DNA of 64,000 nt from a bacterium (GTDB taxonomy: Bacteria; Sysuimicrobiota; Sysuimicrobiia; Sysuimicrobiales; Humicultoraceae): positions 1,885 through 65,884 of the forward strand of contig DASYRG010000015.1 of assembly GCA_036004665.1 (NCBI GenBank). Reading direction: 5' to 3'. A program made the position numbers and the translations under genes. The notes beneath the pieces were generated by a model. The model was not told the origin of the DNA. It worked only from the letters and a program-made list of their open reading frames with translations, and searched no databases. How positions within the stretch are numbered: position 1 is the stretch's first letter; each line of letters opens with the position of its first letter. This document shows, in pieces, positions 1 to 64,000 of this stretch.

Positions 1-922
1 GGTCCTTGTCCATGGTCTCCTCGGCGGCGCGGCCTTCCGCCACAAGCAGATCCAGCTGTCCTAGGGTCTCGAAGACCGACAGGATCATGTTGAGCCTGTC
101 GGCCTGCGGGAACAGTTCCCCGGCCAGGTCGAACGCGGTCCGCGGGTGGTCCGTCAGCAGCGCCGCCACCTCGTCCTGGCGTTGCGCTTGATGGGCCAGC
201 ATCTCCCGGACGCGAGGGGCGGCGGGGCCAAACGGTGCCCCGTGGCCGGGGAAGATCTCGGCAGGATTCAGTTCCGCCAGGCGGCGCAGCGATGAGAGCA
301 GAAGCGGGAGGGTGGGGATGCGCCGACCGTCGGGTCCATATTCTACGATGGGATTGGGCGTGATCTCCTCCAAGAGGATATCGCCGGCGATGAGTGTGTC
401 GTTCCGGTGCAGGCAGATGTGCCCGGCGGAGTGGCCCGGGGTGTGGAGGATCTCCCACTCCACGCCGCCGGCCTCGATGCGCGCTCCCCCGGCGAGGGGG
501 CGAAACGAGGTCAGCGCGTCGGCCAGCCGGCGCATGGATTGGTAGGCCTCGACCACGGCGGGAACCAGCGCCTCAGGCACCCCGTGCCGCCAGAGGAGCG
601 CGGGGAGGAGGTCGGTGATGGCGCGGACGCCGGAGAACTTCGTCTCGTCGTCGGGATGGGCGAACACCTCCGCGCCGGTCTCGGCGGCGAGGGCGGCCGC
701 TCCGCCGAAGTGGTCCAGGTGGCCATGCGTGAGGACGATCCGGCTGATCGAGGCCAGGGGAACGCCGCTCTCGGCGATGCCCTTCCGCAGGGCCTCTGCC
801 GACTCCCCGGTCTTGGGTCCGGCGTCGATCAGGGTCACCGGAGGATCGGGCAGGAGGTACGCGTTGACCGCCCCAACGCGGAATGGGGTGGGAAGGCTGA
901 TGCGGACGATGCGAGGGATCAC
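1..922 (-). CDS. MBL-fold metallo-hydrolase; the 3' end runs off the window start
   Basis: My translation of the minus strand from the GTG at 922-920 reads VIPRIVRISLPTPFRVGAVNAYLL...LTHGHLDHFGG (HxHxDH zinc motif)...EILHTPGHSAGHICL. It is absent from the ORF track because no stop codon lies inside the window. Confidence 0.8.
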   Translation of the reverse strand, partial: MIPRIVRISLPTPFRVGAVNAYLLPDPPVTLIDAGPKTGESAEALRKGIAESGVPLASISRIVLTHGHLDHFGGAAALAAETGAEVFAHPDDETKFSGVRAITDLLPALLWRHGVPEALVPAVVEAYQSMRRLADALTSFRPLAGGARIEAGGVEWEILHTPGHSAGHICLHRNDTLIAGDILLEEITPNPIVEYGPDGRRIPTLPLLLSSLRRLAELNPAEIFPGHGAPFGPAAPRVREMLAHQAQRQDEVAALLTDHPRTAFDLAGELFPQADRLNMILSVFETLGQLDLLVAEGRAAEETMDKD

Positions 923-1000
923 GAGGAGGAGGGCGCTGGCACGGGGGAGGGAGTTCTGCGACGGGAGGAAGGTCCCTTCGGCACGCCCAACTCAGGTCAC

Positions 1001-2824
1001 ATGGTGCTGACCCAGGCGCCGCCCGCGACGGCCACCACCGTCCCCGGCGCCTTCTTCGCCATGGCCGCCCGCCAGGCCGAGCGCATCGCCCTCCGGCGCA
1101 AAAATCTTGGATTGTGGCAGCCCGTCACCTGGGGCGCCTTTGCCGAGGCTGTCCGGCTCGTGGCGTACGGGCTGATGGCGCTCGGACTCGAACCCGGCGA
1201 GCGCGTCGGCCTAGTGGGAGAGAACCGCCCGGAGTGGTTATACAGCGACCTCGGCATTCAGAGCGCCGGAGGCTGGACGACGGGCATCTACACGACGAGC
1301 AGCCCCGAGCAGGTCGCTTACATCCTCGACCACGCCGAGTGCCGGTTCTTCATCGTCGAAGGCGAGGAGCAGCTGGACAAGGCCCTGGAGGTGCGCGGCC
1401 GGCTGCCGGCGCTGGAGCGGATCATCGTCATGGACCCCGAGGGGCTGCGGACCTTCCACGATCCGCAGGTGCTGATGTGGGACGAATTCCTCAACTTGGC
1501 GCGGGCGCAGCGGGCGGCACATCCCAACGCGCTAGACGATCGGCTGTCGCGGATCGGACCCGACGACGTGGCGCTGCTCATCTATACCTCCGGTACGACC
1601 GGGCCCCCGAAGGGCGCCATGCTCACCCACGGCAACATCCTCTGGACATCCGAGGCGTTGGGCGCGGCGCTAGAGCATCGGATGGAGGACGAGGTGCTTT
1701 CATACCTGCCCCTCTCTCACATCGCTGAACGTCTGGTCTCGCTGTTGGTGCGCAACCGATACGGGTATACGGCGAACTTCGTGGAGAACGTCGATACCGT
1801 CCTGGACAACCTGCGCGAGGTGGCGCCCACGATCCTCTTCGCCGTGCCGCGGATCTGGGAGAAGCTCCATTCCGGCGTGGACCTGCACATGCGCGAGGTC
1901 GATCCCTTCAAGCGTCTCGCCTACCGGGCCGCGGTGGCCATCGGACGACGGGCTGCTCCTTACCGCCAGCGGGGGCGGCGGATGCCGGCGGGCCTCACCC
2001 TACTGTATCGTGTCGCTGATGCCGGCGTACTCCTCCCGCTGCGGCGGCGGTTGGGACTGCACCGTCTCCGTTGGGCGCTCTCCGGCGGCGCGCCGATCGC
2101 CCCCGACATGCTCTCCTATTTCTGGTCCCTGGGCGTGACCATTCTCCAGATCTACGGGCAGACGGAAGGCAGCGGACCAACCACGACGCATCGCGTGGGC
2201 GACGTTCGGCCCGAGACGGTGGGCCCGCCGCTGCCGGGGGTGGAGGTGCGGCTGGCTCCCGACGGCGAGATCCTGGTGCGCGGCGGCAACGTCTTTGCCG
2301 GGTATTTCAAGGATCCCGTCACCACCGCCGCCACCGTGCGGGACGGCTGGCTCTACTCCGGGGACGTGGGGGCCTTCGACCCAGACGGCCACCTGCGCAT
2401 CACCGACCGGAAGAAGGACCTCTTCATCACCGCCGGCGGAAAGAACATCGCCCCGCAGTTCATCGAGAACAAGCTGAAGTTCTCCCCCTACGTCAACGAC
2501 GCCGTGGTCATCGGGGACGGCCGCCGCTACCTCGTCGCCCTCGTCGTCATCGACGAGGAGAACGTGACGAAGTGGGCGCAGGACCGCCGCCTCCCCTTCA
2601 CCACCTACACGGACCTCTCCCGGCACCAAGAGGTGCGCGACCTGATCTGGCGCGAGGTGGAGGCGGTCAACCGCACCCTCTCCGGCCCCGAGCAGGTGAA
2701 GAAGTTCGCCATCCTGCCCAAGCGACTGTATGCGGAAGACGGCGAGGTCACCCCGACGATGAAAGTGAAACGCGCCGAAATGATGACGAAGTACGCAGAC
2801 CTTGTTGAGCAAATGTACGCGTGA
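1001..2824 (+). CDS. Long-chain fatty-acid--CoA ligase (AMP-forming acyl-CoA synthetase)
   Basis: In-frame ATG at 1001 inside track ORF 407..2824. The upstream part of that ORF is Gly/Arg-rich shadow opposite the MBL gene. AMP-binding motifs are present: LIYTSGTTGPPKGAMLTH, YGQTE, GDVG..DGHLRITDRKKD. Confidence 0.9.
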   Translation: MVLTQAPPATATTVPGAFFAMAARQAERIALRRKNLGLWQPVTWGAFAEAVRLVAYGLMALGLEPGERVGLVGENRPEWLYSDLGIQSAGGWTTGIYTTSSPEQVAYILDHAECRFFIVEGEEQLDKALEVRGRLPALERIIVMDPEGLRTFHDPQVLMWDEFLNLARAQRAAHPNALDDRLSRIGPDDVALLIYTSGTTGPPKGAMLTHGNILWTSEALGAALEHRMEDEVLSYLPLSHIAERLVSLLVRNRYGYTANFVENVDTVLDNLREVAPTILFAVPRIWEKLHSGVDLHMREVDPFKRLAYRAAVAIGRRAAPYRQRGRRMPAGLTLLYRVADAGVLLPLRRRLGLHRLRWALSGGAPIAPDMLSYFWSLGVTILQIYGQTEGSGPTTTHRVGDVRPETVGPPLPGVEVRLAPDGEILVRGGNVFAGYFKDPVTTAATVRDGWLYSGDVGAFDPDGHLRITDRKKDLFITAGGKNIAPQFIENKLKFSPYVNDAVVIGDGRRYLVALVVIDEENVTKWAQDRRLPFTTYTDLSRHQEVRDLIWREVEAVNRTLSGPEQVKKFAILPKRLYAEDGEVTPTMKVKRAEMMTKYADLVEQMYA

Positions 2825-2837
2825 GGGTCTGCCTGGC

Positions 2838-3641
2838 TTAGGACCACCGCCGGCGTAGTTTGTAGCGGCGGAACCCCTTTACCGTCGGCTCGCGGCTGAT
2901 CCCCAGGTAGAGTTCCTGCACGTGCGGGTTCTCGCGGAGGCGCGCGGCGTCCCCCTCAAGCACGATGCGCCCACCCTCCAACACGTAGCCGCGGTCGGCA
3001 AGCTCCAGGGCCATGCGGGCATTCTGCTCCACCAGGAGGATGGCCGTGCCGGCGGCGTGGATCTCCCGAATCACCCGGAAGATCTCCCGCACCACCAGCG
3101 GGGCCAGACCGAGCGACGGCTCGTCTAGCATCAGTAGCCGTGGGCGCATCAGTAGAGCCCGGCCGATCGCCAGCATCTGCTGCTCGCCGCCTGAGAGCGT
3201 CCCCGCCTGCTGCCGGGTGCGGTCGGCCAGGACCGGGAAGAGGGCGCGCACCCGGTCCAGGTCGCGCCGTATCTCGCCGTCGCGGCGGGTGTACCCTCCC
3301 AGGGCGAGGTTCTCCTCCACCGTGAGTTCAGGAAAGATGCCACGCCCCTCGGGGATGTAGGCCACGCCCAGGCGGGCCACGTTGTCGGGGTCCCATCCGT
3401 TGACGCGGCGGCCCATCACCTCGACGGTGCCCTTCTCCGGCTGGTCAAGGATGTACCCCATCACCGTGCGCAGCAGCGTGGTCTTGCCTGCCCCGTTGCT
3501 GCCGAGGACCGCGACGATCTGCCCCTCCCCCACCATCAGCGAGACGCCGTGCAGCACCGTCAACCGGCCGTAGTAGGCGGTCTCCACGTTGGAGACGGTG
3601 AGGAGGGCGGCGTCCCGTGGAGGGCCTGGCGCGCTCATCAT
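2838..3641 (-). CDS. livF: Branched-chain amino-acid ABC transporter ATP-binding protein (LivF type)
   Basis: Walker A GSNGAGKTTLL, signature LSGGEQQML, Walker B LLMLDEPSLGLAP. It is the last gene of the liv-like operon. Confidence 0.9.
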   Translation of the reverse strand: MMSAPGPPRDAALLTVSNVETAYYGRLTVLHGVSLMVGEGQIVAVLGSNGAGKTTLLRTVMGYILDQPEKGTVEVMGRRVNGWDPDNVARLGVAYIPEGRGIFPELTVEENLALGGYTRRDGEIRRDLDRVRALFPVLADRTRQQAGTLSGGEQQMLAIGRALLMRPRLLMLDEPSLGLAPLVVREIFRVIREIHAAGTAILLVEQNARMALELADRGYVLEGGRIVLEGDAARLRENPHVQELYLGISREPTVKGFRRYKLRRRWS

Positions 3642-4420
3642 GCCGGAACGGTCTCCCCGAGATAGGCCTGGATGACCAGGGGGTCCCGCTGCACCTCGGC
3701 AGGAGGTCCCTCCGCGATCTTGAGGCCGTGGTCGAGGACGGTCACCCGCTCGGAGAGGTCCATCACCAGACGCAGGTCATGCTCGACCACCACCGCGGCG
3801 ATGCCCCATTGCGCCTGAATGTCCCGGATGCGGAAGACCAGATCGGCCTTCTCCTCTCCGGTCATCCCGCTGCTCGGTTCGTCCAGCAGCAACAGCGCCG
3901 GCTCCACGGCCAGCGCGCGGGCGATCTCGACCATGCGCTGCGGCCCCAGGGGCAGGTCGCCGACTCGGCGCTCCCGGGCGCTCTGCAGGTCGAGGAAATC
4001 CAGGATCTCCTCGGCCCGCCGGCGGTGTCGCACCTCTTCGCGGCGCCAGCCCCAGCCCCCGGTGACCGCGCTGAGCAAGCCGGCCCGGAAGTGGCGGTGG
4101 CGGCCCAGCATCACGTTGTCCAACACGGTACTGGTGCGGAACAGCTCGACGTTCTGGAAGGTGCGGGCGATGCCGCGGCGGGCGATCGCGTCGGGCCGCA
4201 GCCCGCGCAGCGAGTCCCCTCGGAAGCGGATCCTCCCGGCGTCGGGCCGGTAGAGGCCGCAGATGCAGTTGAAGAGAGTGGTCTTGCCCGCCCCGTTGGG
4301 ACCGATCAGGGAGACGAGCGAACGGGGGCCGACCGTAAAGTCGACCCCCACCAGCGCCTGCACCCCGCCGAACGCGATCGAGAGATCGGTGACTTCCAGG
4401 AGCGCGTCCGGGTCGGCCAC
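3638..4420 (-). CDS. livG: Branched-chain amino-acid ABC transporter ATP-binding protein (LivG type)
   Basis: Walker A GPNGAGKTTLFN and Walker B LLLLDEPSSGM. There is a 4-nt overlap with livF. Confidence 0.9.
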   Translation of the reverse strand: MADPDALLEVTDLSIAFGGVQALVGVDFTVGPRSLVSLIGPNGAGKTTLFNCICGLYRPDAGRIRFRGDSLRGLRPDAIARRGIARTFQNVELFRTSTVLDNVMLGRHRHFRAGLLSAVTGGWGWRREEVRHRRRAEEILDFLDLQSARERRVGDLPLGPQRMVEIARALAVEPALLLLDEPSSGMTGEEKADLVFRIRDIQAQWGIAAVVVEHDLRLVMDLSERVTVLDHGLKIAEGPPAEVQRDPLVIQAYLGETVPA

Positions 4421-4424
4421 CGCG

Positions 4425-5615
4425 TCAGAAAGAGGTTGGGTAACTGATCCAGTCGGTGACCTTCACGTATTGCCCTCCCTGGGCCTTCACGATGAAAATC
4501 CGGTTCAACCCCTGGTGCCTGTCTTTCCCAAAGGTCACGGAGCGCGCGACGGCGCCGTCCCAGTTGCGGATACTTTCCATCGCCTCGACGACGCGATCCT
4601 TGGTGGGATTGGGCCCGACCCTGCGCAGCGCCTCGACCAGCGGCTCGATGAACGAGACTCCGGCCAGGGCATTGTATGGGGTCACGCGCAGGCCCGGGTT
4701 GAGGCGAACGAGATTGGCTAGCGTCTCATCGAGCTTTGGGTCCGTGCCAGGCACTGGGAAGTACGCCCCAGCGTAGATGTCGTTCCAGGCTTCCCCGGCC
4801 AGCCGGAACATGATCGGGTCGCCGAGGGTAAAGGTCGACAGCAATTGCGGCCGCCATCCCAGCTTGGCCATCTCCCGCACGATCAGCGCGCCCTGGTTCG
4901 GTGTGGCGGCGATGAAGACGGTGTCTGCTCCCGATGCGCGCAGTTTCACTGCCTGGGCGCTCACGTCCGCGTCCGTGACCTCGTAGGAGGCCTGCCCGAC
5001 GAACTTGACCCCCTTGACCGCGGCGACGCCGTATTTGACGCCGCGCAGCAGCCCCAGCCCGTACTCGTCGTTTTGGTAGAAGACGGCGATCTGCTTGGTC
5101 CCCAGCTTCTCCGCCGCGTATTGGGTGAGGATGCGCCCCTCGTTGAGGTAGGAGGGGTACGTGACGAAGAGGTACTTCTTCTGTTCCGGCCGCAGCCCCG
5201 CCCAGATGTCGTTGGTCGTTGGGGTAATCCACAGCACTTTGCTCTCCAGGATGTACCCGCGCGACGCGAACGCGTTGGCCGTGCCGATCATGCCCACGAT
5301 CGCAAAGACATTGTGCCGCTCCACCAGGTCGCGCACGTTCACGGCGGCGCGCGCAGGGAGGTAGGAGTCATCCAGCAGCACGGTGCGGAACTTCCGCCCG
5401 TGGATGCCGCCGGCGTCGTTGATGGACTTGAGGTAGGTGTCGATCCCCCCGCCCACCCCCAATCCCCAGTAGGCGGCGGGTCCGGAGAGCGGCACCGTGC
5501 TGCCGATGATGATCTCGGTGGGCGTGATGCCCCGCTCCTGCGCCACCCCCAGGCGGGCGGGGAATAGCAGCGCCGTCAGGACGAGCGCCAGTCCCAGGAT
5601 TCGCAGGTACCTCAT
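4425..5615 (-). CDS. ABC transporter periplasmic substrate-binding protein (LivJ/K-like, branched-chain amino acids)
   Basis: N-terminal signal peptide MRYLRILGLALVLTALLFPARLGVAQ. The length of about 396 aa and the position between the permeases and ATPases of the liv-type operon fit this call. Confidence 0.85.
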   Translation of the reverse strand: MRYLRILGLALVLTALLFPARLGVAQERGITPTEIIIGSTVPLSGPAAYWGLGVGGGIDTYLKSINDAGGIHGRKFRTVLLDDSYLPARAAVNVRDLVERHNVFAIVGMIGTANAFASRGYILESKVLWITPTTNDIWAGLRPEQKKYLFVTYPSYLNEGRILTQYAAEKLGTKQIAVFYQNDEYGLGLLRGVKYGVAAVKGVKFVGQASYEVTDADVSAQAVKLRASGADTVFIAATPNQGALIVREMAKLGWRPQLLSTFTLGDPIMFRLAGEAWNDIYAGAYFPVPGTDPKLDETLANLVRLNPGLRVTPYNALAGVSFIEPLVEALRRVGPNPTKDRVVEAMESIRNWDGAVARSVTFGKDRHQGLNRIFIVKAQGGQYVKVTDWISYPTSF

Positions 5616-5738
5616 TGTGGCCTCTCCCCCTCTTTTGCTGAGCGGTCGTCGACTTTCTTCGGCGTCCCCGCTCCTGACCCTACTTCAAAGGCCGTTATGC
5701 CACTCTTCATCGTCGAGCCGTGGTGTTCCATCCTGCCA

Positions 5739-6617
5739 TCAAACCCGGCGGTGGAACTCACGGCCCAGGAGCCCTTCCGGCCGCACCATCAACGTCAGGA
5801 TGATGATGACGAAGGCGAGCGTCGTTTTGAACTTGACCGAGACGTACCCGGCGAAGAGACTCTCCGCTAGGCCCAGCAGCCATCCCCCGAGAACGGCGCC
5901 GGGCATGCTGTCCATCCCACCGAGCACGGCCGCGGCAAAGCCCTTCAGGAAGGGATCGAGCATCATGAAGGGTGTCAGCAGCGTCACCGGGGCGGTGAGG
6001 ATCCCCGCGGCCGCTCCCAGCGCTCCAGCCAGCCCCCAGGTCAGGGCGAAGATGCGCCGCGCGGGGATCCCCAGCGCCTGCGCGGCGACCAGGTCTTGCG
6101 AGACCGCGCGCATCGCCAGGCCCACCCGCGTCCGCTGCACGAGCAGGTACAACGACGCCATCAGCGCCAGGCCGGCCGCCGATAGCCCCAGCCGGAGGTG
6201 GCTGACGAAGACCCCGCCCGGGCGGTAGCCGCGCAGCTCAGAGAGCGGAAAGGGAAACACCTTGGTGTCCGCGCCCCAGATCAGGGTGACCGCTCCCGAG
6301 AGGGCCAGAGCCAGCCCGAGGGTGACGACGATCCGCCCGAGCAGGGTGGCCTCTTTCACCGGCCGGAGGACGATGAAGTAGAAGAGCGCCCCGGCGGCGG
6401 CGGTGGCCACCAGGCTGACCGCGACCGACGGCACGAAGGGCCAGCCCAGTTGCACGAGCATGGTGTACGCGATGAAGGCGCCGAGGGCGGCCAGATCCCC
6501 GTGCGCGAAGTTCAGGACGCGCGAGGACCGGTAGAGCAGCACGATGCCGAGGGCGACCAGGCCGTAGAGGGTGCCGGTGGCCAAGCCGCCGACGAGGAAC
6601 TGCGCGAAGTCAACCAC
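5739..6617 (-). CDS. livH: Branched-chain amino-acid ABC transporter permease (LivH type)
   Basis: Only the C-terminal 292 codons of track ORF 5739..7613 look real: VVDFAQFLVGGLATGTLYGLVALGIVLLYRSSRVLNFAHGD... They start at the GTG at 6617. The remainder is shadow of livM in another frame. Confidence 0.85.
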   Translation of the reverse strand: MVDFAQFLVGGLATGTLYGLVALGIVLLYRSSRVLNFAHGDLAALGAFIAYTMLVQLGWPFVPSVAVSLVATAAAGALFYFIVLRPVKEATLLGRIVVTLGLALALSGAVTLIWGADTKVFPFPLSELRGYRPGGVFVSHLRLGLSAAGLALMASLYLLVQRTRVGLAMRAVSQDLVAAQALGIPARRIFALTWGLAGALGAAAGILTAPVTLLTPFMMLDPFLKGFAAAVLGGMDSMPGAVLGGWLLGLAESLFAGYVSVKFKTTLAFVIIILTLMVRPEGLLGREFHRRV

Positions 6618-6622
6618 TGGGG

Positions 6623-7606
6623 TCAGAGCGGCCACGTCTTGAAATAGCGGCGAATCCGCTGCCAGCGGCCGTAGAGTCCGCGCGGTTCGATCACCATGAT
6701 CAGGATAATCGCCACCCCAAAGATGACCGGCAGCCACTCGCGGAACCCGCTGAGGAATCCCGGCAGCATGGTGAGCACCGCCGCCCCCAGCACGGCGCCG
6801 GGAACGCTGCCGAGGCCGCCGAGGACGATCATGCTGAAGTAGTAGATGGATTGGATGAGGTCGAAGGACTGCGGCTCCAGGTGGCGCAGCGCCTGCGCGA
6901 ACAACGCTCCGGCGATGCCTGCGTAGAAGGCCGAGACCGCGAAGGCCAGCACTTTGTACCGGGTCAGGTTGACCCCCATGACCTCCGCGGCGATGTCGCT
7001 GTCCCGCAAGGCGACGAAGGCGCGGCCGACGTGCGAACGGGCGAGGTTCGCCGCCGCCCAGGTCAGCACCGCGGCGATCGTGACGGCGAGGTAGTAGAGG
7101 CGCTGGTCCCCGGTGAGCGCCGCCGGGCCGACGCTCACGCGTGGCACTTCCAGCCCCATCCGGCCGCCCGACAGCCCCTCCCAGTTGGTCAGTACCTGGT
7201 GGACGGCGATGCCGAAACCGAGGGTGGCGATGGTGAGATAGGGGCCGGTCAGGCGCAGGGCCGGCACACCGATCAGCACGCCGAAGCCCGCGGCGATCAG
7301 CCCGGCTGCGGGCCAGGCCAGCCACCAGGGCACGCCGACCCGCGCCGCCAGGAGCGTGGCCGCATAGGCGCCGATGCCGACGAACCCGGCGTGCCCGAGG
7401 GAGATCTGGCCGGTCAGACCCGTCAACACGTTGAGGCCCACCGCGACGATGGCGTTGACCGCCACCAGGATGGCCGGAAAGAGCAGGTAGCGCGGGGAGT
7501 AGAAGGGGAAGAACGCCAGGGCGGCCAGCAGCGCTGCGGTGGCCAGCCAGGCCGCCGCGCCGCGCACCAGGAAGAGATCCTCCTCGTACCGCTGCCGGAG
7601 CTCCAT
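6623..7606 (-). CDS. livM: Branched-chain amino-acid ABC transporter permease (LivM type)
   Basis: Multi-TM protein with LNVLTGLTGQISLGHAGFVGIGAY. I chose the internal ATG at 7606 (MELRQRYEEDLF), so the start is uncertain. Confidence 0.85.
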   Translation of the reverse strand: MELRQRYEEDLFLVRGAAAWLATAALLAALAFFPFYSPRYLLFPAILVAVNAIVAVGLNVLTGLTGQISLGHAGFVGIGAYAATLLAARVGVPWWLAWPAAGLIAAGFGVLIGVPALRLTGPYLTIATLGFGIAVHQVLTNWEGLSGGRMGLEVPRVSVGPAALTGDQRLYYLAVTIAAVLTWAAANLARSHVGRAFVALRDSDIAAEVMGVNLTRYKVLAFAVSAFYAGIAGALFAQALRHLEPQSFDLIQSIYYFSMIVLGGLGSVPGAVLGAAVLTMLPGFLSGFREWLPVIFGVAIILIMVIEPRGLYGRWQRIRRYFKTWPL

Positions 7607-7721
7607 CCCGCACGAGGGCGGTTCGGGGATCGTGATGCGTTTCCCTCGTGTGTTATAGTTTTCTCGAATGGGCCTCTGCGGCCTCACGGCCCAGAGGTCT
7701 CGTTATCTCAGCGGGAGACCA

Positions 7722-9620
7722 ATGGCAAAGGGATCTGCGGTGAGCAGCAGGCAGCTGAAGATTCTCGTCGGCGGCGTGCAGCTGCGGGACGGCGTCGGCA
7801 CCGTCGTCGATCTGGTCGGGCGTATCTTGACGCGCGCCGGGCTCCACGTGCTGGCCAACGAACGCAACTACGCGTCGACGATCTACGGCGCGCACCAGTT
7901 CGATCCGCTCGTCGTCGCCGCCGAGCCCCCCGTCTCTCACGGCGACAACGTCAGCGACGTCCTGGTCGCGCTGGAGTACGACGCCAACCCCGACGTGCCG
8001 GCGCAGCCCAACCGCGACACGATCATCCGGCACGGACAGTATCTCGCCGACGGCGGCGTCCTACTCTACGACTCCTCCACCGGCACGGTCTCCACGGACG
8101 ACTTCGAAGGGCGCGGCGTGAAAGTCTTCCCGCTCCCCGCGCGCCAAATCGCGCTGCGGGAGCTGAAGAAAGAGATCGTCAAGAACATGGTCGTCAGCGG
8201 CGCCCTCTTCCGCCTCCTCGAGTTCGACATGGACCTGGCCTACCTGACCGCCTATCTCGAGGAGCGGTTCCTGCGCAAGGGCCGCGAACTGGTCGATCTC
8301 AACCTCACCGCCGCGCGCCGGGGCCGCGAGGCGATCGAGGAGGTCTTGAAGGAACGCGGCTGGGAGGGCGTCGGCGTCAGGCTCGAGCCGAATCCTCCCA
8401 AGGAGAAGATGCTCTGGATGATGGGGACCGAGGCGCTCGGCATGGGCGCCATCCAGGCGGGCTGCCGGTTCTACGCGGGATACCCGATCACCCCGGCTTC
8501 GCCCCTGCTGGAGTTCATGGACCGGTACCTGCCGCAGTATGGGGGCCGCTCGCTGCAGGGACAGAACGAACGAGAATCGATCCGGGCCGCCCTCGGCGCC
8601 TCCATGGCCGGCGCGCGCGTCATGGTGGCCTCCTCCGGTCCAGGCATTTCGCTAAAAGTGGAGGAGTTCGGGCTGGCCGGCACAGCGGAGATCCCCATTG
8701 TCGTAGTGGACAGCATGCGCGCCGGACCGTCCACCGGCATGCCCACCAAGACCGAGCAGGCCGATCTGCGCATGATCCTGAGCGCGGGCCACGGCGATTT
8801 CCCCCGCATCGTTCTGGCGCCCTCCACGCTGGAGGAGTGCTACACGATGGCGTTGGAGGCGTTTCATCTCGCGGACAAGTACCAGTGCCCGATCTTCTTC
8901 CTCACCGACCTGACGCTGGCCGAGGTGCGCAAGACTGTCCCCGAGCGTTTCTTCACCGAACGCACGGTCACCGTGCAGCGCGAGGGTATCCTCAGCGAAG
9001 AGGAGCTGCGGCGCGACGGGTTCAAGCGCTACAGGATCACCGACTCGGGGATCTCCTCCCGCAGCCTCCCCGGCACGCCCGGCGGCATTTTCAAAGTCAG
9101 CGGGACCGAGCACGACGAGTTCGGCTTCGTCACGACCGAACCGCCGCGGCGCAAGGCGATGATGGAAAAGCGCATGCGCAAGCTCGAGACCTACTTGCGC
9201 GAAGACGCCCAGGGTCCGCAGGTGTACGGCGATCCTACCGGGATGCCGGTTCTGGTGGGCTGGGGATCCACGAAACCGGTGCTGCTGAGCGCGCGGACCG
9301 CGCTCGCCGCGGAGGGGATCGAGGCGGCCGTCGTCCACATCACGCACCTCTGGCCCTTCCCCATCGACCTGATCAAACCCGTGCTGGAACGCGCCTCCGC
9401 ACTGATCGTCTGCGAGCAGAACTTCACCGGGCAGCTGGCCGACCTGCTCCAGGAGCAGTGCCTGTTGCCCACGCGCCGTATCCTCAAGTACAACGGGAGG
9501 GTCTTCTACGTCTCGGACATCATCCACGGCGTGCGCGAGATCCTGCTCAACGACGCGACCGCATTCCGCGTCGGCGAGCCCGAGCACGCGGCAGCCGTAG
9601 AGGCCCACGAAGGCGACTAA
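7722..9620 (+). CDS. korA: 2-oxoacid:ferredoxin (acceptor) oxidoreductase, fused gamma/alpha subunit
   Basis: ATG at 7722 preceded by GGGAG. The N-terminal gamma-like domain is followed by an alpha domain (GTEALGMGAIQAGCRFYAGYPITPAS). It sits next to the TPP-binding beta subunit. Confidence 0.85.
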   Translation: MAKGSAVSSRQLKILVGGVQLRDGVGTVVDLVGRILTRAGLHVLANERNYASTIYGAHQFDPLVVAAEPPVSHGDNVSDVLVALEYDANPDVPAQPNRDTIIRHGQYLADGGVLLYDSSTGTVSTDDFEGRGVKVFPLPARQIALRELKKEIVKNMVVSGALFRLLEFDMDLAYLTAYLEERFLRKGRELVDLNLTAARRGREAIEEVLKERGWEGVGVRLEPNPPKEKMLWMMGTEALGMGAIQAGCRFYAGYPITPASPLLEFMDRYLPQYGGRSLQGQNERESIRAALGASMAGARVMVASSGPGISLKVEEFGLAGTAEIPIVVVDSMRAGPSTGMPTKTEQADLRMILSAGHGDFPRIVLAPSTLEECYTMALEAFHLADKYQCPIFFLTDLTLAEVRKTVPERFFTERTVTVQREGILSEEELRRDGFKRYRITDSGISSRSLPGTPGGIFKVSGTEHDEFGFVTTEPPRRKAMMEKRMRKLETYLREDAQGPQVYGDPTGMPVLVGWGSTKPVLLSARTALAAEGIEAAVVHITHLWPFPIDLIKPVLERASALIVCEQNFTGQLADLLQEQCLLPTRRILKYNGRVFYVSDIIHGVREILLNDATAFRVGEPEHAAAVEAHEGD

Positions 9621-9647
9621 AAGAGGCTCACGAAGGAGACGAATGGC

Positions 9648-10544
9648 ATGAGCACGCAGCCGGCCCAGCCGGCTCAACCCACCGCCAAGATCGCGGCCAG
9701 CAAGATCTGGGAAGAGAACGCCGTTCCCCGCCACCGCATCCAGTGGTGCCCGGGCTGCGGGGACTTCGGCGTCCTCAACGCCCTGAAGATGGCCCTGACC
9801 AAGCTGGAGTTGTTGCCGCACGAGGTCTTCCTCATCGGCGGAATCGGGTGCTCCGGGCAGATCCGCAACTACCTCAACGGCTACGGCTTCCACGGCACCC
9901 ACGGCGGTCCGATGGCCTACGCGGTGGGCGTGAAGATGGCCAACCCCAGCCAGCGCGTCATCGCCCTCGCCGGCGACGGCGACACCTTCGCCATCGGCGT
10001 AGAGAACTTCGTGCACGCCTGCCGACGCGATCCGCAGGTGACGCTCATCGTCATGGACAACGGCGTCTATGGCCTCACCACCGGGCAGCGCTCTCCCACG
10101 GCGGGGCTGGGTCAAGACATCAAGGAGTGGTCGGAGGAGTTTCCTCCGCCCTTCAGCTCGCTGCGGCTGGCCCTTGCCTCGGGGGCCACCTTCGTGGCGC
10201 AGTCCTTCTCCGGCGACCCCCGCCACGCCGCCGACGTGTACGTCGCGGCGATGGAGCACCCGGGCTTCGCCTTCGTCAACGACTTCTCGCCCTGCGTCAC
10301 CTACAATAAGTTCAATACCTACGAGTGGTTCAAGGGCCACGTCGAGCACGTCCCCGAGAGCCATGACCCCGCCGACCCGCGGGCCGCGTGGGAGTTGCTG
10401 GCGGATTTCGAGCGCCGGGACCGCCAGCCGCTTGGGGTGATCTACCGCGGTCCGCGCAAGCGGAAGACCTTCAAACCAGTGCCGATCCACACCGAGGAGC
10501 TGGCGAAAGTCGATCTGGAGCCAATGCTGAAGGCTTTTCGCTAG
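9648..10544 (+). CDS. korB: 2-oxoacid:ferredoxin oxidoreductase beta subunit (TPP-binding)
   Basis: WCPGCGDFGVL and GDGD..IG..NF TPP-binding motifs. It lies directly downstream of korA. Confidence 0.9.
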   Translation: MSTQPAQPAQPTAKIAASKIWEENAVPRHRIQWCPGCGDFGVLNALKMALTKLELLPHEVFLIGGIGCSGQIRNYLNGYGFHGTHGGPMAYAVGVKMANPSQRVIALAGDGDTFAIGVENFVHACRRDPQVTLIVMDNGVYGLTTGQRSPTAGLGQDIKEWSEEFPPPFSSLRLALASGATFVAQSFSGDPRHAADVYVAAMEHPGFAFVNDFSPCVTYNKFNTYEWFKGHVEHVPESHDPADPRAAWELLADFERRDRQPLGVIYRGPRKRKTFKPVPIHTEELAKVDLEPMLKAFR

Positions 10545-10625
10545 CCCCTAGGCGGAAGCCAGCGCGTAGCCGATCACTGGGACAGGCCGTCCTTGGACGG
10601 GATCGGCGGCAAAAGCCTCACTCTC

Positions 10626-11624
10626 TTACCCTTTCGGCTGGTGGCGGAGAGTTTCAGGCGGGCGCTCCAGATCGGGCGGCAGTACCGGGAATCGCCACTC
10701 GAGGGGGAAGGCCTGCGGGGGCCAGCAGGCCCGGTCGTCGCACGCCTGCAGCTGAATCGTCCCGCGAATCAGAAGTGGTGCTCCGGACTCCAGCAGCGGT
10801 GCCAGGTCCTGGCGTGACGGGAGCGCCGCGTCAATGGAGACACGCACCGGGCGGCTATAGACGGGAAGCGCCTCCCCAAGCAGGGGGAGCGTCAGCGTCT
10901 CGGCGGGCGCGTACTGCACCATCCCAACCTTGACGTAGGGATTCTCCTCGAGGGTGACCCGCAGTCCTTGATAATCGGTCGACCCAGGGGCATAGACGTG
11001 CACGCCGGGTTTGGGGTGGACGTCCACGAAGAGCGTGAAGACGTTGCCGGGGTATAGCCGCTCCTCCGTGCCGGCCGTGTGCACTTCTAGATACTCCAGG
11101 CGGCGAATCCCTTGCGACTCCGCCGGCGGGGCGGCTTTCCCCATGCGGACCATCAACGTGGCTACCGGCATCCGGTTGATGTAGTGGCCCTCGAAGAACT
11201 TCTGCCGCACCACCCCTTCTACGTCCACCAGAAACGTCCCCGGATGGGGGATCCCGTAATCCCGGCTGGTCGGGTCGATGGTGTCATTGAAGAGCCCGAA
11301 GCGGCGGATGATCGCCGAGTCGGGGTCGGCCAGCATGGGGAAGGTGATGCGCCGCCGATCCGCAAAGTCGCGCAGGATCTCAACCGAATCGTAGCTGATC
11401 GAGCAGAGGCCCAAGCCCTCAGCAGCCAGCCGCTGTCGGTTGCGCTCCAGCTCGACGAGCTGGCCCTTGCAGTAGGGTCACCAGTCCGCGCTGCGGATGA
11501 AGACCAACAGGGCGCCGCCGGGCCCGCGGATCGTCGCGAAGGTCTGCCCGCGGCCGGACTGGTCGGGGGCCTGAAACGGCGGAATCGGTTCCCCCACGCG
11601 CGGTCCACGCTCGGTCTCAGGCAT
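10626..11624 (-). CDS. Redoxin (AhpC/TSA-like) fused to a DsbD N-terminal-like domain. An in-frame TGA at 11480-11478 falls at the position of the first active-site Cys, so this is a candidate selenoprotein; the alternative is a pseudogene or sequencing error.
   Basis: Track ORFs 11478..11741 and 10626..11414 are in the same frame and separated by one TGA. My read-through translation is MPETERGPRVGEPIPPFQAPDQSGRGQTF..LLVFIRSADW-[TGA]-PYCKGQLVELERN..., against the family motif WCPxCxxQL. The C-terminal domain ends in QACDDRACWPP. The ATG at 11624 overlaps the pepF stop (ATGCCTGA). Confidence 0.6.
11447..11463 (-). promoter_or_regulatory. Candidate bacterial SECIS-type hairpin downstream of the in-frame UGA
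   Basis: On the minus strand, CCAGCUC-GUC-GAGCUGG forms a perfect 7-bp stem starting 14 nt after the UGA. A possible outer UGC/GCA helix flanks it. The apical loop contains GU. Confidence 0.4.
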
Positions 11625-13341
11625 AGGGAGTCTTGGCCACCTCCAGGGCCAGCGCGCGTGCCAGCGGCCCCACCGTGGAGTCGTCGAAGGTAAAGCGCGC
11701 TCCTGCCGCCTCGAAGAGGGCAGGCAGCGGCTGAGTTCCACCCAGCGCGAGGGCCTCTCGGTAGCGAGTCACGGCGTCGGCATAGTCGGTGCGGGAACGC
11801 AGCCAGACCTGGAGAGCGCCGAGTTCAGCGAGACCGTATTCAATGTAGTAGAAGGGGTGCAGGAAGATGTGCAGCTGGCGGTGCCACATGTAGGCCAGTT
11901 CTTCATCGTAGCCGGAGTAGTCCACGCCCCGGTGGAAGCGCGTGTAGGTCTCCACCCAGGCAGCGCGGCGTTCCTCGCGCGTGTGGCCCGGGTGCGCATA
12001 GAGCCAATGCTGGAAGGCGTCTACGGTGGCGATCCAGGGGAAGAGGCGGATGATTCCTTCCAGCCGCTCCCGGTAGGCGCGGCGGTAGTCGGTCGGGTTC
12101 GGATAGAACGCCCCCAGGTGCGGTGCGCTGAGCAATTCCATCCCCATGGACGCGACCTCCGCAAACTCCATCGGGGGGTGGCGGTATTCCGCCAGCGGTT
12201 CCTCCCGGGCGGCGATCGCATTGAAAGCGTGCCCGCCTTCGTGCAGGAGGGTGCGGATGTCCTTGTCCAGTCCGACCGCGTTCATGAAAATGAAGGGCCA
12301 GCGCCGCTCCGTCAGATCCGCCTGATAGCCGCCGGGGGCTTTGCCCTTGCGGCTCTCCAGGTCCAGTAGCCCCTGTTCGCGCATGAAGGCGAATTGCTCG
12401 CCCAACTCCGGGTCGACGCGGCGGAAGATCGCCTCGGAATGATCCAGCAGCTCGGCGGTCTGCTCGAAGGGACGCAGGGGCGGGCGGTTGTGAGGATCGA
12501 CGTCGAGGTCCCAGGGGCGCAGCGGGTCGACGCCAAGGACCGTAGCGCGCTCCTGGGTGAGCCGTTCGGCCAGGGGAACGAAGTGGGCTTCCACCGCGTC
12601 ATGGAAGCGCCAGCAGTCCTCGGGGCCGTAGTCGAAGCGTTCGTAGGCGCGAAAGACGTAGTCGCGATAGGACCAGAGCCCCGCGTTGGCGGCGATCTGT
12701 AGACGCACGGCGCTCAGGTGGTCGAAGAGCTCCTCCAGCGTCTCCTTGTCCTGCAGGCGGCGGCGGGCCACCAGCTCCCAGGTCTCCTGGCGCACGGCCC
12801 GCTCGGGCTCCTCCAGGAACTTGGCCATCTGCGGGAGCGTGCGCTCCTCGCCTTTGTAATGCACCGTCATCGCGCCGGCGACTTTCTGGAATTCGGTCTC
12901 CAGTTCGGTTTCTTTCACCTGCAGCGGGATGTTCTCGTCACGAAAGAGCGCGACCCGATTCTCCACACGGCGGTCGAGGAGCCGGTACCGCGCCGGCAGG
13001 GCCGCCCGGTGCACACTTGCCAGGTATGCTTCGTCCAGCCGGTGGAACAGGGTCTTCACCTTGGGTTCGATCTCCTGGACGAAGCTGAGGTAGGCCCGTT
13101 CCCGCTCCGGGTCATCGGTCTGCGAGGTCATCGCGATGTAGCGTCTATTGCGCTCCTCCCAGATGGCTGAGGCCGCCTCGCTGCGGTCCTCCAGCCAGCG
13201 CTCTAACGCCTCCGGCGAGTCGACCCGGCGGTCGGCGAGCTGCGTGCCGATGGCCTCGATCTCCTCCCATCGGCCCATGTCCGCCTCCGCGGGAAGAAAT
13301 CTGCGCGGAAACGCCTTGCGTGGGTCTGTGGTCGTCTTCAT
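11617..13341 (-). CDS. pepF: Oligoendopeptidase F family (M3B zinc metallopeptidase)
   Basis: HEGGHAF zinc motif, about 574 aa, with M3B-type conservation throughout. Confidence 0.85.
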   Translation of the reverse strand: MKTTTDPRKAFPRRFLPAEADMGRWEEIEAIGTQLADRRVDSPEALERWLEDRSEAASAIWEERNRRYIAMTSQTDDPERERAYLSFVQEIEPKVKTLFHRLDEAYLASVHRAALPARYRLLDRRVENRVALFRDENIPLQVKETELETEFQKVAGAMTVHYKGEERTLPQMAKFLEEPERAVRQETWELVARRRLQDKETLEELFDHLSAVRLQIAANAGLWSYRDYVFRAYERFDYGPEDCWRFHDAVEAHFVPLAERLTQERATVLGVDPLRPWDLDVDPHNRPPLRPFEQTAELLDHSEAIFRRVDPELGEQFAFMREQGLLDLESRKGKAPGGYQADLTERRWPFIFMNAVGLDKDIRTLLHEGGHAFNAIAAREEPLAEYRHPPMEFAEVASMGMELLSAPHLGAFYPNPTDYRRAYRERLEGIIRLFPWIATVDAFQHWLYAHPGHTREERRAAWVETYTRFHRGVDYSGYDEELAYMWHRQLHIFLHPFYYIEYGLAELGALQVWLRSRTDYADAVTRYREALALGGTQPLPALFEAAGARFTFDDSTVGPLARALALEVAKTPYA

Positions 13342-13371
13342 GCCGCCTCCCTGTGATGAACTCTCGCGCCT

Positions 13372-15150
13372 CTAGAGAGGGTAGCGTCCAGCCTCGATGA
13401 CACGATCGGCGATGGCGCGCCACTCCGCGACCACGTTCAGCGGCGTGTAGCGAAGGAATCGGCGCAGGCCGGAGAGGGCCGTGCGCAGGTTCTCTCCCTC
13501 CGCGGAGGCCGCCAGGACCTGTCGCGCCAGTCCGTCGATCCGCGGCAGCGCCTCGTGCAGGTAGGCGCGGGCCAGGCGGACCTGGAGCGCCTCCTCCCCA
13601 GACTCGCCGGAGGGAGCCGCCGCAGCCCGAAGGACCGCGCTCTCCATCGCAAAGATCTCGCTCACCATATCGGCCAGCCAGGCGAGGATTTCCTGCTGCT
13701 CCTCGACGGCCGTTCCATGCCGCTGCAGCGCGGCGCCGGCGGTGAAGAGCGCCGCCTTCTTGGCTCCCTCCACCTGAATCCGCTCCGGGCGCAGGCTGCC
13801 GGTGACCTGCCCATCTCCGGGGAGGGGTGGACTGAGCAGGTCGTCCGCCACCGCTCGCGCCGCCGTGATCAGCCCCAGCTGCCCGCGCTGCGCACGGCGC
13901 AGGAGCATGCTCGTAATGAGCAGACGGTTAATCTCGTTGGTGCCCTCGAAGAGGCGATTGATGCGGGCGTCCCGGTAGGCGCGCGCCGCCGGATAGTCTT
14001 CGATGAAGCCGTACCCGCCGTAGATCTGCACCATCTCGTCCACGACGAAGTCGAGCGCCTCGGAGACGAAGACTTTGTTGATGGAGCATTCGACCGCGTA
14101 CTCTTCCAGAGCCGCCATCACCGCGCGGGCGTCGGCGTGCATCCCGCCGAGGGCGCCGTCGACGAGCCCGCCGGTGCGGTAGACCATCGATTCGCTGACG
14201 TACAGCCGCACCGTCATCTGCGCGAGCTTCTGCTTGATCAGACCGAAATCGGCCAGCGGTCTGCCGAACTGGCGACGCTCCTTCGCATAGCCGAGGGCGT
14301 CGCGGAAGGCTACCTTGGCGGCGCCGAGGGCCCCGGCTGCCAGTTTGAAGCGGCCGACGTTGAGGATGTTGAAGGCGACCTTGTGCCCCTGGCCGACCTC
14401 GCCAAGCACGTTCTCCGCGGGCACGCGCGCCTGTTCGAAGAAGAGCGATGCCGTGGAGGAACCCTTGATCCCCATCTTGTGCTCTTCATCTCCTACGGTG
14501 AGTCCCGGCGTCGAACGGTCAACAATGAAGGCGGTGTGGTGCTCCCCATCTACCTTGGCGTAGGTGATGAAGAGATCGGCGAAGGCGGCGTTGGAGATAA
14601 ACTGCTTCGTGCCGGTCAGCAGATACGCGGCACCGTCGGCGCTGCGCGTCGCAGAGGTGCGGATGGCCATCGCGTCTGAGCCCGCGGTCGGCTCGGTGAG
14701 GGCGTAGGCGCCGATCAGCTCCCCGGCGGCGAGGCGGGGCAGGTAGCGGCGTTTCTGCTCGTCGGTGCCGAAAAAGACGATCGGCAGCGTACCGATGCCG
14801 ATGTGCGCCCCCACTGAGACGGCGAACGAGGCCGCTGGGCCGAGATATTCAGTGATGACGAGTGAGGTGATCTTATCCAGCCCCAGGCCGCCGTAGGCCT
14901 CGGGGATCTCCGCGCCCAGGACTCCCAGCTCACCCAGCCGCCGGATCAGCCGCCGGGTCAGCGTCCAGTCCTTTCCTTCTAATACCTGGGTGTGCGGCAG
15001 GACCTCTCGCTCCAGGAACTCCTGGATCGTCCGCGCGGCCAGCCGCTGCTCTTCGTTCAGTCGCTCCGGGATGAAGACCTCATCGGGAGCGGCCTCCTCG
15101 AGAAGAAATCCACCACCGCGCCGGACCGCCGTGGTCTCCTGCGCACTCAT
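13372..15150 (-). CDS. fadE: Acyl-CoA dehydrogenase (long form, FadE-like)
   Basis: ACAD motifs are present (YALTEPTAGSDA, QIYGGYGFIEDYP). It lies downstream of the thiolase, in the same order as B. subtilis fadN-fadA-fadE. Confidence 0.85.
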   Translation of the reverse strand: MSAQETTAVRRGGGFLLEEAAPDEVFIPERLNEEQRLAARTIQEFLEREVLPHTQVLEGKDWTLTRRLIRRLGELGVLGAEIPEAYGGLGLDKITSLVITEYLGPAASFAVSVGAHIGIGTLPIVFFGTDEQKRRYLPRLAAGELIGAYALTEPTAGSDAMAIRTSATRSADGAAYLLTGTKQFISNAAFADLFITYAKVDGEHHTAFIVDRSTPGLTVGDEEHKMGIKGSSTASLFFEQARVPAENVLGEVGQGHKVAFNILNVGRFKLAAGALGAAKVAFRDALGYAKERRQFGRPLADFGLIKQKLAQMTVRLYVSESMVYRTGGLVDGALGGMHADARAVMAALEEYAVECSINKVFVSEALDFVVDEMVQIYGGYGFIEDYPAARAYRDARINRLFEGTNEINRLLITSMLLRRAQRGQLGLITAARAVADDLLSPPLPGDGQVTGSLRPERIQVEGAKKAALFTAGAALQRHGTAVEEQQEILAWLADMVSEIFAMESAVLRAAAAPSGESGEEALQVRLARAYLHEALPRIDGLARQVLAASAEGENLRTALSGLRRFLRYTPLNVVAEWRAIADRVIEAGRYPL

Positions 15151-15165
15151 GACCTCTTCCTCCGC

Positions 15166-16341
15166 TCAGGCCCGCTCGAAGACCCCGGCCGCGCCCATTC
15201 CGCCGCCGACGCACATCGTCACCAGCCCGTAGCGCGCTCCCCGGCGGGCCATCTCATAGAGCAGGGTGGCGGTCATCCGCGCGCCCGTCGCGCCCAGGGG
15301 ATGGCCGATGGCGATGGCGCCCCCGTTGACGTTGAGGCGGGCCTCGTCCAGCTCGAGGGCCCGGACCACGGCGAGGGCCTGGGCGGCAAAGGCTTCGTTC
15401 AACTCGATCAGGTCCACGTCCTCGAGGCGCACCCCCGCCAGCCGCAGCGCCTTGGGAATGGCATCGACCGGGCCGATGCCCATCAGCTCCGGTGGCACTC
15501 CGGCGGTGGCGAACGAGCGGAAGATCCCCAGGGGCCTGACGCCGAGGCGCGCGGCCATCTCATCCGCCATCACGACCACGGCCGCGGCGCCGTCGCTGGT
15601 CTGACTGGCGTTGCCGGCGGTGACGACTCCGTCGCGGGCAAACACGGGAGGCAGCGCGGCCAGACGTTCCAGCGACGTATCCCGGCGCACCCCCTCGTCC
15701 ACGCTGAAGGCGACCTCTGTCGGCTGCGGGCGGCCGTTGCCATCCTCCCACCGGGTCACCGTCAGAGGCAGGATTTCGTCGGTGAAGCGCCCCGCTGCGA
15801 TGGCCGCCGCCGCGCGCTGATGGCTGCGCAGGCCGAAGGCGTCCTGGTCCTCGCGGCTGACGTGGAAGCGGCGCGCCACGTTCTCAGCGGTGAGTCCCAT
15901 CGACAGGAAGACCTCCGGCCACTCCTCTGTGAAGTGGGGGTTGGGCGCGTACTTGTTGCCGGTCATGGGGATGAGCGTCATCGACTCGACGCCGCCGGCG
16001 ACCGCCACGTCCACCTGCCCCAGCATGACCTCGTGGGCGGCGGTGGCGACGGCCTGGAGTCCCGAGGAACAAAACCGGTTGACGGTCTGGGCGGAGGCGC
16101 TCACCGGCAGCCCGGCGCGGAGAGCGGCCACGCGGGCGACATTGAGCCCCTGTTCGGCTTCCGGGATGGCGCAGCCGAGGACCACGTCCTCGACCTGGTC
16201 GCCGGACAGACCCGGGACGCGCCGCACCGCTTCTCGAATGACCGTGGCGGCGAGCTCATCAGGCCGGGTGTCTTTGAGTGCCCCCCGCGGCGACTTGCCG
16301 ATGGGCGTCCGTACCGCTGAAACGATCACCGCATCGCGCAT
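15166..16341 (-). CDS. fadA: Acetyl-CoA C-acyltransferase (thiolase)
   Basis: Thiolase signatures: VNRFCSSGLQA (active-site Cys), NVNGGAIAIGHPLGATG, and CVGGGMG at the C-terminus. Confidence 0.92.
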   Translation of the reverse strand: MRDAVIVSAVRTPIGKSPRGALKDTRPDELAATVIREAVRRVPGLSGDQVEDVVLGCAIPEAEQGLNVARVAALRAGLPVSASAQTVNRFCSSGLQAVATAAHEVMLGQVDVAVAGGVESMTLIPMTGNKYAPNPHFTEEWPEVFLSMGLTAENVARRFHVSREDQDAFGLRSHQRAAAAIAAGRFTDEILPLTVTRWEDGNGRPQPTEVAFSVDEGVRRDTSLERLAALPPVFARDGVVTAGNASQTSDGAAAVVVMADEMAARLGVRPLGIFRSFATAGVPPELMGIGPVDAIPKALRLAGVRLEDVDLIELNEAFAAQALAVVRALELDEARLNVNGGAIAIGHPLGATGARMTATLLYEMARRGARYGLVTMCVGGGMGAAGVFERA

Positions 16342-16365
16342 CCGATGCCCACCTCACGCCGTAGC

Positions 16366-16665
16366 CTACCTTCCCAGGATTCCGCCTACAGCATACCCGA
16401 TCAGACCTGCCGCTAAGGTCAGGAGCAGCGACCGGAAGGGGACGGACAGCAGCGAGGCGACGAAGGCCGCCAGGATCGGCGTCGATGCCCTCAGAGTCCC
16501 GTCGGCGCTGACCAGGGGCAGCACGGCCAGACCGGCAAAGAGCGGCGCGGGAATCCTCTCCAGAATGCCTCGCAGCCACCCGGGTGGAGGGGGCATCAGG
16601 ACCAGGGCGGCGGCGCGGCTGCCGTAGGTCATCGCGCCGAGAGCGAGGATCAGGAGGAGGCTCAT
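16366..16665 (-). CDS. azlD: AzlD-family branched-chain amino-acid transport protein
   Basis: Small hydrophobic protein starting MSLLLILALGAMTYGSRAAALV. The internal ATG at 16665 gives an ATGA overlap with the azlC stop. Confidence 0.7.
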   Translation of the reverse strand: MSLLLILALGAMTYGSRAAALVLMPPPPGWLRGILERIPAPLFAGLAVLPLVSADGTLRASTPILAAFVASLLSVPFRSLLLTLAAGLIGYAVGGILGR

Positions 16666-17306
16666 TCCGGCCCGCCTCGATGGGGGGGAAGCGCCACCAG
16701 CAGCGCCGCGATCGCAGGCGCCACCCCTCGCCACGGCGGCCACAGGAGGGCCAGGGCGAGGGCGATGGCCGCTGCGGCGCCGGCCCGCACCAGGAGATGC
16801 CCCCGGTTGGCGGAGATCGCCGCCAGCCCCACAAACAGGACCGGAAACACCGCTTCCGATATCCCCCGCAGTTCAGTCAGCGCGGCCCCGAGGGTGCCGA
16901 TCCACGTCCCCAGTGTCCAGGAGACGTAGGCGAGGACGCCGGTGACCAGAAGGATCAGACTGGCATCGGCTCGGGTGGCCAGAGCCAGCCCCGCCGATTC
17001 GTCGATCATGAACCAGGCCAGCGCCGCCCGCCGGAGGGGAGAGCCGGGCAGGCGCGGTCGCAGCGCCGCGCCGAGGAGAAGGTGCCGCAGGTTCAGCGTG
17101 ACGGCGGTAATCAGGATGGCGGAGAGGGGCGCAGCGGTGACCAGGAGGCTGGCCAGAGCAAACTGCAGCGATCCCGAGAAGATGATCAGCGACGCCAGCA
17201 CGGCGGGACCGGCCCCGACCAGCGGCACGGCGGTGGCCCCGTAGATGGTCCCGAAGACGGCGATGGCCAGCGCGACGGGCAGCGCCGCGACGAGGCTTTG
17301 ACGCAC
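16662..17306 (-). CDS. azlC: AzlC-family branched-chain amino-acid exporter/permease
   Basis: 214-aa polytopic membrane protein paired with azlD. Its GTG start lies 1 nt after the fadN stop. Confidence 0.7.
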   Translation of the reverse strand: MRQSLVAALPVALAIAVFGTIYGATAVPLVGAGPAVLASLIIFSGSLQFALASLLVTAAPLSAILITAVTLNLRHLLLGAALRPRLPGSPLRRAALAWFMIDESAGLALATRADASLILLVTGVLAYVSWTLGTWIGTLGAALTELRGISEAVFPVLFVGLAAISANRGHLLVRAGAAAAIALALALLWPPWRGVAPAIAALLVALPPHRGGPE

Positions 17307-17307
17307 C

Positions 17308-19659
17308 TCAGTTGCGCAGAGGTTTCCCGGTCTGCAGCGTGTGCCGCATCCGCTCTAGCGTCTGCCGTTGCCCCAGCAGGCTGAGGAACGCTTCGCGCTC
17401 CAGGTCCAGGAGGTACTCCTCCGAGACCCAGGACCCTTCCGGCACCTCACCGCCGGCCATGACGTGGGCAAGCTTGCGGCCCACGACCTCGTCATAGGCG
17501 GTGATGTGTCCACCCGTCTTGAGGATGTAGAGGAGCGACTCCAGCGCCGCGCGCCCGCGCCCGCCGCTCACGCGGATGGGGTCGGGCAGCCGCGGGCGGT
17601 GGCCCAGGCGCACCAGTGAGAGCGCGGCGATCTTGGCCTCGGCGATCGCGCGGTCGGTGTTCAAGGAAATTCCGTCGGAGTCGAGCAGGTACCCCATCCG
17701 CAGCGCCTCGTGCGCGGAGCGGGAGACCTTCGCCAGGGCGACCGTCTCGAAGGTCCAGCGGAGCAGGGGGACCTGATCGGCGGTGACCTCCGCGGGCACG
17801 CGCGCCTGCGCGCGACGGACCATCTCGGTTGTGCCGGTCCCCGCCGGGATGAGGCCGACCCCTGTCTCGACGAGCCCCATGTAGGTCTCCGCCGCGGCCT
17901 GCACCCGGGTGCAGGCCAGACAGATCTCCGCTCCCCCCCCGAGGGTGCGGCCCGCCGGCGCGCCCACGACCGGCCGGCGCGCGTAGCGGATGCGCTGGGC
18001 GAGGGCCTGAAACTGCCGGATCGCCATGTCGAGCTCTTCCCAGTTGGCCTCCTGCGCCTCCAGCAGGAGCCACATCAGGTTGGCGCCCGCGGAGAAATCC
18101 CGCGCCTGGTTGCCGATCACCAGGGCGTCGAAGTCTGTCTCCAGGCGGTCGAGAGCCTGGCGCAGCATCAGCCCCGTCCCTTCGCCGATGGTGTTGAGCT
18201 TGGAGTGGAACTCCACGCCGGCCACACCGTCGCCGAGGTCCACCAGGGAGGCATCGGGATTCCGCGCCACCACGGCGCCCCCCGCTTTGAGATCGGCGAG
18301 GATGATGAGGCCGGGGATCGGCGCGAGGTCGCGATAGCCGGACTGCGCGACGTCGAAGTATTGCGTCCTCCCGCCCTGCCGCCGGTAGAAAGCGCCCTCC
18401 CCCTCGGCCAGGAGCTGCGCCACGATGGGCGGCACATCCTGACCTTCTGCTGTCAAGCGCCGCACCGCCGCGGCGACGCCGAGGGCGTCCCAGGTCTCGA
18501 AGGGTCCGGCGCTCCAGCCGAACCCCCAGCGCATGGCGCGGTCGACGTTGACGACGTCGTCGCTGATCTCGGGAATCCGGCGGGCGCTGTAGAGGAGGAC
18601 GTCGCGAAGCAGCTTCCAAGTGAACCGGCCTCCGTGATCAGATGCCGCAGTGGCGGCCCGGAGCCGTTCGGCCGGGTCATCGATCGCCCGGACGGTCTCT
18701 GCCCAGGTGAACGAGGGCCGCTGCCGCGGCCGGTAGGTCATCGTGGAGAGGTCCAGGGCTTCGAGGTCGCCGTCTCGCCGGCGGTAGAACCCGCCGCCAC
18801 TCTTTTCACCCAGCCATCCGCGGGCCACCATCTCGCGCAGCGGGGCGGGGGCGCGGAAGACCTCTCGCGCTTCGTCCGCGGCCAGATGGTCGTAGGCGTG
18901 CTCCGCCACGGATAGGCCGACGTCGAGCCCGACCAGGTCGGCGGTGCGGAAGGTGGCCGACCGTGGCCGCCCCAGCAGCGGGCCGGTGAGCTCGTCGACC
19001 TCCTCGACGGTGAGCCCCATCTCCAACATCAGGCCGACCGCCCGCATGAAGCCGTAGGTGCCGATGCGGTTGGCGATGAAGTTGGGCGTGTCTTTGGCCG
19101 TGACGATGCCCTTGCCCAGGAGCCGGTCGCCCCACGTCGCCACCTCCGCGGCCACATCTGGGTCGGTGTCGGGCGTGGGAATGATCTCCAGGAGTTTCAG
19201 ATAGCGAGGCGGGTTGAAGAAGTGCGCGCCCAGGAAGTGCCGGCGGAACTCCGCCGGCATCTGCGCAGAGATCGTCCCCACCGGGAGACCCGAGGTGTTG
19301 GTCGTGACGATCGTCCCCGACCGCCAGTGCGGAAGCAGCCCCGCCAGCAGCGCCTGCTTGGCCGGCAGGTCCTCAATGATCGCTTCGATGATCCAATCGG
19401 CCTCGGCGGCGCGCGCCAGGTCGCTTTCGATGGACCCGGCCTCGATGAGCCGGTCGAAGTCCGGCAGGAAGAGCGGAGCTGGGTCGATCTTCCGCAGCGC
19501 CTGGCGGGCCCGGGAGGCGAGGTCGCCGAGGTCGAGCATGAGGGTGGGGATGCCGGCGTTGGCCAGGTGCGCGGCGATGGCCTGCCCCATCGTGCCCGCC
19601 CCAAGGACGGCGGCGCGCCTGAGCGCCGTGCGGCGCACCGCCGGTGCGATCGTCTGCAT
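17308..19659 (-). CDS. fadN: Bifunctional 3-hydroxyacyl-CoA dehydrogenase / enoyl-CoA hydratase (FadN-like)
   Basis: N-terminal NAD fold VLGAGTMGQAIAAHLANAG followed by a C-terminal crotonase-like domain. The length of 783 aa is comparable to B. subtilis FadN. Confidence 0.88.
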   Translation of the reverse strand: MQTIAPAVRRTALRRAAVLGAGTMGQAIAAHLANAGIPTLMLDLGDLASRARQALRKIDPAPLFLPDFDRLIEAGSIESDLARAAEADWIIEAIIEDLPAKQALLAGLLPHWRSGTIVTTNTSGLPVGTISAQMPAEFRRHFLGAHFFNPPRYLKLLEIIPTPDTDPDVAAEVATWGDRLLGKGIVTAKDTPNFIANRIGTYGFMRAVGLMLEMGLTVEEVDELTGPLLGRPRSATFRTADLVGLDVGLSVAEHAYDHLAADEAREVFRAPAPLREMVARGWLGEKSGGGFYRRRDGDLEALDLSTMTYRPRQRPSFTWAETVRAIDDPAERLRAATAASDHGGRFTWKLLRDVLLYSARRIPEISDDVVNVDRAMRWGFGWSAGPFETWDALGVAAAVRRLTAEGQDVPPIVAQLLAEGEGAFYRRQGGRTQYFDVAQSGYRDLAPIPGLIILADLKAGGAVVARNPDASLVDLGDGVAGVEFHSKLNTIGEGTGLMLRQALDRLETDFDALVIGNQARDFSAGANLMWLLLEAQEANWEELDMAIRQFQALAQRIRYARRPVVGAPAGRTLGGGAEICLACTRVQAAAETYMGLVETGVGLIPAGTGTTEMVRRAQARVPAEVTADQVPLLRWTFETVALAKVSRSAHEALRMGYLLDSDGISLNTDRAIAEAKIAALSLVRLGHRPRLPDPIRVSGGRGRAALESLLYILKTGGHITAYDEVVGRKLAHVMAGGEVPEGSWVSEEYLLDLEREAFLSLLGQRQTLERMRHTLQTGKPLRN

Positions 19660-19733
19660 GCGCCTTCAGTCTACTGCGCCGCGGCGGACGCCCGCCATGC
19701 CGTGCGTGCTGGCCCGGCACGGGCGCGAGATCC

Positions 19734-21437
19734 TCAGTCAGGGTCGAGCCGGGCGAGAATCCCTTCCATGAGGCCGATGCCGCGCTCCAGCGTGGCCGGG
19801 TCGAAGGCGAAGCGCGCGCCGGCCTCGCCGTAGAGCTCGGGGAAGGAGGCGGTGCCGCCGCGGGCGAGGGCCCGGCGGTAGGCGGCCACGGCCGCATCCT
19901 GATCGCGCAGTGCGTGGCCCCAGACCTGGACCGCGCCCAGCTGCGCCAGCCCATACTCCACGTAGTAGAAGGGCACCGTGTGGATGTGGTGCTTGTGCTG
20001 CCACCCCGCGGCCATGTGCGCCTCGAGCCCGCTCCACTCGACCCCGGGCATGAACCGCTCCCACAGCGCCGTCCAGGCGGCGTCGCAGCGGCTCGGGTCG
20101 CCGGCGTCCTCAGGATGCTCGTAGACCCAGTGCTGAAAGCCGTCCACGACGGCCATGTAGGGCCAGAACAGGATGATCTGTTCCAGGTGCTCGATGTGCG
20201 CGCGTGCGGCGTCGCCCTCGCTGTAGAAGCCTCCTTCGGAAGCGGCGAGATAGGGTGAGGCCAACAGCTCCATGCTCATCGACGCGACCTCGCCGAACTC
20301 GGCTCCGACCACTCGCTGTTGCAGATAGGGGAGCGCGTTGCGCTCGAAGACGTGGAAGGCGTGGCCGGCCTCGTGCAGCAGCGTCTGGACGTCGCCGTGC
20401 AGTCCCACGGCGTTCATGAAGATGAACGGTCGCTTCGACGCGGCAAAGCTGGTGCAGTAGCCCCCGGGTCCCTTGCCCTTCCGGTTGGTCAGGTCGAGGA
20501 GCGCCTCCTGGATCATGGTGTCGAAGTAGACGCCGAGGCGGTCATCGACGCGGTGGAAGATCGCCGCGGCGCGGCCCTGCAGTTCGGCCGCGTCGTGGAA
20601 CGGGGTGAGGGGAGGCCGTCCCAGGGAGTCCGCCGGCAGATCCCAGGGGCGGAGCGTTTCCACCCCGAGGCGGCGGCGCCGCCGCTCGTAGACCCGCCGA
20701 GCGGCCGACACCACCACCTGCGCGATGGCCTCGCGGAAGCTCGCGCAGTCGCTGGGAGAATAGTCGAAGCGGTGCAGTTGCTGCCATTTGAACGCCCGGT
20801 AGTCGCCCGCGGTCGCGTTGGCGGCGATGCGTTGCCGCAGGGTGAGGAGCTGCCGCCACAGCTCTGCGATCGCGTCGTAGTCGGCCGCTTGCCGCTCGGC
20901 GGCCAGACGCCAGGCCCGTTCCCGCACCGACCGATCAGGGTCTTTGCCGAAGGGCCGCAGTTGAGGGAGCGTCAGTTCCCGCCCATCCCAGCGCACCGTC
21001 TGCGCGCCCAGGATCTTGTTGTGCCGGATGACGAGTTTCTGCTCTTCTGCCAGCAGCGCCAGGTTGGGCTCGCGAAAGATCGCGGCGTCGGCGGCCATCT
21101 TGCGCAGCGGCAGGGCGAAGCCGTGCGGGGCCCGCCCGCTGGCGAGCAGATGCGCCTTAAGACCCTGCTCCGCCGCCTGCGCCGCGGGGAAGATCTGCTC
21201 GAGGAAGAGGTGGTACTGCCGCTCCGCTTCCTCATCTGTGGTGTTCTGCGTTGTGGCCACGCGCAGGCGGGCCTGTGTTTCGCTGATGCGCTCGGAGAGC
21301 CAGGTCCAGTCCGTCAGGAATTCGGCAACGCTGCCGGCGGTCAGCGTCCGACCGGCCAGATCGCGATAGTAGGGCTCGATCTGCGCCCACGACCAGCCGG
21401 CGAAGCTGGTGGGGTCCGTTGTCACCGACGCAAACAC
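19734..21437 (-). CDS. Oligoendopeptidase F family (M3B), second paralogue
   Basis: HEAGHAFH zinc motif. The overall layout parallels the gene at 11617..13341. Confidence 0.85.
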   Translation of the reverse strand: MFASVTTDPTSFAGWSWAQIEPYYRDLAGRTLTAGSVAEFLTDWTWLSERISETQARLRVATTQNTTDEEAERQYHLFLEQIFPAAQAAEQGLKAHLLASGRAPHGFALPLRKMAADAAIFREPNLALLAEEQKLVIRHNKILGAQTVRWDGRELTLPQLRPFGKDPDRSVRERAWRLAAERQAADYDAIAELWRQLLTLRQRIAANATAGDYRAFKWQQLHRFDYSPSDCASFREAIAQVVVSAARRVYERRRRRLGVETLRPWDLPADSLGRPPLTPFHDAAELQGRAAAIFHRVDDRLGVYFDTMIQEALLDLTNRKGKGPGGYCTSFAASKRPFIFMNAVGLHGDVQTLLHEAGHAFHVFERNALPYLQQRVVGAEFGEVASMSMELLASPYLAASEGGFYSEGDAARAHIEHLEQIILFWPYMAVVDGFQHWVYEHPEDAGDPSRCDAAWTALWERFMPGVEWSGLEAHMAAGWQHKHHIHTVPFYYVEYGLAQLGAVQVWGHALRDQDAAVAAYRRALARGGTASFPELYGEAGARFAFDPATLERGIGLMEGILARLDPD

Positions 21438-21459
21438 GGGTGGGATCCTCCCGAGCGGC

Positions 21460-23826
21460 TCAGGGCGGCGTCAGTCGCAGGGTGCCTTCCTGCGCCGCGA
21501 GGATGGCGTCTCGTTCGTAGAGCATCGGATGATACTCCGCCGCGGCCCACATCGTAACGAAGTCGCGGTAGTGGCGGTGGAAGGGGATCCCGCTCTGTCC
21601 GGTGCCGTGGATGGCGCGGGCGCTGTTCCAATCCTTCGTGTCGATGAGCTGCCGGTACGAGGCGGCCGCCACCGTTCGGTAGGGCGTTTCCGGATCGAAC
21701 GCCGCGACGTTTACGGTGAAGGCATCCCCTCCGATCTCGGGAGGCGTGGCGTTGAAGATCCACCCCAGCCCACGCTGGCTCCCCAGGGCGTGCTGCAGCG
21801 TCGGCGTGTGCAACCGGCCCCACCGCCAGGCGCCCCGATCTGGGCCCAGCGCGGCTTCCAGATCGACCACCGTCCGCGCCAACGCCTGCTCGATCACCCG
21901 GTCGCGCCCCTCTCCCCACCAGGGATCGGCGGGCCGGCCGGACATCTCCAACAGGAACAGCAGCGGCGCGTCACCCCGCCGCAGGTAGCGGCGGTAGAGA
22001 TCCCGATCGAGGGCGTCTTTGAACACAAGGTGGGAGAGGTTCACCACGAGCGCTTCGTAGAGGGCCGCGGGGCGGGAGTCGGGCCTCACCATGCCGTCCC
22101 ACTCTGTGATCTCTTTGAAGAGGGCGGCCAGCGCGGGATCGGCGACGCGGACGCCCTGCCAGGCCTCGATGAAGCGGCGCGCGGGGAGTGAGAGGACGTC
22201 CCTTTGGATCGACCCCATGTCGTCGTGGCTGAGGCGGGGTCTCTCAGCCAGCAGCGCGCTGATGCGCGCGGCGCGGAACCCCACGTCGAAGTCATGGCCC
22301 AGCTCTTGGGGAAAGCCGGGCGGGGTGACGCGGTTGTTGGCCGTGACGATAACGCCTCCGGCGGGATTAAACGTGGTGGGCAGCTGCTCGTGTGGAATGT
22401 ACCCTTGCCATTCGAAGGCGCCGGTCCAACCGGGGACGGGCAGGCGGCCGTCAGTCCCCGCCGGACGGATCGGGATCCGCCCGGGGGCCACGTAGCCGAT
22501 GTTTCCCTCTCGATCGGCGAAGACGAAGTTCTGGGCGGGGACCGACCACTCACGCAGGGCCTCATAGAAGTCAGTCCAGTTGGCGGCCCGGTTGATCCCC
22601 AGGGCTGCCTGCAGAATGCGGTCGGGATCATACGCCGTCCAACGCAGCGCCATGAAGGAGCCAAGGTTGCGCACGGCCGCATTGAGGATCGGCCCGTGCC
22701 GGGTCACGCGCACCACGACGATCTCGGCCTCGGCCTGCCCCTTCACGCGGATCTCCTCGCGGAAGACCTTCGCCCGCTCCCACTGGCCCTGATAGAGGTA
22801 GAGGGTCGGATCTCGAGGGTGGAAGCGCTCCACGTAGAGATCCTGGACGTCGGGGTTGACGTTCGTGGCGCCCCAGGCGATGTGGCGGTTGTGGCCGATG
22901 AGGACGCTGGGCACCCCGGCGAAGGAGGCCCCGGTGACGTCGTACCCGCCGCCGACCAGGTGGTTCTCGTACCAGACCGACGGCATCTGGATGTCGAGGT
23001 GGATGTCGTTGGCCAGCAGCGCCCCCGAGGTCGACCGCGACGGGGCCACCACCCAGTTGTTGCTCCCGGCGCCCAGCGTTCCCGCGAGAAGCGCCGCGAA
23101 GGGCAGTCCCGCGGGCGGAGTCAACCCGGGTAGACCGCCCCCTGCCGTAATCGTCGGGGTGCCGGGCGCCTGATTGGGAAGGAGCAGTTGGATTCCCTCC
23201 TCCCCGAAGCGGATGGCCAGCCCGGCGCGCAGCAGTTCACTCCGCCAGGTGCCGCCGAGCACCCAGGCCATCAGCTTGGCGAAACTGAGGCTATCCACCG
23301 GCGTCCAGGGTTCGGGCTGGAAGCGCAGCAGGAGGAATTCCAGCGGCAGGCGCGCCCGATGGGTTTCGATGAAGGCGTTGACCCCCGCGCTGTACGCCTG
23401 CGCCGCCTCGATGGCGGCGGCGGTGGGGGGGTTGGCCGCCCCTGCCGGGGCGATGGACGCCCAGCCCTCCTCCGCCGCGCGCCGCAGTCCGAGGACGCGC
23501 ATCAGCCGATCGGTCTCCAGCGTCACGGGCCCGAAGATCTCGGAGAGGCGTCCCGCGGCGAGGCGGCGGGAGAGATCCATCTGCCAGAGCCGGTCCTGAG
23601 CGTGAACGTAGCCCTGGGCGAAGAAGAGGTCGGCCGCCGACTGCGCGTAGATGTGCGGGATGCCCCAGCGGTCGCGGATGACCTCGACGGACGCCCGCAG
23701 ACCGGGGACGGTGATGGTGCCCGAGACCTGCGGGAAGGGACGCCGCACCAGGTAGGCGGCGCCGCCCCCCGCCACCAGCACGAGCGCGAGGGCGAGGGCG
23801 AGCAGCACGCGAGCCAGCGGGCGCAC
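21460..23826 (-). CDS. Penicillin acylase family (S45 Ntn-hydrolase), membrane-anchored or secreted
   Basis: 788 aa with an N-terminal hydrophobic anchor MRPLARVLLALALALVLVAGGG. It has the GAGSNNWVV nucleophile-Ser motif typical of penicillin and AHL acylases. Confidence 0.85.
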   Translation of the reverse strand: MRPLARVLLALALALVLVAGGGAAYLVRRPFPQVSGTITVPGLRASVEVIRDRWGIPHIYAQSAADLFFAQGYVHAQDRLWQMDLSRRLAAGRLSEIFGPVTLETDRLMRVLGLRRAAEEGWASIAPAGAANPPTAAAIEAAQAYSAGVNAFIETHRARLPLEFLLLRFQPEPWTPVDSLSFAKLMAWVLGGTWRSELLRAGLAIRFGEEGIQLLLPNQAPGTPTITAGGGLPGLTPPAGLPFAALLAGTLGAGSNNWVVAPSRSTSGALLANDIHLDIQMPSVWYENHLVGGGYDVTGASFAGVPSVLIGHNRHIAWGATNVNPDVQDLYVERFHPRDPTLYLYQGQWERAKVFREEIRVKGQAEAEIVVVRVTRHGPILNAAVRNLGSFMALRWTAYDPDRILQAALGINRAANWTDFYEALREWSVPAQNFVFADREGNIGYVAPGRIPIRPAGTDGRLPVPGWTGAFEWQGYIPHEQLPTTFNPAGGVIVTANNRVTPPGFPQELGHDFDVGFRAARISALLAERPRLSHDDMGSIQRDVLSLPARRFIEAWQGVRVADPALAALFKEITEWDGMVRPDSRPAALYEALVVNLSHLVFKDALDRDLYRRYLRRGDAPLLFLLEMSGRPADPWWGEGRDRVIEQALARTVVDLEAALGPDRGAWRWGRLHTPTLQHALGSQRGLGWIFNATPPEIGGDAFTVNVAAFDPETPYRTVAAASYRQLIDTKDWNSARAIHGTGQSGIPFHRHYRDFVTMWAAAEYHPMLYERDAILAAQEGTLRLTPP

Positions 23827-23890
23827 GCCGGTGGTTTCCCCTCTCCGGGGCCACTTCCTGCGGTCAGCAGCCGCATGCTACAGTGAGACG

Positions 23891-24811
23891 GTGGCGCAGC
23901 TGCCCGTCGCGGCGCGCGTTCCCGTGCGCGCCGCGCTTCTCTCCGTCGCCGTGAGCGTGGTGCTGCTGGCGCTGAAGTTCGGCGCCTACCTCTTCACCGG
24001 TTCGGCGGCGATCCTCTCCGACGCGGCGGAGTCGGTCCTCAACGTCCTCACCGCCAATCTGGCCCTGATCAGCCTGATGATCGCGGCGCGTCCGCCCGAC
24101 GCCGGGCATCGTTATGGGCACGGCAAGGCGGAGTACGTGAGCAGCGCCAGCGAGGGCGCGTTAATCCTGATCACCGGTCTCATCGTGGTCGGCAACGCGG
24201 TGCGCCGCTTCGTGCGCCCCGTGCCGCTGGCATCCCTGCCCCTCGGTCTGGGGCTCGTCACCGTCGCCGCCGTCGCGAACTTCCTCGTGGCCAGGTTCCT
24301 CCTGCGCATCTCCCGCGAGCACGATGCCGTCGTGCTGGAGGCGGACGCGCGCCATCTCTTCGCCGACGTGGTGACCTCCGTGGGAGTGGTGGCCGGGCTG
24401 GGGCTGCAGCAGGCGACGGGGCGGCTCTGGCTGGACCCCCTGATCGCCGTGCTCGTGGGCGCCCACATCGCCAGGCTGGGGTGGGGAGTCTCCCGCGGCT
24501 CCGTTGGAGGCCTGATGGACGCCCCCCTGCCGCAGGACGAAGAAGCCAGAGTGCGCGCCATTCTGGCCGATCACGCCGACGACATTGTCAACTATCATGA
24601 ACTGCGCACCCGCAAGGCGGGCTCGGACCGCTTCGTCGATCTGCACCTGGTGCTGCACCGCACCCTCTCCGTAGGGCAGGCGCATACGCTCTGCGACGAC
24701 CTGGAGGAACACATCCGGCAGGTGTTGCCCCGCACCGACATCACGATCCACGTCGAGCCCTGCGGTCGGGCCTGCGTCCGCTGCGCCGCCCTGGCCGCCT
24801 CGCGGTCTTGA
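23891..24811 (+). CDS. Cation diffusion facilitator (CDF) family metal efflux transporter
   Basis: CDF motifs SDAAESVLNV, HRYGHGKAEY and DARHLFADVVTS, plus a C-terminal cytoplasmic domain. The start is uncertain: the track ORF begins at 23831, and I prefer the in-frame GTG at 23891. Confidence 0.8.
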   Translation: MAQLPVAARVPVRAALLSVAVSVVLLALKFGAYLFTGSAAILSDAAESVLNVLTANLALISLMIAARPPDAGHRYGHGKAEYVSSASEGALILITGLIVVGNAVRRFVRPVPLASLPLGLGLVTVAAVANFLVARFLLRISREHDAVVLEADARHLFADVVTSVGVVAGLGLQQATGRLWLDPLIAVLVGAHIARLGWGVSRGSVGGLMDAPLPQDEEARVRAILADHADDIVNYHELRTRKAGSDRFVDLHLVLHRTLSVGQAHTLCDDLEEHIRQVLPRTDITIHVEPCGRACVRCAALAASRS

Positions 24812-24850
24812 CGGCGCTGCCGGGGGGAAGATAGCCTTAGGGTCAGGCGA

Positions 24851-24868
24851 ATTTAGCCTCGACTAAAT
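24851..24868. promoter_or_regulatory. Palindrome ATTTAG-N6-CTAAAT upstream of the MCO-ZIP-DtxR operon; candidate metalloregulator operator
   Basis: Inverted repeat read directly from the sequence. It ends 20 nt upstream of the ATG at 24889, in a locally AT-richer stretch. The assignment to the DtxR-family protein is inference. Confidence 0.3.
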
Positions 24869-24888
24869 CTCCGCCTCGAGGGTCCACG

Positions 24889-26025
24889 ATGAGCATCTTC
24901 CGCCGGCTCCGCCGGCCCCAGCCCGATCGCACGCCCCCTTCGCCCGCCCCGACGGACGGGCGCTTCTCCCGGCGTGCCTTCCTGGCCAGAAGCGCCGGCC
25001 TGGCCACGGGGGCGTCTCTGCTGCCGCTGGCCTCGGCGCTGGCGCCCGCCGCCGCCTCGACGGGTCACCGTCACGACGCGACGGCCGCCCAGGCCGCACC
25101 CGGCCAGGGACCCGTCGCCGCGCCGGGGATGACGCACGGCGGCAACCTGGCGGTGGGAGAGGTCGATACCGGGCGGATGGGGTACGACCCGACCTGGTAC
25201 ATCACGAATTTTGATCGCGGGCGGGCCCGGGTACGTCCGGACGGCCGTACGCTGCGAGAGTTTCAGGTGGTGGCCTTCGACAAGACGATCGAGATCGCGC
25301 CCAGGCTCTTCTTCCCCGCCTGGACCTTCAACGGCACCGTCCCCGGCCCGACCCTGCGCGCCCGCGAGGGAGATCTCGTGCGGGTCAAGTTCATCAACGT
25401 GGGCACCCACCCTCACACCATGCACTTCCACGGCATCCATCGCGCGGAGATGGACGGCGTGCCCGGCGTGGGCCCGGGCGAGATCGCCGTCGGGGCCAGC
25501 ACCGTCTATGAGTTCGGCGCCGAGCCGTTCGGCCTCCACCTGTACCATTGCCACGCCCTGCCGTTGAAGCGGCACATTCACAAAGGACTCTATGGGGTGT
25601 TCATCATCGATCCGAAGCAGGGCCGACCGCCCGCGCGCGAGCTGGTGATGATGATGAACGCTTTCGACACCAACTTCGACGGGGAGAACGAGGTCTACGC
25701 TGTCAACACGGTCGCCTTCCACTACATGAAGCATCCGATCCGGGTGCGGCGGAAGGAACTGGTGCGCATCTATCTGGTGAACATCACCGAGTTCGACCCG
25801 GTCAACTCCCTGCATATCCACGCCAACTTCTTCCACGTCTACCGCACCGGGACGCGGTTGCGCACCGAGGAGTTCACCGACACGATCATGCTTGCGCAGG
25901 CAGAGCGGGCCGTGCTGGAGGTCCGGTTCCCCTTCCCCGGCCGCTACATGTTTCACGCCCACGTCAGCGAGTTCACCGAGCTGGGGTGGGCGGGATTCTT
26001 CGAGGTGAGCGACGATGGCGTCTGA
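24889..26025 (+). CDS. Two-domain multicopper oxidase (cupredoxin; NirK/laccase-like) with a Tat signal
   Basis: Twin-arginine motif SRRAFLARSAGLATGASLL. Copper ligand motifs are HTMHFHG, LYHCHALPLKRHIHKGLYG (HCH), HIHANFFH and MFHAHV. Confidence 0.8.
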   Translation: MSIFRRLRRPQPDRTPPSPAPTDGRFSRRAFLARSAGLATGASLLPLASALAPAAASTGHRHDATAAQAAPGQGPVAAPGMTHGGNLAVGEVDTGRMGYDPTWYITNFDRGRARVRPDGRTLREFQVVAFDKTIEIAPRLFFPAWTFNGTVPGPTLRAREGDLVRVKFINVGTHPHTMHFHGIHRAEMDGVPGVGPGEIAVGASTVYEFGAEPFGLHLYHCHALPLKRHIHKGLYGVFIIDPKQGRPPARELVMMMNAFDTNFDGENEVYAVNTVAFHYMKHPIRVRRKELVRIYLVNITEFDPVNSLHIHANFFHVYRTGTRLRTEEFTDTIMLAQAERAVLEVRFPFPGRYMFHAHVSEFTELGWAGFFEVSDDGV

Positions 26026-27217
26026 TCGCGCCGCCGCCCGCGCGGCCCCGCCGGCGTCTGCGGGCCGAGGCCGCACCTGGGCGTACGGCCTGTTCCCGGT
26101 GCTTCTGCTGGCGGTGTTCGTCGCGCTGTTTCTCCGGTTCGGCCCCCTCGGCGTCTTCCGGGCGGCGTTTCCGCCGGTGGAGGAATTGACGATCACGCGC
26201 GCCACCCTCTCACCGGGGATGATCGAGCTGGCCGTCACCAACGGCGGCCCTTCCCCGGTGACTGTGGCGCAGGTCCTGGTCGACGAAGCCTACTGGGACT
26301 TTCAAATCCGTCCCGACCGCACCATCCCGCGGTTGGGGCGGGCGACGATCGCGATTCCCTATCCCTGGGTGGAGGGCGAGACCCACGAGATCGTCGTCCT
26401 TTCGGAGAACGGCATCGCTTTCACGCACACCGTCGCGGTGGCCACGGAGAGCCCTCGGCCGGACCGCCAATCCCTGCTCACCTTCACCCTGCTGGGCGTC
26501 TACGTCGGGGTGGTCCCCGTCTTCCTGGGCATGCTCTGGTTCCCGTTCCTCCGCCGCATCGGCCGGCGCTGGCTGAACTTCTTCCTCAGCCTTACCGCCG
26601 GGCTCCTCGTCTTCTTGGGCATCGACGCGATTGCCGAAGCGCTGGAGAACGCGCACAGCGTCCCGGGCGCGTTTCAGGGGATCGGGCTGGTCGGCGTGGG
26701 GGCGCTCGTCAGCATTCTGGTGCTGATCGCGGTCGGGCGCGTGGCGCGCCGCGGCGGGGCGGCCTCCCCGCTGGTCGTCGCCTACCTGATCGCGGTGGGG
26801 ATCGGGCTGCACAACCTGGGGGAGGGATTGGCGATCGGCGCCGCCTACTCGTTGGGGCAGATCGCCCTCGGCACGTTCCTGGTCCTCGGGTTCATGCTCC
26901 ACAACACGACGGAGGGGCTGGGGATCGTCGCCCCCATTGCCCGTCAGGGCGCCTCGCTGGGGCAGCTGTCCGTGCTCGGACTGATCGCGGGCGCGCCGAC
27001 CATCCCCGGGGCGTGGTTGGGCGGGTTCACCGTGTCCCCGGTGGCGGCCACCCTCTTCCTCGCGGTCGGCGCGGGCGCGATCTTCCAGGTCGTCTACGAG
27101 ATCTTGAAGTTGATGGTGGCGGAGGCGGGTCAGGAGGTGGCGACGCTCATCAACGTGGCGGGCTTTGCGCTAGGGCTGCTGATCATGTACGTCACCGGTA
27201 TCTTCGTGGCGGTGTAG
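26015..27217 (+). CDS. ZIP-family divalent metal transporter with an N-terminal extracytoplasmic extension of about 130 aa
   Basis: ZIP signatures GIGLHNLGEGLAIG and MLHNTTEGLGI. It overlaps the MCO gene by 11 nt. Confidence 0.8.
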   Translation: MASDRAAARAAPPASAGRGRTWAYGLFPVLLLAVFVALFLRFGPLGVFRAAFPPVEELTITRATLSPGMIELAVTNGGPSPVTVAQVLVDEAYWDFQIRPDRTIPRLGRATIAIPYPWVEGETHEIVVLSENGIAFTHTVAVATESPRPDRQSLLTFTLLGVYVGVVPVFLGMLWFPFLRRIGRRWLNFFLSLTAGLLVFLGIDAIAEALENAHSVPGAFQGIGLVGVGALVSILVLIAVGRVARRGGAASPLVVAYLIAVGIGLHNLGEGLAIGAAYSLGQIALGTFLVLGFMLHNTTEGLGIVAPIARQGASLGQLSVLGLIAGAPTIPGAWLGGFTVSPVAATLFLAVGAGAIFQVVYEILKLMVAEAGQEVATLINVAGFALGLLIMYVTGIFVAV

Positions 27218-27226
27218 CGGGCGTCC

Positions 27227-27886
27227 ATGGCCACCTTCAGCCAGGCGATTCAGGATTACCTCAAGGTCATCTACAAGATCGGCCGGCGGGGGAGAGCGGT
27301 CACCACCACCGCCCTGGCCCAGCGCATGGGCGTGTCCGCGGCGTCGGCCACCAACATGGTGAAACGGCTGACGCGCCTGGGCCTGGTGCGCCACACCCCC
27401 TACCGCGCCGCGGTGCTCACCCCGGAGGGGGAGCGGGCGGCGCTCGAGATCATCCGCCACCACCGGCTGCTGGAGCTCTTTCTCCACGAACACCTGGGGC
27501 TGGGGCTCGACCAGGTGCACGATGAGGCAGAAGAGCTCGAGCACGTCCTCTCCGAGCCGGTTGAATCGCGCATCGCTGCGATGCTGGGACACCCCACCGC
27601 CGATCCGCACGGAGATCCGATCCCCTCGCACGGCGGCGCCGTCACGGAGATCGCGCACCCCCGCCTGGGCGATCTCGCCCCCGGAGCGGGCGGACAGGTC
27701 GTGCGCGTGAGCGACGAGAACCCGCGCCGCCTGCGCCGCCTGGCCACCCTGGGTCTGGTGCCGGGCGCGCGCGTGCGGGTGCTGCGCCGCGGCGCCGCCG
27801 GAACGCTGGCCGCAGTGGCCGGCGGACGGCCCCGCCGTGTCAGCGCCCAGCTGGCCCGGGCCGTCTTCGTGGCTCCGCGGGGCTAG
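27227..27886 (+). CDS. DtxR/MntR-family metal-dependent transcriptional repressor with a C-terminal FeoA/SH3-like domain
   Basis: AIQDYLKVIYKI...TTTALAQRMGVSAASATNMVKRL (winged HTH), followed by the metal-site region HEAEELEHVLS and a FeoA-like tail. Confidence 0.85.
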   Translation: MATFSQAIQDYLKVIYKIGRRGRAVTTTALAQRMGVSAASATNMVKRLTRLGLVRHTPYRAAVLTPEGERAALEIIRHHRLLELFLHEHLGLGLDQVHDEAEELEHVLSEPVESRIAAMLGHPTADPHGDPIPSHGGAVTEIAHPRLGDLAPGAGGQVVRVSDENPRRLRRLATLGLVPGARVRVLRRGAAGTLAAVAGGRPRRVSAQLARAVFVAPRG

Positions 27887-27963
27887 CCGCGCGGCCAATC
27901 TGTCCCGGCGAAGGGATTTTGGGTACAACCCAGTCAAGGCGCCGGCCGGCCGATCAGGCTGAA

Positions 27964-27993
27964 TTGACACGGCGGTCGGCCGGTGCCTATACT
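27964..27993 (+). promoter_or_regulatory. Near-consensus sigma-70/SigA-type promoter (TTGACA-N18-TATACT) upstream of prkA
   Basis: The hexamers were read directly: -35 at 27964-27969 and -10 at 27988-27993. It lies about 215 nt upstream of the prkA ATG. Confidence 0.5.
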
Positions 27994-28148
27994 CCCCGGC
28001 AAGGTTCCACTGCCGGGGAACTTCGTCGCCACCTGAGACCGTTCTTGAAGCGAAGCCGATGAGACAGGCAGCGGAATCGGACGTCACGGGACGAGGAGGA
28101 CACCCGGGAAGGGCAGAGGGGCAGCCGCGCGCCCGGGAGTAAGCATCT

Positions 28149-28179
28149 GACGGCCCAGTCGGCACCCGGCTGGGCCGTC
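28149..28179 (+). promoter_or_regulatory. Strong GC hairpin in the prkA 5' leader; possible attenuator or structured-leader element
   Basis: GACGGCCCAG-t-CGG-cac-CCG-g-CUGGGCCGUC, with a perfect 10-bp outer stem, ending 17 nt before the GGAG RBS. A second 8-bp hairpin, CCCCGGCA..UGCCGGGG, lies at 27994-28018. Confidence 0.35.
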
Positions 28180-28209
28180 GCCTATTCTCGAGCCGGAGCT
28201 GAGACGACG

Positions 28210-29883
28210 ATGCAGACCGCCCATCACACAGCGACGACCGTCGGACGGTACCTTGAAACCGCCGCAGGCGACCCGCGTCTGCGCCGCACCACCCACCACT
28301 ACATCTCCGACATGATCGACTACTTCGGGCCGGAGCGCGTCTTCGAGGGCGTCTACGGCATGGAGCCGCAGCTCGTCGACATCGTAGCCTACTTCAAGGC
28401 GTACTCGATGAGCATGGAGCGGCGCCTCCTCCTGCTGGTGGGGCCGCAGGGATCTGGGAAGTCGATGACCGTGGACCGGCTGAAGCGGCGCCTGGAGGAG
28501 TACTCCCGCACCGAGCCCGGACTGCTCATGGCAGTCGAAGGGTGTCCCTTCCATCAGCACCCCTTCGACCTCGTTCCCGCCGCCGACCTGGAACGCGCCG
28601 GATTCTACTGGCACGAGGAGGCAACGCCCTGCCCCATCTGCGAGCGGCTGATCGCGCGTGTGGGATGGGAGGCCGTGCCCCTGCGGCCGATCCGCATTTC
28701 CGCGCGCGACAAGGTCGGCGTGGCCAAACACACCCCCACCGACTTGCGCCGCGAAGACATCACCAACTTCGTCGGCAACATCAACTTCGCGCTCCTGCGC
28801 GAGCGCGGCTCCACCTACGACCCGGACGCCTACGACTTCGAAGGGAAGATCATCTGGGCGAACCGCGGGATCCTGGACTGGACCGAGGTCTTCAAGTCCC
28901 GCCGCCAGCTCCTCAGCCTGCTCCTGGAGTTGATCCAATCCAAACGCGTGGACCTGGCCAATTTTCCCTCGGTGCACGTGGACGAGGTCGTCATCGGCCA
29001 CAGCAATTACCCCGAGTACAACGTCTTTCTGGCCGAGGACATCATGGAGCCGCTGCGCGGGCGGATCCACAAGATCGACTTCCCCTACAACGTGGATCTC
29101 GCCGGCGAGAAGCGCATCTACGCCACGGAGGTCGAGCGGGCCAACCGGGTGCGCAGCGAGAGCAAGCACGTGCCCGACGACGCCCTCGAGTTGGCGGCGC
29201 GCTACGCGCTGAAGACGCGGGAGGAGAGCCAGGGCGTGCGCGGGCTGAGCCCGCGGTTCTTCGAGGATGCCTTCTCCTACGCCTACACCCTGGGGGAGCG
29301 CTGCCTCGACCTGGAGACGGTGGCCGCGTCGATCGAGCGCACGTTTCAGCACCAGTCGATCAAGGACCTCAACCTGAAGGAGCTGCTCAAGCAGTTCGAA
29401 GAGACCAAGATCGAATTCATCAACAGCAAGATCGACATGATCGTGGAAGACCTCATCCCCACGCACTTCTACGACTACGGGCAGAACCTCTACTTGAACT
29501 ACCTGGACGCGGCGGCGCGGCGGGTCGGGGGCGAGACCCTCTCTGACTCGGAGAAGGAGCTGGTGGATGAGGTCGAGGGCATCATGGTCCAGAAGCGGCA
29601 GATCAGCCGCCAGGGCCGCGTCGCCTTCGAGAACGTGCTGTTGGAACGCCGCGACGAGCTACAGAAGATGTCCTACAAGGACAACGAGCACTTGCGGCCG
29701 GTGATCAACGAGATCGTCTTCAGCAAGATCAAGAACCTGCTGCGCCTGTACGAGAAGAGCGAGGAGTTCGACGCGCGCAGCCAGGAGCTGCTGGACGTCC
29801 TCTACCAGACCGCGATCACCGAAGGCGGGTACTGCCCGGTCTGCGCCCGGGCGCTCTTCAAGGTCATCGGGCGGAGCTTCTGA
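28210..29883 (+). CDS. prkA: PrkA-family serine protein kinase (AAA+ / PrkA C-terminal domains)
   Basis: Walker A LLLVGPQGSGKS with PrkA-type conservation. It is followed by yhbH and spoVR homologues. Confidence 0.88.
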   Translation: MQTAHHTATTVGRYLETAAGDPRLRRTTHHYISDMIDYFGPERVFEGVYGMEPQLVDIVAYFKAYSMSMERRLLLLVGPQGSGKSMTVDRLKRRLEEYSRTEPGLLMAVEGCPFHQHPFDLVPAADLERAGFYWHEEATPCPICERLIARVGWEAVPLRPIRISARDKVGVAKHTPTDLRREDITNFVGNINFALLRERGSTYDPDAYDFEGKIIWANRGILDWTEVFKSRRQLLSLLLELIQSKRVDLANFPSVHVDEVVIGHSNYPEYNVFLAEDIMEPLRGRIHKIDFPYNVDLAGEKRIYATEVERANRVRSESKHVPDDALELAARYALKTREESQGVRGLSPRFFEDAFSYAYTLGERCLDLETVAASIERTFQHQSIKDLNLKELLKQFEETKIEFINSKIDMIVEDLIPTHFYDYGQNLYLNYLDAAARRVGGETLSDSEKELVDEVEGIMVQKRQISRQGRVAFENVLLERRDELQKMSYKDNEHLRPVINEIVFSKIKNLLRLYEKSEEFDARSQELLDVLYQTAITEGGYCPVCARALFKVIGRSF

Positions 29884-29884
29884 G

Positions 29885-31057
29885 GTGCCCCCGCTGCGGA
29901 TTCACCGCGCCCGCATCGCCCAGCATAAGCACGACCGGCTGCTGCGGGAGTACCTCAAGCAGAACCTCAACGAGCTAATCCAGCAGAAAGAGCTGATCAT
30001 CGACGGTCGGATCAAGACGCAGATCGCCACCCTCGACCTGCCCACCCTGCGCTACGGAGAGGAAAGCACGCTGCTGGCGCAGGGCAAGGGGACCGGCGCG
30101 GGCGATAGCGGCAAGCGTGGCGGGCGGGACGGCGCCGCGGAGGAGATGCAGGCCCTGGGCGGGCTCCTCGGCGGGGATCACCACGGCCGGGAGCTGCGCG
30201 TGGAGCTGGATTTCGACGAGTTCGTGCGGCTGGCCCAGGAGGTGCTGCTGGAGGAGATCCACCTGCCTCCGCTCTCCGTACCGGGTGCGGCCGGCGAGAT
30301 GGAGTCCGAGGACATGCCCGAGCTCGACGACCTGGACCGCATCGGGCTGCGTCCCGACCTGAACCTGGAAGAGACGATGCTCAGTTCGCTGCTGCGCAAC
30401 GTGCGCGAGCGGGGCGCGCTGGATTACGACGTGGACCTGCGGCAGGACGGCTGGTACTTCATCGAGGACCCCACCACCTACCGCAACCACCGCTCCCTGG
30501 AGGTTTACGTCCTGGACATCTCCGGCTCGATGCGCGGGGAGTACCTGGCGCTGGTGCGCAAGACCATCTTCGTCCTCTGGTACTACCTGGAGCGGCGCTA
30601 CCCCACCAACCTGCGGCGCTACGTCGTCTTCCAGGACGTGGCCACCGAGAAGGTCCGCGACGACTTCTTCTGCGTGGAATCCAGCGGCGGCACGCACATC
30701 TCCACCGGGTTCGAGAAGGCGATGGCGCTGCTGGAGGGCGCCACCGAGTACGACCGCTTCCTCTTCCTCTTCACCGACGGGGAGACCAGCTCGGGCGACT
30801 TCGACCTCGCCAAGCGGCGATATGAAGAGGCGCTGCGGCGCTTCGACCTGGTCTGCTACGGGCACGTCAACCCCGGCGGGCGCGGCATCGGCGGGTTCTC
30901 GGAATACGTGCACGAGAACGTGCGCCGCTCATCCAACGGCACGTTCGCCAACCTGGTGGACGTGGAGTCGATCCGCACCGCCATGGGAGAGTTCTTGAAC
31001 CTGCTCACCCGGGAGGGGAGTCGTGGAGGGGTTCGCGCGCTACGCGCCGATCATTGA
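29885..31057 (+). CDS. yhbH: YhbH/YeaH family protein (DUF444, vWA-like)
   Basis: The GTG start lies 1 nt after the prkA stop. It contains VLDISGSM (MIDAS-like) and FTDGETS motifs typical of DUF444. Confidence 0.85.
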   Translation: MPPLRIHRARIAQHKHDRLLREYLKQNLNELIQQKELIIDGRIKTQIATLDLPTLRYGEESTLLAQGKGTGAGDSGKRGGRDGAAEEMQALGGLLGGDHHGRELRVELDFDEFVRLAQEVLLEEIHLPPLSVPGAAGEMESEDMPELDDLDRIGLRPDLNLEETMLSSLLRNVRERGALDYDVDLRQDGWYFIEDPTTYRNHRSLEVYVLDISGSMRGEYLALVRKTIFVLWYYLERRYPTNLRRYVVFQDVATEKVRDDFFCVESSGGTHISTGFEKAMALLEGATEYDRFLFLFTDGETSSGDFDLAKRRYEEALRRFDLVCYGHVNPGGRGIGGFSEYVHENVRRSSNGTFANLVDVESIRTAMGEFLNLLTREGSRGGVRALRADH

Positions 31058-32183
31058 GCGGATCGAAGCGCTGGCCCGCGCGCGCGGGCTCTCCTTCGAT
31101 CCCGTGTACTTCCGCCTCACCGACTCTGATGAGATCGCGGAAGTCGCCAGCATGGGCCTGCCCAACCGCTTCATCCACTGGTACTGGGGCGGCGCCTACA
31201 AGGAATTGGTGGCGCAGCAGAACAAGGACCTCTTCAGCATCCTCGAACTGGTGCTGAACACCAACCCCTCCCACGCCTTCCTGCGCGCGAACAACACCTA
31301 CCTGCAGAACGTGCTGGTGATCGCGCACGTCTTCGGCCATCTCGATTTCTTCAAGAACAACCACTGGTACCGCAAGTCGAACAAGAACATGCTCAACGAG
31401 GCCGAGCTGCACGCCCGCCTGATCCGGCGCTACGAAGGCAAGCACGGGCGCGAGAAGGTGGAGTCGCTCCTCGACGCCCTCCTCACCGTGGCCACCACGG
31501 TGAACGCGTTCGAGCGCAGCGCGGAGGTGCGGCGCCGCCGGCTGATCTACTTCCTGGAGGACCGCGCGCCCCTGGAGGACTACGAGCGCCACCTGCTGCA
31601 GTCGGTGCGGGAGGAGGCGGAGTACTTCGACCTGATTCAGCGCACCCACATCATCAATGAGGGCTGGGCCACCTTCGTCGAGGCGGAGTTGCTGCGCGAG
31701 ATCCTGGACCCGCAGGAATGGGTGAGCATCTCGGTGCAGTTGTCCAGCCGCCCGGCGCCCTACACCATCGGCTACAGCCTCTTCAAGGCGATTCGGGACG
31801 GGCGGGGGTTTGACGCGGCGCTCGACGCGCGCACCTACTACGAGGACGTGATGCTGATCCAGGACGCCCTAACCGAGGACCTGATCCGGCGTCTCGACAT
31901 CTTCGTCTACGACCCCAAGGAGAAGCAGAAGTCCTACGACATCCAGCGCGTCCGCGACATGCTGATCGACCAGAAGGAGCACAAGGGGCAGCCCCACGTC
32001 GAGGTGGAGGTGGGGCACCACCGCGACCTCACCCTGGTCCACCGGGAGGAGGAGCGCAAGCTGGAGGCCAAGCGCATCGCCCTCTTCCTGCGCGCCGTGC
32101 ACTCCCTCTGGCGCAACCCCGTGCGGCTGCGCGCCAACGGCAAAGTGTTCAGTTATGATCGCCGCGGCTTTTCGTCCACATAA
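31023..32183 (+). CDS. spoVR: SpoVR family protein
   Basis: GLPNRFIHWYWGG, HVFGHLDFFKNN and INEGWATFVE motifs. The GTG start at 31023 overlaps the yhbH end by 35 nt. Confidence 0.88.
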   Translation: MEGFARYAPIIERIEALARARGLSFDPVYFRLTDSDEIAEVASMGLPNRFIHWYWGGAYKELVAQQNKDLFSILELVLNTNPSHAFLRANNTYLQNVLVIAHVFGHLDFFKNNHWYRKSNKNMLNEAELHARLIRRYEGKHGREKVESLLDALLTVATTVNAFERSAEVRRRRLIYFLEDRAPLEDYERHLLQSVREEAEYFDLIQRTHIINEGWATFVEAELLREILDPQEWVSISVQLSSRPAPYTIGYSLFKAIRDGRGFDAALDARTYYEDVMLIQDALTEDLIRRLDIFVYDPKEKQKSYDIQRVRDMLIDQKEHKGQPHVEVEVGHHRDLTLVHREEERKLEAKRIALFLRAVHSLWRNPVRLRANGKVFSYDRRGFSST

Positions 32184-32187
32184 CTCA

Positions 32188-32262
32188 AGAGGCCAAGAGC
32201 GGCACCCTCCGAAAACCGACAGATAGGATCACGGTTTTCATCGGGTGCCGCTCTTAGCCTCT
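32188..32262. repeat. Nested long hairpin repeat, unit 1 (75 nt)
   Basis: AGAGGCCAAGAGCGGCACCC pairs with GGGTGCCGCTCTTAGCCTCT (19 of 20 positions). The inner stem is GAAAACCG / CGGTTTTC around a 13-nt loop, ACAGATAGGATCA. Confidence 0.75.
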
Positions 32263-32308
32263 CAGAGTCACGCCGAGTAAAGGCCACGCACGGAACTGAC
32301 CTCTTGTG

Positions 32309-32381
32309 TAAGGCTGCAGAGCACGTCTGAGGAAACCGTGATCCCGTAGTTCGGTTTCCGAGGATGGGCTCTGCAGCCTTA
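32309..32381. repeat. Nested long hairpin repeat, unit 2 (73 nt); related to unit 1 but in inverted orientation
   Basis: TAAGGCTGCAGAGC pairs with GCTCTGCAGCCTTA (14 of 14). The inner stem is GGAAACCG / CGGTTTCC. The reverse-complemented core GGGATCACGGTTTCC resembles the unit 1 core AGGATCACGGTTTTC. Confidence 0.75.
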
Positions 32382-32394
32382 GCTAAACGCTCCG

Positions 32395-32871
32395 TTAGTG
32401 GGTGGTGTGAAAGTCGGAGGGCTTGACGTCGTTGAGGAACTTCTTCCACTCTTCCATGTCGCTCTCGTCAAACGACTTCTTCAACTGAATCGCCTGCGCG
32501 GCCACCTTCTCCTCGACGAAGATGGGGGCCTCCATGCGCAGGGCCACGGCGATGGCGTCGCTGGGACGGGAGTCAATCACCATCGCGGTGCCGTTCTGCG
32601 CCACGTGGATTTCGGCGAAGTAGGTGTTGTCCCGGACATCGGTGACGACGATGCGGGAGATGCTCGCCTTCAGTTCGCTGAGGAGGGTGCGCACCAGGTC
32701 GTGGGTCATCGGTCGGGGCGGTCGCACGCCCTGTAGTTCCATGGCGATGGCAGTGGCCTCCGCCTGTCCGATCCAGATGGGGAGGGCCATCGTCTCCGGC
32801 TGATCGACCAGAAGGACGACGGGGTTCATCTGCTGGTCCAGCGCCACGCCTCGTACCTTCATCTGCAGCAC
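32395..32871 (-). CDS. Bifunctional nuclease family protein (BFN / DUF151)
   Basis: VVLLVDQPETMALPIWIGQAEATAIAMEL...MTHDL...DSRPSDAIAVALR is characteristic of DUF151. Confidence 0.8.
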   Translation of the reverse strand: MLQMKVRGVALDQQMNPVVLLVDQPETMALPIWIGQAEATAIAMELQGVRPPRPMTHDLVRTLLSELKASISRIVVTDVRDNTYFAEIHVAQNGTAMVIDSRPSDAIAVALRMEAPIFVEEKVAAQAIQLKKSFDESDMEEWKKFLNDVKPSDFHTTH

Positions 32872-32996
32872 GAGCGTCTCCCCCTCCCAGATGTTTCCTT
32901 CGCCGGCGGAGCGTCCGCGGGTATCGCGCGTATTATATCATTACCCCGTGACGGGGCTGTCCAGGCCCGCGCGCCAGTGGAGAGAGGAGCGGTGGG

Positions 32997-33545
32997 ATGG
33001 CTGGGTGGATCGTGATCGGCATCGTCGTCCTGCTCGTGCTCTACGTCGTCTACCTCTACAACAAGCTCGTCGTGCTGCGGAACCGCATCAACAACGCGTG
33101 GTCGCAGATCGACGTGCAGCTGCGCCGCCGCTACGACCTGATCCCCAACCTGGTGGAGGCGGTGAAGGGATACGCCAGCCACGAGCGAGAGGTCTTCGAG
33201 CGCGTGACGGAGGCGCGTGCCCGGGCCATCGCCGCAGGGTCGGTCGGGGAGCAATCGCAGGCGGAGAACATGCTCACCGGCGCGCTGCGCAGCCTCTTTG
33301 CCGTCGCGGAAGCCTACCCGCAGCTGCGGGCGACCGAGAACTTCCAGCAGCTGCAGGAAGAGCTGTCCGGCACCGAGAGCAAGATCGCCTTCGCCCGCCA
33401 GTTCTATAACGACACCGTCCTCCGCTACGAGAACCTGCGCCAGTCCTTCCCCACCGCGCTGCTGGCCGGCGCCTTTGGCTTCGGCGGGCGCGAGTACTTC
33501 GAGATGGAGGAGGCGGCGCGCGAGCCGGTCAAGGTGCAGTTCTGA
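32997..33545 (+). CDS. lemA: LemA family protein
   Basis: N-terminal TM segment followed by [34 protein letters not shown]...AYPQLRA...ARQFYND. An AGGAG RBS lies upstream. Confidence 0.9.
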
Positions 33546-33569
33546 TCAGAGCTGAGCTGACTCCGCGGC

Positions 33570-34487
33570 ATGTACGAGCACATTGAGCGCAACGCGCGGG
33601 TCACCTGGCTGCTGCTGGCGTTCTTCGTCCTGCTGATCCTGGCCCTCGGGTACGCCGTCGGCGAGGTCAGCGATGTCGGCTACGCGGCGCTCCCGGTGGC
33701 CGCCGTTGTCGCGGGCGTCTCGGCGACCTCGTCCTACCTTTACGGTGACCGCCTCGTGCTCGCCGTCAGCGGCGCCCGCGAGGTCAGCCACGACGAGCAG
33801 CCCTTCCTGCACAACACCGTCGAGGGGTTGGCCATCGCCGCCGGGATCCCCAAGCCGCGCGTCTATCTGATCGCCGATTCGGCCCCCAACGCCTTCGCGA
33901 CCGGCCGGAATCCCGAGCACGCCTCCATCGCCGTCACCACCGGGCTGCTCGAGAAGCTGGATCGCCTGGAACTCGAAGGGGTCCTCGCTCACGAGATGGC
34001 GCACATCCAGCACATGGACATCCGTCTCTCTACCCTCGTCGTCGTGCTCGTGGGGATGGTGGCGCTGGTCTCCGACTGGTTCTGGCGCTCGATGCGCTGG
34101 GGGGGCCGCCGCCGCTCCCGGGACGGCGGGGGCGCGGCGGGGCTGCTCGCGCTGTTCGCCCTGGTGCTGGCGATCTTTGCGCCGCTGGCGGCGCAGCTGA
34201 TCCGTTTTGCCGTCTCCCGCCGCCGCGAGCTTCTCGCCGACGCCGGAGGCGCCATGCTGACCCGCTACCCGGCCGGTCTGGCGAGCGCGCTGGCCAAACT
34301 GGACGCCGATCGCGAGCCGTTGGAAGTGGCCAACAAAGCGACGGCCCATCTCTACATCGTCAATCCCTTGAAGGAGTGGGGCGGGTCCCTCAACTCCCTG
34401 TTCAACACGCACCCGCCGATCGAGGAGCGCATCCGGCGGCTTCGGGACATGGCCGGGCCGACCGCGGACTTCCCCCCGGCGCGGTGA
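33570..34487 (+). CDS. M48-family zinc metalloprotease (HtpX-like)
   Basis: HEMAHIQHMD (HExxH), multiple TM segments, and the usual pairing with lemA. Confidence 0.85.
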   Translation: MYEHIERNARVTWLLLAFFVLLILALGYAVGEVSDVGYAALPVAAVVAGVSATSSYLYGDRLVLAVSGAREVSHDEQPFLHNTVEGLAIAAGIPKPRVYLIADSAPNAFATGRNPEHASIAVTTGLLEKLDRLELEGVLAHEMAHIQHMDIRLSTLVVVLVGMVALVSDWFWRSMRWGGRRRSRDGGGAAGLLALFALVLAIFAPLAAQLIRFAVSRRRELLADAGGAMLTRYPAGLASALAKLDADREPLEVANKATAHLYIVNPLKEWGGSLNSLFNTHPPIEERIRRLRDMAGPTADFPPAR

Positions 34488-34646
34488 CCCTTCCGCCTGA
34501 CCGGCAGGCAGGAGTTCCCGCCTGAAAGGCGAACATTTTGGCGCTGGCGAGTAGCGGGGCGTGGGAGAGAGAACCCCGGCCGCCCCTTTCGACACAGGAA
34601 GCACGCCGTTTCGTTTTCCCACCCAAATCGCCCGCCCGGAGGCGCG

Positions 34647-35699
34647 ATGCGCGTTTTCGTTGTCACCTTGATGCTCCTCGCGGTCGCGGCTCCGGCGGCG
34701 TTTGCCGCGCAATCCTACACCGTGCGCGAGGGCGACACCCTCTGGGACATCGCCTCCCGCTATCAGGTTTCAGTCGAGGCGATCGCCCGGGCCAGCGGCC
34801 TCCCCGACGTTGACTCCCTCCTCCAGCCGGGACAGCGGCTGGTCATCCCCGTCTCCTCCGCCCGGGCGCCTTCCCAGGCTCCCTCCGCGTCCTTTCCGAG
34901 CCAGCGGTATCAGGTGAAGGCGGGAGACACGCTGTGGGTCCTGGCTCGCCGCTTCGGCATGGGGGTCGACGCACTTGCGACACTCAACCGCATCGGCACG
35001 GAGAGCACACTGAGCATCGGCCAGGTCCTCAAGCTCAGGGCGCCACGGGCGCGCGTCGCTCCCCCTGCGGCGCCGTCTTACCACATCGAGCGGTATCGGG
35101 TGCGGCCGGGGGACACGCTCTGGGTGATCGCCCGGCGGTTCGGGATGGGCGTGGGCGAACTCGCCGCCCTCAACGGGATCGGCGCCGCCTCCACGCTCCG
35201 CATCGGACAGACGCTCAAGGTGAAGGCCTTCCGCGCCCGCACCGTCCCCGCCGCCTCCGGTCCAGCCTCCCCGGCCGCGGCGCCGCCCAAGGCATCGCCG
35301 GTCAGGGCGCGCGTCCTCCCATATCGGGGGACCCAATGGGCCGGCAGCCTGATCGGCCTCTCCCGCCGCTTCATCGGCACGCGCTATCGCTGGGGCGCCA
35401 CCGGACCGGGAGCGTTCGATTGCTCCGGCTTCCTGCAGTACGTGCACGCGCGCATGGGCGTTTCGCTGCCCCGCACCACCAACGCCATGTTCGCCGCCGG
35501 CCGGCGGGTGCCGCCTGGTGAACTCAAGCCCGGCGACATGGTCTTCTTCACCACCTACCGCCCCGGCCCGTCGCACGCCGGCATCTACCTCGGCAACGAT
35601 CAGTTCATCCACTCCTCCTCCGCCTACGGCAGCGTGACGATCACGCCGATGAGCAAGCAGTATTACAAGAACCGGTACCTGGGAGCCCGCCGCTTCTAG
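34647..35699 (+). CDS. Secreted peptidoglycan hydrolase with three LysM domains and a C-terminal NlpC/P60 domain
   Basis: Signal peptide MRVFVVTLMLLAVAAPAAFA. Three repeats of the Y.V..GDTLW.IA.R type are present. The NlpC/P60 catalytic Cys motif FDCSGF is followed by ..GDMVFF..SHAGIYLG. Confidence 0.88.
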   Translation: MRVFVVTLMLLAVAAPAAFAAQSYTVREGDTLWDIASRYQVSVEAIARASGLPDVDSLLQPGQRLVIPVSSARAPSQAPSASFPSQRYQVKAGDTLWVLARRFGMGVDALATLNRIGTESTLSIGQVLKLRAPRARVAPPAAPSYHIERYRVRPGDTLWVIARRFGMGVGELAALNGIGAASTLRIGQTLKVKAFRARTVPAASGPASPAAAPPKASPVRARVLPYRGTQWAGSLIGLSRRFIGTRYRWGATGPGAFDCSGFLQYVHARMGVSLPRTTNAMFAAGRRVPPGELKPGDMVFFTTYRPGPSHAGIYLGNDQFIHSSSAYGSVTITPMSKQYYKNRYLGARRF

Positions 35700-35739
35700 A
35701 TCCGCTGGACGCCGTCCCGACCCGCCGTATCCTGAAGAG

Positions 35740-37125
35740 GTGAGCCACCTGCGTCTGCGCGCCGGCATCGCCGCCGGCCGTCTCTCCGCGCGCCTCATCC
35801 GCCTCATCGCCGCCGGCGGGGCCACGACGATGCCGGGCCGGGTCGCCGCGGCCGTCGATCCCCAGATCCTCGCCCGTCTGGGCCGGCGGCTGAGCCAGGG
35901 CTCCGTCCTCATCACCGGCACCAACGGCAAGACCACCACCGCCCGCCTCCTTTCCGCCGTTCTGGAGCGCGCGGGCAGAGGCGTCGTGGCGAACCGCGCC
36001 GGGGCAAACCTGCCCTCGGGGATCGTCTCCGCGTTGGTGCGCGCCGGCACGCTCTCGGGGCGCATCGTCGGCGACGTGGGTGTCTTTGAGGTGGACGAGG
36101 CCGCGCTGCCGCTGGTCACCGAGCCGTTGCGCCCGCGCCTGCTGGTCCTGGGCAATCTCTTTCGCGACCAGCTGGATCGCTACGGCGAGATCGATCTGGT
36201 CGCCGACCGCTGGCGCGCGGCGCTGGCGCACCTGGACGGCGGCACGGTGATCTACAACGCGGACGACCCGCTCGTCTCCGACGTGGGACGGACCCATCCG
36301 GCGGGGCGGCCGTTTGGCATCGAGCACCCCGGTCTGTCGAAGGCGACGCTGGAGCACGCCGCGGACGGACGCTACTGCTACCGCTGCGGCGTCCCCTACT
36401 CCTACTCGGCCGTTCACCTGGCGCATCTCGGCACGTACCGCTGTCCCCGCTGCGGCACGGCGCGTCCTTCTCCCGAGGTGGCGGCGGAGAGCGTGCAGTT
36501 GCGCGGGGCGGCCGGCGGAACGTTCACCCTGCGCGCACCGACCGCGTCGGTCCTGATCCAGAGCAGCCTCCCCGGACTCTACAACGTCTACAACGTGCTG
36601 GCGGCAGCGACGGCCGCGCTGGCGCTAGGTGCCTCCCTGGAAGATGTCGCCGCGACGGTGGAGGAATTCAGGCCCGCCTTCGGTCGGGGAGAAGAGATCC
36701 TCATCGAGGGTCACAGGGTCGTGATGCTGCTGGCCAAGAATCCCGCGGGGTTCAACGAAGTCCTGCGCACCGTCACCGCGGCGGGGGAGCCCCTCGTCGG
36801 CGTGATCGCCATCAACGACCACATCGCCGACGGGCGCGACATCTCCTGGCTCTGGGACGTGGACTTCGAGCTGCTCGCCGGGCGCTGCCGCGCCGTGGTG
36901 CTGAGCGGGCTGCGGGCGCCGGAAATGGCGGTGCGCCTCAAATACGCGGGGCTGGACGGGGCTGCCGTGGAGGTCGAACCCGATCTCGAGCGTGCCCTGC
37001 GTATCGGCCTGAGACGCCTCGCCGGCGGGGAGACCCTCTACGTCATGCCCACCTACACGGCGATGTTGGGGCTGCGCGCCGCCCTGGCCCGCCGCGGCCT
37101 CGTGCGCGCCTCCTGGGAGGACTGA
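35740..37125 (+). CDS. murT: Lipid II isoglutaminyl synthase subunit MurT (Mur ligase family)
   Basis: ITGTNGKTTT P-loop, a Cys4 ribbon YCYRCG..YRCPRCG, and a DUF1727-like C-terminus. It lies directly upstream of gatD. Confidence 0.88.
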   Translation: MSHLRLRAGIAAGRLSARLIRLIAAGGATTMPGRVAAAVDPQILARLGRRLSQGSVLITGTNGKTTTARLLSAVLERAGRGVVANRAGANLPSGIVSALVRAGTLSGRIVGDVGVFEVDEAALPLVTEPLRPRLLVLGNLFRDQLDRYGEIDLVADRWRAALAHLDGGTVIYNADDPLVSDVGRTHPAGRPFGIEHPGLSKATLEHAADGRYCYRCGVPYSYSAVHLAHLGTYRCPRCGTARPSPEVAAESVQLRGAAGGTFTLRAPTASVLIQSSLPGLYNVYNVLAAATAALALGASLEDVAATVEEFRPAFGRGEEILIEGHRVVMLLAKNPAGFNEVLRTVTAAGEPLVGVIAINDHIADGRDISWLWDVDFELLAGRCRAVVLSGLRAPEMAVRLKYAGLDGAAVEVEPDLERALRIGLRRLAGGETLYVMPTYTAMLGLRAALARRGLVRASWED

Positions 37126-37129
37126 GGGC

Positions 37130-37924
37130 ATGGCGGGACGCACGACGATGCGGCTGCGCGTCTGTCATCTCTATCCCGACCTGCTCAACCTCTACGGCGA
37201 CCGCGGCAACATCATGACGCTGACCCGTCGCGCCGCCTGGCGCGGTATCGCGGTCGAGGTCACCGAGGTCGGTCTCGGGGAGGCGCTGCGGCCGGAGGCG
37301 CACGATCTGTTCTTCATCGGCGGCGGGGAGGATCGCCAGCAGGTCCTCGCGGCGGCGGATCTGCGCGCGGGGACCGGCGGCGCCCTGCGCGACGCCGTCG
37401 AAGACGGAGCGGTCCTGCTGGCGGTGTGCGGCGGGTATCAGCTGATGGGCCATGCTTATCTGCCGGCGGAGGGCGAGCCTTTGAGGGGGATCGGTCTCCT
37501 CGACCTGGAGACGCGTCACCCCGGCAAAGGGCGGCGCCGGCTGATCGGCAACCTGATCATTCGATGTAGTGGCGAGATAGGTGGGCGATGTGGTGGCGAG
37601 ATAGGTGGGCGATGTGGCGGCGAGACTCTCGTCGGGTTCGAGAACCACGGCGGCCGCACTACCCTTGGCCCATCTGCCCGACCGCTGGGACGGGTCGAGC
37701 GAGGCGGGGGCAACAACGGCGAGGACCGCACAGAGGGGGCGGTCTACCGGCACGCCTATGGTACCTACCTGCACGGGCCGCTGCTGCCCAAGAATCCCTG
37801 GCTGGCGGATCACCTCATCGCCGCGGCGCTGCGCCGGACCCACGGAGAGGTGACACTGGCCCCACTGGACGACCGGCTCGAGCGCGCCGCGCACGAGGCC
37901 GCGCTCAGACGGTTCGGGCGGTGA
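37130..37924 (+). CDS. gatD: Lipid II isoglutaminyl synthase glutaminase subunit GatD (CobQ-type amidotransferase)
   Basis: LYPDLLNLYGDRGN, AVCGGYQL (catalytic Cys) and GFENHGGRT motifs. It contains an in-frame tandem repeat insertion. Confidence 0.88.
   Translation: MAGRTTMRLRVCHLYPDLLNLYGDRGNIMTLTRRAAWRGIAVEVTEVGLGEALRPEAHDLFFIGGGEDRQQVLAAADLRAGTGGALRDAVEDGAVLLAVCGGYQLMGHAYLPAEGEPLRGIGLLDLETRHPGKGRRRLIGNLIIRCSGEIGGRCGGEIGGRCGGETLVGFENHGGRTTLGPSARPLGRVERGGGNNGEDRTEGAVYRHAYGTYLHGPLLPKNPWLADHLIAAALRRTHGEVTLAPLDDRLERAAHEAALRRFGR
37563..37625 (+). repeat. 24-bp in-frame tandem repeat, about 2.6 copies, inside gatD
   Basis: ggcgagataggtgggcgatgtggt occurs at 37571-37594 and is repeated at 37595-37618 with a c at the last base. 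Partial copies flank both. The repeat encodes RCSGEIGG-RCGGEIGG-RCGGE. Confidence 0.85.
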
Positions 37925-37967
37925 TGGCCCGGGGTGTCCCGTTGGATGAGCGCGATGCGGCACGGCT

Positions 37968-37996
37968 GGACCGTCCGGAGCCGTTCAGACTATAAT
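37968..37996 (+). promoter_or_regulatory. Probable tRNA-Glu promoter: perfect TATAAT -10 with a weak TGGACC -35
   Basis: TATAAT at 37991-37996 ends 16 nt before the mature tRNA 5' end. TGGACC lies 17 nt upstream of the -10. Confidence 0.45.
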
Positions 37997-38012
37997 CAAA
38001 TGTCTACCTCGT

Positions 38013-38088
38013 GGCCCCATCGTCTAGGGGACCAGGACGCGGCCCTCTCAAGGCCGAAACGGGGGTTCGAATCCCCCTGGGGCCACCA
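38013..38088 (+). tRNA. tRNA-Glu (anticodon CUC), CCA encoded
   Basis: I folded it by hand. The acceptor stem is GGCCCCA/TGGGGCC. The anticodon stem is CGGCC/GGCCG with loop CT-CTC-AA. The T arm is GGGGG-TTCGAAT-CCCCC. It closely resembles E. coli tRNA-Glu (TCGTCTAG..CCAGGAC..GGTTCGAATCC). Confidence 0.93.
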
Positions 38089-38111
38089 GACGGTACTCCT
38101 CGACGAGCACA

Positions 38112-38714
38112 ATGGCAGCGTCCTTGCGACGTCCCGGCCCATCCCGGCGGCGCACACTCAAGCGGTGCGCCTGGGCAGAGGGGAGCGCCCTGATGCGGGC
38201 CTACCACGACCGGGAATGGGGGACCCCAGTCCATCGGGACCGGACCCTGTTCGAATTCCTGGTCCTGGAGGGTGCGCAGGCCGGCCTCTCCTGGGAGACG
38301 GTGCTGCGAAAGCGGGCCCGGTACCGGCAGATCTTTCACCGCTTTGATCCCTCCAGGGTGGCGCGCTACGGCTCGCGGGACATCCGGCGTCTGTTGGCCG
38401 ATCCGGGTATCGTCCGCAACCGGGCCAAGATCCGCGCAGCGATCCGCAACGCCCAGGCGGTGCTGGCGATCCAAAAGGAGTTCGGGTCCTTCAGCCGCTA
38501 CCTCTGGGGGTTCGTGGATGGACACCCAATCCGGCGCCGCTCCCGCTCCCTGGCGGATCTCCCGGTGACGACGCCGGAGGCCGAAGCGCTCAGCCGCGAT
38601 CTGCGCCGGCGGGGGTTTGCCTTCGTCGGCCCGACCATCTGTTACGCGTTCATGCAGGCGGTGGGGATGGTGAACGACCACACAACCTCGTGCTTCCGCT
38701 ACCGACAGGTCTGA
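38112..38714 (+). CDS. tag: DNA-3-methyladenine glycosylase I
   Basis: RCAW...YHDREWGTPVHRDRTLFEFLVLEGAQAGLSWETVLRKR is the Tag signature. Confidence 0.9.
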   Translation: MAASLRRPGPSRRRTLKRCAWAEGSALMRAYHDREWGTPVHRDRTLFEFLVLEGAQAGLSWETVLRKRARYRQIFHRFDPSRVARYGSRDIRRLLADPGIVRNRAKIRAAIRNAQAVLAIQKEFGSFSRYLWGFVDGHPIRRRSRSLADLPVTTPEAEALSRDLRRRGFAFVGPTICYAFMQAVGMVNDHTTSCFRYRQV

Positions 38715-38718
38715 CCCC

Positions 38719-39606
38719 ATGCTGACGGACACCCGCCTCGCCTTTATCGGCGCCGGCGTCATGGGCGAGGCGATGATCCGCGGCCTGCTCGCGCACGAAC
38801 TCGTCGCGCCGGAGGCGATCACGGCGAGCCACCCGCGCCGCGAGCGCCTGGAGGAACTCGCCGCGCAGTTTAGGATCGGCACCACGACGGATAACTGTAA
38901 GGCGGTCGAGGGCGCCGGCATCGTGATCCTCTCGGTGAAACCACAGGTCCTCCCCGCCCTCCTGGGCGAACTGCGCGGACGGATTCCCAAACGGGCGTTC
39001 GTCCTCTCCATCGTGGCGGGCGCGCGCATCGCCACCATCGTGAAAGGGTTGGAGCACCGCGCCGTGGTGCGCTGCATGCCCAACACGCCCGCGCAGGTGG
39101 GCGAAGGGATGACGGTCTGGACGGCCACGCCCGCGGTGGGGTCCAGTCAGCGCGCCCAGGCCCAGGCGGTGCTGGGCGCCCTGGGGAAAGACCTGCACGT
39201 CGATGATGAGGAGTTCCTGGACATGGCCACCGCGGTCAGCGGCACCGGACCCACCTATGTCTTCCTGTTGATGGAGGCGCTCATCGACGCCGCTGTGCAC
39301 CTGGGCTTCTCCCGCGCCGACGCCCGAACGCTCGTCGTGCAGACTCTGCGTGGGTCGGCGCTCTTCGCCGAGCAGTCGCGGGCGCACCCGGCCGAATTGC
39401 GCAATATGGTGACCTCGCCGGGCGGGACCAGCGCGGCCGCCATCTACCAGCTGGAGAAGGGCGCCCTGCGCACCATCTTTAGCAAGGCGGTCTGGGCAGC
39501 CTACCAGCGCTCGGTCGCGCTGGGACAGCGCCAGCCCGGACCCTCCGCGCCGAATGCCGACGAGGCCGCGGCGCCGGACGACGCCGAAGAGACGCCGCCG
39601 GAATGA
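38719..39606 (+). CDS. proC: Pyrroline-5-carboxylate reductase
   Basis: FIGAGVMGEAMIRGL NAD(P) fold, RCMPNTPAQVGEGMT, and MVTSPGGTSAAAIYQLE. Confidence 0.9.
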   Translation: MLTDTRLAFIGAGVMGEAMIRGLLAHELVAPEAITASHPRRERLEELAAQFRIGTTTDNCKAVEGAGIVILSVKPQVLPALLGELRGRIPKRAFVLSIVAGARIATIVKGLEHRAVVRCMPNTPAQVGEGMTVWTATPAVGSSQRAQAQAVLGALGKDLHVDDEEFLDMATAVSGTGPTYVFLLMEALIDAAVHLGFSRADARTLVVQTLRGSALFAEQSRAHPAELRNMVTSPGGTSAAAIYQLEKGALRTIFSKAVWAAYQRSVALGQRQPGPSAPNADEAAAPDDAEETPPE

Positions 39607-39701
39607 GCCGGTGTCGTCGCGCGAGGCGAGCGGTCCTTCGTGCATGCGGGAGGAGATTGCTGCGGAAGCGGGCAACAACATAGCGGCACTCGGGAGAGCG
39701 G

Positions 39702-40586
39702 ATGGCGTCAGAGCACTCGACAACCGGCGAACCGACCCACTCGGATCGCTCCGCAGTCGCATTCGCCCTGGTTATGGCAGTGCTGGTCGTGGGGGCGGTC
39801 GTGGGCACGCTGGTGGCGCGCGGCCGCTGGTGGATTCCGCCGCTGGCCTCCGTCCAGGGCCGCGACGTTGACCGGCTGCTCTTCGTCACCTTCGGGATCA
39901 TCAGCGCCGCCTTCATTCTGGTGCAGGGTCTCCTGGCGCTGCTGGTTTGGCTGTACCGCGACCGGGGGCAGCGCGCCAGCCACTGGCACGAGCACCGCGG
40001 CCTGGAGCTGACCTACACGATCGTGCCCGCGGTCGTGATGGCCGGCCTGACGATCACCGCCGCGGGGTTGTGGTCGCGCATCCATAGCACGCCGCCGGCC
40101 GGCGCCTTGGTGGTCGAGGTCCGCGCGGAGCAGTTCGGATGGCGGGCGCGCTATCCCGGGCCGGACGGTCGGTTCGGAAAGTCCGATCGCGCCGCGTTTA
40201 CCCGCGAGCGCGTCGATCCGGCCACGATGACGCAGCGTATTCAGCAGAACCCGTTCGCCGTGGATCCAAACGATCCAGCGGGGCGCGACGACATCGTCAC
40301 CCAGGACCTCCGCGCCGCGCCGATGCACCTGGTCGTCAATCGCCCGGTGGAGGTGCGGCTCTGGAGCAAGGACGTGGTGCACTCCTTCTTCGTTCCGCGG
40401 TTCCGCATGAAGCAGGATGTCGTCCCCGGCATTACCGTGAGTATGTGGTTCACGCCCACGGCAACCGGCACGTACGAGATCGCCTGCGCCGAACTCTGCG
40501 GGCTGCTGCACTACAGCATGCTCGGGAAGATCGTCGTGGAGACGCAGGAGCAGTTCGACGCCTGGCTGGCGGGCCAGAACCCGTGA
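39702..40586 (+). CDS. Haem-copper (aa3-type) cytochrome c oxidase subunit II, with no fused cytochrome c domain
   Basis: Two N-terminal TM helices precede a cupredoxin domain. The CuA ligands are DVVHSFFVP ... CAELCGLLHYSM. Confidence 0.88.
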   Translation: MASEHSTTGEPTHSDRSAVAFALVMAVLVVGAVVGTLVARGRWWIPPLASVQGRDVDRLLFVTFGIISAAFILVQGLLALLVWLYRDRGQRASHWHEHRGLELTYTIVPAVVMAGLTITAAGLWSRIHSTPPAGALVVEVRAEQFGWRARYPGPDGRFGKSDRAAFTRERVDPATMTQRIQQNPFAVDPNDPAGRDDIVTQDLRAAPMHLVVNRPVEVRLWSKDVVHSFFVPRFRMKQDVVPGITVSMWFTPTATGTYEIACAELCGLLHYSMLGKIVVETQEQFDAWLAGQNP

Positions 40587-40608
40587 GAGGATAGAGGAGC
40601 GAAGCCTG

Positions 40609-42456
40609 ATGGATGCGGCGACGGCGCACGCCGAGGCCCATACCGAGCACGAACTGAGCTTCTGGCGGAAGTACATCTTCTCCACCGACCATAAGATCAT
40701 CGGGATCCAGTACGCGCTCACCTCGATGTTCATGGCCGTGCTGGGGGGCTTCCTGGCGATGTTCGTGCGCCTCCAGCTGGGCTGGCCCGGGCGCCAGTGG
40801 CCGATCCTGGGCAGCCTCTTTCCCGGCGGTATGCCCGGGGGAGAGATGACCCAGGCGTTCTATCTCTCGTCGGTGACGATGCACGGCACGATCATGATCT
40901 TCTTCGTCCTCACCACGTTGCTCACCGGCGGTTTTGGCAACTTCCTCATTCCTTTGCAGATCGGCGCGCGGGACATGGCCTTTCCGTTCCTCAACGCGCT
41001 CTCCTACTGGCTGTATCCGCCGGCGATCATCGTGCTCCTGGCCTCCTTCTTTGTCTCCGGCGGCGCAGCGGGCGGCGGATGGACCTCCTATGCTCCGCTC
41101 TCGGCCCTGCCGCAGGCGGCACCGGGCTCGGGGATGGGGCAGACGCTCTGGCTGGTCAGCCTGGCCATCCTGATCGTGGCCTTCCTCCTCGGATCGTTGA
41201 ATTACATCACCACCGTGCTGCAGCTGCGCACGCGCGGCATGTCCATGCTGCGGCTGCCGCTGACGATCTGGGCGCTCTTCCTGACCTCCATCCTCTCCCT
41301 ACTGGCCTTTCCCGTGCTGCTGGCGGCGTCGATCATGCTGCTCTTCGACCGCATGGGCGGGACGAGTTTCTTCGTCCCCGCCGGGCTGATCGTGGGCACG
41401 GTGCCCGTCGACCACGCCGGCGGCAACCCGCTGCTCTGGCAGCACCTCTTCTGGTTCCTCGGCCACCCCGAGGTCTACGTGCTGATCCTGCCGCCGATGG
41501 GGATGGTCTCAGACATCCTGGCCAACAACGCGCGCAAGCCCATCTTCGGCTACCGCTTCATGGTGGCCAGCCTTGCCTCGATCACCTTCCTCTCCTTCCT
41601 GGTCTGGGGGCATCACATGTACACCAGCGGGATGCATCCGCTGCTGGGCACGGCCTTCATGACCACGACGCTGATCATCGCGGTGCCCTCGGCGATCAAG
41701 ACCTTCAACTGGCTGGCCACCCTCTGGCGGGCGAAGATCCGTTTCACCAGCGCTATGCTCTTCACGCTGGGCTTCCTCTCGCTCTTCGTTACCGGCGGGC
41801 TCACCGGGATCATGCTGGGCCAGCCGCCGGTGGACATCTACCTGCAGGACACCTTTTTCGTGGTCGCCCACTTCCACTTCGTGATGGGCCTGGCCGCCAT
41901 CTTCGCCTCCTTCGCCGGCACCTACTACTGGTTCCCCAAGATGTTTGGGCGGATGATGTCGGAGCGGTTGGGCAAATGGCACTTCTGGCTCTCCTTCCCC
42001 GCCGCCTATCTGACCTTCTTCCCCATGCATTACGCCGGGCTGATGGGGATGATGCGCCGCATCTACTCGCCGGCGCTCTACGCGCACCTGCAGGGGCTGC
42101 AGCCGATCAACATCGTGGTCTCTATCGGGGCGTTCATTCTCTTTTCAGCGCAGTTCATCTTCCTCTACAACTTCTTCCGCTCAACCCGCCGCGGCCCGAA
42201 GGCGGAGCGAAATCCCTGGGGCGCCACCACGCTGGAATGGCAGGCGCCTTCCCCGCCGCCGCACGGCAACTGGGGGGCGCACCTGCCCGTCGTGCACCGC
42301 TGGGCGTACGAATACAGCACCCCGGGCATGGCCGACGATTTCATTCCCCAGACCCAGCCCAGCGGCGTCCCGGTGGGCGCGGGTACCGGCGACGGCGAAG
42401 GTGCGCACCGAGGCGGCGACGGGACGCACGGCGACGGTCGAGCGCGGAGCGGGTAG
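40609..42456 (+). CDS. ctaD: Cytochrome c oxidase subunit I
   Basis: Canonical subunit I sequence: WFLGHPEVYVLILPPMG, VWGHHMYTSG, FVVAHFHFVM. Confidence 0.95.
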   Translation: MDAATAHAEAHTEHELSFWRKYIFSTDHKIIGIQYALTSMFMAVLGGFLAMFVRLQLGWPGRQWPILGSLFPGGMPGGEMTQAFYLSSVTMHGTIMIFFVLTTLLTGGFGNFLIPLQIGARDMAFPFLNALSYWLYPPAIIVLLASFFVSGGAAGGGWTSYAPLSALPQAAPGSGMGQTLWLVSLAILIVAFLLGSLNYITTVLQLRTRGMSMLRLPLTIWALFLTSILSLLAFPVLLAASIMLLFDRMGGTSFFVPAGLIVGTVPVDHAGGNPLLWQHLFWFLGHPEVYVLILPPMGMVSDILANNARKPIFGYRFMVASLASITFLSFLVWGHHMYTSGMHPLLGTAFMTTTLIIAVPSAIKTFNWLATLWRAKIRFTSAMLFTLGFLSLFVTGGLTGIMLGQPPVDIYLQDTFFVVAHFHFVMGLAAIFASFAGTYYWFPKMFGRMMSERLGKWHFWLSFPAAYLTFFPMHYAGLMGMMRRIYSPALYAHLQGLQPINIVVSIGAFILFSAQFIFLYNFFRSTRRGPKAERNPWGATTLEWQAPSPPPHGNWGAHLPVVHRWAYEYSTPGMADDFIPQTQPSGVPVGAGTGDGEGAHRGGDGTHGDGRARSG

Positions 42457-42469
42457 GAGAGAGGGGGCG

Positions 42470-43174
42470 GTGGCCAGGGTGATCGTGAGCAGACGTCCCG
42501 AGGCGGCGCGCCGGGCGGCCGGGGGGAACGGCCATCTGGCGTCCCCGCCCGGCTTCGGCGACCGCGACGGTCCCGGCTGGGGCGCCGAGCCTTCTCCCGT
42601 CGCCACTGCCCGCGTGGGACTCTGGATCCTGCTGGTGGCGGTGACGATGCTCTTCATCGCTTTCACCGTCTCCTATCTCTCCCGCCGCAGCGCTCCGGAC
42701 TGGACCCCGGTGCCTCTTCCCGGCATCCTCTGGGTGAACACCGCGGTCCTGCTGGCGAGCAGCGGCGTCCTGGAATGGACGCGCCGGACCCACCGGGCGC
42801 ACCAGGGCGACGCGCTGCGCCGCGGTCTGATGCTGGCCGGGGGTCTCGGCCTGCTCTTCTTGATCGGGCAGATCGCGGCGTGGCGCGCGCTGGACGCCGC
42901 CGGCGTCTTCATGAGCAGCAGCCCGCACAGCGCCTTCTTCTACTTGCTCACCGGGGTGCACGGGCTGCACCTGCTGGGTGGGTTGGGGGGATTGGGCTAC
43001 GCGCTCTCCCGGTCATCGCGCCCCGCGCCGGCACGTCAGCCGGTCCCGGCCCCGGAAAGCCAGCCGGCTCCAGCCTCGGGGGGGCAGACGGTTCCCGCAG
43101 CGGAGGGTGCGACGCTCTTCTGGCATTTTCTCTCGGCGCTGTGGGTATACGTGCTGATCCTCATCTCAATCTAG
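42470..43174 (+). CDS. Haem-copper oxidase subunit III family protein (first of two, CoxO-like)
   Basis: GTG at 42470 follows a GGAGAGAGGGGG RBS. TM-rich protein with FFYLLTGVHGLHLLGG. The start is uncertain. Confidence 0.75.
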   Translation: MARVIVSRRPEAARRAAGGNGHLASPPGFGDRDGPGWGAEPSPVATARVGLWILLVAVTMLFIAFTVSYLSRRSAPDWTPVPLPGILWVNTAVLLASSGVLEWTRRTHRAHQGDALRRGLMLAGGLGLLFLIGQIAAWRALDAAGVFMSSSPHSAFFYLLTGVHGLHLLGGLGGLGYALSRSSRPAPARQPVPAPESQPAPASGGQTVPAAEGATLFWHFLSALWVYVLILISI

Positions 43175-43179
43175 GAGCG

Positions 43180-43815
43180 ATGATGGCGGGAGAGCAGGAG
43201 CGGATGACGGTGTCGGCGTGGGGCGGCGGGGAATCGCCCTTCGCCGTCCCCTGGCCGAAACTGATGATGTGGCTCTTCCTGCTCAGCGACGCCCTCACCT
43301 TTGCGGCGCTGCTCTCCGGCTACGCGGCGATGCGGCTGACGGCCGGAGGGTGGCCTCGCCAGGCCGACTTCTTTAACATCAACTTCGTCGTCGGCCCGAT
43401 GACCTTCATCCTCATCTGCAGCAGCGCGACGATGGCGGTGGCCGTGGGCGCGGCGAGGCGCGGGGATCGCGCGCTGGTGGCGCGCTTCCTTGGCCTGACC
43501 ATCCTCGGCGGCCTCATGTTCCTGGGGATGCAGGCGTTCGAATGGACCTCCTTCATCCGCGAGGGCGCGCGGCTCACCGGGTGGGTAGGGAACGCCGACG
43601 GCGGTCCGCTCCCGCCGATGTTCCCCGCGACCTTCTTCGTCATCACTGGGTTCCACGGGGGCCACGTGACCAGCGGGGTCATCTATCTCATCATCAAGGC
43701 CATCCAAGCGACGCGCGGTCGGTTCTCCGCGGAGATGGTCGAAGTGGCCGGCTTGTACTGGCACTTCGTCGATCTGGTGTGGGTGTTCATCTTCACCCTG
43801 CTCTATCTGCTCTGA
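43180..43815 (+). CDS. Haem-copper oxidase subunit III family protein (second, CoxP/CtaE-like)
   Basis: ATG at 43180 follows AGGAG, inside track ORF 42775..43815. Motifs are FFVITGFHGGHVTSGVIYL and LYWHFVDLVWVFIF. Confidence 0.85.
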   Translation: MMAGEQERMTVSAWGGGESPFAVPWPKLMMWLFLLSDALTFAALLSGYAAMRLTAGGWPRQADFFNINFVVGPMTFILICSSATMAVAVGAARRGDRALVARFLGLTILGGLMFLGMQAFEWTSFIREGARLTGWVGNADGGPLPPMFPATFFVITGFHGGHVTSGVIYLIIKAIQATRGRFSAEMVEVAGLYWHFVDLVWVFIFTLLYLL

Positions 43816-43830
43816 GGCGAGGGGGACCGG

Positions 43831-44151
43831 ATGAGGGAGGGAGCGGACGCGGCGCACGGGGGCGGGAGATGGTACCAGACCTATGTGGTGGTCTGGGTCT
43901 GGCTGCTCGCCTTCACCGTCATCGAGGTCGGGGCCGTCGCGCTGCGGCTGGAGCGCGCCCTGTTGGTGACGCTGCTCCTGGCGCTCTCGCTGATGAAGGC
44001 GGCCCTCATCGTCGCCTACTTCATGCACCTGCGCTATGAGCGGCTCAACCTGATCTACCTGGTGCTGACCCCGCTGATCCTGATCCTCGTGCTCTTCGGG
44101 GGCGTCATCCCCGACGCGCTGAACGCCTTCCATCTCCGGCCCCGGCCCTAG
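43831..44151 (+). CDS. Prokaryotic cytochrome c oxidase subunit IV family protein
   Basis: 106 aa with three TM segments. KAALIVAYFMHLRYE is typical of the COX4_pro family, and the gene sits after the subunit III genes. Confidence 0.8.
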   Translation: MREGADAAHGGGRWYQTYVVVWVWLLAFTVIEVGAVALRLERALLVTLLLALSLMKAALIVAYFMHLRYERLNLIYLVLTPLILILVLFGGVIPDALNAFHLRPRP

Positions 44152-44215
44152 GCCGCCACGGCCGCGCCCCTCGCCGCTGTGGGCGACGGCGCTCGCGTCG
44201 GGTCTGGCCTACGCG

Positions 44216-44707
44216 GTGCTCGCCGCCGCGCTCTCGGCGGAACCCCCCATGGCGCTGCCCGCGGTGGTGGCGGCCCTCGTCGCCGCGGCCCCGACGATCA
44301 TCGCCGTGGTCAATACCGCGGCGCTGTTCTGCCTGCTGGCCGGGTGGCGGGCGATCCGCCGCGGCCGGGTGCGGGCCCACCGCGCCCTGATGCTGGCGGC
44401 GGCGGGCTGCATCAGCTTCTTCCTCATCCTCTACGTCACAAGGGTGAGCCTAGGCGGGGTGAAGGCGTTTCCGGGGCCGGCGGCGGTGCGCGTCTACCTC
44501 TATCTGCCCCTGCTGACCGTCCACATCGGGCTGTCCGTCCTGTCGGTGCCCCTGGTGATCCACAACCTCGTGATCGGTCTAACCTATCGACCCGGAGAGG
44601 TTCCTTTCACGGCGCACCCGCGGGTGGGGCGGTGGGCGGTCTTGCTGTGGTCGATCAGCCTGGTCCTGGGGCTGGTGGTCTACCTGCTCCTCAACGTCCT
44701 CTACTGA
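44216..44707 (+). CDS. DUF420 membrane protein (CtaM-like)
   Basis: About four TM segments (AHRALMLAAAGCISFFLILYV, TVHIGLSVLSVPLVI). It is located after the cta/cox genes, as in Bacillus. The start is uncertain. Confidence 0.7.
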   Translation: MLAAALSAEPPMALPAVVAALVAAAPTIIAVVNTAALFCLLAGWRAIRRGRVRAHRALMLAAAGCISFFLILYVTRVSLGGVKAFPGPAAVRVYLYLPLLTVHIGLSVLSVPLVIHNLVIGLTYRPGEVPFTAHPRVGRWAVLLWSISLVLGLVVYLLLNVLY

Positions 44708-45145
44708 TCACAGCATTCCCTCGTCGCTGAGGCGCTTGACCATAGCCGAGCGCGTATTCACGCCCAGGCGCGTGAAGAGCCGGCGCAGGTGGGTGAGGAC
44801 GGTCCAGCTGCTGATGCCCAGGTGGACGCTGATCTCTTTGGTCGCCAGCCCTCGCCCGACCAGGCGCGCGATCTCCAGCTCTCTCGGTGTCACGTCGACG
44901 TCGGAAGGCCGTTCCCGCAGGCGGCTGAGGCGGTAGGTGGCGCCCTCGACGTCGATCTCGGCCAGCACCTCCTGGACGACCCCGTGAGGCTGCGGCGCCG
45001 CCGCGCCCGCCCGGTCGCGGCTGATCAGCGCCAGTTCTCGCAGCATGCGCTCCCGGGCGGTGGCGAGGTGCGCGAGCTCGCGCAGCATGCCCTCCTCCGT
45101 GCGCTCCTCGACCCGTCGGACCATCCGTGCCGTCATCGTTTTCAT
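44708..45145 (-). CDS. LuxR/GerE-type HTH transcriptional regulator with no receiver domain
   Basis: C-terminal VTPRELEIARLVGRGLATKEISVHLGISSWTVLTHLRRLFTRLGV. I chose the ATG at 45145 because it gives an ATGA overlap with the upstream gene's stop. The track ORF extends to 45163. Confidence 0.8.
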   Translation of the reverse strand: MKTMTARMVRRVEERTEEGMLRELAHLATARERMLRELALISRDRAGAAAPQPHGVVQEVLAEIDVEGATYRLSRLRERPSDVDVTPRELEIARLVGRGLATKEISVHLGISSWTVLTHLRRLFTRLGVNTRSAMVKRLSDEGML

Positions 45146-46434
45146 CGTCCCGCGGCCGCCCATGCCTCCTGCGCGGCAAACGCCTGCGCAAACGCGCGCG
45201 CGGCCTCCCCCTCCCTTCCCGCCTCCATGTGCGCATAGCCGATGTCGCGCAGCGCCTCGGCGCGTTCTTTGTTCATGTCCATCTCGCCGAACATCTCGGC
45301 GGCGCGGCGGTATCGGGTCACCGCCTCGTCCAGACGCCGCTCCACGCGGGCCACCGCCCCCAGGACCGCCTCGCCCCGCGCCGCCTCAGCGGGATCCTCG
45401 AGCTGCTGGGCCAGCCGCACCGCCTCGGCGGCCCACCGCTCCGCCTCACCGGCCCGCCCCTGCGCCAGCGCGGCCCTGGCCAGTTCGGTCAAGGTCGCCC
45501 CCCGGCCGGAATCGTCGGCGAGGCGCTCGGCGATGGTCAGGCTCTGGCGAAGAAGGGTTTCGGCGTCCGCGGGGCGGCCGCGTTCCAGCAGCAGCATCGC
45601 CTGATTCCGCTTCACGCCGCCGAGGAGCTGCAGGTTTTCCTGGACCTCCAGATGCGCTGACGCCCGCTGCAGGTACGCCGCGGCCTCGTCGAAGGCCCGA
45701 TCCTGCATCGCCGCGATTCCGCTGTTGATGTCCAGCAGGGCACGGGCGGCGGGATCGGCCGCCTGATCCAGGAAGGCCCTGGCCTCCTCGAACGCGGCGA
45801 GCGCCTGCCCCGCGAGCCCCAGGTTGAGGAAGACGCGTCCCAGGTTGGTGAGGATGACCGCCTGGAGGCGCCGGTCCGGTGGGTCGCTGCGGCGGATCAA
45901 GGCCAGGGCATCGGTGAGGTGAGTGCGGGCCACCCGGAAGCGCCGCCGCCGGATGGCGAGCAGCCCGCGGGCATTGGCGGCCAGCGCCGCCAGCCCTGCG
46001 TCCGCCAGTGCCGCTGCCCCACTGTCGGCGCGACGAAGGTGTTCATCGGCGAGGTCGAACTGGCGCAGGCCCAGGAGCGCCTGCCCGAGCCCGAGGCGAG
46101 CTCGCGTCAGCAGACGCCGATCGCCGGCCCGCACCGCCAGGGCCTCCGCCGCCTGATAGGCTTCGAGCGCCGGGGTCAGCTGATGCTGACGGAGGAGGAT
46201 GTCTCCGTGGCGAAGCCTCGCTTCGGCCTCTCCGGGCCCGTCAGCTTCGGATAGGAGCGAGGAGGAGGTGACGCCCAGCCGGTCTGCGAGGAGGCGGAGG
46301 GTGGCGAGGGACGGCCGGACCTTGCCGTGCTCCACCATGCTGATGAAGCTGACCGACAGGTCGCCTCCGGCGAGGGCGCGCTGCGTCATCCCCCTGGCCT
46401 TCCGGAGATCGCGGATTTTCACACCCAGCCCCAC
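45142..46434 (-). CDS. XRE-family HTH protein with a long TPR-like repeat domain (RRNPP-like architecture)
   Basis: N-terminus IRDLRKARGMTQRALAGGDLSVSFISMVEHGKVRPSLATLRLLADRLGV, followed by about 350 aa of Ala/Leu/Arg-rich helical repeats. No signal peptide or TM segment is present. Confidence 0.8.
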   Translation of the reverse strand: MGLGVKIRDLRKARGMTQRALAGGDLSVSFISMVEHGKVRPSLATLRLLADRLGVTSSSLLSEADGPGEAEARLRHGDILLRQHQLTPALEAYQAAEALAVRAGDRRLLTRARLGLGQALLGLRQFDLADEHLRRADSGAAALADAGLAALAANARGLLAIRRRRFRVARTHLTDALALIRRSDPPDRRLQAVILTNLGRVFLNLGLAGQALAAFEEARAFLDQAADPAARALLDINSGIAAMQDRAFDEAAAYLQRASAHLEVQENLQLLGGVKRNQAMLLLERGRPADAETLLRQSLTIAERLADDSGRGATLTELARAALAQGRAGEAERWAAEAVRLAQQLEDPAEAARGEAVLGAVARVERRLDEAVTRYRRAAEMFGEMDMNKERAEALRDIGYAHMEAGREGEAARAFAQAFAAQEAWAAAGR

Positions 46435-46493
46435 GGCCCACCCCCGGAGCGATCATCGGGATGACCCGGGGCGGGGTGTTGAGTCGGTTGGGG

Positions 46494-46619
46494 TTACCTC
46501 TCCCCCGTGCCCCCGTAGGAGTCGAAGTCTCCCGACCCCGCAAACGCAGGCGCGGCGCCAGCCGGAAGAAGGACTCCCAGGGACAGGGCAAGGAGGACTC
46601 CAATCAGGATCCTCTTCAC
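46494..46619 (-). CDS. Unannotated small ORF (41 aa): predicted secreted pro-peptide
   Basis: GTG start with GGAGG 7 nt upstream and a TAA stop. My codon-by-codon translation is VKRILIGVLLALSLGVLLPAGAAPAFAGSGDFDSYGGTGER, a signal-peptide-like n/h/c region with an AFA-G cleavage site. By my count 32 of 41 codons end in G or C, consistent with coding sequence in this genome. Confidence 0.5.
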   Translation of the reverse strand: MKRILIGVLLALSLGVLLPAGAAPAFAGSGDFDSYGGTGER

Positions 46620-46783
46620 CTGTCTCCCTCCCCTTGTGGTGTCTGTTAGAAGCCTTATCGGCAACTGCGCCGGTTTTTAGACCCCGGCCCACCCTTCGGG
46701 GAGGGAGGTCGGTCCGGCCCCGGGTCTCTCAGGCGGCCCCTTCTTGGTCAGAGACTAAAGTTCCTGCTTCCAGGCTCCGAAAT

Positions 46784-46798
46784 TTCAGTAAAACTGAA
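46784..46798. promoter_or_regulatory. Perfect palindrome TTCAGT-AAA-ACTGAA in the divergent region between the peptide ORF and the GYD gene; candidate operator
   Basis: Read directly from the sequence. It lies in an unusually AT-rich patch of this GC-rich window. Confidence 0.3.
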
Positions 46799-46894
46799 TG
46801 GGGTGAAGAAGGGAACTTAATGGTAGAAACCGTGTAGGAAGGGCTGTCATGAGGGCGAAAGGAACAGCTATCCCCTTTTTGGGAGGTGCTGCTC

Positions 46895-47185
46895 GTGCCG
46901 ACCTACATCATGCTGAGCACGCTGACGGACAGTGGTGCCGAGACCCTGAGCAAACAGCCCGACCGCCTCAAGGAGGTCAACCGCGAGATCGAAGCGATGG
47001 GGGTGAAAGTGGTTCAACAGTACGCGGTGTTGGGCCCGTACGACTTCGTCAACATTGTCGAGGCGCCCGACAACGACACGGTCGCCCGGGTTTCTGTGGA
47101 GCTCGGTGCCCGAGGCAGCGTGCGTATCGTCACTCTGGCGGCGATTCCGATCGACACCTTTGTCGGAAGACTGAAGAAGAAGTAG
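46895..47185 (+). CDS. GYD domain-containing protein
   Basis: PTYIMLSTLTDSGAETL...EIEAMGVKVVQQYAVLGPYDFVNIVEAPDNDTV matches the GYD family pattern. The GTG at 46895 lies 8 nt after GGGAGG. The track ORF starts at 46886. Confidence 0.75.
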   Translation: MPTYIMLSTLTDSGAETLSKQPDRLKEVNREIEAMGVKVVQQYAVLGPYDFVNIVEAPDNDTVARVSVELGARGSVRIVTLAAIPIDTFVGRLKKK

Positions 47186-47191
47186 CCGCGG

Positions 47192-47752
47192 TCAGTCCCC
47201 GTGCGCGGCCCGGAGGCGGGGAGAGAGGCGGAGCATCAGCGACACCCGTTCGAACTCCCGCAGCCAGTCGGCGGTCACGTCGGCCAGCACGTCGGGACCG
47301 GGTGGGAGGATACCGGTGGGACAGGATGGGCCGAGCCGCTCGTGAGCCATCCTGCGGTAGGTCGCCAGACTGCGGTCTCCATAGCGGGCGCACTCTTCGA
47401 AGTCTTCGCTCAGGAAGAGGACGATAGGGATCCGCCGCCCGGCGTTAAGCCTCAGCTCGTCCTGCACCACAGGCTCTTCATCGCGGTCGGCGAATCGCAG
47501 GCGAATCTGGGGCGCCGCCTCGGCGAGGCGCTGGAGGATGGGTCCCTGCGTCGCGCAGTCGCCGCACCAGGTACCCGCCAGGCAGAGAAGGTGCATCCGT
47601 CGTTGAAAGCCAGAGAGCAGCTCGACCTGCGCTTCGGTCAGCCGGATCCGCTCGTACACGGCGTGCCAGCGCTCCCGGTGCGCCTCTGTGCCGTGGCGGG
47701 CGAGGAACTCGTGGTACGGCTGCGCGCGGTCAAATACCGTCTGCCAGGCCAT
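47192..47752 (-). CDS. Thioredoxin-fold protein (WCGDC active site)
   Basis: Only the last 186 codons of track ORF 47192..48892 look real: MAWQTVFDRAQPYHEFL...LLCLAGTWCGDCATQGPIL. The ATG at 47752 follows GGGAG. Confidence 0.75.
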   Translation of the reverse strand: MAWQTVFDRAQPYHEFLARHGTEAHRERWHAVYERIRLTEAQVELLSGFQRRMHLLCLAGTWCGDCATQGPILQRLAEAAPQIRLRFADRDEEPVVQDELRLNAGRRIPIVLFLSEDFEECARYGDRSLATYRRMAHERLGPSCPTGILPPGPDVLADVTADWLREFERVSLMLRLSPRLRAAHGD

Positions 47753-47785
47753 GCGTCTCCCACCCCCACAGTATAATACTGAATC

Positions 47786-48001
47786 ATGCATGAGGTCGAA
47801 GGGCTTCTCATCGAGCTGCAACGGTCCGCCGGAGAAGGAGAGACGATCGCCCTGGGGCTGACCCTCAAGGACGGCGTGCCGCTGTTCGCGGTGCTGGTCG
47901 TCCGCAAGAACCAGGTGGTTGACGTCCTGGCGACCGGCAACACACCCGAGGCCGCCTGCCGCGCCGCACTCCAGCGGCCTGCCGCCTCCCCTCTGCACTA
48001 G
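47786..48001 (+). CDS. Hypothetical small protein (71 aa)
   Basis: High third-position GC and a non-repetitive translation. TATAAT at 47771-47776 lies only 9 nt upstream of the ATG. I recognise no motif. Confidence 0.45.
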   Translation: MHEVEGLLIELQRSAGEGETIALGLTLKDGVPLFAVLVVRKNQVVDVLATGNTPEAACRAALQRPAASPLH

Positions 48002-48009
48002 ACTTCCTG

Positions 48010-48282
48010 ATGCCATTGGATGATCGCGAGGCCATCCGCCGGCTGCGTGCGGCGGTGGCGGCCGCCGCCCCCGATGTCGAACTGGATGCGCCGTCTGTCC
48101 GTTGGGTGGAGACGCCCTATCCGGGAGTGAGATACGGGCTCCGCCTGGGCCGGGCGACCGCGCTGCTGTTCCTCCCCGTCGAGGACATCGACGGCGAAGG
48201 GTGGGAGGATCGGCTGCCCGCGCGCCTCCGCGAGGCCAGCGCCTACCTGGAGCAGTTCCCCCTCGCCCGCGTACCTCGCTAG
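48010..48282 (+). CDS. Hypothetical small protein (90 aa)
   Basis: Coding-like codon bias. It starts 8 nt after the preceding ORF. I recognise no motif. Confidence 0.45.
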   Translation: MPLDDREAIRRLRAAVAAAAPDVELDAPSVRWVETPYPGVRYGLRLGRATALLFLPVEDIDGEGWEDRLPARLREASAYLEQFPLARVPR

Positions 48283-48328
48283 GCGTCGCCGGTAGGCGTC
48301 GCGTCCATCCGCGAGAGGATCTGAAACG

Positions 48329-49060
48329 GTGCCTCCCTTGGACCCGGCCAGCGGTCAGGGTCTCACGCTGCTGCACGGGGCCGGCGCGCGCGGCGACCTC
48401 TGGCAGCTGCAGGCCCTCGCGTTCCCGCGGGCGCTGACCCCCGAGCTGGCGGGGCGCGACGGGGTCGGGACACCGACCTCCATCGCCGGCCACCTCCTCT
48501 CGCTGGGGCCGGTCCTCGACGCCGCGGCCGTGCTGGCGGGACATTCGCTGGGCGGGGCCGTCGCGCTGCAGTACGCGCTGGGATTGCCTGCGGGACTGCG
48601 CGGCGTCATCCTTATCGAGACCGGAGCGCGCTTCCCCGAGGCGAAGGAGTGGGTGCGGCAGCCCCTGGAGGAGGCGTCGCTGGTGGCGCTGACCGATCGC
48701 TCCTTCGGGCCTGCCGCCACTCCGCGGCTCCGGGAGAAGAGCCTCGCCATTCTGCGCGCGCTGGATCCGCGGGTCATCCGCGCCGACTTCGAGGCGGCGG
48801 CGAGCTTTGACGTGCGCGACCGTCTCGGGGGCATGCTCCTCCCCGCCCTCGTCATCGCCGGCAGCGCAGACCGAATGGTCGCGCCCCGTCACGCCGAGTT
48901 CTTGTCAGCCCACCTGCCCCGGGCAGAGCTGGTCTGGATCGAGGGCGCAGGGCACATGGTCATGCTTGAGCAGCCGCACGCCGTCAACCAGGCCATCCGC
49001 CGCTTCCTGGAGCGACTGAAGCGGGAAGAGTCCGTGCCCCCGTCACGCTATAATAGATAG
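48329..49060 (+). CDS. Alpha/beta-fold hydrolase
   Basis: LTLLHGAGARGDLW (oxyanion region), the nucleophile elbow GHSLGG, and GAGHMVMLEQP at the C-terminus. Confidence 0.8.
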   Translation: MPPLDPASGQGLTLLHGAGARGDLWQLQALAFPRALTPELAGRDGVGTPTSIAGHLLSLGPVLDAAAVLAGHSLGGAVALQYALGLPAGLRGVILIETGARFPEAKEWVRQPLEEASLVALTDRSFGPAATPRLREKSLAILRALDPRVIRADFEAAASFDVRDRLGGMLLPALVIAGSADRMVAPRHAEFLSAHLPRAELVWIEGAGHMVMLEQPHAVNQAIRRFLERLKREESVPPSRYNR

Positions 49061-49090
49061 GTTCGCGCCTCGGGCGCGCCGTGGTTTCCC

Positions 49091-50830
49091 ATGATCAGCA
49101 GACGGCTCCGCACCTACCTCGGCAGGCACCGCCGCGCGTACATCCAGGGGTTCGCCCTGGGCGTCCTCGCCACCGGCATCAGCCTGATCACGCCCTCGAT
49201 TCTCCGGCGGGCGGTGGACGGCATCCGCGCGGGGATGGCGACGCGGGATCTCATCGCCCTCGGCGCGATCTACGTCGGGCTGGCGCTCCTGGCGGCGACG
49301 ATCCGTTTCTTCTGGCGCACGGAGGTCATCGGCGCCTCCCGGCGCATCGAGTACGAAATCCGCAACGACTTCTTCGCCCACCTGCAAAGACTGCACCAGG
49401 GGTTCTTCCAGCACACCCGCACCGGCGACCTGATGGCGCGCGCCATCAACGACCTCAACGCAGTGCAGCGGCTCTCCGGTCCGGGAATCATGTACGCCAT
49501 CAACACGCCGGTGATGCTGCTACTGGTCGGTGCCTGGATGTTCAGCCTCGACGTCCGGCTGGCGCTGGTCGTCTCCGTGATCATGCCCCTGGTGACGGTG
49601 ATCTTCTTCCTGCTGGGCCGGCGCATCCACCACCGCTACCAGGGGGTGCAGGAACAGTTCAGCACCATCTCCGCGCGGGCCCAGGAGAACTTCTCCGGCA
49701 TCCGCGTCGTGAAAGCGTTCGCCCAGGAGCCCTACGAGGTCGAAGAGTTCGCCGGGGTCAACCGGGAGTTCATCGCCCGCAACCTGCGCCTCATCCGCGT
49801 GCAAGGGGCGCTCTGGCCATCGATGAGCCTGATCCTGGGGATCGCCTCGGCCCTCCTCCTCTGGCAGGGTGGCCGGGCGGTCGGCCAGGGACGCATCACA
49901 GTGGGGACGCTGGTGCAGTTCTACGCCTACCTGGGGCAGCTCAGCTGGCCGATGATCGCGCTCGGCTGGGTGACCAACCTGATCCAGCAAGGGATGGCCT
50001 CGATGGCCCGGCTGGACGAGATCTTCAACGCGCGCCCAGAGATCGCCGATCACCCCGACCCCCTGCCGGTGGAGCGGCTGACCGGGCGGATCGAGTTCCG
50101 CAACGTCAGTTTCGCCTACAATGGGCACCCCGTGCTACACGAGGTCACCCTCACCGTGCCCGCCGGCAGCACGCTGGCCATCGTCGGCCCGACGGGTGCC
50201 GGAAAGAGCACCCTGGTCAACCTGATCGGGCGATTGAACGACCCGACCGACGGGCAGGTGCTCATCGACGGGATCGAGACGCGGAGGCTGCCGCTGGCGA
50301 CGCTGCGCCGGGCGATCGGCTTCGTCCCCCAGGAACCCTTTCTCTTCTCGGAGACCATCGAAGAGAATCTGCGGTTCGGCGTCGAAGCGGGCGACGGGAT
50401 GAAGGCGGCGGCGGCCGCCGAGGTGGCGCAGCTGGCCCGCGACGTGCAGGACTTTCCGCACGGGTACGACACCGTGCTGGGGGAGCGCGGCGTGACCCTT
50501 TCCGGCGGGCAGAAACAGCGCGCCACCCTCGCCCGGGCGCTGGCCCGAGACCCGGCCATCCTGATCCTGGACGACGCGCTCAGCAGCGTGGACACCCACA
50601 CGGAAGAGCAGATCCTCCAGGGCCTCCGCGGGGTGATGGCCACGCGCACCAGCATCATCATCTCGCACCGGATCAGCACGGTGCGGGGGGCGGATCAGAT
50701 CATCGTGCTGGACGAGGGCCGCATCGTCGAGCGGGGAACGCACGAGGAGCTGCTGGCCGCCGACGGCCTCTACGCCGATCTCTACCGGAAGCAGTTGCTG
50801 GCCGAGGAACTGGAAGAGGCGGACGGCTAA
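49091..50830 (+). CDS. ABC exporter, fused permease/ATPase (half-transporter 1 of a heterodimer)
   Basis: Six-TM domain followed by Walker A GPTGAGKST, signature LSGGQKQR, and Walker B ILILDDALSSVD. Confidence 0.9.
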   Translation: MISRRLRTYLGRHRRAYIQGFALGVLATGISLITPSILRRAVDGIRAGMATRDLIALGAIYVGLALLAATIRFFWRTEVIGASRRIEYEIRNDFFAHLQRLHQGFFQHTRTGDLMARAINDLNAVQRLSGPGIMYAINTPVMLLLVGAWMFSLDVRLALVVSVIMPLVTVIFFLLGRRIHHRYQGVQEQFSTISARAQENFSGIRVVKAFAQEPYEVEEFAGVNREFIARNLRLIRVQGALWPSMSLILGIASALLLWQGGRAVGQGRITVGTLVQFYAYLGQLSWPMIALGWVTNLIQQGMASMARLDEIFNARPEIADHPDPLPVERLTGRIEFRNVSFAYNGHPVLHEVTLTVPAGSTLAIVGPTGAGKSTLVNLIGRLNDPTDGQVLIDGIETRRLPLATLRRAIGFVPQEPFLFSETIEENLRFGVEAGDGMKAAAAAEVAQLARDVQDFPHGYDTVLGERGVTLSGGQKQRATLARALARDPAILILDDALSSVDTHTEEQILQGLRGVMATRTSIIISHRISTVRGADQIIVLDEGRIVERGTHEELLAADGLYADLYRKQLLAEELEEADG

Positions 50831-50832
50831 GG

Positions 50833-52656
50833 ATGGCGATGCACTTTCAGGAAGACGAGATTCTCGGCCGGGCGTACGACGCCCGCCTGATGCGGCGCCT
50901 CCTCGGCTACGTGCGCCCCTACTGGCCGACGGTGGCGGTCGCGGTCGTGCTGATGCTGCTGCACCTGTCCACCTCGCTGGCCGGCCCCTACCTCTGGCGC
51001 CTCGGCATCGACAACTACGTCACGCCCCGCCGGCTGGAGGGACTGGGCCGGCTGACCGCGGCCTACCTGGGCATCCTGGCCGCCGGCTTCGGCCTACGCT
51101 ACGTGCACAGTTACCTGATGACGACGGTCGGGCAGCGTGCGATGTTCGACCTGCGCCTGGCGCTCTTTGCCCACCTGCAGCGGCTCTCGGTGCGGTTCTA
51201 CACGCACACGCCGGTGGGGCGGCTGATCACCCGCATCACCAACGACATCGACGCCCTCAACGAGATGATCACCCAGGGCATCGTCGGCATCTTCGGCGAT
51301 CTGATCATGCTGGTGGGGATCGTCGTCGTCATGCTGGCCCTCTCCTGGCGCCTGGCGCTGGTCACGTTCACCGTGCTGCCGCTGATCCTCTGGGTCACGG
51401 CGCAGTTCCGGGTGAAGGCGCGGGATACCTACCGGGCCGTGCGGACGCGGCTGGCCCGCATCAACGCCTACCTCAACGAGAACATCACGGGCATGGCCAT
51501 CGTGCAGCTCTTCAACCGGGAGCGACGCAACTTCGCGCAGTTCGATGGCCTCAACCGCGAGCTGCTGACTTGGAACCTGCGCGGGCTGCGCGCCTTCGCC
51601 ATGTTCCACCCCTCCGTGGGCGTGATCAGCTCGATGGCCATCGCCTTCATCCTGATCTTCGGCGGCGGCCTCTACCGGGAGACGGTGACCATCGGTCTGC
51701 TGGTGGCCTTCATCCAGTACGCGCACCGCTTCTTCGAGCCGATCGAAGAGCTCGCGGAGAAGTACAACATCCTGCAGGCGGCCATGGCGTCCTCCGAGCG
51801 CATCTTCCGGTTGCTCGACGAGCCGGTGGAGGTCACCGATCCCATCGAGCCCGTGCCCCTGGAGCGCGTCCGCGGCGAGATCGAGTTCCGCAACGTCTGG
51901 TTCGCCTATGAAGCCGGCGAGGACGGGACACCCGACTGGGTGCTCCGGGACGTCTCCTTCCACATCCGGGCGGGTGAGAGCGTGGCCTTCGTCGGCCACA
52001 CCGGCGCGGGGAAGTCCTCCGTCATCAACCTGATCACGCGGTTCTGGGATCCGCAGCGCGGCCAGGTGCTGGTGGACGGTGTCGACGTCCGCCGCTACAG
52101 ACAGCGTGAACTGCGCCGCCACATCGGGCTGGTGCTGCAGGACGTCTTCCTCTTCAGCGGCACGGTGGAGTCCAATATCCGGCTGGGCAACGCTGAGATC
52201 TCGGATCAGGCGGTGCGCGAGGCGGCCACCTTCGTCAACGCCCACCGTTTCGTCGACCGGCTGCCCAGGGGGTTCAAGACCGAGGTGCACGAGCGCGGCG
52301 CCACTCTCTCGGTCGGGCAGAAGCAGCTGATCGCCTTCGCCCGCGCCATCGCCCACAACCCGGAGATCCTGCTGGTGCTCGACGAAGCTACCAGCAGCGT
52401 GGACACCGAGACGGAGATCCTGATCCAGGATGCCCTGGCCAAGGTGCTGTCCGGCCGCACCTCGATCATCATCGCCCACCGGCTCAGCACCATCCAGCAC
52501 GTGGACCGCATCATCGTCCTGCACAAGGGCCGCATCGTCGAAGAGGGGCGCCACCACGACCTCCTCGGCCGCGGCGGCATCTACACGAAGCTCTACCAGC
52601 TGCAGTACCGCGACCAGGAGCTGCGCATCCCCCGCCTGGCCCGCGGCGATGGCTGA
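50833..52656 (+). CDS. ABC exporter, fused permease/ATPase (half-transporter 2)
   Basis: ATG at 50833 inside track ORF 49081..52656. Walker A GHTGAGKSS, signature LSVGQKQL, and Walker B LLVLDEATSSVD. Confidence 0.9.
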   Translation: MAMHFQEDEILGRAYDARLMRRLLGYVRPYWPTVAVAVVLMLLHLSTSLAGPYLWRLGIDNYVTPRRLEGLGRLTAAYLGILAAGFGLRYVHSYLMTTVGQRAMFDLRLALFAHLQRLSVRFYTHTPVGRLITRITNDIDALNEMITQGIVGIFGDLIMLVGIVVVMLALSWRLALVTFTVLPLILWVTAQFRVKARDTYRAVRTRLARINAYLNENITGMAIVQLFNRERRNFAQFDGLNRELLTWNLRGLRAFAMFHPSVGVISSMAIAFILIFGGGLYRETVTIGLLVAFIQYAHRFFEPIEELAEKYNILQAAMASSERIFRLLDEPVEVTDPIEPVPLERVRGEIEFRNVWFAYEAGEDGTPDWVLRDVSFHIRAGESVAFVGHTGAGKSSVINLITRFWDPQRGQVLVDGVDVRRYRQRELRRHIGLVLQDVFLFSGTVESNIRLGNAEISDQAVREAATFVNAHRFVDRLPRGFKTEVHERGATLSVGQKQLIAFARAIAHNPEILLVLDEATSSVDTETEILIQDALAKVLSGRTSIIIAHRLSTIQHVDRIIVLHKGRIVEEGRHHDLLGRGGIYTKLYQLQYRDQELRIPRLARGDG

Positions 52657-52990
52657 CGCGGTCCTGACCGAGTTGCAGCGGATCCTCCTGGAAGCCCTGG
52701 AGCTGCGCCGCGGGCTGATCGCCTATTCCAAGATCGAGGCAGCGGAGATGGACCGTCTGGCCCGCGACTACGAGCAGCAGGCACTCGATCGGGTGCGTGG
52801 AGAGTTGGAGCGGCTGCCCTCGGGTGGGGTAGCGCTGGCGGTGCGGCAGCGCCTTGGGCAGATGGACGAGGCGCTCGCCGTTCTGGCTGACCGCAGCGAC
52901 ATCGCTGAGCGCTCCCGCCGCCTGGAGCGCGACGACATCACTTGGCGCACCTTTGAGGACGTAGCGTCGCTCCTCGGGATCGAGCCCTAG
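52649..52990 (+). CDS. Hypothetical helical (coiled-coil-like) protein, 113 aa
   Basis: The ATG at 52649 overlaps the ABC stop (ATGGCTGA), and the stop abuts the ATG of the next gene. The translation MADAVLTELQRILLEALELRRG... is rich in E, R, L and A. Confidence 0.5.
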   Translation: MADAVLTELQRILLEALELRRGLIAYSKIEAAEMDRLARDYEQQALDRVRGELERLPSGGVALAVRQRLGQMDEALAVLADRSDIAERSRRLERDDITWRTFEDVASLLGIEP

Positions 52991-55246
52991 ATGGGGTCTG
53001 AGATGAGCAGCGTCGGACAGCGGTTGCGCCGCGTCGACGGGCGAGAGAAGGTCACCGCGGCCGCCCGCTACACCGAAGACCTCGTTCTCCCCGGCATGCT
53101 GCACGCCCGTTTGCTACTCTCGCCGCATCCCCACGCCAGGATCATCCGCATCGATCGAGCGGCGGCGGGGGCGGTCTCCGGCGTCGTTTCGGTGCTGCTG
53201 GCTGAGGATCTCCCCATCGCAGCCGACGCCGATCGGGAAGAGCACCTGCTGCTCGCGGAGGGGGAGACGCGGTACACGGGCCACCCTGTCGCGGCGGTGC
53301 TGGCCGAGAGCGAGGAGGCGGCTGCCGACGGCGTGGACGCGCTGGCCGGCGCGGCCGAGTATGAGGTCCTCCCTGCCGCCCTCGACCCGGAGGGGGCGAT
53401 GCGGCCGGATGCGCCGCTGGTGCACCCGGAGGGCGACGACGGCGACACGCAGGAGGGGCAGCACGCCACGGTCGCGGTGCGGAAGGCCAAGGGCCCGCGG
53501 CCGCGCAACAGCGCCAACGTGACCCGCTTCTCGCGAGGAGACGTCGAGGCGGCTTTCCGCGAGGCCGAGGTCGTGGTGGAAGGGGCGTATTCGACAGAGC
53601 GAATCTACCAGGCCTACCTGGAGCCGCACGCCACCGTCGCCGTGCCCGACCTCATCAGCGGCGGCCTGACCGTCTACACCTCCACTCAGGCGATGTTCTA
53701 CGTGCGCCAGAGCGTCAGCGACCTGCTGGGGTTGCCCGAGCAGCAGGTGCGCGTCGTAGTGATGACCATCGGCGGCGGATTCGGCAGCAAGATTCTCCTC
53801 ACCCAGGGCCTCACCGCCGCGCTGGCGCTGGCGGTGCGGCGTCCGGTCCGGCTCGTGTTGCCGCGGCGGGAAGACTTCCTGGTCGCGAACGCGGCGCCGG
53901 CCTCCCGCATCACCGTCCGCTTGGGCGCGAAGCGCGACGGGACCCTGACGGCAATCTTCGCCCGCCTGATCTTCGACGTCGGCGCGGCCCCGGGCGGGTC
54001 CTCCTCCATCGCCGGCGTGCTGGTGGGCGGCTACTACAAGACGCCGCACCTCGCCATCGAAGGCATCGACGTCATGACGCATAAGCCGCCCGTCGGAGCG
54101 TATCGGGCGCCCGGCGCGCCTCAGGCGACGCTGGCCATCGAGGCCACGATGGACAGACTGGCCCGAGCCCTCGGGCGCGACCCGCTGGAGCTGCGGCTGC
54201 AGAACGCCTCGGCCGAAGGGGATCCTCTGCCGAACGGCCGGCCCTGGGCGCGCATAGGGCTGCGCGCGGTGCTGGAACAGATGCGCGAGCACCCTCTCTG
54301 GCGTGAAAGGCGGTCGGGCGAGGGCGTTGGGGCGGCGGTGGGCGGCTGGCCGGGGGCGATCGAATCGGCCAGCGCGCTCTGCCGGGCCAACACCGACGGC
54401 ACCTTCCAGGTGGTGGTGGGAGCGGTCGATCTGACCGGGACCTACACCGCGATGACGCAGATCGCCGCCGAGGTACTCGGGGTTCCCCCGGACCGGGTCC
54501 GCGTCGTCGGCGCCGACAGCGATCAGGCGCCCTACGCCGGTATGTCGGCGGGGAGCCGGACGACCCTCACCGTGGGCAGCGCGGTGCGGCTGGCCGCCGA
54601 GGATGCCCGGCGGCAGATCCTGGCCATCGCGGCGAAGGAGCTGGAGGCCAGCGAAGAGGACCTCGAGATCGCCGACGGGCAGGTGCGCGTGCGCGGCGTG
54701 CCGGCCAAGGGGATCGACCTGGACGACGTAGCGATCAAGTCGATGCGCTTCGGTGCCAAGTACCCGCCGATCTTCGGCCGGGGGTCCATCGCCTCTCCCA
54801 AGCAGTCTCCGGGGTTCGCCGGGCACATCGTGAAGGCGGAGGTGGATCGGGAGACCGGGGCGGTCCGCATCACCCGGCACGCGGTGATCCAGGATGTCGG
54901 GTTCGCGATCAATCCCGCAGCGGTGGAGGGGCAGATCTTCGGCGGGGCGGCGCAGGCCGCGGGCTGGGCGATGCTGGAGGGTCTGGTCTACGACGAGGGC
55001 GGGGCGCTGCTCTCCTCAACCTTCGCTGACTATGCGATCGCCCGCGCCACCACGATGGCGCCGATCGACGCGGTGATGGTGGAGGTCGCCTCGATCGACG
55101 GTCCCTTCGGCGCCAAAGGTGTGGGGGAACCGCCGATCATCGCCGGGGCCGCGGCCGTCGTCAACGCGCTGGCCGATCTCGGCATCGCGATGTCTGACCT
55201 GCCGGTCACGCCGGCGCGCGTCCTCGAAGCATCACGGCGGCCCTAA
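52991..55246 (+). CDS. Xanthine dehydrogenase / aldehyde oxidase family molybdopterin-binding large subunit
   Basis: GQRLRRVDGREKVTAAARYTEDL..., GGGFGSK, YRAPGAPQA, and GVGEPPIIAGAAAVVNAL at the C-terminus. No FeS or FAD subunit genes are adjacent. Confidence 0.85.
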   Translation: MGSEMSSVGQRLRRVDGREKVTAAARYTEDLVLPGMLHARLLLSPHPHARIIRIDRAAAGAVSGVVSVLLAEDLPIAADADREEHLLLAEGETRYTGHPVAAVLAESEEAAADGVDALAGAAEYEVLPAALDPEGAMRPDAPLVHPEGDDGDTQEGQHATVAVRKAKGPRPRNSANVTRFSRGDVEAAFREAEVVVEGAYSTERIYQAYLEPHATVAVPDLISGGLTVYTSTQAMFYVRQSVSDLLGLPEQQVRVVVMTIGGGFGSKILLTQGLTAALALAVRRPVRLVLPRREDFLVANAAPASRITVRLGAKRDGTLTAIFARLIFDVGAAPGGSSSIAGVLVGGYYKTPHLAIEGIDVMTHKPPVGAYRAPGAPQATLAIEATMDRLARALGRDPLELRLQNASAEGDPLPNGRPWARIGLRAVLEQMREHPLWRERRSGEGVGAAVGGWPGAIESASALCRANTDGTFQVVVGAVDLTGTYTAMTQIAAEVLGVPPDRVRVVGADSDQAPYAGMSAGSRTTLTVGSAVRLAAEDARRQILAIAAKELEASEEDLEIADGQVRVRGVPAKGIDLDDVAIKSMRFGAKYPPIFGRGSIASPKQSPGFAGHIVKAEVDRETGAVRITRHAVIQDVGFAINPAAVEGQIFGGAAQAAGWAMLEGLVYDEGGALLSSTFADYAIARATTMAPIDAVMVEVASIDGPFGAKGVGEPPIIAGAAAVVNALADLGIAMSDLPVTPARVLEASRRP

Positions 55247-56634
55247 GGTTGCAGCGCCGCGGCCGTCTTGAGGATCGCCTCCGCAGACCGGTCGACGTCT
55301 TCGTCAGTCGTGGTCCAGTTAGAGATGGAGATCCGCATCGCTTCCTTTCCCTGCCAGGTGGTGCCGCCACACCAGGCGGTCCCGTCCCGCTGCACCCCGG
55401 CGATGACCGCGCGCGTGAATGCTCCCGGGTCGCGGGCAGGCGGGCGGAAGCGGACCAGTACCTGGTTCAGCACGACCTCGTTGAGAATCTCCACCTTCGC
55501 CGAGCGCTGCAGCGCCTCCGCCATGCGGCGGGCAAGGCGGCAGCAGCGTTCCACCAGATCGGTCACGCCGCGGCGGCCCAGGGAGCGCAGGGCGGCGTAG
55601 AGCGCAAACCCGCGCGCTCGCCGCGAGAACTCCGGCACCCAGTCGTACGGATCGCGTCCCTCCACCGCCCCCATGAGATAGGCGGCGACGCCGCGCATCG
55701 CCGCCCGGTGCGCGTCCTGGTGGGCGACGATGACCAGCCCGGAATCGTAGGGGACGTTGAGCCACTTGTGGGCGTCGGTCGCCCAGGAATCGGCGTCGGC
55801 CGCCCCGGCCAGGGATCCGCGCAGGCCGGGACTGACCGCGGCCCAGAGCCCAAACGCGCCGTCGACGTGTAGCCATGCGCCATGCCTCCGGGCCAACGCG
55901 GCGATGTCTGCGAGAGGGTCGAACGCCCCGGTGTTGACGTTGCCCGCCTGAGCGCAGACGATCGTCGGGCCGTGGCAGTCGGACAGGACGCGGCCGAGGT
56001 CCTCCGCGCGCATGCGCCCCTGGCCATCGGCCGGGACGCGCCTGACGCGTTCGCGGCCCAGCCCGAGCAAGCCGAGGGCGGCGAAGATGGTCACGTGCGC
56101 TTCATCGCCCACGACCACGTGGACCGGCGGAGCGTCGATCAATCCCTGGGCTTCGACGTCCCAGCCCGCGCCCGCCAGGACATGGTGGCGCGCGGCGGCC
56201 AGGCCGGTGAAGTTCGCCATGGTCGCACCGGTGACGAAACCGACGCTCGAGCTGCGCGGAAGGTCGAGGAGATCGAGCAGCCACGAGGCGGCCACCTCTT
56301 CCACCACGGCCGCCGCGGGTGCGGAGACGTAATTCCCGGCGTCTTGATCCCAGGCGGCGGTGAGCCAATCGGCGGCCAGTGCCGCGGGGAGAGCGCCGCC
56401 GATGACGAACCCGAAGTACCGGGGCCCGGCCGATGCGACCAGGCCGGGGTCGGCATCGCGCGCCAGTTCCCGGATGACCGTCTGGGGATCCACTCCATCG
56501 TCGGGGAGAGTGCCGCCGAGGGTGGCTCGGAGCGCCGCGGCGTCCACCGGCCTCCCCACCGGGCGCGAGGGCAGGGTCTCGAGGTAACGCGCGGCCAAGT
56601 CGGCCGCGAGGGCCAGGAGGGAGCGGTCGATCAA
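55243..56634 (-). CDS. Pyridoxal-phosphate-dependent (group II) amino-acid decarboxylase
   Basis: The DAHKWLNVPYDSG PLP-lysine motif in a 463-aa fold-type I protein. Confidence 0.8.
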   Translation of the reverse strand: MIDRSLLALAADLAARYLETLPSRPVGRPVDAAALRATLGGTLPDDGVDPQTVIRELARDADPGLVASAGPRYFGFVIGGALPAALAADWLTAAWDQDAGNYVSAPAAAVVEEVAASWLLDLLDLPRSSSVGFVTGATMANFTGLAAARHHVLAGAGWDVEAQGLIDAPPVHVVVGDEAHVTIFAALGLLGLGRERVRRVPADGQGRMRAEDLGRVLSDCHGPTIVCAQAGNVNTGAFDPLADIAALARRHGAWLHVDGAFGLWAAVSPGLRGSLAGAADADSWATDAHKWLNVPYDSGLVIVAHQDAHRAAMRGVAAYLMGAVEGRDPYDWVPEFSRRARGFALYAALRSLGRRGVTDLVERCCRLARRMAEALQRSAKVEILNEVVLNQVLVRFRPPARDPGAFTRAVIAGVQRDGTAWCGGTTWQGKEAMRISISNWTTTDEDVDRSAEAILKTAAALQP

Positions 56635-56650
56635 CGGTCGCTCGGGAAGG

Positions 56651-57100
56651 TCAGGCGGAGACGCCGCCCTCCGCGTCGCGGAGGCGGCGCGAGAGGGTCT
56701 GCATGATCTTGCGGCTGAGCGAGGGAGCGGCGTCCAGCAGGCTCCAGAAGTCGCGGAAGCTCACCACGAGCAGACGCATCGGCGTGACCGCTTCGACGTC
56801 GGCCGAGCGCAGCCCGCCGTCGAGCAGGCTCATTTCACCGACGAAATCGCCCGGCCCCAGGCGGATGGCGCGTTTCTGCCGCGTGCGCACAGTGGCCTCG
56901 CCCTTGACGATAATGAACATCTCCCGGCCCACGTGGCCGGCCGTGGCCAGCCGCTTCCCTGCCGGCACCTCCACATCGTCGGCGAGGCGGCTGATCTGGG
57001 CCAGTTGTTTTTGCGAGAGCCCGTCGAAGAGAGGGACGCGCTGGAGCAGCGCGATCTTGTCCGGCCGGGCGCGCCAGAGCGTCATGCCTTTCACCTCCAT
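56651..57100 (-). CDS. Stand-alone cyclic-nucleotide-binding (CAP-effector) domain protein
   Basis: LQRVPLFDGLS...GDFVGEMSLLDGGLRSADVEA is the cNMP phosphate-binding cassette. At 149 aa there is no output domain. Confidence 0.85.
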   Translation of the reverse strand: MEVKGMTLWRARPDKIALLQRVPLFDGLSQKQLAQISRLADDVEVPAGKRLATAGHVGREMFIIVKGEATVRTRQKRAIRLGPGDFVGEMSLLDGGLRSADVEAVTPMRLLVVSFRDFWSLLDAAPSLSRKIMQTLSRRLRDAEGGVSA

Positions 57101-57188
57101 GCGGGATCAGTTTCTCATTCACCTTCCCAGTCGGCTTCCCTGCACCTGTTGCCCTCGGCTTCCTTTGTAGCCTGCAGGGGCGGTCCCG

Positions 57189-60100
57189 TCAGCCCCCGGC
57201 GAGGGCCAGCACCCGCTGGACTCGACGGGAATGCAGAAAGACGGCGCGTAGCCGTTCGTCGGGGACCGATGCGGCGATGCGTTCGATGATCTCCCGACCC
57301 TTTTGGGCGCTGGCGGAGGCTTCCCCCGGGCGGCCCTGCGTCTTGTGCACCTCGGTCATGCCGGCGAGGGCGCGCCACAAGGCGGGAAGGCGCCCCGTCG
57401 TTTCTGCCTCGCGCGCTGCTTCCTGAAACTGCCCCAGAGCGTCCGTGTGCTCTCCCAGGGCCGCGGCAGCCTCCCCGGCGATGAGCAGCCCTGGCACTCG
57501 CCAGTGCTTCGCCTCGCCGATCTCGACGAGCCGGGCGAGATGCTCCGCAATTCTGTGGGCTTCTGCAGGCCGACCATGCAGGATTTCACTCAACCCCTCC
57601 AGGTAGGCAACCTCCTCTGCGAAGTCCAGGCGGGTCTCGGTCTCCTCCAGAGCCCGCCGCGCCCGGGTAATCTCCGTCTCCGCCTCCTCCCACCTCCCCA
57701 GCGCCGCCTTGTCGGCCGCGAGCGAGGCTCGGATAACCGGCAGCCAGACTCCTCTGACTTGATGTCCCAGCGCCAGCGCCTCCTCGTCGGTGGCCAGAGC
57801 GCCCGCGTAGTCTTCGAGTTCGCGATGGACCCGGCCGATGATGAGGAGGCTGTAGACGTGGATCCGTACCGCCCCGATCTGGCTGGCCAGGTCGACGCCG
57901 CGCGCGGCCAGAGTGAGGGCCCGACCGAAATCTCCCCGGATGGCGGCCAGGTTGGCCTGGACGAAGAGAGCGGGAGAGAGGTTGCGCGCATCCCCGATTT
58001 CCCCGAGGACGGCAACGCTGCGGTCGGCCTCGGCCTGCGAGGTCACGTAGTCTCCCCCTTTCTGCCGGGCGAACGCGATCATGTAGCGGTTCTCGCCCCC
58101 GAGCGAACGGTTGCCCAGCCGTTCGCACAGGGCCAGTGACTCCACGTACGACTTGACGGCGTCTTCGAAGCGGCCGAGGAACGCGAGATTGTCTCCCAAC
58201 CCGTGCAGGCTCTCCGCCAATCCCGCGGCGTCGTTGGCCCTCTCCAGGAGGTGCCGCGCCTCCTCGTGCACGCGGATGGACTCGGCATGATTGTCTTGGG
58301 CGAAAATGGTGAAGCCGATGTGGTTGAGGATCTGGCCGGTCAAGACAGGATCCTCCAACCGACGGCTGATCGCCAGGGCCCGCTCCAGGTATTCCAGCGC
58401 GGTCGCGTACTGGTCCTGTTGCCGGTAGGCGAAGCCGGTGCGGTCGAGGGCGATGGCTTCCCACCGGGGCTGCTCCAGCTCGCGGGCGAGCGCGCGGACA
58501 GCATCGAAGTCTGCGCGGGCCTGATCGTATTGTCCGAGGAGGAACCAGACCTCGCCCCGGCCATGGAATGCCCGCAGCCGTGCCGGCGAGGCGGGGTGAA
58601 GGTCGAGGGCGCGGGTGAAGTGGTCGAGCGCGGTCGTGTTCGCGTAGACGCCGGCGGCGCGCTCTCCGGCCAGAAGCAGGTGCGTGGTGGCCTCCTCCTG
58701 CGCTCGGAGGTCCGGAGGGAGCCCCAACTCCTGGCGCAGGCCAACAACCTGCAGCCAGTGATGGGCGATGTAGTCGGACCATTCCGCCGGCCGGTCGGCC
58801 GCCATCTGCGCTGTCCACTCCGCCATCCGCTCGTGCTGCAGCAGCCGGCGCGACTTGGGGATCATCGCGTAGGCTACGTCCCGGATGAGGATGTGGCGAA
58901 AGGTAAACTCGTCTTCCCCCACGAGCGTCGAGCGCAGCTTGCGGATCAACAGTTCCTTGTCGACCAAGGCCTGGACTGCATCCTCGATGTGGTTGCCTTG
59001 AACGACCAGCCGCAGCGGGCCCAGCCAGAAATCCTTCCCCTGAACAGCGGCGCCCTGCAGAGTCTGTTTCTCGGGGAGCGGCAGCGTGTCCACCCGCGCG
59101 CCGATGACGGCTTGGACCGTATCGGGAATCGCCACTTCTCCGAGGGGGATCGTCAACGCCCACCGGCCGTTCTCTTTGCTCAGGATCCCCCCCTCGACGA
59201 GGACGCGCAGCATCTCCTCCATGAAGAGCGGGTTGCCTTCCGCTCGGCGGAGGACCAATGCCACGACCTCCTCGGGCGCCGCCCTCTGGCCGAGGATCGC
59301 CTGAGCGAGCGCCCGGCTGTCCTCCCCTGGGAGAGGGTCCAGGAAGAGCGTGGTGGCACTGCGCTTGCCGCCCATCCAGCTTCTCCGCCGCTCCAACAAC
59401 TCGGGCCGGGAGAGGACGACCAGCAGCAGGGGAATGTCGCGGATCCAATCCCCGGCGTCCTCCAGAAAATCCAGCGTGACGTCCTCGGCGGAGTGAAAGT
59501 CTTCCAGGGTGAGGATCAGCGGGGCGCGGTCAGACAGCGCTCGAAAGAAGCCGCGCATCCCGGCAAAGAGCTCCTCGCGTGTGAGGTCCCGTCCTCCTCC
59601 CCCGAGCCCCAGGACGGTCAAGAGGGCAGGGACCGCGGCAGAGACTTCCAGCGCCGCCGCGGCCGCTTCCAGCTTATGGCGGGCAGACTCGAGGGGATCA
59701 CCGAAGAGGATGCCACACTGCTCGCGGATGGCCTCGGCCAGAGACCAGAACGGCACCCCCGTTCCATAGGGGATGGCGCGGCCCTGGAGGATGTGCACCT
59801 GCCCCTCCAGCACCCATCCGGTCCGTTGTCGAAACTCCTGGACCAGGCGGGTCTTGCCGACTCCCGCCGGGCCGAGGAGCGTCACCACATGGCCCCGCCT
59901 CTCCCGCAGCATTCGCCGCACGTGGCCCCCGAGGAGGTCCAGTTCCTCCTGCCGGCCGACGAAGGGCGTCGCCCGCAGCTCACGGGGTCGCGGAGGCGGA
60001 ACCTCCAGGAGCTGCCAGGCGGGCAGAGGCTGGGTCCGCCCCTTCACCTCCAGCGGAGGCACGGCGCGCAGCGTCGCCACATTCTGCAACGCTCTCATGG

Positions 60101-60638
60101 TCCGTTCCCCGACCAAAATCTGGCCCGGTTCGGCATGCTGCTGCAGGCGGGCAGCCAGATTCACGGTCTCGCCCGTGACCAGGAATTCCCCTTTCGCGGC
60201 CGCCTGCGGATCGGCCACCACCTCGCCCGTGTACAGGCCGATGCGGATCGGCGGGAGGTCGCCGGTCTCCGAGAGCGGATGGACTCGTTGCTCGACGGCT
60301 GCGGCGGCGCGCGCCGCCCGCTCGGGGTCGTCCTCGTGGAGGGTGGGGAGGCCGAAGACGGCCATGACGGCGTCGCCGATGAACTTTTCCACGGTCCCAC
60401 CGAAGCGCTCGATCTCCTCCCGGGCGATGGTGAAGAAACGGGCCATCTGCGCGCGCAATGACTCCGGGTCCACCGCGCTGGAGAGGTGCGTCGAGCCGAC
60501 GACGTCGGCGAAGAGCACCGTGACGAACTTTCGCTCCTCTCCCGCCGTCTGACCCGTCGCCATGGCGGTCCCGCAGTTGCCGCAGAAGCGCATGCCCGGT
60601 GGGTTCTGGAAGCCGCAGGTCGGACAGCTCGTGGTCAT
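57189..60638 (-). CDS. Class III adenylate/guanylate cyclase fused to an AAA/STAND ATPase and TPR repeats, with an N-terminal zinc ribbon
   Basis: CPTCGFQNPPGMRFCGNCG, then cyclase motifs VTVLFADVVGST and GDAVMAVFG, a P-loop LLGPAGVGKTRL, and a long TPR-like C-terminus. Confidence 0.88.
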   Translation of the reverse strand: MTTSCPTCGFQNPPGMRFCGNCGTAMATGQTAGEERKFVTVLFADVVGSTHLSSAVDPESLRAQMARFFTIAREEIERFGGTVEKFIGDAVMAVFGLPTLHEDDPERAARAAAAVEQRVHPLSETGDLPPIRIGLYTGEVVADPQAAAKGEFLVTGETVNLAARLQQHAEPGQILVGERTMRALQNVATLRAVPPLEVKGRTQPLPAWQLLEVPPPRPRELRATPFVGRQEELDLLGGHVRRMLRERRGHVVTLLGPAGVGKTRLVQEFRQRTGWVLEGQVHILQGRAIPYGTGVPFWSLAEAIREQCGILFGDPLESARHKLEAAAAALEVSAAVPALLTVLGLGGGGRDLTREELFAGMRGFFRALSDRAPLILTLEDFHSAEDVTLDFLEDAGDWIRDIPLLLVVLSRPELLERRRSWMGGKRSATTLFLDPLPGEDSRALAQAILGQRAAPEEVVALVLRRAEGNPLFMEEMLRVLVEGGILSKENGRWALTIPLGEVAIPDTVQAVIGARVDTLPLPEKQTLQGAAVQGKDFWLGPLRLVVQGNHIEDAVQALVDKELLIRKLRSTLVGEDEFTFRHILIRDVAYAMIPKSRRLLQHERMAEWTAQMAADRPAEWSDYIAHHWLQVVGLRQELGLPPDLRAQEEATTHLLLAGERAAGVYANTTALDHFTRALDLHPASPARLRAFHGRGEVWFLLGQYDQARADFDAVRALARELEQPRWEAIALDRTGFAYRQQDQYATALEYLERALAISRRLEDPVLTGQILNHIGFTIFAQDNHAESIRVHEEARHLLERANDAAGLAESLHGLGDNLAFLGRFEDAVKSYVESLALCERLGNRSLGGENRYMIAFARQKGGDYVTSQAEADRSVAVLGEIGDARNLSPALFVQANLAAIRGDFGRALTLAARGVDLASQIGAVRIHVYSLLIIGRVHRELEDYAGALATDEEALALGHQVRGVWLPVIRASLAADKAALGRWEEAETEITRARRALEETETRLDFAEEVAYLEGLSEILHGRPAEAHRIAEHLARLVEIGEAKHWRVPGLLIAGEAAAALGEHTDALGQFQEAAREAETTGRLPALWRALAGMTEVHKTQGRPGEASASAQKGREIIERIAASVPDERLRAVFLHSRRVQRVLALAGG

Positions 60639-60691
60639 TAGGCGACCGGGTTGGCGGTGGTTACCTCGGAATTCGGGGAACTGCGAGGGGA

Positions 60692-61066
60692 TTACTTCTT
60701 TCGTCGGCCGCCGCGCTTGGCTTCGGTGTTCCGCTTGAGGTCGAGGAGGCGCTCCTCGCTCTCCTTCATGAACGCTTTCAGTTTGTCTTCAAAGGAGGCT
60801 CGGGAGCGGACGCGGGCGGTCCGTTCCTCGGGAGAGAGGGCCTGCTTGACGGAGAGATCGAGCTTCCCCTTCTCGTTGACCCCGAGGACTTTGACCCGGA
60901 TGCGCTCCCGTTCCTTGAGGTAGTCCTTGACGTCCTTGACGTAGGTGTCGGCGATCTCGGAGATGTGGACGAGACCGCTCTTGCCGTCGGGGAGCTCGAC
61001 GAAGGCGCCGTAATGGGTGATCTTGACGACCGTTCCTTCGACGATGGCGCCGGCTTCCACACTCAT
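60692..61066 (-). CDS. yabR: S1 RNA-binding domain protein (YabR-like)
   Basis: GAIVEGTVVKITHYGAFVELPDGKSGLVHISEIADTYV S1 fold with a basic tail. It sits next to divIC, as in Bacillus. Confidence 0.85.
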   Translation of the reverse strand: MSVEAGAIVEGTVVKITHYGAFVELPDGKSGLVHISEIADTYVKDVKDYLKERERIRVKVLGVNEKGKLDLSVKQALSPEERTARVRSRASFEDKLKAFMKESEERLLDLKRNTEAKRGGRRKK

Positions 61067-61118
61067 GTCGGGCGAAACTGAGGCCTCCTACAACCTGCTG
61101 CCGAAATGGGCAAGACGG

Positions 61119-61149
61119 ATTATACTGGGCCGCCCCCTTGAGGTGTCAA
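61119..61149 (-). promoter_or_regulatory. Probable promoter of yabR (TTGACA, then AGTATA at 17 nt or TATAAT at 19 nt)
   Basis: The minus strand reads TTGACAcctcaagggggcggcccagTATAATcc. It lies about 50 nt upstream of the yabR ATG. Confidence 0.45.
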
Positions 61150-61150
61150 G

Positions 61151-61175
61151 GAAAACCGGGGCGGTTCCCGCACCG
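61151..61175 (-). terminator. Rho-independent-like terminator after divIC
   Basis: Minus strand CGGUGCGG-GAA-CCGCCCCG (7 of 8 bp) followed by GUUUUCC. It begins 3 nt after the divIC stop. Confidence 0.5.
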
Positions 61176-61178
61176 ACT

Positions 61179-61544
61179 TCAGGGCCGCGGGACGGGAGTG
61201 GGCCGCACCAGGATGATCGGGATCTCGCCGGGCCGGACCAGCCCCAGCTGCTCTCGGGCGAGCCGTTCGATGTACTGGGGGGTGTGCAGGCGGCGGATCT
61301 CCTCTCGCAGCTGCGCGTTCTCTCTCCGCAGCGTCCCGAGCTCCCGACTGAGGCGGTCCGCCTCCCGGTGCAACCGGTAGGTCGCCAGGTAGGTCGCTCC
61401 AAAGGCGTTGACCGCCAGGGCGGCGACGCCGATCAGCACGAGTGGAAGGACCCAGCGGGGGAGCCGCGGGGTGCGGGGAGGGGGCAGGGCAACGACGCGG
61501 CGGCCGGAGGGCGCAGCGCGGCGATAGGTGGAAGGGGTCGGCAT
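61179..61544 (-). CDS. divIC: Septum formation initiator (FtsB/DivIC family)
   Basis: A single TM segment VLPLVLIGVAALAVNAF, a coiled coil ...LRRENAQLREEIRRL, and YIERLAREQLGLVRPGE. Confidence 0.85.
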   Translation of the reverse strand: MPTPSTYRRAAPSGRRVVALPPPRTPRLPRWVLPLVLIGVAALAVNAFGATYLATYRLHREADRLSRELGTLRRENAQLREEIRRLHTPQYIERLAREQLGLVRPGEIPIILVRPTPVPRP

Positions 61545-61616
61545 CCGCGCTCCGAGTGTTCGGATGGCGTCGCGACAATTCCTGTGTGACTCGTGGGCCG
61601 GTCGGAGGAGTCTGAG

Positions 61617-63900
<2,284 letters not shown>

Positions 63901-63904
63901 CAGG

Positions 63905-64000
63905 TCAGGAGGGCCGGGGCAGCTTCTTGATGGTGGCGCCTTTCCGTTCTTCGGCCAGCCACTTCTGGAAGAGCGACTCCTGGCGCTCCTGCGTCAGCTC
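63905..64000 (-). CDS. C-terminal 31 codons of a gene continuing beyond the window; possibly a PrsA/SurA-like peptidyl-prolyl isomerase
   Basis: My translation is ELTQERQESLFQKWLAEERKGATIKKLPRPS*. It resembles PPIase C-terminal tails, but the fragment is too short to be sure. Confidence 0.3.
   Translation of the reverse strand, partial: ELTQERQESLFQKWLAEERKGATIKKLPRPS

Follow-up and report, generated by a model that had tools for sequence, protein, structure and literature searches.

Can peptide communication of the RRNPP type be found beyond the bacteria in which it has been described? RRNPP-type signalling is a textbook case of peptide communication. Surveys take its range to be Bacillota together with their phages and plasmids (PMC10075063, PMC9765709), and among 13,513 complete genomes RRNPPA systems were found in Firmicutes only (PMC9765709). 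The 64-kb stretch of DNA analysed here (the window) raises the question through a minus-strand trio of a 41-codon ORF, a gene for an HTH_3 and TPR protein and a gene for a GerE/LuxR protein (Table 1). A preliminary description had read the trio as a cassette of pro-peptide, receptor and coupled regulator, and we reproduced every one of its coordinates. The MAGs that host related cassettes carry the NCBI label Armatimonadota, not Bacillota, and one of them (GCA_031459385.1) is listed as p__CSP1-3 in GTDB (supplementary table, PMC11604079). Placing the window itself in CSP1-3 relies on a relative of about 50% identity together with shared labels and GC content. We consider it probable, at roughly 0.7, that the three genes work as one operon through which cells signal to each other by peptide, with a cytoplasmic receptor and RRNPP logic.

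Table 1. Features of the cassette and its upstream DNA (window positions).
Feature	Position	Strand	Basis or remark
Pro-peptide gene, 41 aa	46494-46619	-	ORF translation, orthologue alignment, signal-peptide rules
GTG start codon	46617-46619	-	
TAA stop codon	46494-46496	-	
Shine-Dalgarno sequence GGGGAGGGAG	46624-46633	-	
Cytoplasmic HTH-TPR receptor, 430 aa	45142-46434	-	Pfam, AF2 model, repeat register, Foldseek, PDB-sequence profile
LuxR/GerE-type regulator, 145 aa (142 aa if started at ATG 45136)	44708-45145	-	Pfam, tblastn, AF2
Palindrome TTCAGT-N3-ACTGAA (general form TTCA-N7-TGAA)	46784-46798	.	Candidate operator for an HTH dimer
Box AGGAACTTTAG (family consensus AGGAACTTCAG)	46755-46765	-	Exact 11-mer across fetched loci
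Half-site ATTAAGT, upstream flank of the box	46815-46821		
ACCAAGAA, downstream flank of the box	46741-46748		
Conserved leader, boxes to start codon	46620-46740	-	Alignment of 7 orthologous loci
Leader element CCTCCCTCCCC	46698-46708		
Leader element GGGTCTAAAAACC	46672-46684		
Leader element CGATAAGG	46653-46660		

The pro-peptide gene and its tie to the receptor

Translation of the small ORF gives VKRILIGVLLALSLGVLLPAGAAPAFAGSGDFDSYGGTGER, a product of 41 aa without Cys, and the GGAGG of its Shine-Dalgarno sequence ends 7 nt ahead of the GTG. The automatic ORF list had begun the same frame at an upstream TTG (46664, 56 aa); in the orthologues, the aligned start is an ATG or GTG at the position matching 46619. 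The Sec-type signal peptide covers residues 1-27 and is made up of MKR, a 15-residue hydrophobic core and PAFA. It passed the rule-based tests (K/R at residues 2-3, a core averaging 2.7 on the Kyte-Doolittle scale, A-x-A at -3/-1 with Pro at -4), in line with the signal peptide and A-x-A site proposed earlier. Cleavage is predicted at AFA|G and would release the hydrophilic tail GSGDFDSYGGTGER, in which the core G-x-G-D-x-D-x-[FY]-G is conserved. Among 13 distinct aligned orthologues, A-x-A|G-x-GD-x-D-x-[FY]-G is invariant, and all clade-A orthologues combine A-x-A with a Pro at -4 to -6. The tail of the window's own clade, GSGDFDSYGG, contains no His.

The preliminary description had left conservation of the small ORF as a point on which its reading could fail. 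Of 27 loci with receptors of 43% identity or more, 26 encode directly upstream of the receptor a Sec-type signal peptide and, behind it, a shared G-x-G-[DG]-x-[DE] motif. The rule-based signal-peptide filter passes 0.041 small ORFs per 400 nt on one strand of the window, and about one locus would be expected by chance. Comparison of the 13 orthologues points to purifying selection (mean pN 0.217 versus mean pS 0.504); dN/dS is about 0.2-0.5, with values of 0.07-0.52 in comparisons against the window sequence, and variation falls chiefly on third codon positions. The ORF is annotated as a gene in two related loci (L008 and L009) and was left uncalled by gene callers in several others. The small ORF is kept beside orthologous as well as paralogous regulators and under purifying selection, and the sequence evidence supports a genuine gene that belongs with the receptor.

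Peptide and receptor genes lie on the same strand 59 nt apart, as first reported. Neither a terminator-like site on the gene strand nor a fold better than that of shuffled sequences (z 0.95) was found in this spacer. In the orthologues, the gene order GYD, small ORF, HTH-TPR, GerE, DUF420, cox is kept, and the clade-A cassette adjoins cox genes and two ABC exporters. Where the receptor occurs in unrelated genomic contexts, the small ORF is still beside it, and across these contexts the receptor is the sole gene that stays with the peptide gene. Around the cassette we found no conserved genes for immunity, modification or dedicated export. The loci examined are chromosomal loci of CSP1-3 MAGs, in which we saw no mobile-element genes.

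The motif occurs once in the orthologues and in two to five tandem copies in paralogues, with repeat units of the types GHGDGEVLGG, AGHGDGPVLDREM, AGDGNIEVI, AGAGDLDIV and GHGGGELL; each tandem unit closes with x-A ahead of the following G. These peptide classes are congruent with the receptor clades. Clade A and clade B receptors are told apart by 34 positions: A helices hold 20, of which 12 fall in repeats 3-5, B helices hold 10, and the HTH holds only one. Such a distribution, mostly in A helices with a single position in the HTH, fits a conserved operator and a diverging peptide.

Receptor and GerE-type regulator

Pfam matches bear out the earlier assignment of the 430-aa protein as an XRE-type HTH with TPR repeats (HTH_3 at residues 7-57, E 1e-10; TPR_12, E 1e-23; TPR_MalT; TPR_2). 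The HTH occupies residues 1-62 and is followed by nine 40-residue helical pairs of the TPR_12 type (residues 67-429; AF2 model with pLDDT 93.4 and 5 + 18 helices). In repeats 4-6, N197, N237 and N277 take the same helix-A position and form an Asn ladder. The protein has neither an export signal nor a membrane-binding feature. No curated NCBIfam model matched the receptor at its cut-off; a weak match of the TPR region, far under the cut-off, was to a RiPP-associated TPR protein (E 1.5e-4).

Foldseek against the PDB placed LGN/Pins and OGT first by E-value (4e-11), above any RRNPP protein, a match that indicates only the canonical peptide-binding TPR superhelix fold. The highest query-normalised TM-scores among the matches listed were those of RapJ with peptide (4gyo_A, 0.67) and NprR (5dbk_A, 0.64), and RappLS20 appeared at ranks 33, 45 and 49. 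When a receptor profile was run against PDB sequences, PlcR (2qfc, E 1.6e-15, query residues 2-263 to chain residues 5-267) was the only solved protein to match colinearly over HTH and TPR; generic TPR proteins scored far above it, and Rap, NprR and AimR were outside the best 60. On the fold the picture is mixed: the TM-scores of RapJ and NprR and the colinearity with PlcR point to RRNPP receptors, the E-values to generic TPR proteins. At E <= 1e-30 the profile collected 17,886 cluster representatives, mostly giant multi-TPR proteins, and a search swamped in this way is unable to size the receptor family.

The TGA of the receptor gene (45144-45142) overlaps the ATG of its partner (45145-45143) as ATGA, and this partner is a 145-aa protein with a GerE HTH, both as originally noted. 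A database twin begins three codons downstream. The GerE domain (residues 86-136, Pfam E 3.6e-12) provides the C-terminal four-helix HTH that defines the LuxR/GerE family, and is preceded by an N-terminal helix and a beta-hairpin (QEVLAEIDVEGATYRLSR); in the AF2 model, the helices at 87-141 have pLDDT >90 and the N-terminus is of low confidence. Its PDB matches, among them GerE, NarL and ComA, were HTH domains of the GerE type and response regulators of the LuxR/NarL family; the ComA C-domain of the RapF-ComA entry (3ulq_B) matched weakly in sequence (E 0.009). We found no receiver, ligand-binding or autoinducer-binding domain in the protein. The protein is translationally coupled and lacks a sensory domain; its likeliest role is either that of an output factor or that of a partner held by the TPR domain. 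By tblastn, the gene lies 3' of every clade-A receptor and in the GHGGGELL clade, but not in the GHGDGE clade; its presence in two of three receptor clades makes it an accessory, not a core part. The family of this regulator is small and limited to this lineage.

DNA upstream of the cassette

The perfect palindrome TTCAGT-N3-ACTGAA, already pointed out in the preliminary description, has its sole match in the 64-kb window here and lies in an AT-rich patch (GC 0.575-0.59 versus ~0.69 elsewhere). In its general form TTCA-N7-TGAA, the palindrome recurs upstream of the peptide gene in orthologues and paralogues, where its offset from the AGGAACTTCAG box is always 33 nt and changes in its arms are symmetric. 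Across 24 fetched loci the exact 11-mer box is present once per locus, on the same strand as the peptide gene and 5' of it; loci with receptors only ~30% identical lack it. A regulon search across the 64-kb window returned no further copy of palindrome or box. It counts against the signalling reading that sharing of these boxes between paralogous systems would mean either DNA-level cross-talk or recognition by a different factor.

Within the leader, the Shine-Dalgarno sequence GGGGAGGGAG, which is conserved among orthologues, is complementary to the CCTCCCTCCCC stretch. RNAalifold pairs the two, with weak covariation (term +1.0) and few compensatory pairs, and Rfam gave no match in the leader region. 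No sigma-70 consensus promoter was found in 44400-47300. GGAACTT was considered as an ECF-type -35 element and rejected, as the conserved GTCGAA/TCAAGAA follows only ~11-13 nt downstream, not 16-17 nt; a sigma-54 promoter was dismissed because TGGAAG is not conserved.

Known systems, rival readings and a possible mechanism

All five features of the operational RRNPP signature (Bernard et al. 2023, PMC10075063) were found in the cassette: a receptor of 250-500 aa (430 aa here, 415-449 aa in relatives), TPR content (Pfam and nine AF2 helical pairs), a pro-peptide of 10-100 aa (41 aa here, with a range of 39-92 aa over 26 related loci), adjacency of the two genes (a gap of 59 nt here, 7-159 nt in relatives) and Sec export of the pro-peptide, for which those authors use SignalP and which was judged here by rule-based features only. 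The hosts lie outside Bacillota and their mobile elements, which are the observed range of RRNPP systems and not a mechanistic requirement. The peptide/receptor architecture proposed in the preliminary description is hence borne out, and strengthened by the tandem pro-peptides and by co-diversification, with the reservation that generic TPR proteins lead the Foldseek E-values. We regard a previously undescribed RRNPP-like system as well supported. Common descent with the RRNPP families is unproven, since the repeats are generic TPR_12 and LGN ranks above Rap and NprR by Foldseek E-value.

Among known systems, NprR-NprX of the Bacillus cereus group is a close counterpart. NprR is a cytoplasmic protein of ~420-430 aa with an XRE-type HTH and about nine TPR-type repeats; its gene adjoins that of a small Sec-exported pro-peptide, which supplies the signal as a fragment from its interior or C-terminus. 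Superposition of the receptor model on NprR (5dbk_A) covers 356 columns (TMq 0.64, TMt 0.75), but at 13% identity, and the regular 40-residue TPR_12 units of the receptor differ from the degenerate 34-residue TPRs of NprR. In addition, the peptide gene here is upstream whereas NprX is downstream, the G-x-G-D-x-D/E motif is unrelated, the host belongs to CSP1-3 instead of Bacillota, and there is an extra coupled GerE regulator. PlcR, an HTH_3 and TPR transcription factor, binds a secreted and re-imported peptide, recognises a palindromic box and autoregulates. It shares with the receptor the colinear HTH and TPR match, but is shorter (293 residues in the chain), and PlcR-PapR differs in palindrome, in the position of the peptide gene and in motif.

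Rap proteins are likewise TPR receptors of secreted peptides (RapJ with peptide, 4gyo_A, TMq 0.67), but have no HTH and act through protein partners only, whereas the receptor here keeps its HTH. Some of them capture ComA by its GerE/LuxR-type DNA-binding domain and let it go once they bind peptide. In the cassette, the GerE protein is dedicated, co-translated, small and without a receiver domain. LGN/Pins, the OGT TPR domain and kinesin light chain gave the best Foldseek E-values and strong profile scores, and they form a superhelical TPR in which an Asn ladder, as in LGN, binds extended peptides; these are, however, eukaryotic scaffolds with neither an HTH nor an adjacent pro-peptide gene. 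Phr pro-peptides can occur with tandem copies (PMC11343458), and pro-peptides in tandem are an established trait of RRNPPA (PMC11343458, PMC9765709). AimR-AimP, AloR-AloP and similar pairs resemble the cassette in their adjacent genes, co-diversifying paralogous pairs and multi-copy pro-peptides (PMC9765709, PMC7425212), but occur in Bacillota and mobile elements, whereas the present loci are chromosomal and in CSP1-3.

Could the peptide be a product of regulation instead of a ligand? It might be a secreted effector, a metal-binding or an antimicrobial peptide, with the regulator sensing something else, for example the GerE protein via its TPR domain. The operon opens with the peptide gene, directly 3' of the conserved boxes, the TPR domain is of a generic protein-binding type, cox genes and two ABC exporters are close to the clade-A cassette, and the His/Asp/Glu-rich GHGDGE repeats of paralogues could bind metal. 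We rejected metal binding as a general explanation: it is not shared throughout, for the tail of the window clade is free of His. The congruence of peptide class and receptor clade, with discriminating positions in A helices and not in the HTH, the receptor as the only constant companion of the peptide gene, and the lack of conserved immunity, modification or dedicated export genes also speak against a mere product, and we consider this reading unlikely.

The 41-aa product might also stay uncleaved, as a single-pass membrane mini-protein, a signal anchor with a short tail outside, acting on the regulator or on another membrane complex by tethering or modulation. A core of 15-18 hydrophobic residues could cross the membrane, and cleavage is predicted by the A-x-A rule only; set against this, the A-x-A and the Pro at -4 to -6 recur in all clade-A orthologues, one to five repeat copies ending in x-A before G suit the release of units better than an anchor, and the receptor offers no membrane-binding feature, which makes a membrane anchor very improbable. 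Multi-core precursors occur among RiPPs, and together with the faint NCBIfam match to a RiPP-associated TPR protein this could suggest a RiPP or bacteriocin precursor with repeated cores and the HTH-TPR protein as pathway regulator. The N-terminus is, however, a Sec signal and not a leader peptide, and in none of the contexts does the neighbourhood of the cassette conserve a gene for a modifying enzyme, a protease-exporter or immunity, so that we give this reading hardly any weight. Finally, a frame below the usual gene-calling cut-offs that several related loci leave uncalled might be a chance product of GC-rich DNA, independent of the regulator pair. Judged from the alignments, conservation refutes this, through occurrence in 26 of 27 loci against about one expected, pN below pS with dominant third-position variation, a conserved Shine-Dalgarno sequence and aligned start codon, and the gene calls in L008 and L009; its probability is negligible.

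Under the preferred reading of RRNPP-like signalling, the pro-peptide would be exported by Sec and cut after AFA to give GSGDFDSYGGTGER, possibly trimmed around G-x-G-D-x-D-x-[FY]-G; in paralogues, several identical units would be freed from the tandem repeats. If CSP1-3 cells possess an outer membrane, the route of peptide release would differ. At high density, the peptide would be taken up again via an oligopeptide permease. Oligopeptide transporters are reported in CSP1-3 (PMC11962464), and no SBP_bac_5/Opp gene was detected among the 40 proteins scanned in the 64-kb window. The peptide may then bind to the concave face of TPR repeats 3-6, along the Asn ladder N197/N237/N277, and the loaded receptor would change its action at the TTCA-N7-TGAA / AGGAACTTCAG site 5' of its own operon. 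Autoregulation would result, and possibly control of the divergent GYD gene too. Co-diversification of peptide and receptor, and the clustering of clade-specific residues in the A helices, lend indirect support to peptide uptake and binding by the TPR domain. The GerE partner could serve as an output factor produced in proportion to the receptor, or could be held and released by the TPR domain as Rap does with the GerE-type domain of ComA; by this analogy, we hypothesise that receptor and GerE partner interact.

The cassette of pro-peptide, HTH-TPR receptor and GerE partner resembles a mode of peptide communication described so far only in Firmicutes. If the reading is true, it would widen the known range of RRNPP-like communication to an uncultured, GC-rich, thermophilic and subsurface phylum, it would bear on a single versus repeated origin of HTH-TPR peptide signalling, and it would mean that searches confined to Firmicutes genomes overlook such systems. 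A distant receptor group of ~30% identity was found in Gaiellaceae/Actinomycetota, with an adjacent, divergently encoded signal-peptide mini-gene ending in [DP]WGP, so that a related family in a highly abundant soil actinobacterial lineage would also be included. Another Actinomycetota match from the genome scan (L003) was discarded as an unrelated XRE protein with similarity in the HTH only. It is an even bet that HTH-TPR peptide quorum sensing is not a Firmicutes invention but a large and so far undescribed superfamily of receptor and pro-peptide pairs across other Terrabacteria, comprising the G-x-G-D peptides (often in tandem) of CSP1-3/Sysuimicrobiota and the [DP]WGP peptides of soil Gaiellaceae/Actinomycetota, with a GerE output partner in some clades, and either anciently related to RRNPP or independently built from generic TPR_12 repeats. 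The predicted signals GSGDFDSYGG, GHGDGEVL and ...DWGP can be synthesised, for organisms that are without pure culture.

Conservation of the small ORF beside its receptor

The preliminary description had proposed a secreted pro-peptide gene, an XRE-HTH/TPR receptor gene and a coupled LuxR-type regulator gene, and all three were recovered as placed, including the start codon, stop codon and Shine-Dalgarno sequence of the small ORF (see table). Pfam assigned HTH_3 to residues 7-57 of the receptor, followed by strong TPR_12 and TPR_MalT matches. The receptor stop codon overlaps the start of a 145-aa protein (ATGA), the final 60 residues of which form a GerE/LuxR HTH according to Pfam. A divergent GYD-domain gene shares the intergenic region of the peptide gene, while a DUF420 gene and a cytochrome oxidase operon lie on the other flank of the cassette. 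In a sequence search, neither a terminator on the gene strand between the cassette genes nor a sigma-70 consensus was found, and the peptide, receptor and GerE genes are probably co-transcribed as a single mRNA.

Coordinates of the features in the cassette region and in two loci of the distant receptor group
Feature	Position	Strand	Remarks
Pro-peptide ORF	GTG 46619 to TAA 46494	minus	41 codons
Predicted released tail of the pro-peptide		minus	GSGDFDSYGGTGER, by the A-x-A cut rule
Shine-Dalgarno of the peptide gene	46624-46633	minus	GGGGAGGGAG, just 5' of GTG
Receptor gene	46434-45142	minus	430 aa; 59 nt after the peptide ORF
Leader elements	46653-46684	minus	GGGTCTAAAAACC and CGATAAGG; invariant in 7/7 orthologous loci, absent from paralogues
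Leader stretch	46698-46708	minus	CCTCCCTCCCC; complementary to GGGGAGGGAG; in the leader of orthologues
Palindrome	46784-46798		TTCAGT-N3-ACTGAA; perfect, unique in the window
GYD-domain gene	46886-47185	plus	divergent neighbour
L095 mini-gene	2297-2425	minus	Gaiellaceae pair; peptide MRRRLFLWLPVIGAIAAALANAADWGP; receptor 2501-3835
L096 mini-genes	2111-2366	minus	two tandem copies

Homologues of the receptor are known solely from metagenome-derived sequences. We translated the upstream regions of a first set of loci and then of 80 further metagenome loci, scoring ORFs by three signal-peptide features: K/R in the n-region, a hydrophobic core and a small-x-small site. Such a signal-type ORF, followed by a common motif, preceded the receptor in 26 of the 27 loci in which the latter was at least 43% identical. 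Since the same filter returned 0.041 ORFs per 400 nt as background in this window, chance alone would account for only about one of these loci. Orthologous loci share the gene order GYD, small ORF, HTH-TPR, GerE, DUF420, cox; next to receptors of about 48-50% identity in very different neighbourhoods, a small ORF is still found directly 5'. Orthologues encode a single motif copy (AFA|G[SRP]GD[FMVIA]D[SF][FY]G), and paralogues carry 2-5 tandem units (GHGDGE[VL]LGG, AGHGDGPVLDREM, AGDGNIEVI, AGAGDLDIV) or, alternatively, one or two copies of GHGGGE[IL]L. In the tandem arrays, x-A closes each unit before the next G, like the signal-peptidase site. Among 13 distinct orthologues, pN was 0.22 versus a pS of 0.50, third codon positions were the most variable, and A-x-A|G-x-GD-x-D-x-[FY]-G was invariant. 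In a neighbour-joining tree of the receptors, the groups coincide exactly with peptide class. The decisive test, conservation of the small ORF beside related regulators, clearly favoured a gene partnered with the receptor at the level of sequence comparison.

The GerE gene lies 3' of every orthologous receptor and of GHGGGELL-clade receptors, and is missing next to GHGDGE-clade receptors. In its product, a member of a small family limited to this lineage, a helix and a conserved beta-hairpin (QEVLAEVDVEGTTYRLSR) precede the GerE HTH. Given this clade-limited presence and the lack of a sensory domain, we regard it as an accessory output or partner. One hypothesis, by analogy with Rap-ComA, is that the TPR domain may hold the GerE protein. 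Orthologous loci also share a syntenic ORF of 90-92 aa (48010-48282, plus strand, 90 aa in the window) without Pfam match.

Receptor structure and relation to RRNPP systems

An AlphaFold2 model of the receptor (alignment with 32 homologues) reached a pLDDT of 93.4 and comprises a five-helix HTH, then nine 40-residue repeats built from 18 helices. In repeat register, N197, N237 and N277 occupy the same helix-A position of repeats 4-6, which we take to be an Asn ladder of the type holding extended peptides in TPR grooves. The single-copy and tandem-repeat clades can be told apart at 34 receptor positions, of which A helices hold 20 (repeats 3-5 alone account for 12), B helices 10 and the HTH a single one. 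This spread argues for a conserved DNA-reading head and a groove that diverges in step with the peptides. A second TPR protein (411 aa, weak HTH_3 match), possibly an orphan paralogue, is encoded convergently to the tandem-repeat receptor in a CSP1-3 MAG (L011:4313-5548, minus strand).

All five features of the published RRNPP signature (PMC10075063) are present in the cassette. NprR-NprX is the closest analogue in build, with an HTH and about nine repeats, and PlcR was the sole colinear sequence match of the receptor among solved structures (profile versus PDB sequences). The structural comparison with RRNPP proteins gave a divided answer: the best query-normalised Foldseek TM-scores were obtained with RapJ-peptide and NprR, but generic TPR proteins ranked above RRNPP proteins by E-value. 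With canonical TPR_12 repeats, this E-value ranking and no curated family model that fits the receptor, these comparisons do not establish that the receptor descends from an RRNPP family. The reading of the cassette as an RRNPP-like peptide/receptor pair is nevertheless supported by strong comparative evidence, namely the 26/27 loci, pN below pS and the tree that follows peptide class. Surveys have searched for RRNPP systems, or found them, only in Firmicutes (PMC10075063; PMC9765709), and our literature search found no paper tying them to CSP1-3 or Actinomycetota.

Candidate control elements

The proposed palindrome lies in an AT-rich patch, as originally noted (57-59% GC versus about 69% around it). 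Four boxes 5' of the peptide gene are common to orthologues and paralogues and follow one another in this order: a half-site [A/C]TTCAG[T/C], an inverted repeat TTCA-N7-TGAA, the 11-mer AGGAACTTCAG after 33 nt, and GTCGAA/TCAAGAA. Each of 24 loci has a single exact copy of the 11-mer, always in the same orientation, whereas the distant receptor group of about 30% identity lacks it throughout. As conserved boxes match a conserved HTH, we infer that the receptor would bind this region and autoregulate. Box 1 lies about 65 nt before the GYD start codon, and the GYD gene may be co-regulated with the cassette in the orthologous clade. The invariant leader elements could represent a promoter (TCTAAA-N16-GATAAG) or a piece of structured leader. 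Translational masking of the Shine-Dalgarno by CCTCCCTCCCC could occur as well, with weak covariation: in one locus (L008), both pairing sides show a matching change (ATCCTCCCC / GGGGAGGAT).

Distant receptors and genomic context

Upstream of soil receptors of about 30% identity (L043-L093), no same-strand ORF was found. These are preceded, at about 170 nt, by a divergent mini-gene encoding a signal peptide and a very short tail that ends in [DP]WGP or PWW (for example MRNRLLLWLPILTALALAALGAMDWGP). The group comprises 2,895 proteins at E <= 1e-20, with members assigned by NCBI taxonomy to Gaiellaceae and Actinomycetota; mini-genes were confirmed in two named MAG contigs (see table). It appears to be a further peptide/receptor family that has not been described.

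NCBI labels the hosts 'Armatimonadota bacterium', with generic protein names; one host assembly, GCA_031459385.1, is listed as p__CSP1-3 with 71.9% GC in a supplementary table of the Sysuimicrobiota paper (PMC11604079), which also describes chemoautotrophic enrichments of the phylum. This phylum has been placed inside Terrabacteria, and oligopeptide transporters have been reported for it (PMC11962464); none is encoded in the 64-kb window. Two M3-family, PepF-like oligoendopeptidase genes are present (11617-13341 and 19734-21437, both minus strand). The PepF of Bacillus is able to break down signalling peptides. Bearing on the envelope type of the host, a gene pair for peptidoglycan amidation (ligase like MurT, amidotransferase like GatD) lies at 35740-37924 (plus strand); this pair is typical of Gram-positive-type walls. 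At 49091-52656 (plus strand), two adjoining genes encode ABC exporters of 579 and 608 aa (ABC_membrane + ABC_tran) and keep synteny with the orthologous cassette, not with paralogues; since the peptide has a Sec signal, a role in its export is not indicated. The window further encodes a PrkA / DUF444 (YhbH-like) / SpoVR-like trio in a non-Firmicutes genome (28210-32183, plus strand), and a 1149-aa STAND-type signalling protein (57189-60638, minus strand) with adenylate/guanylate cyclase and AAA_16 ATPase domains and TPR_12 / MalT-like repeats. In six tandem-repeat loci (L022:98-1776, L024:216-1876, L030:12-1579, L012, L027, L040), an extradiol-dioxygenase-like (Glyoxalase) gene precedes the cassette, as does a flavin reductase gene in four tandem-repeat loci, three of which belong to these six. 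The Actinomycetota locus L096 likewise has a Glyoxalase gene beside its peptide genes, and this neighbour could be a regulated target or reflect mere lineage synteny.
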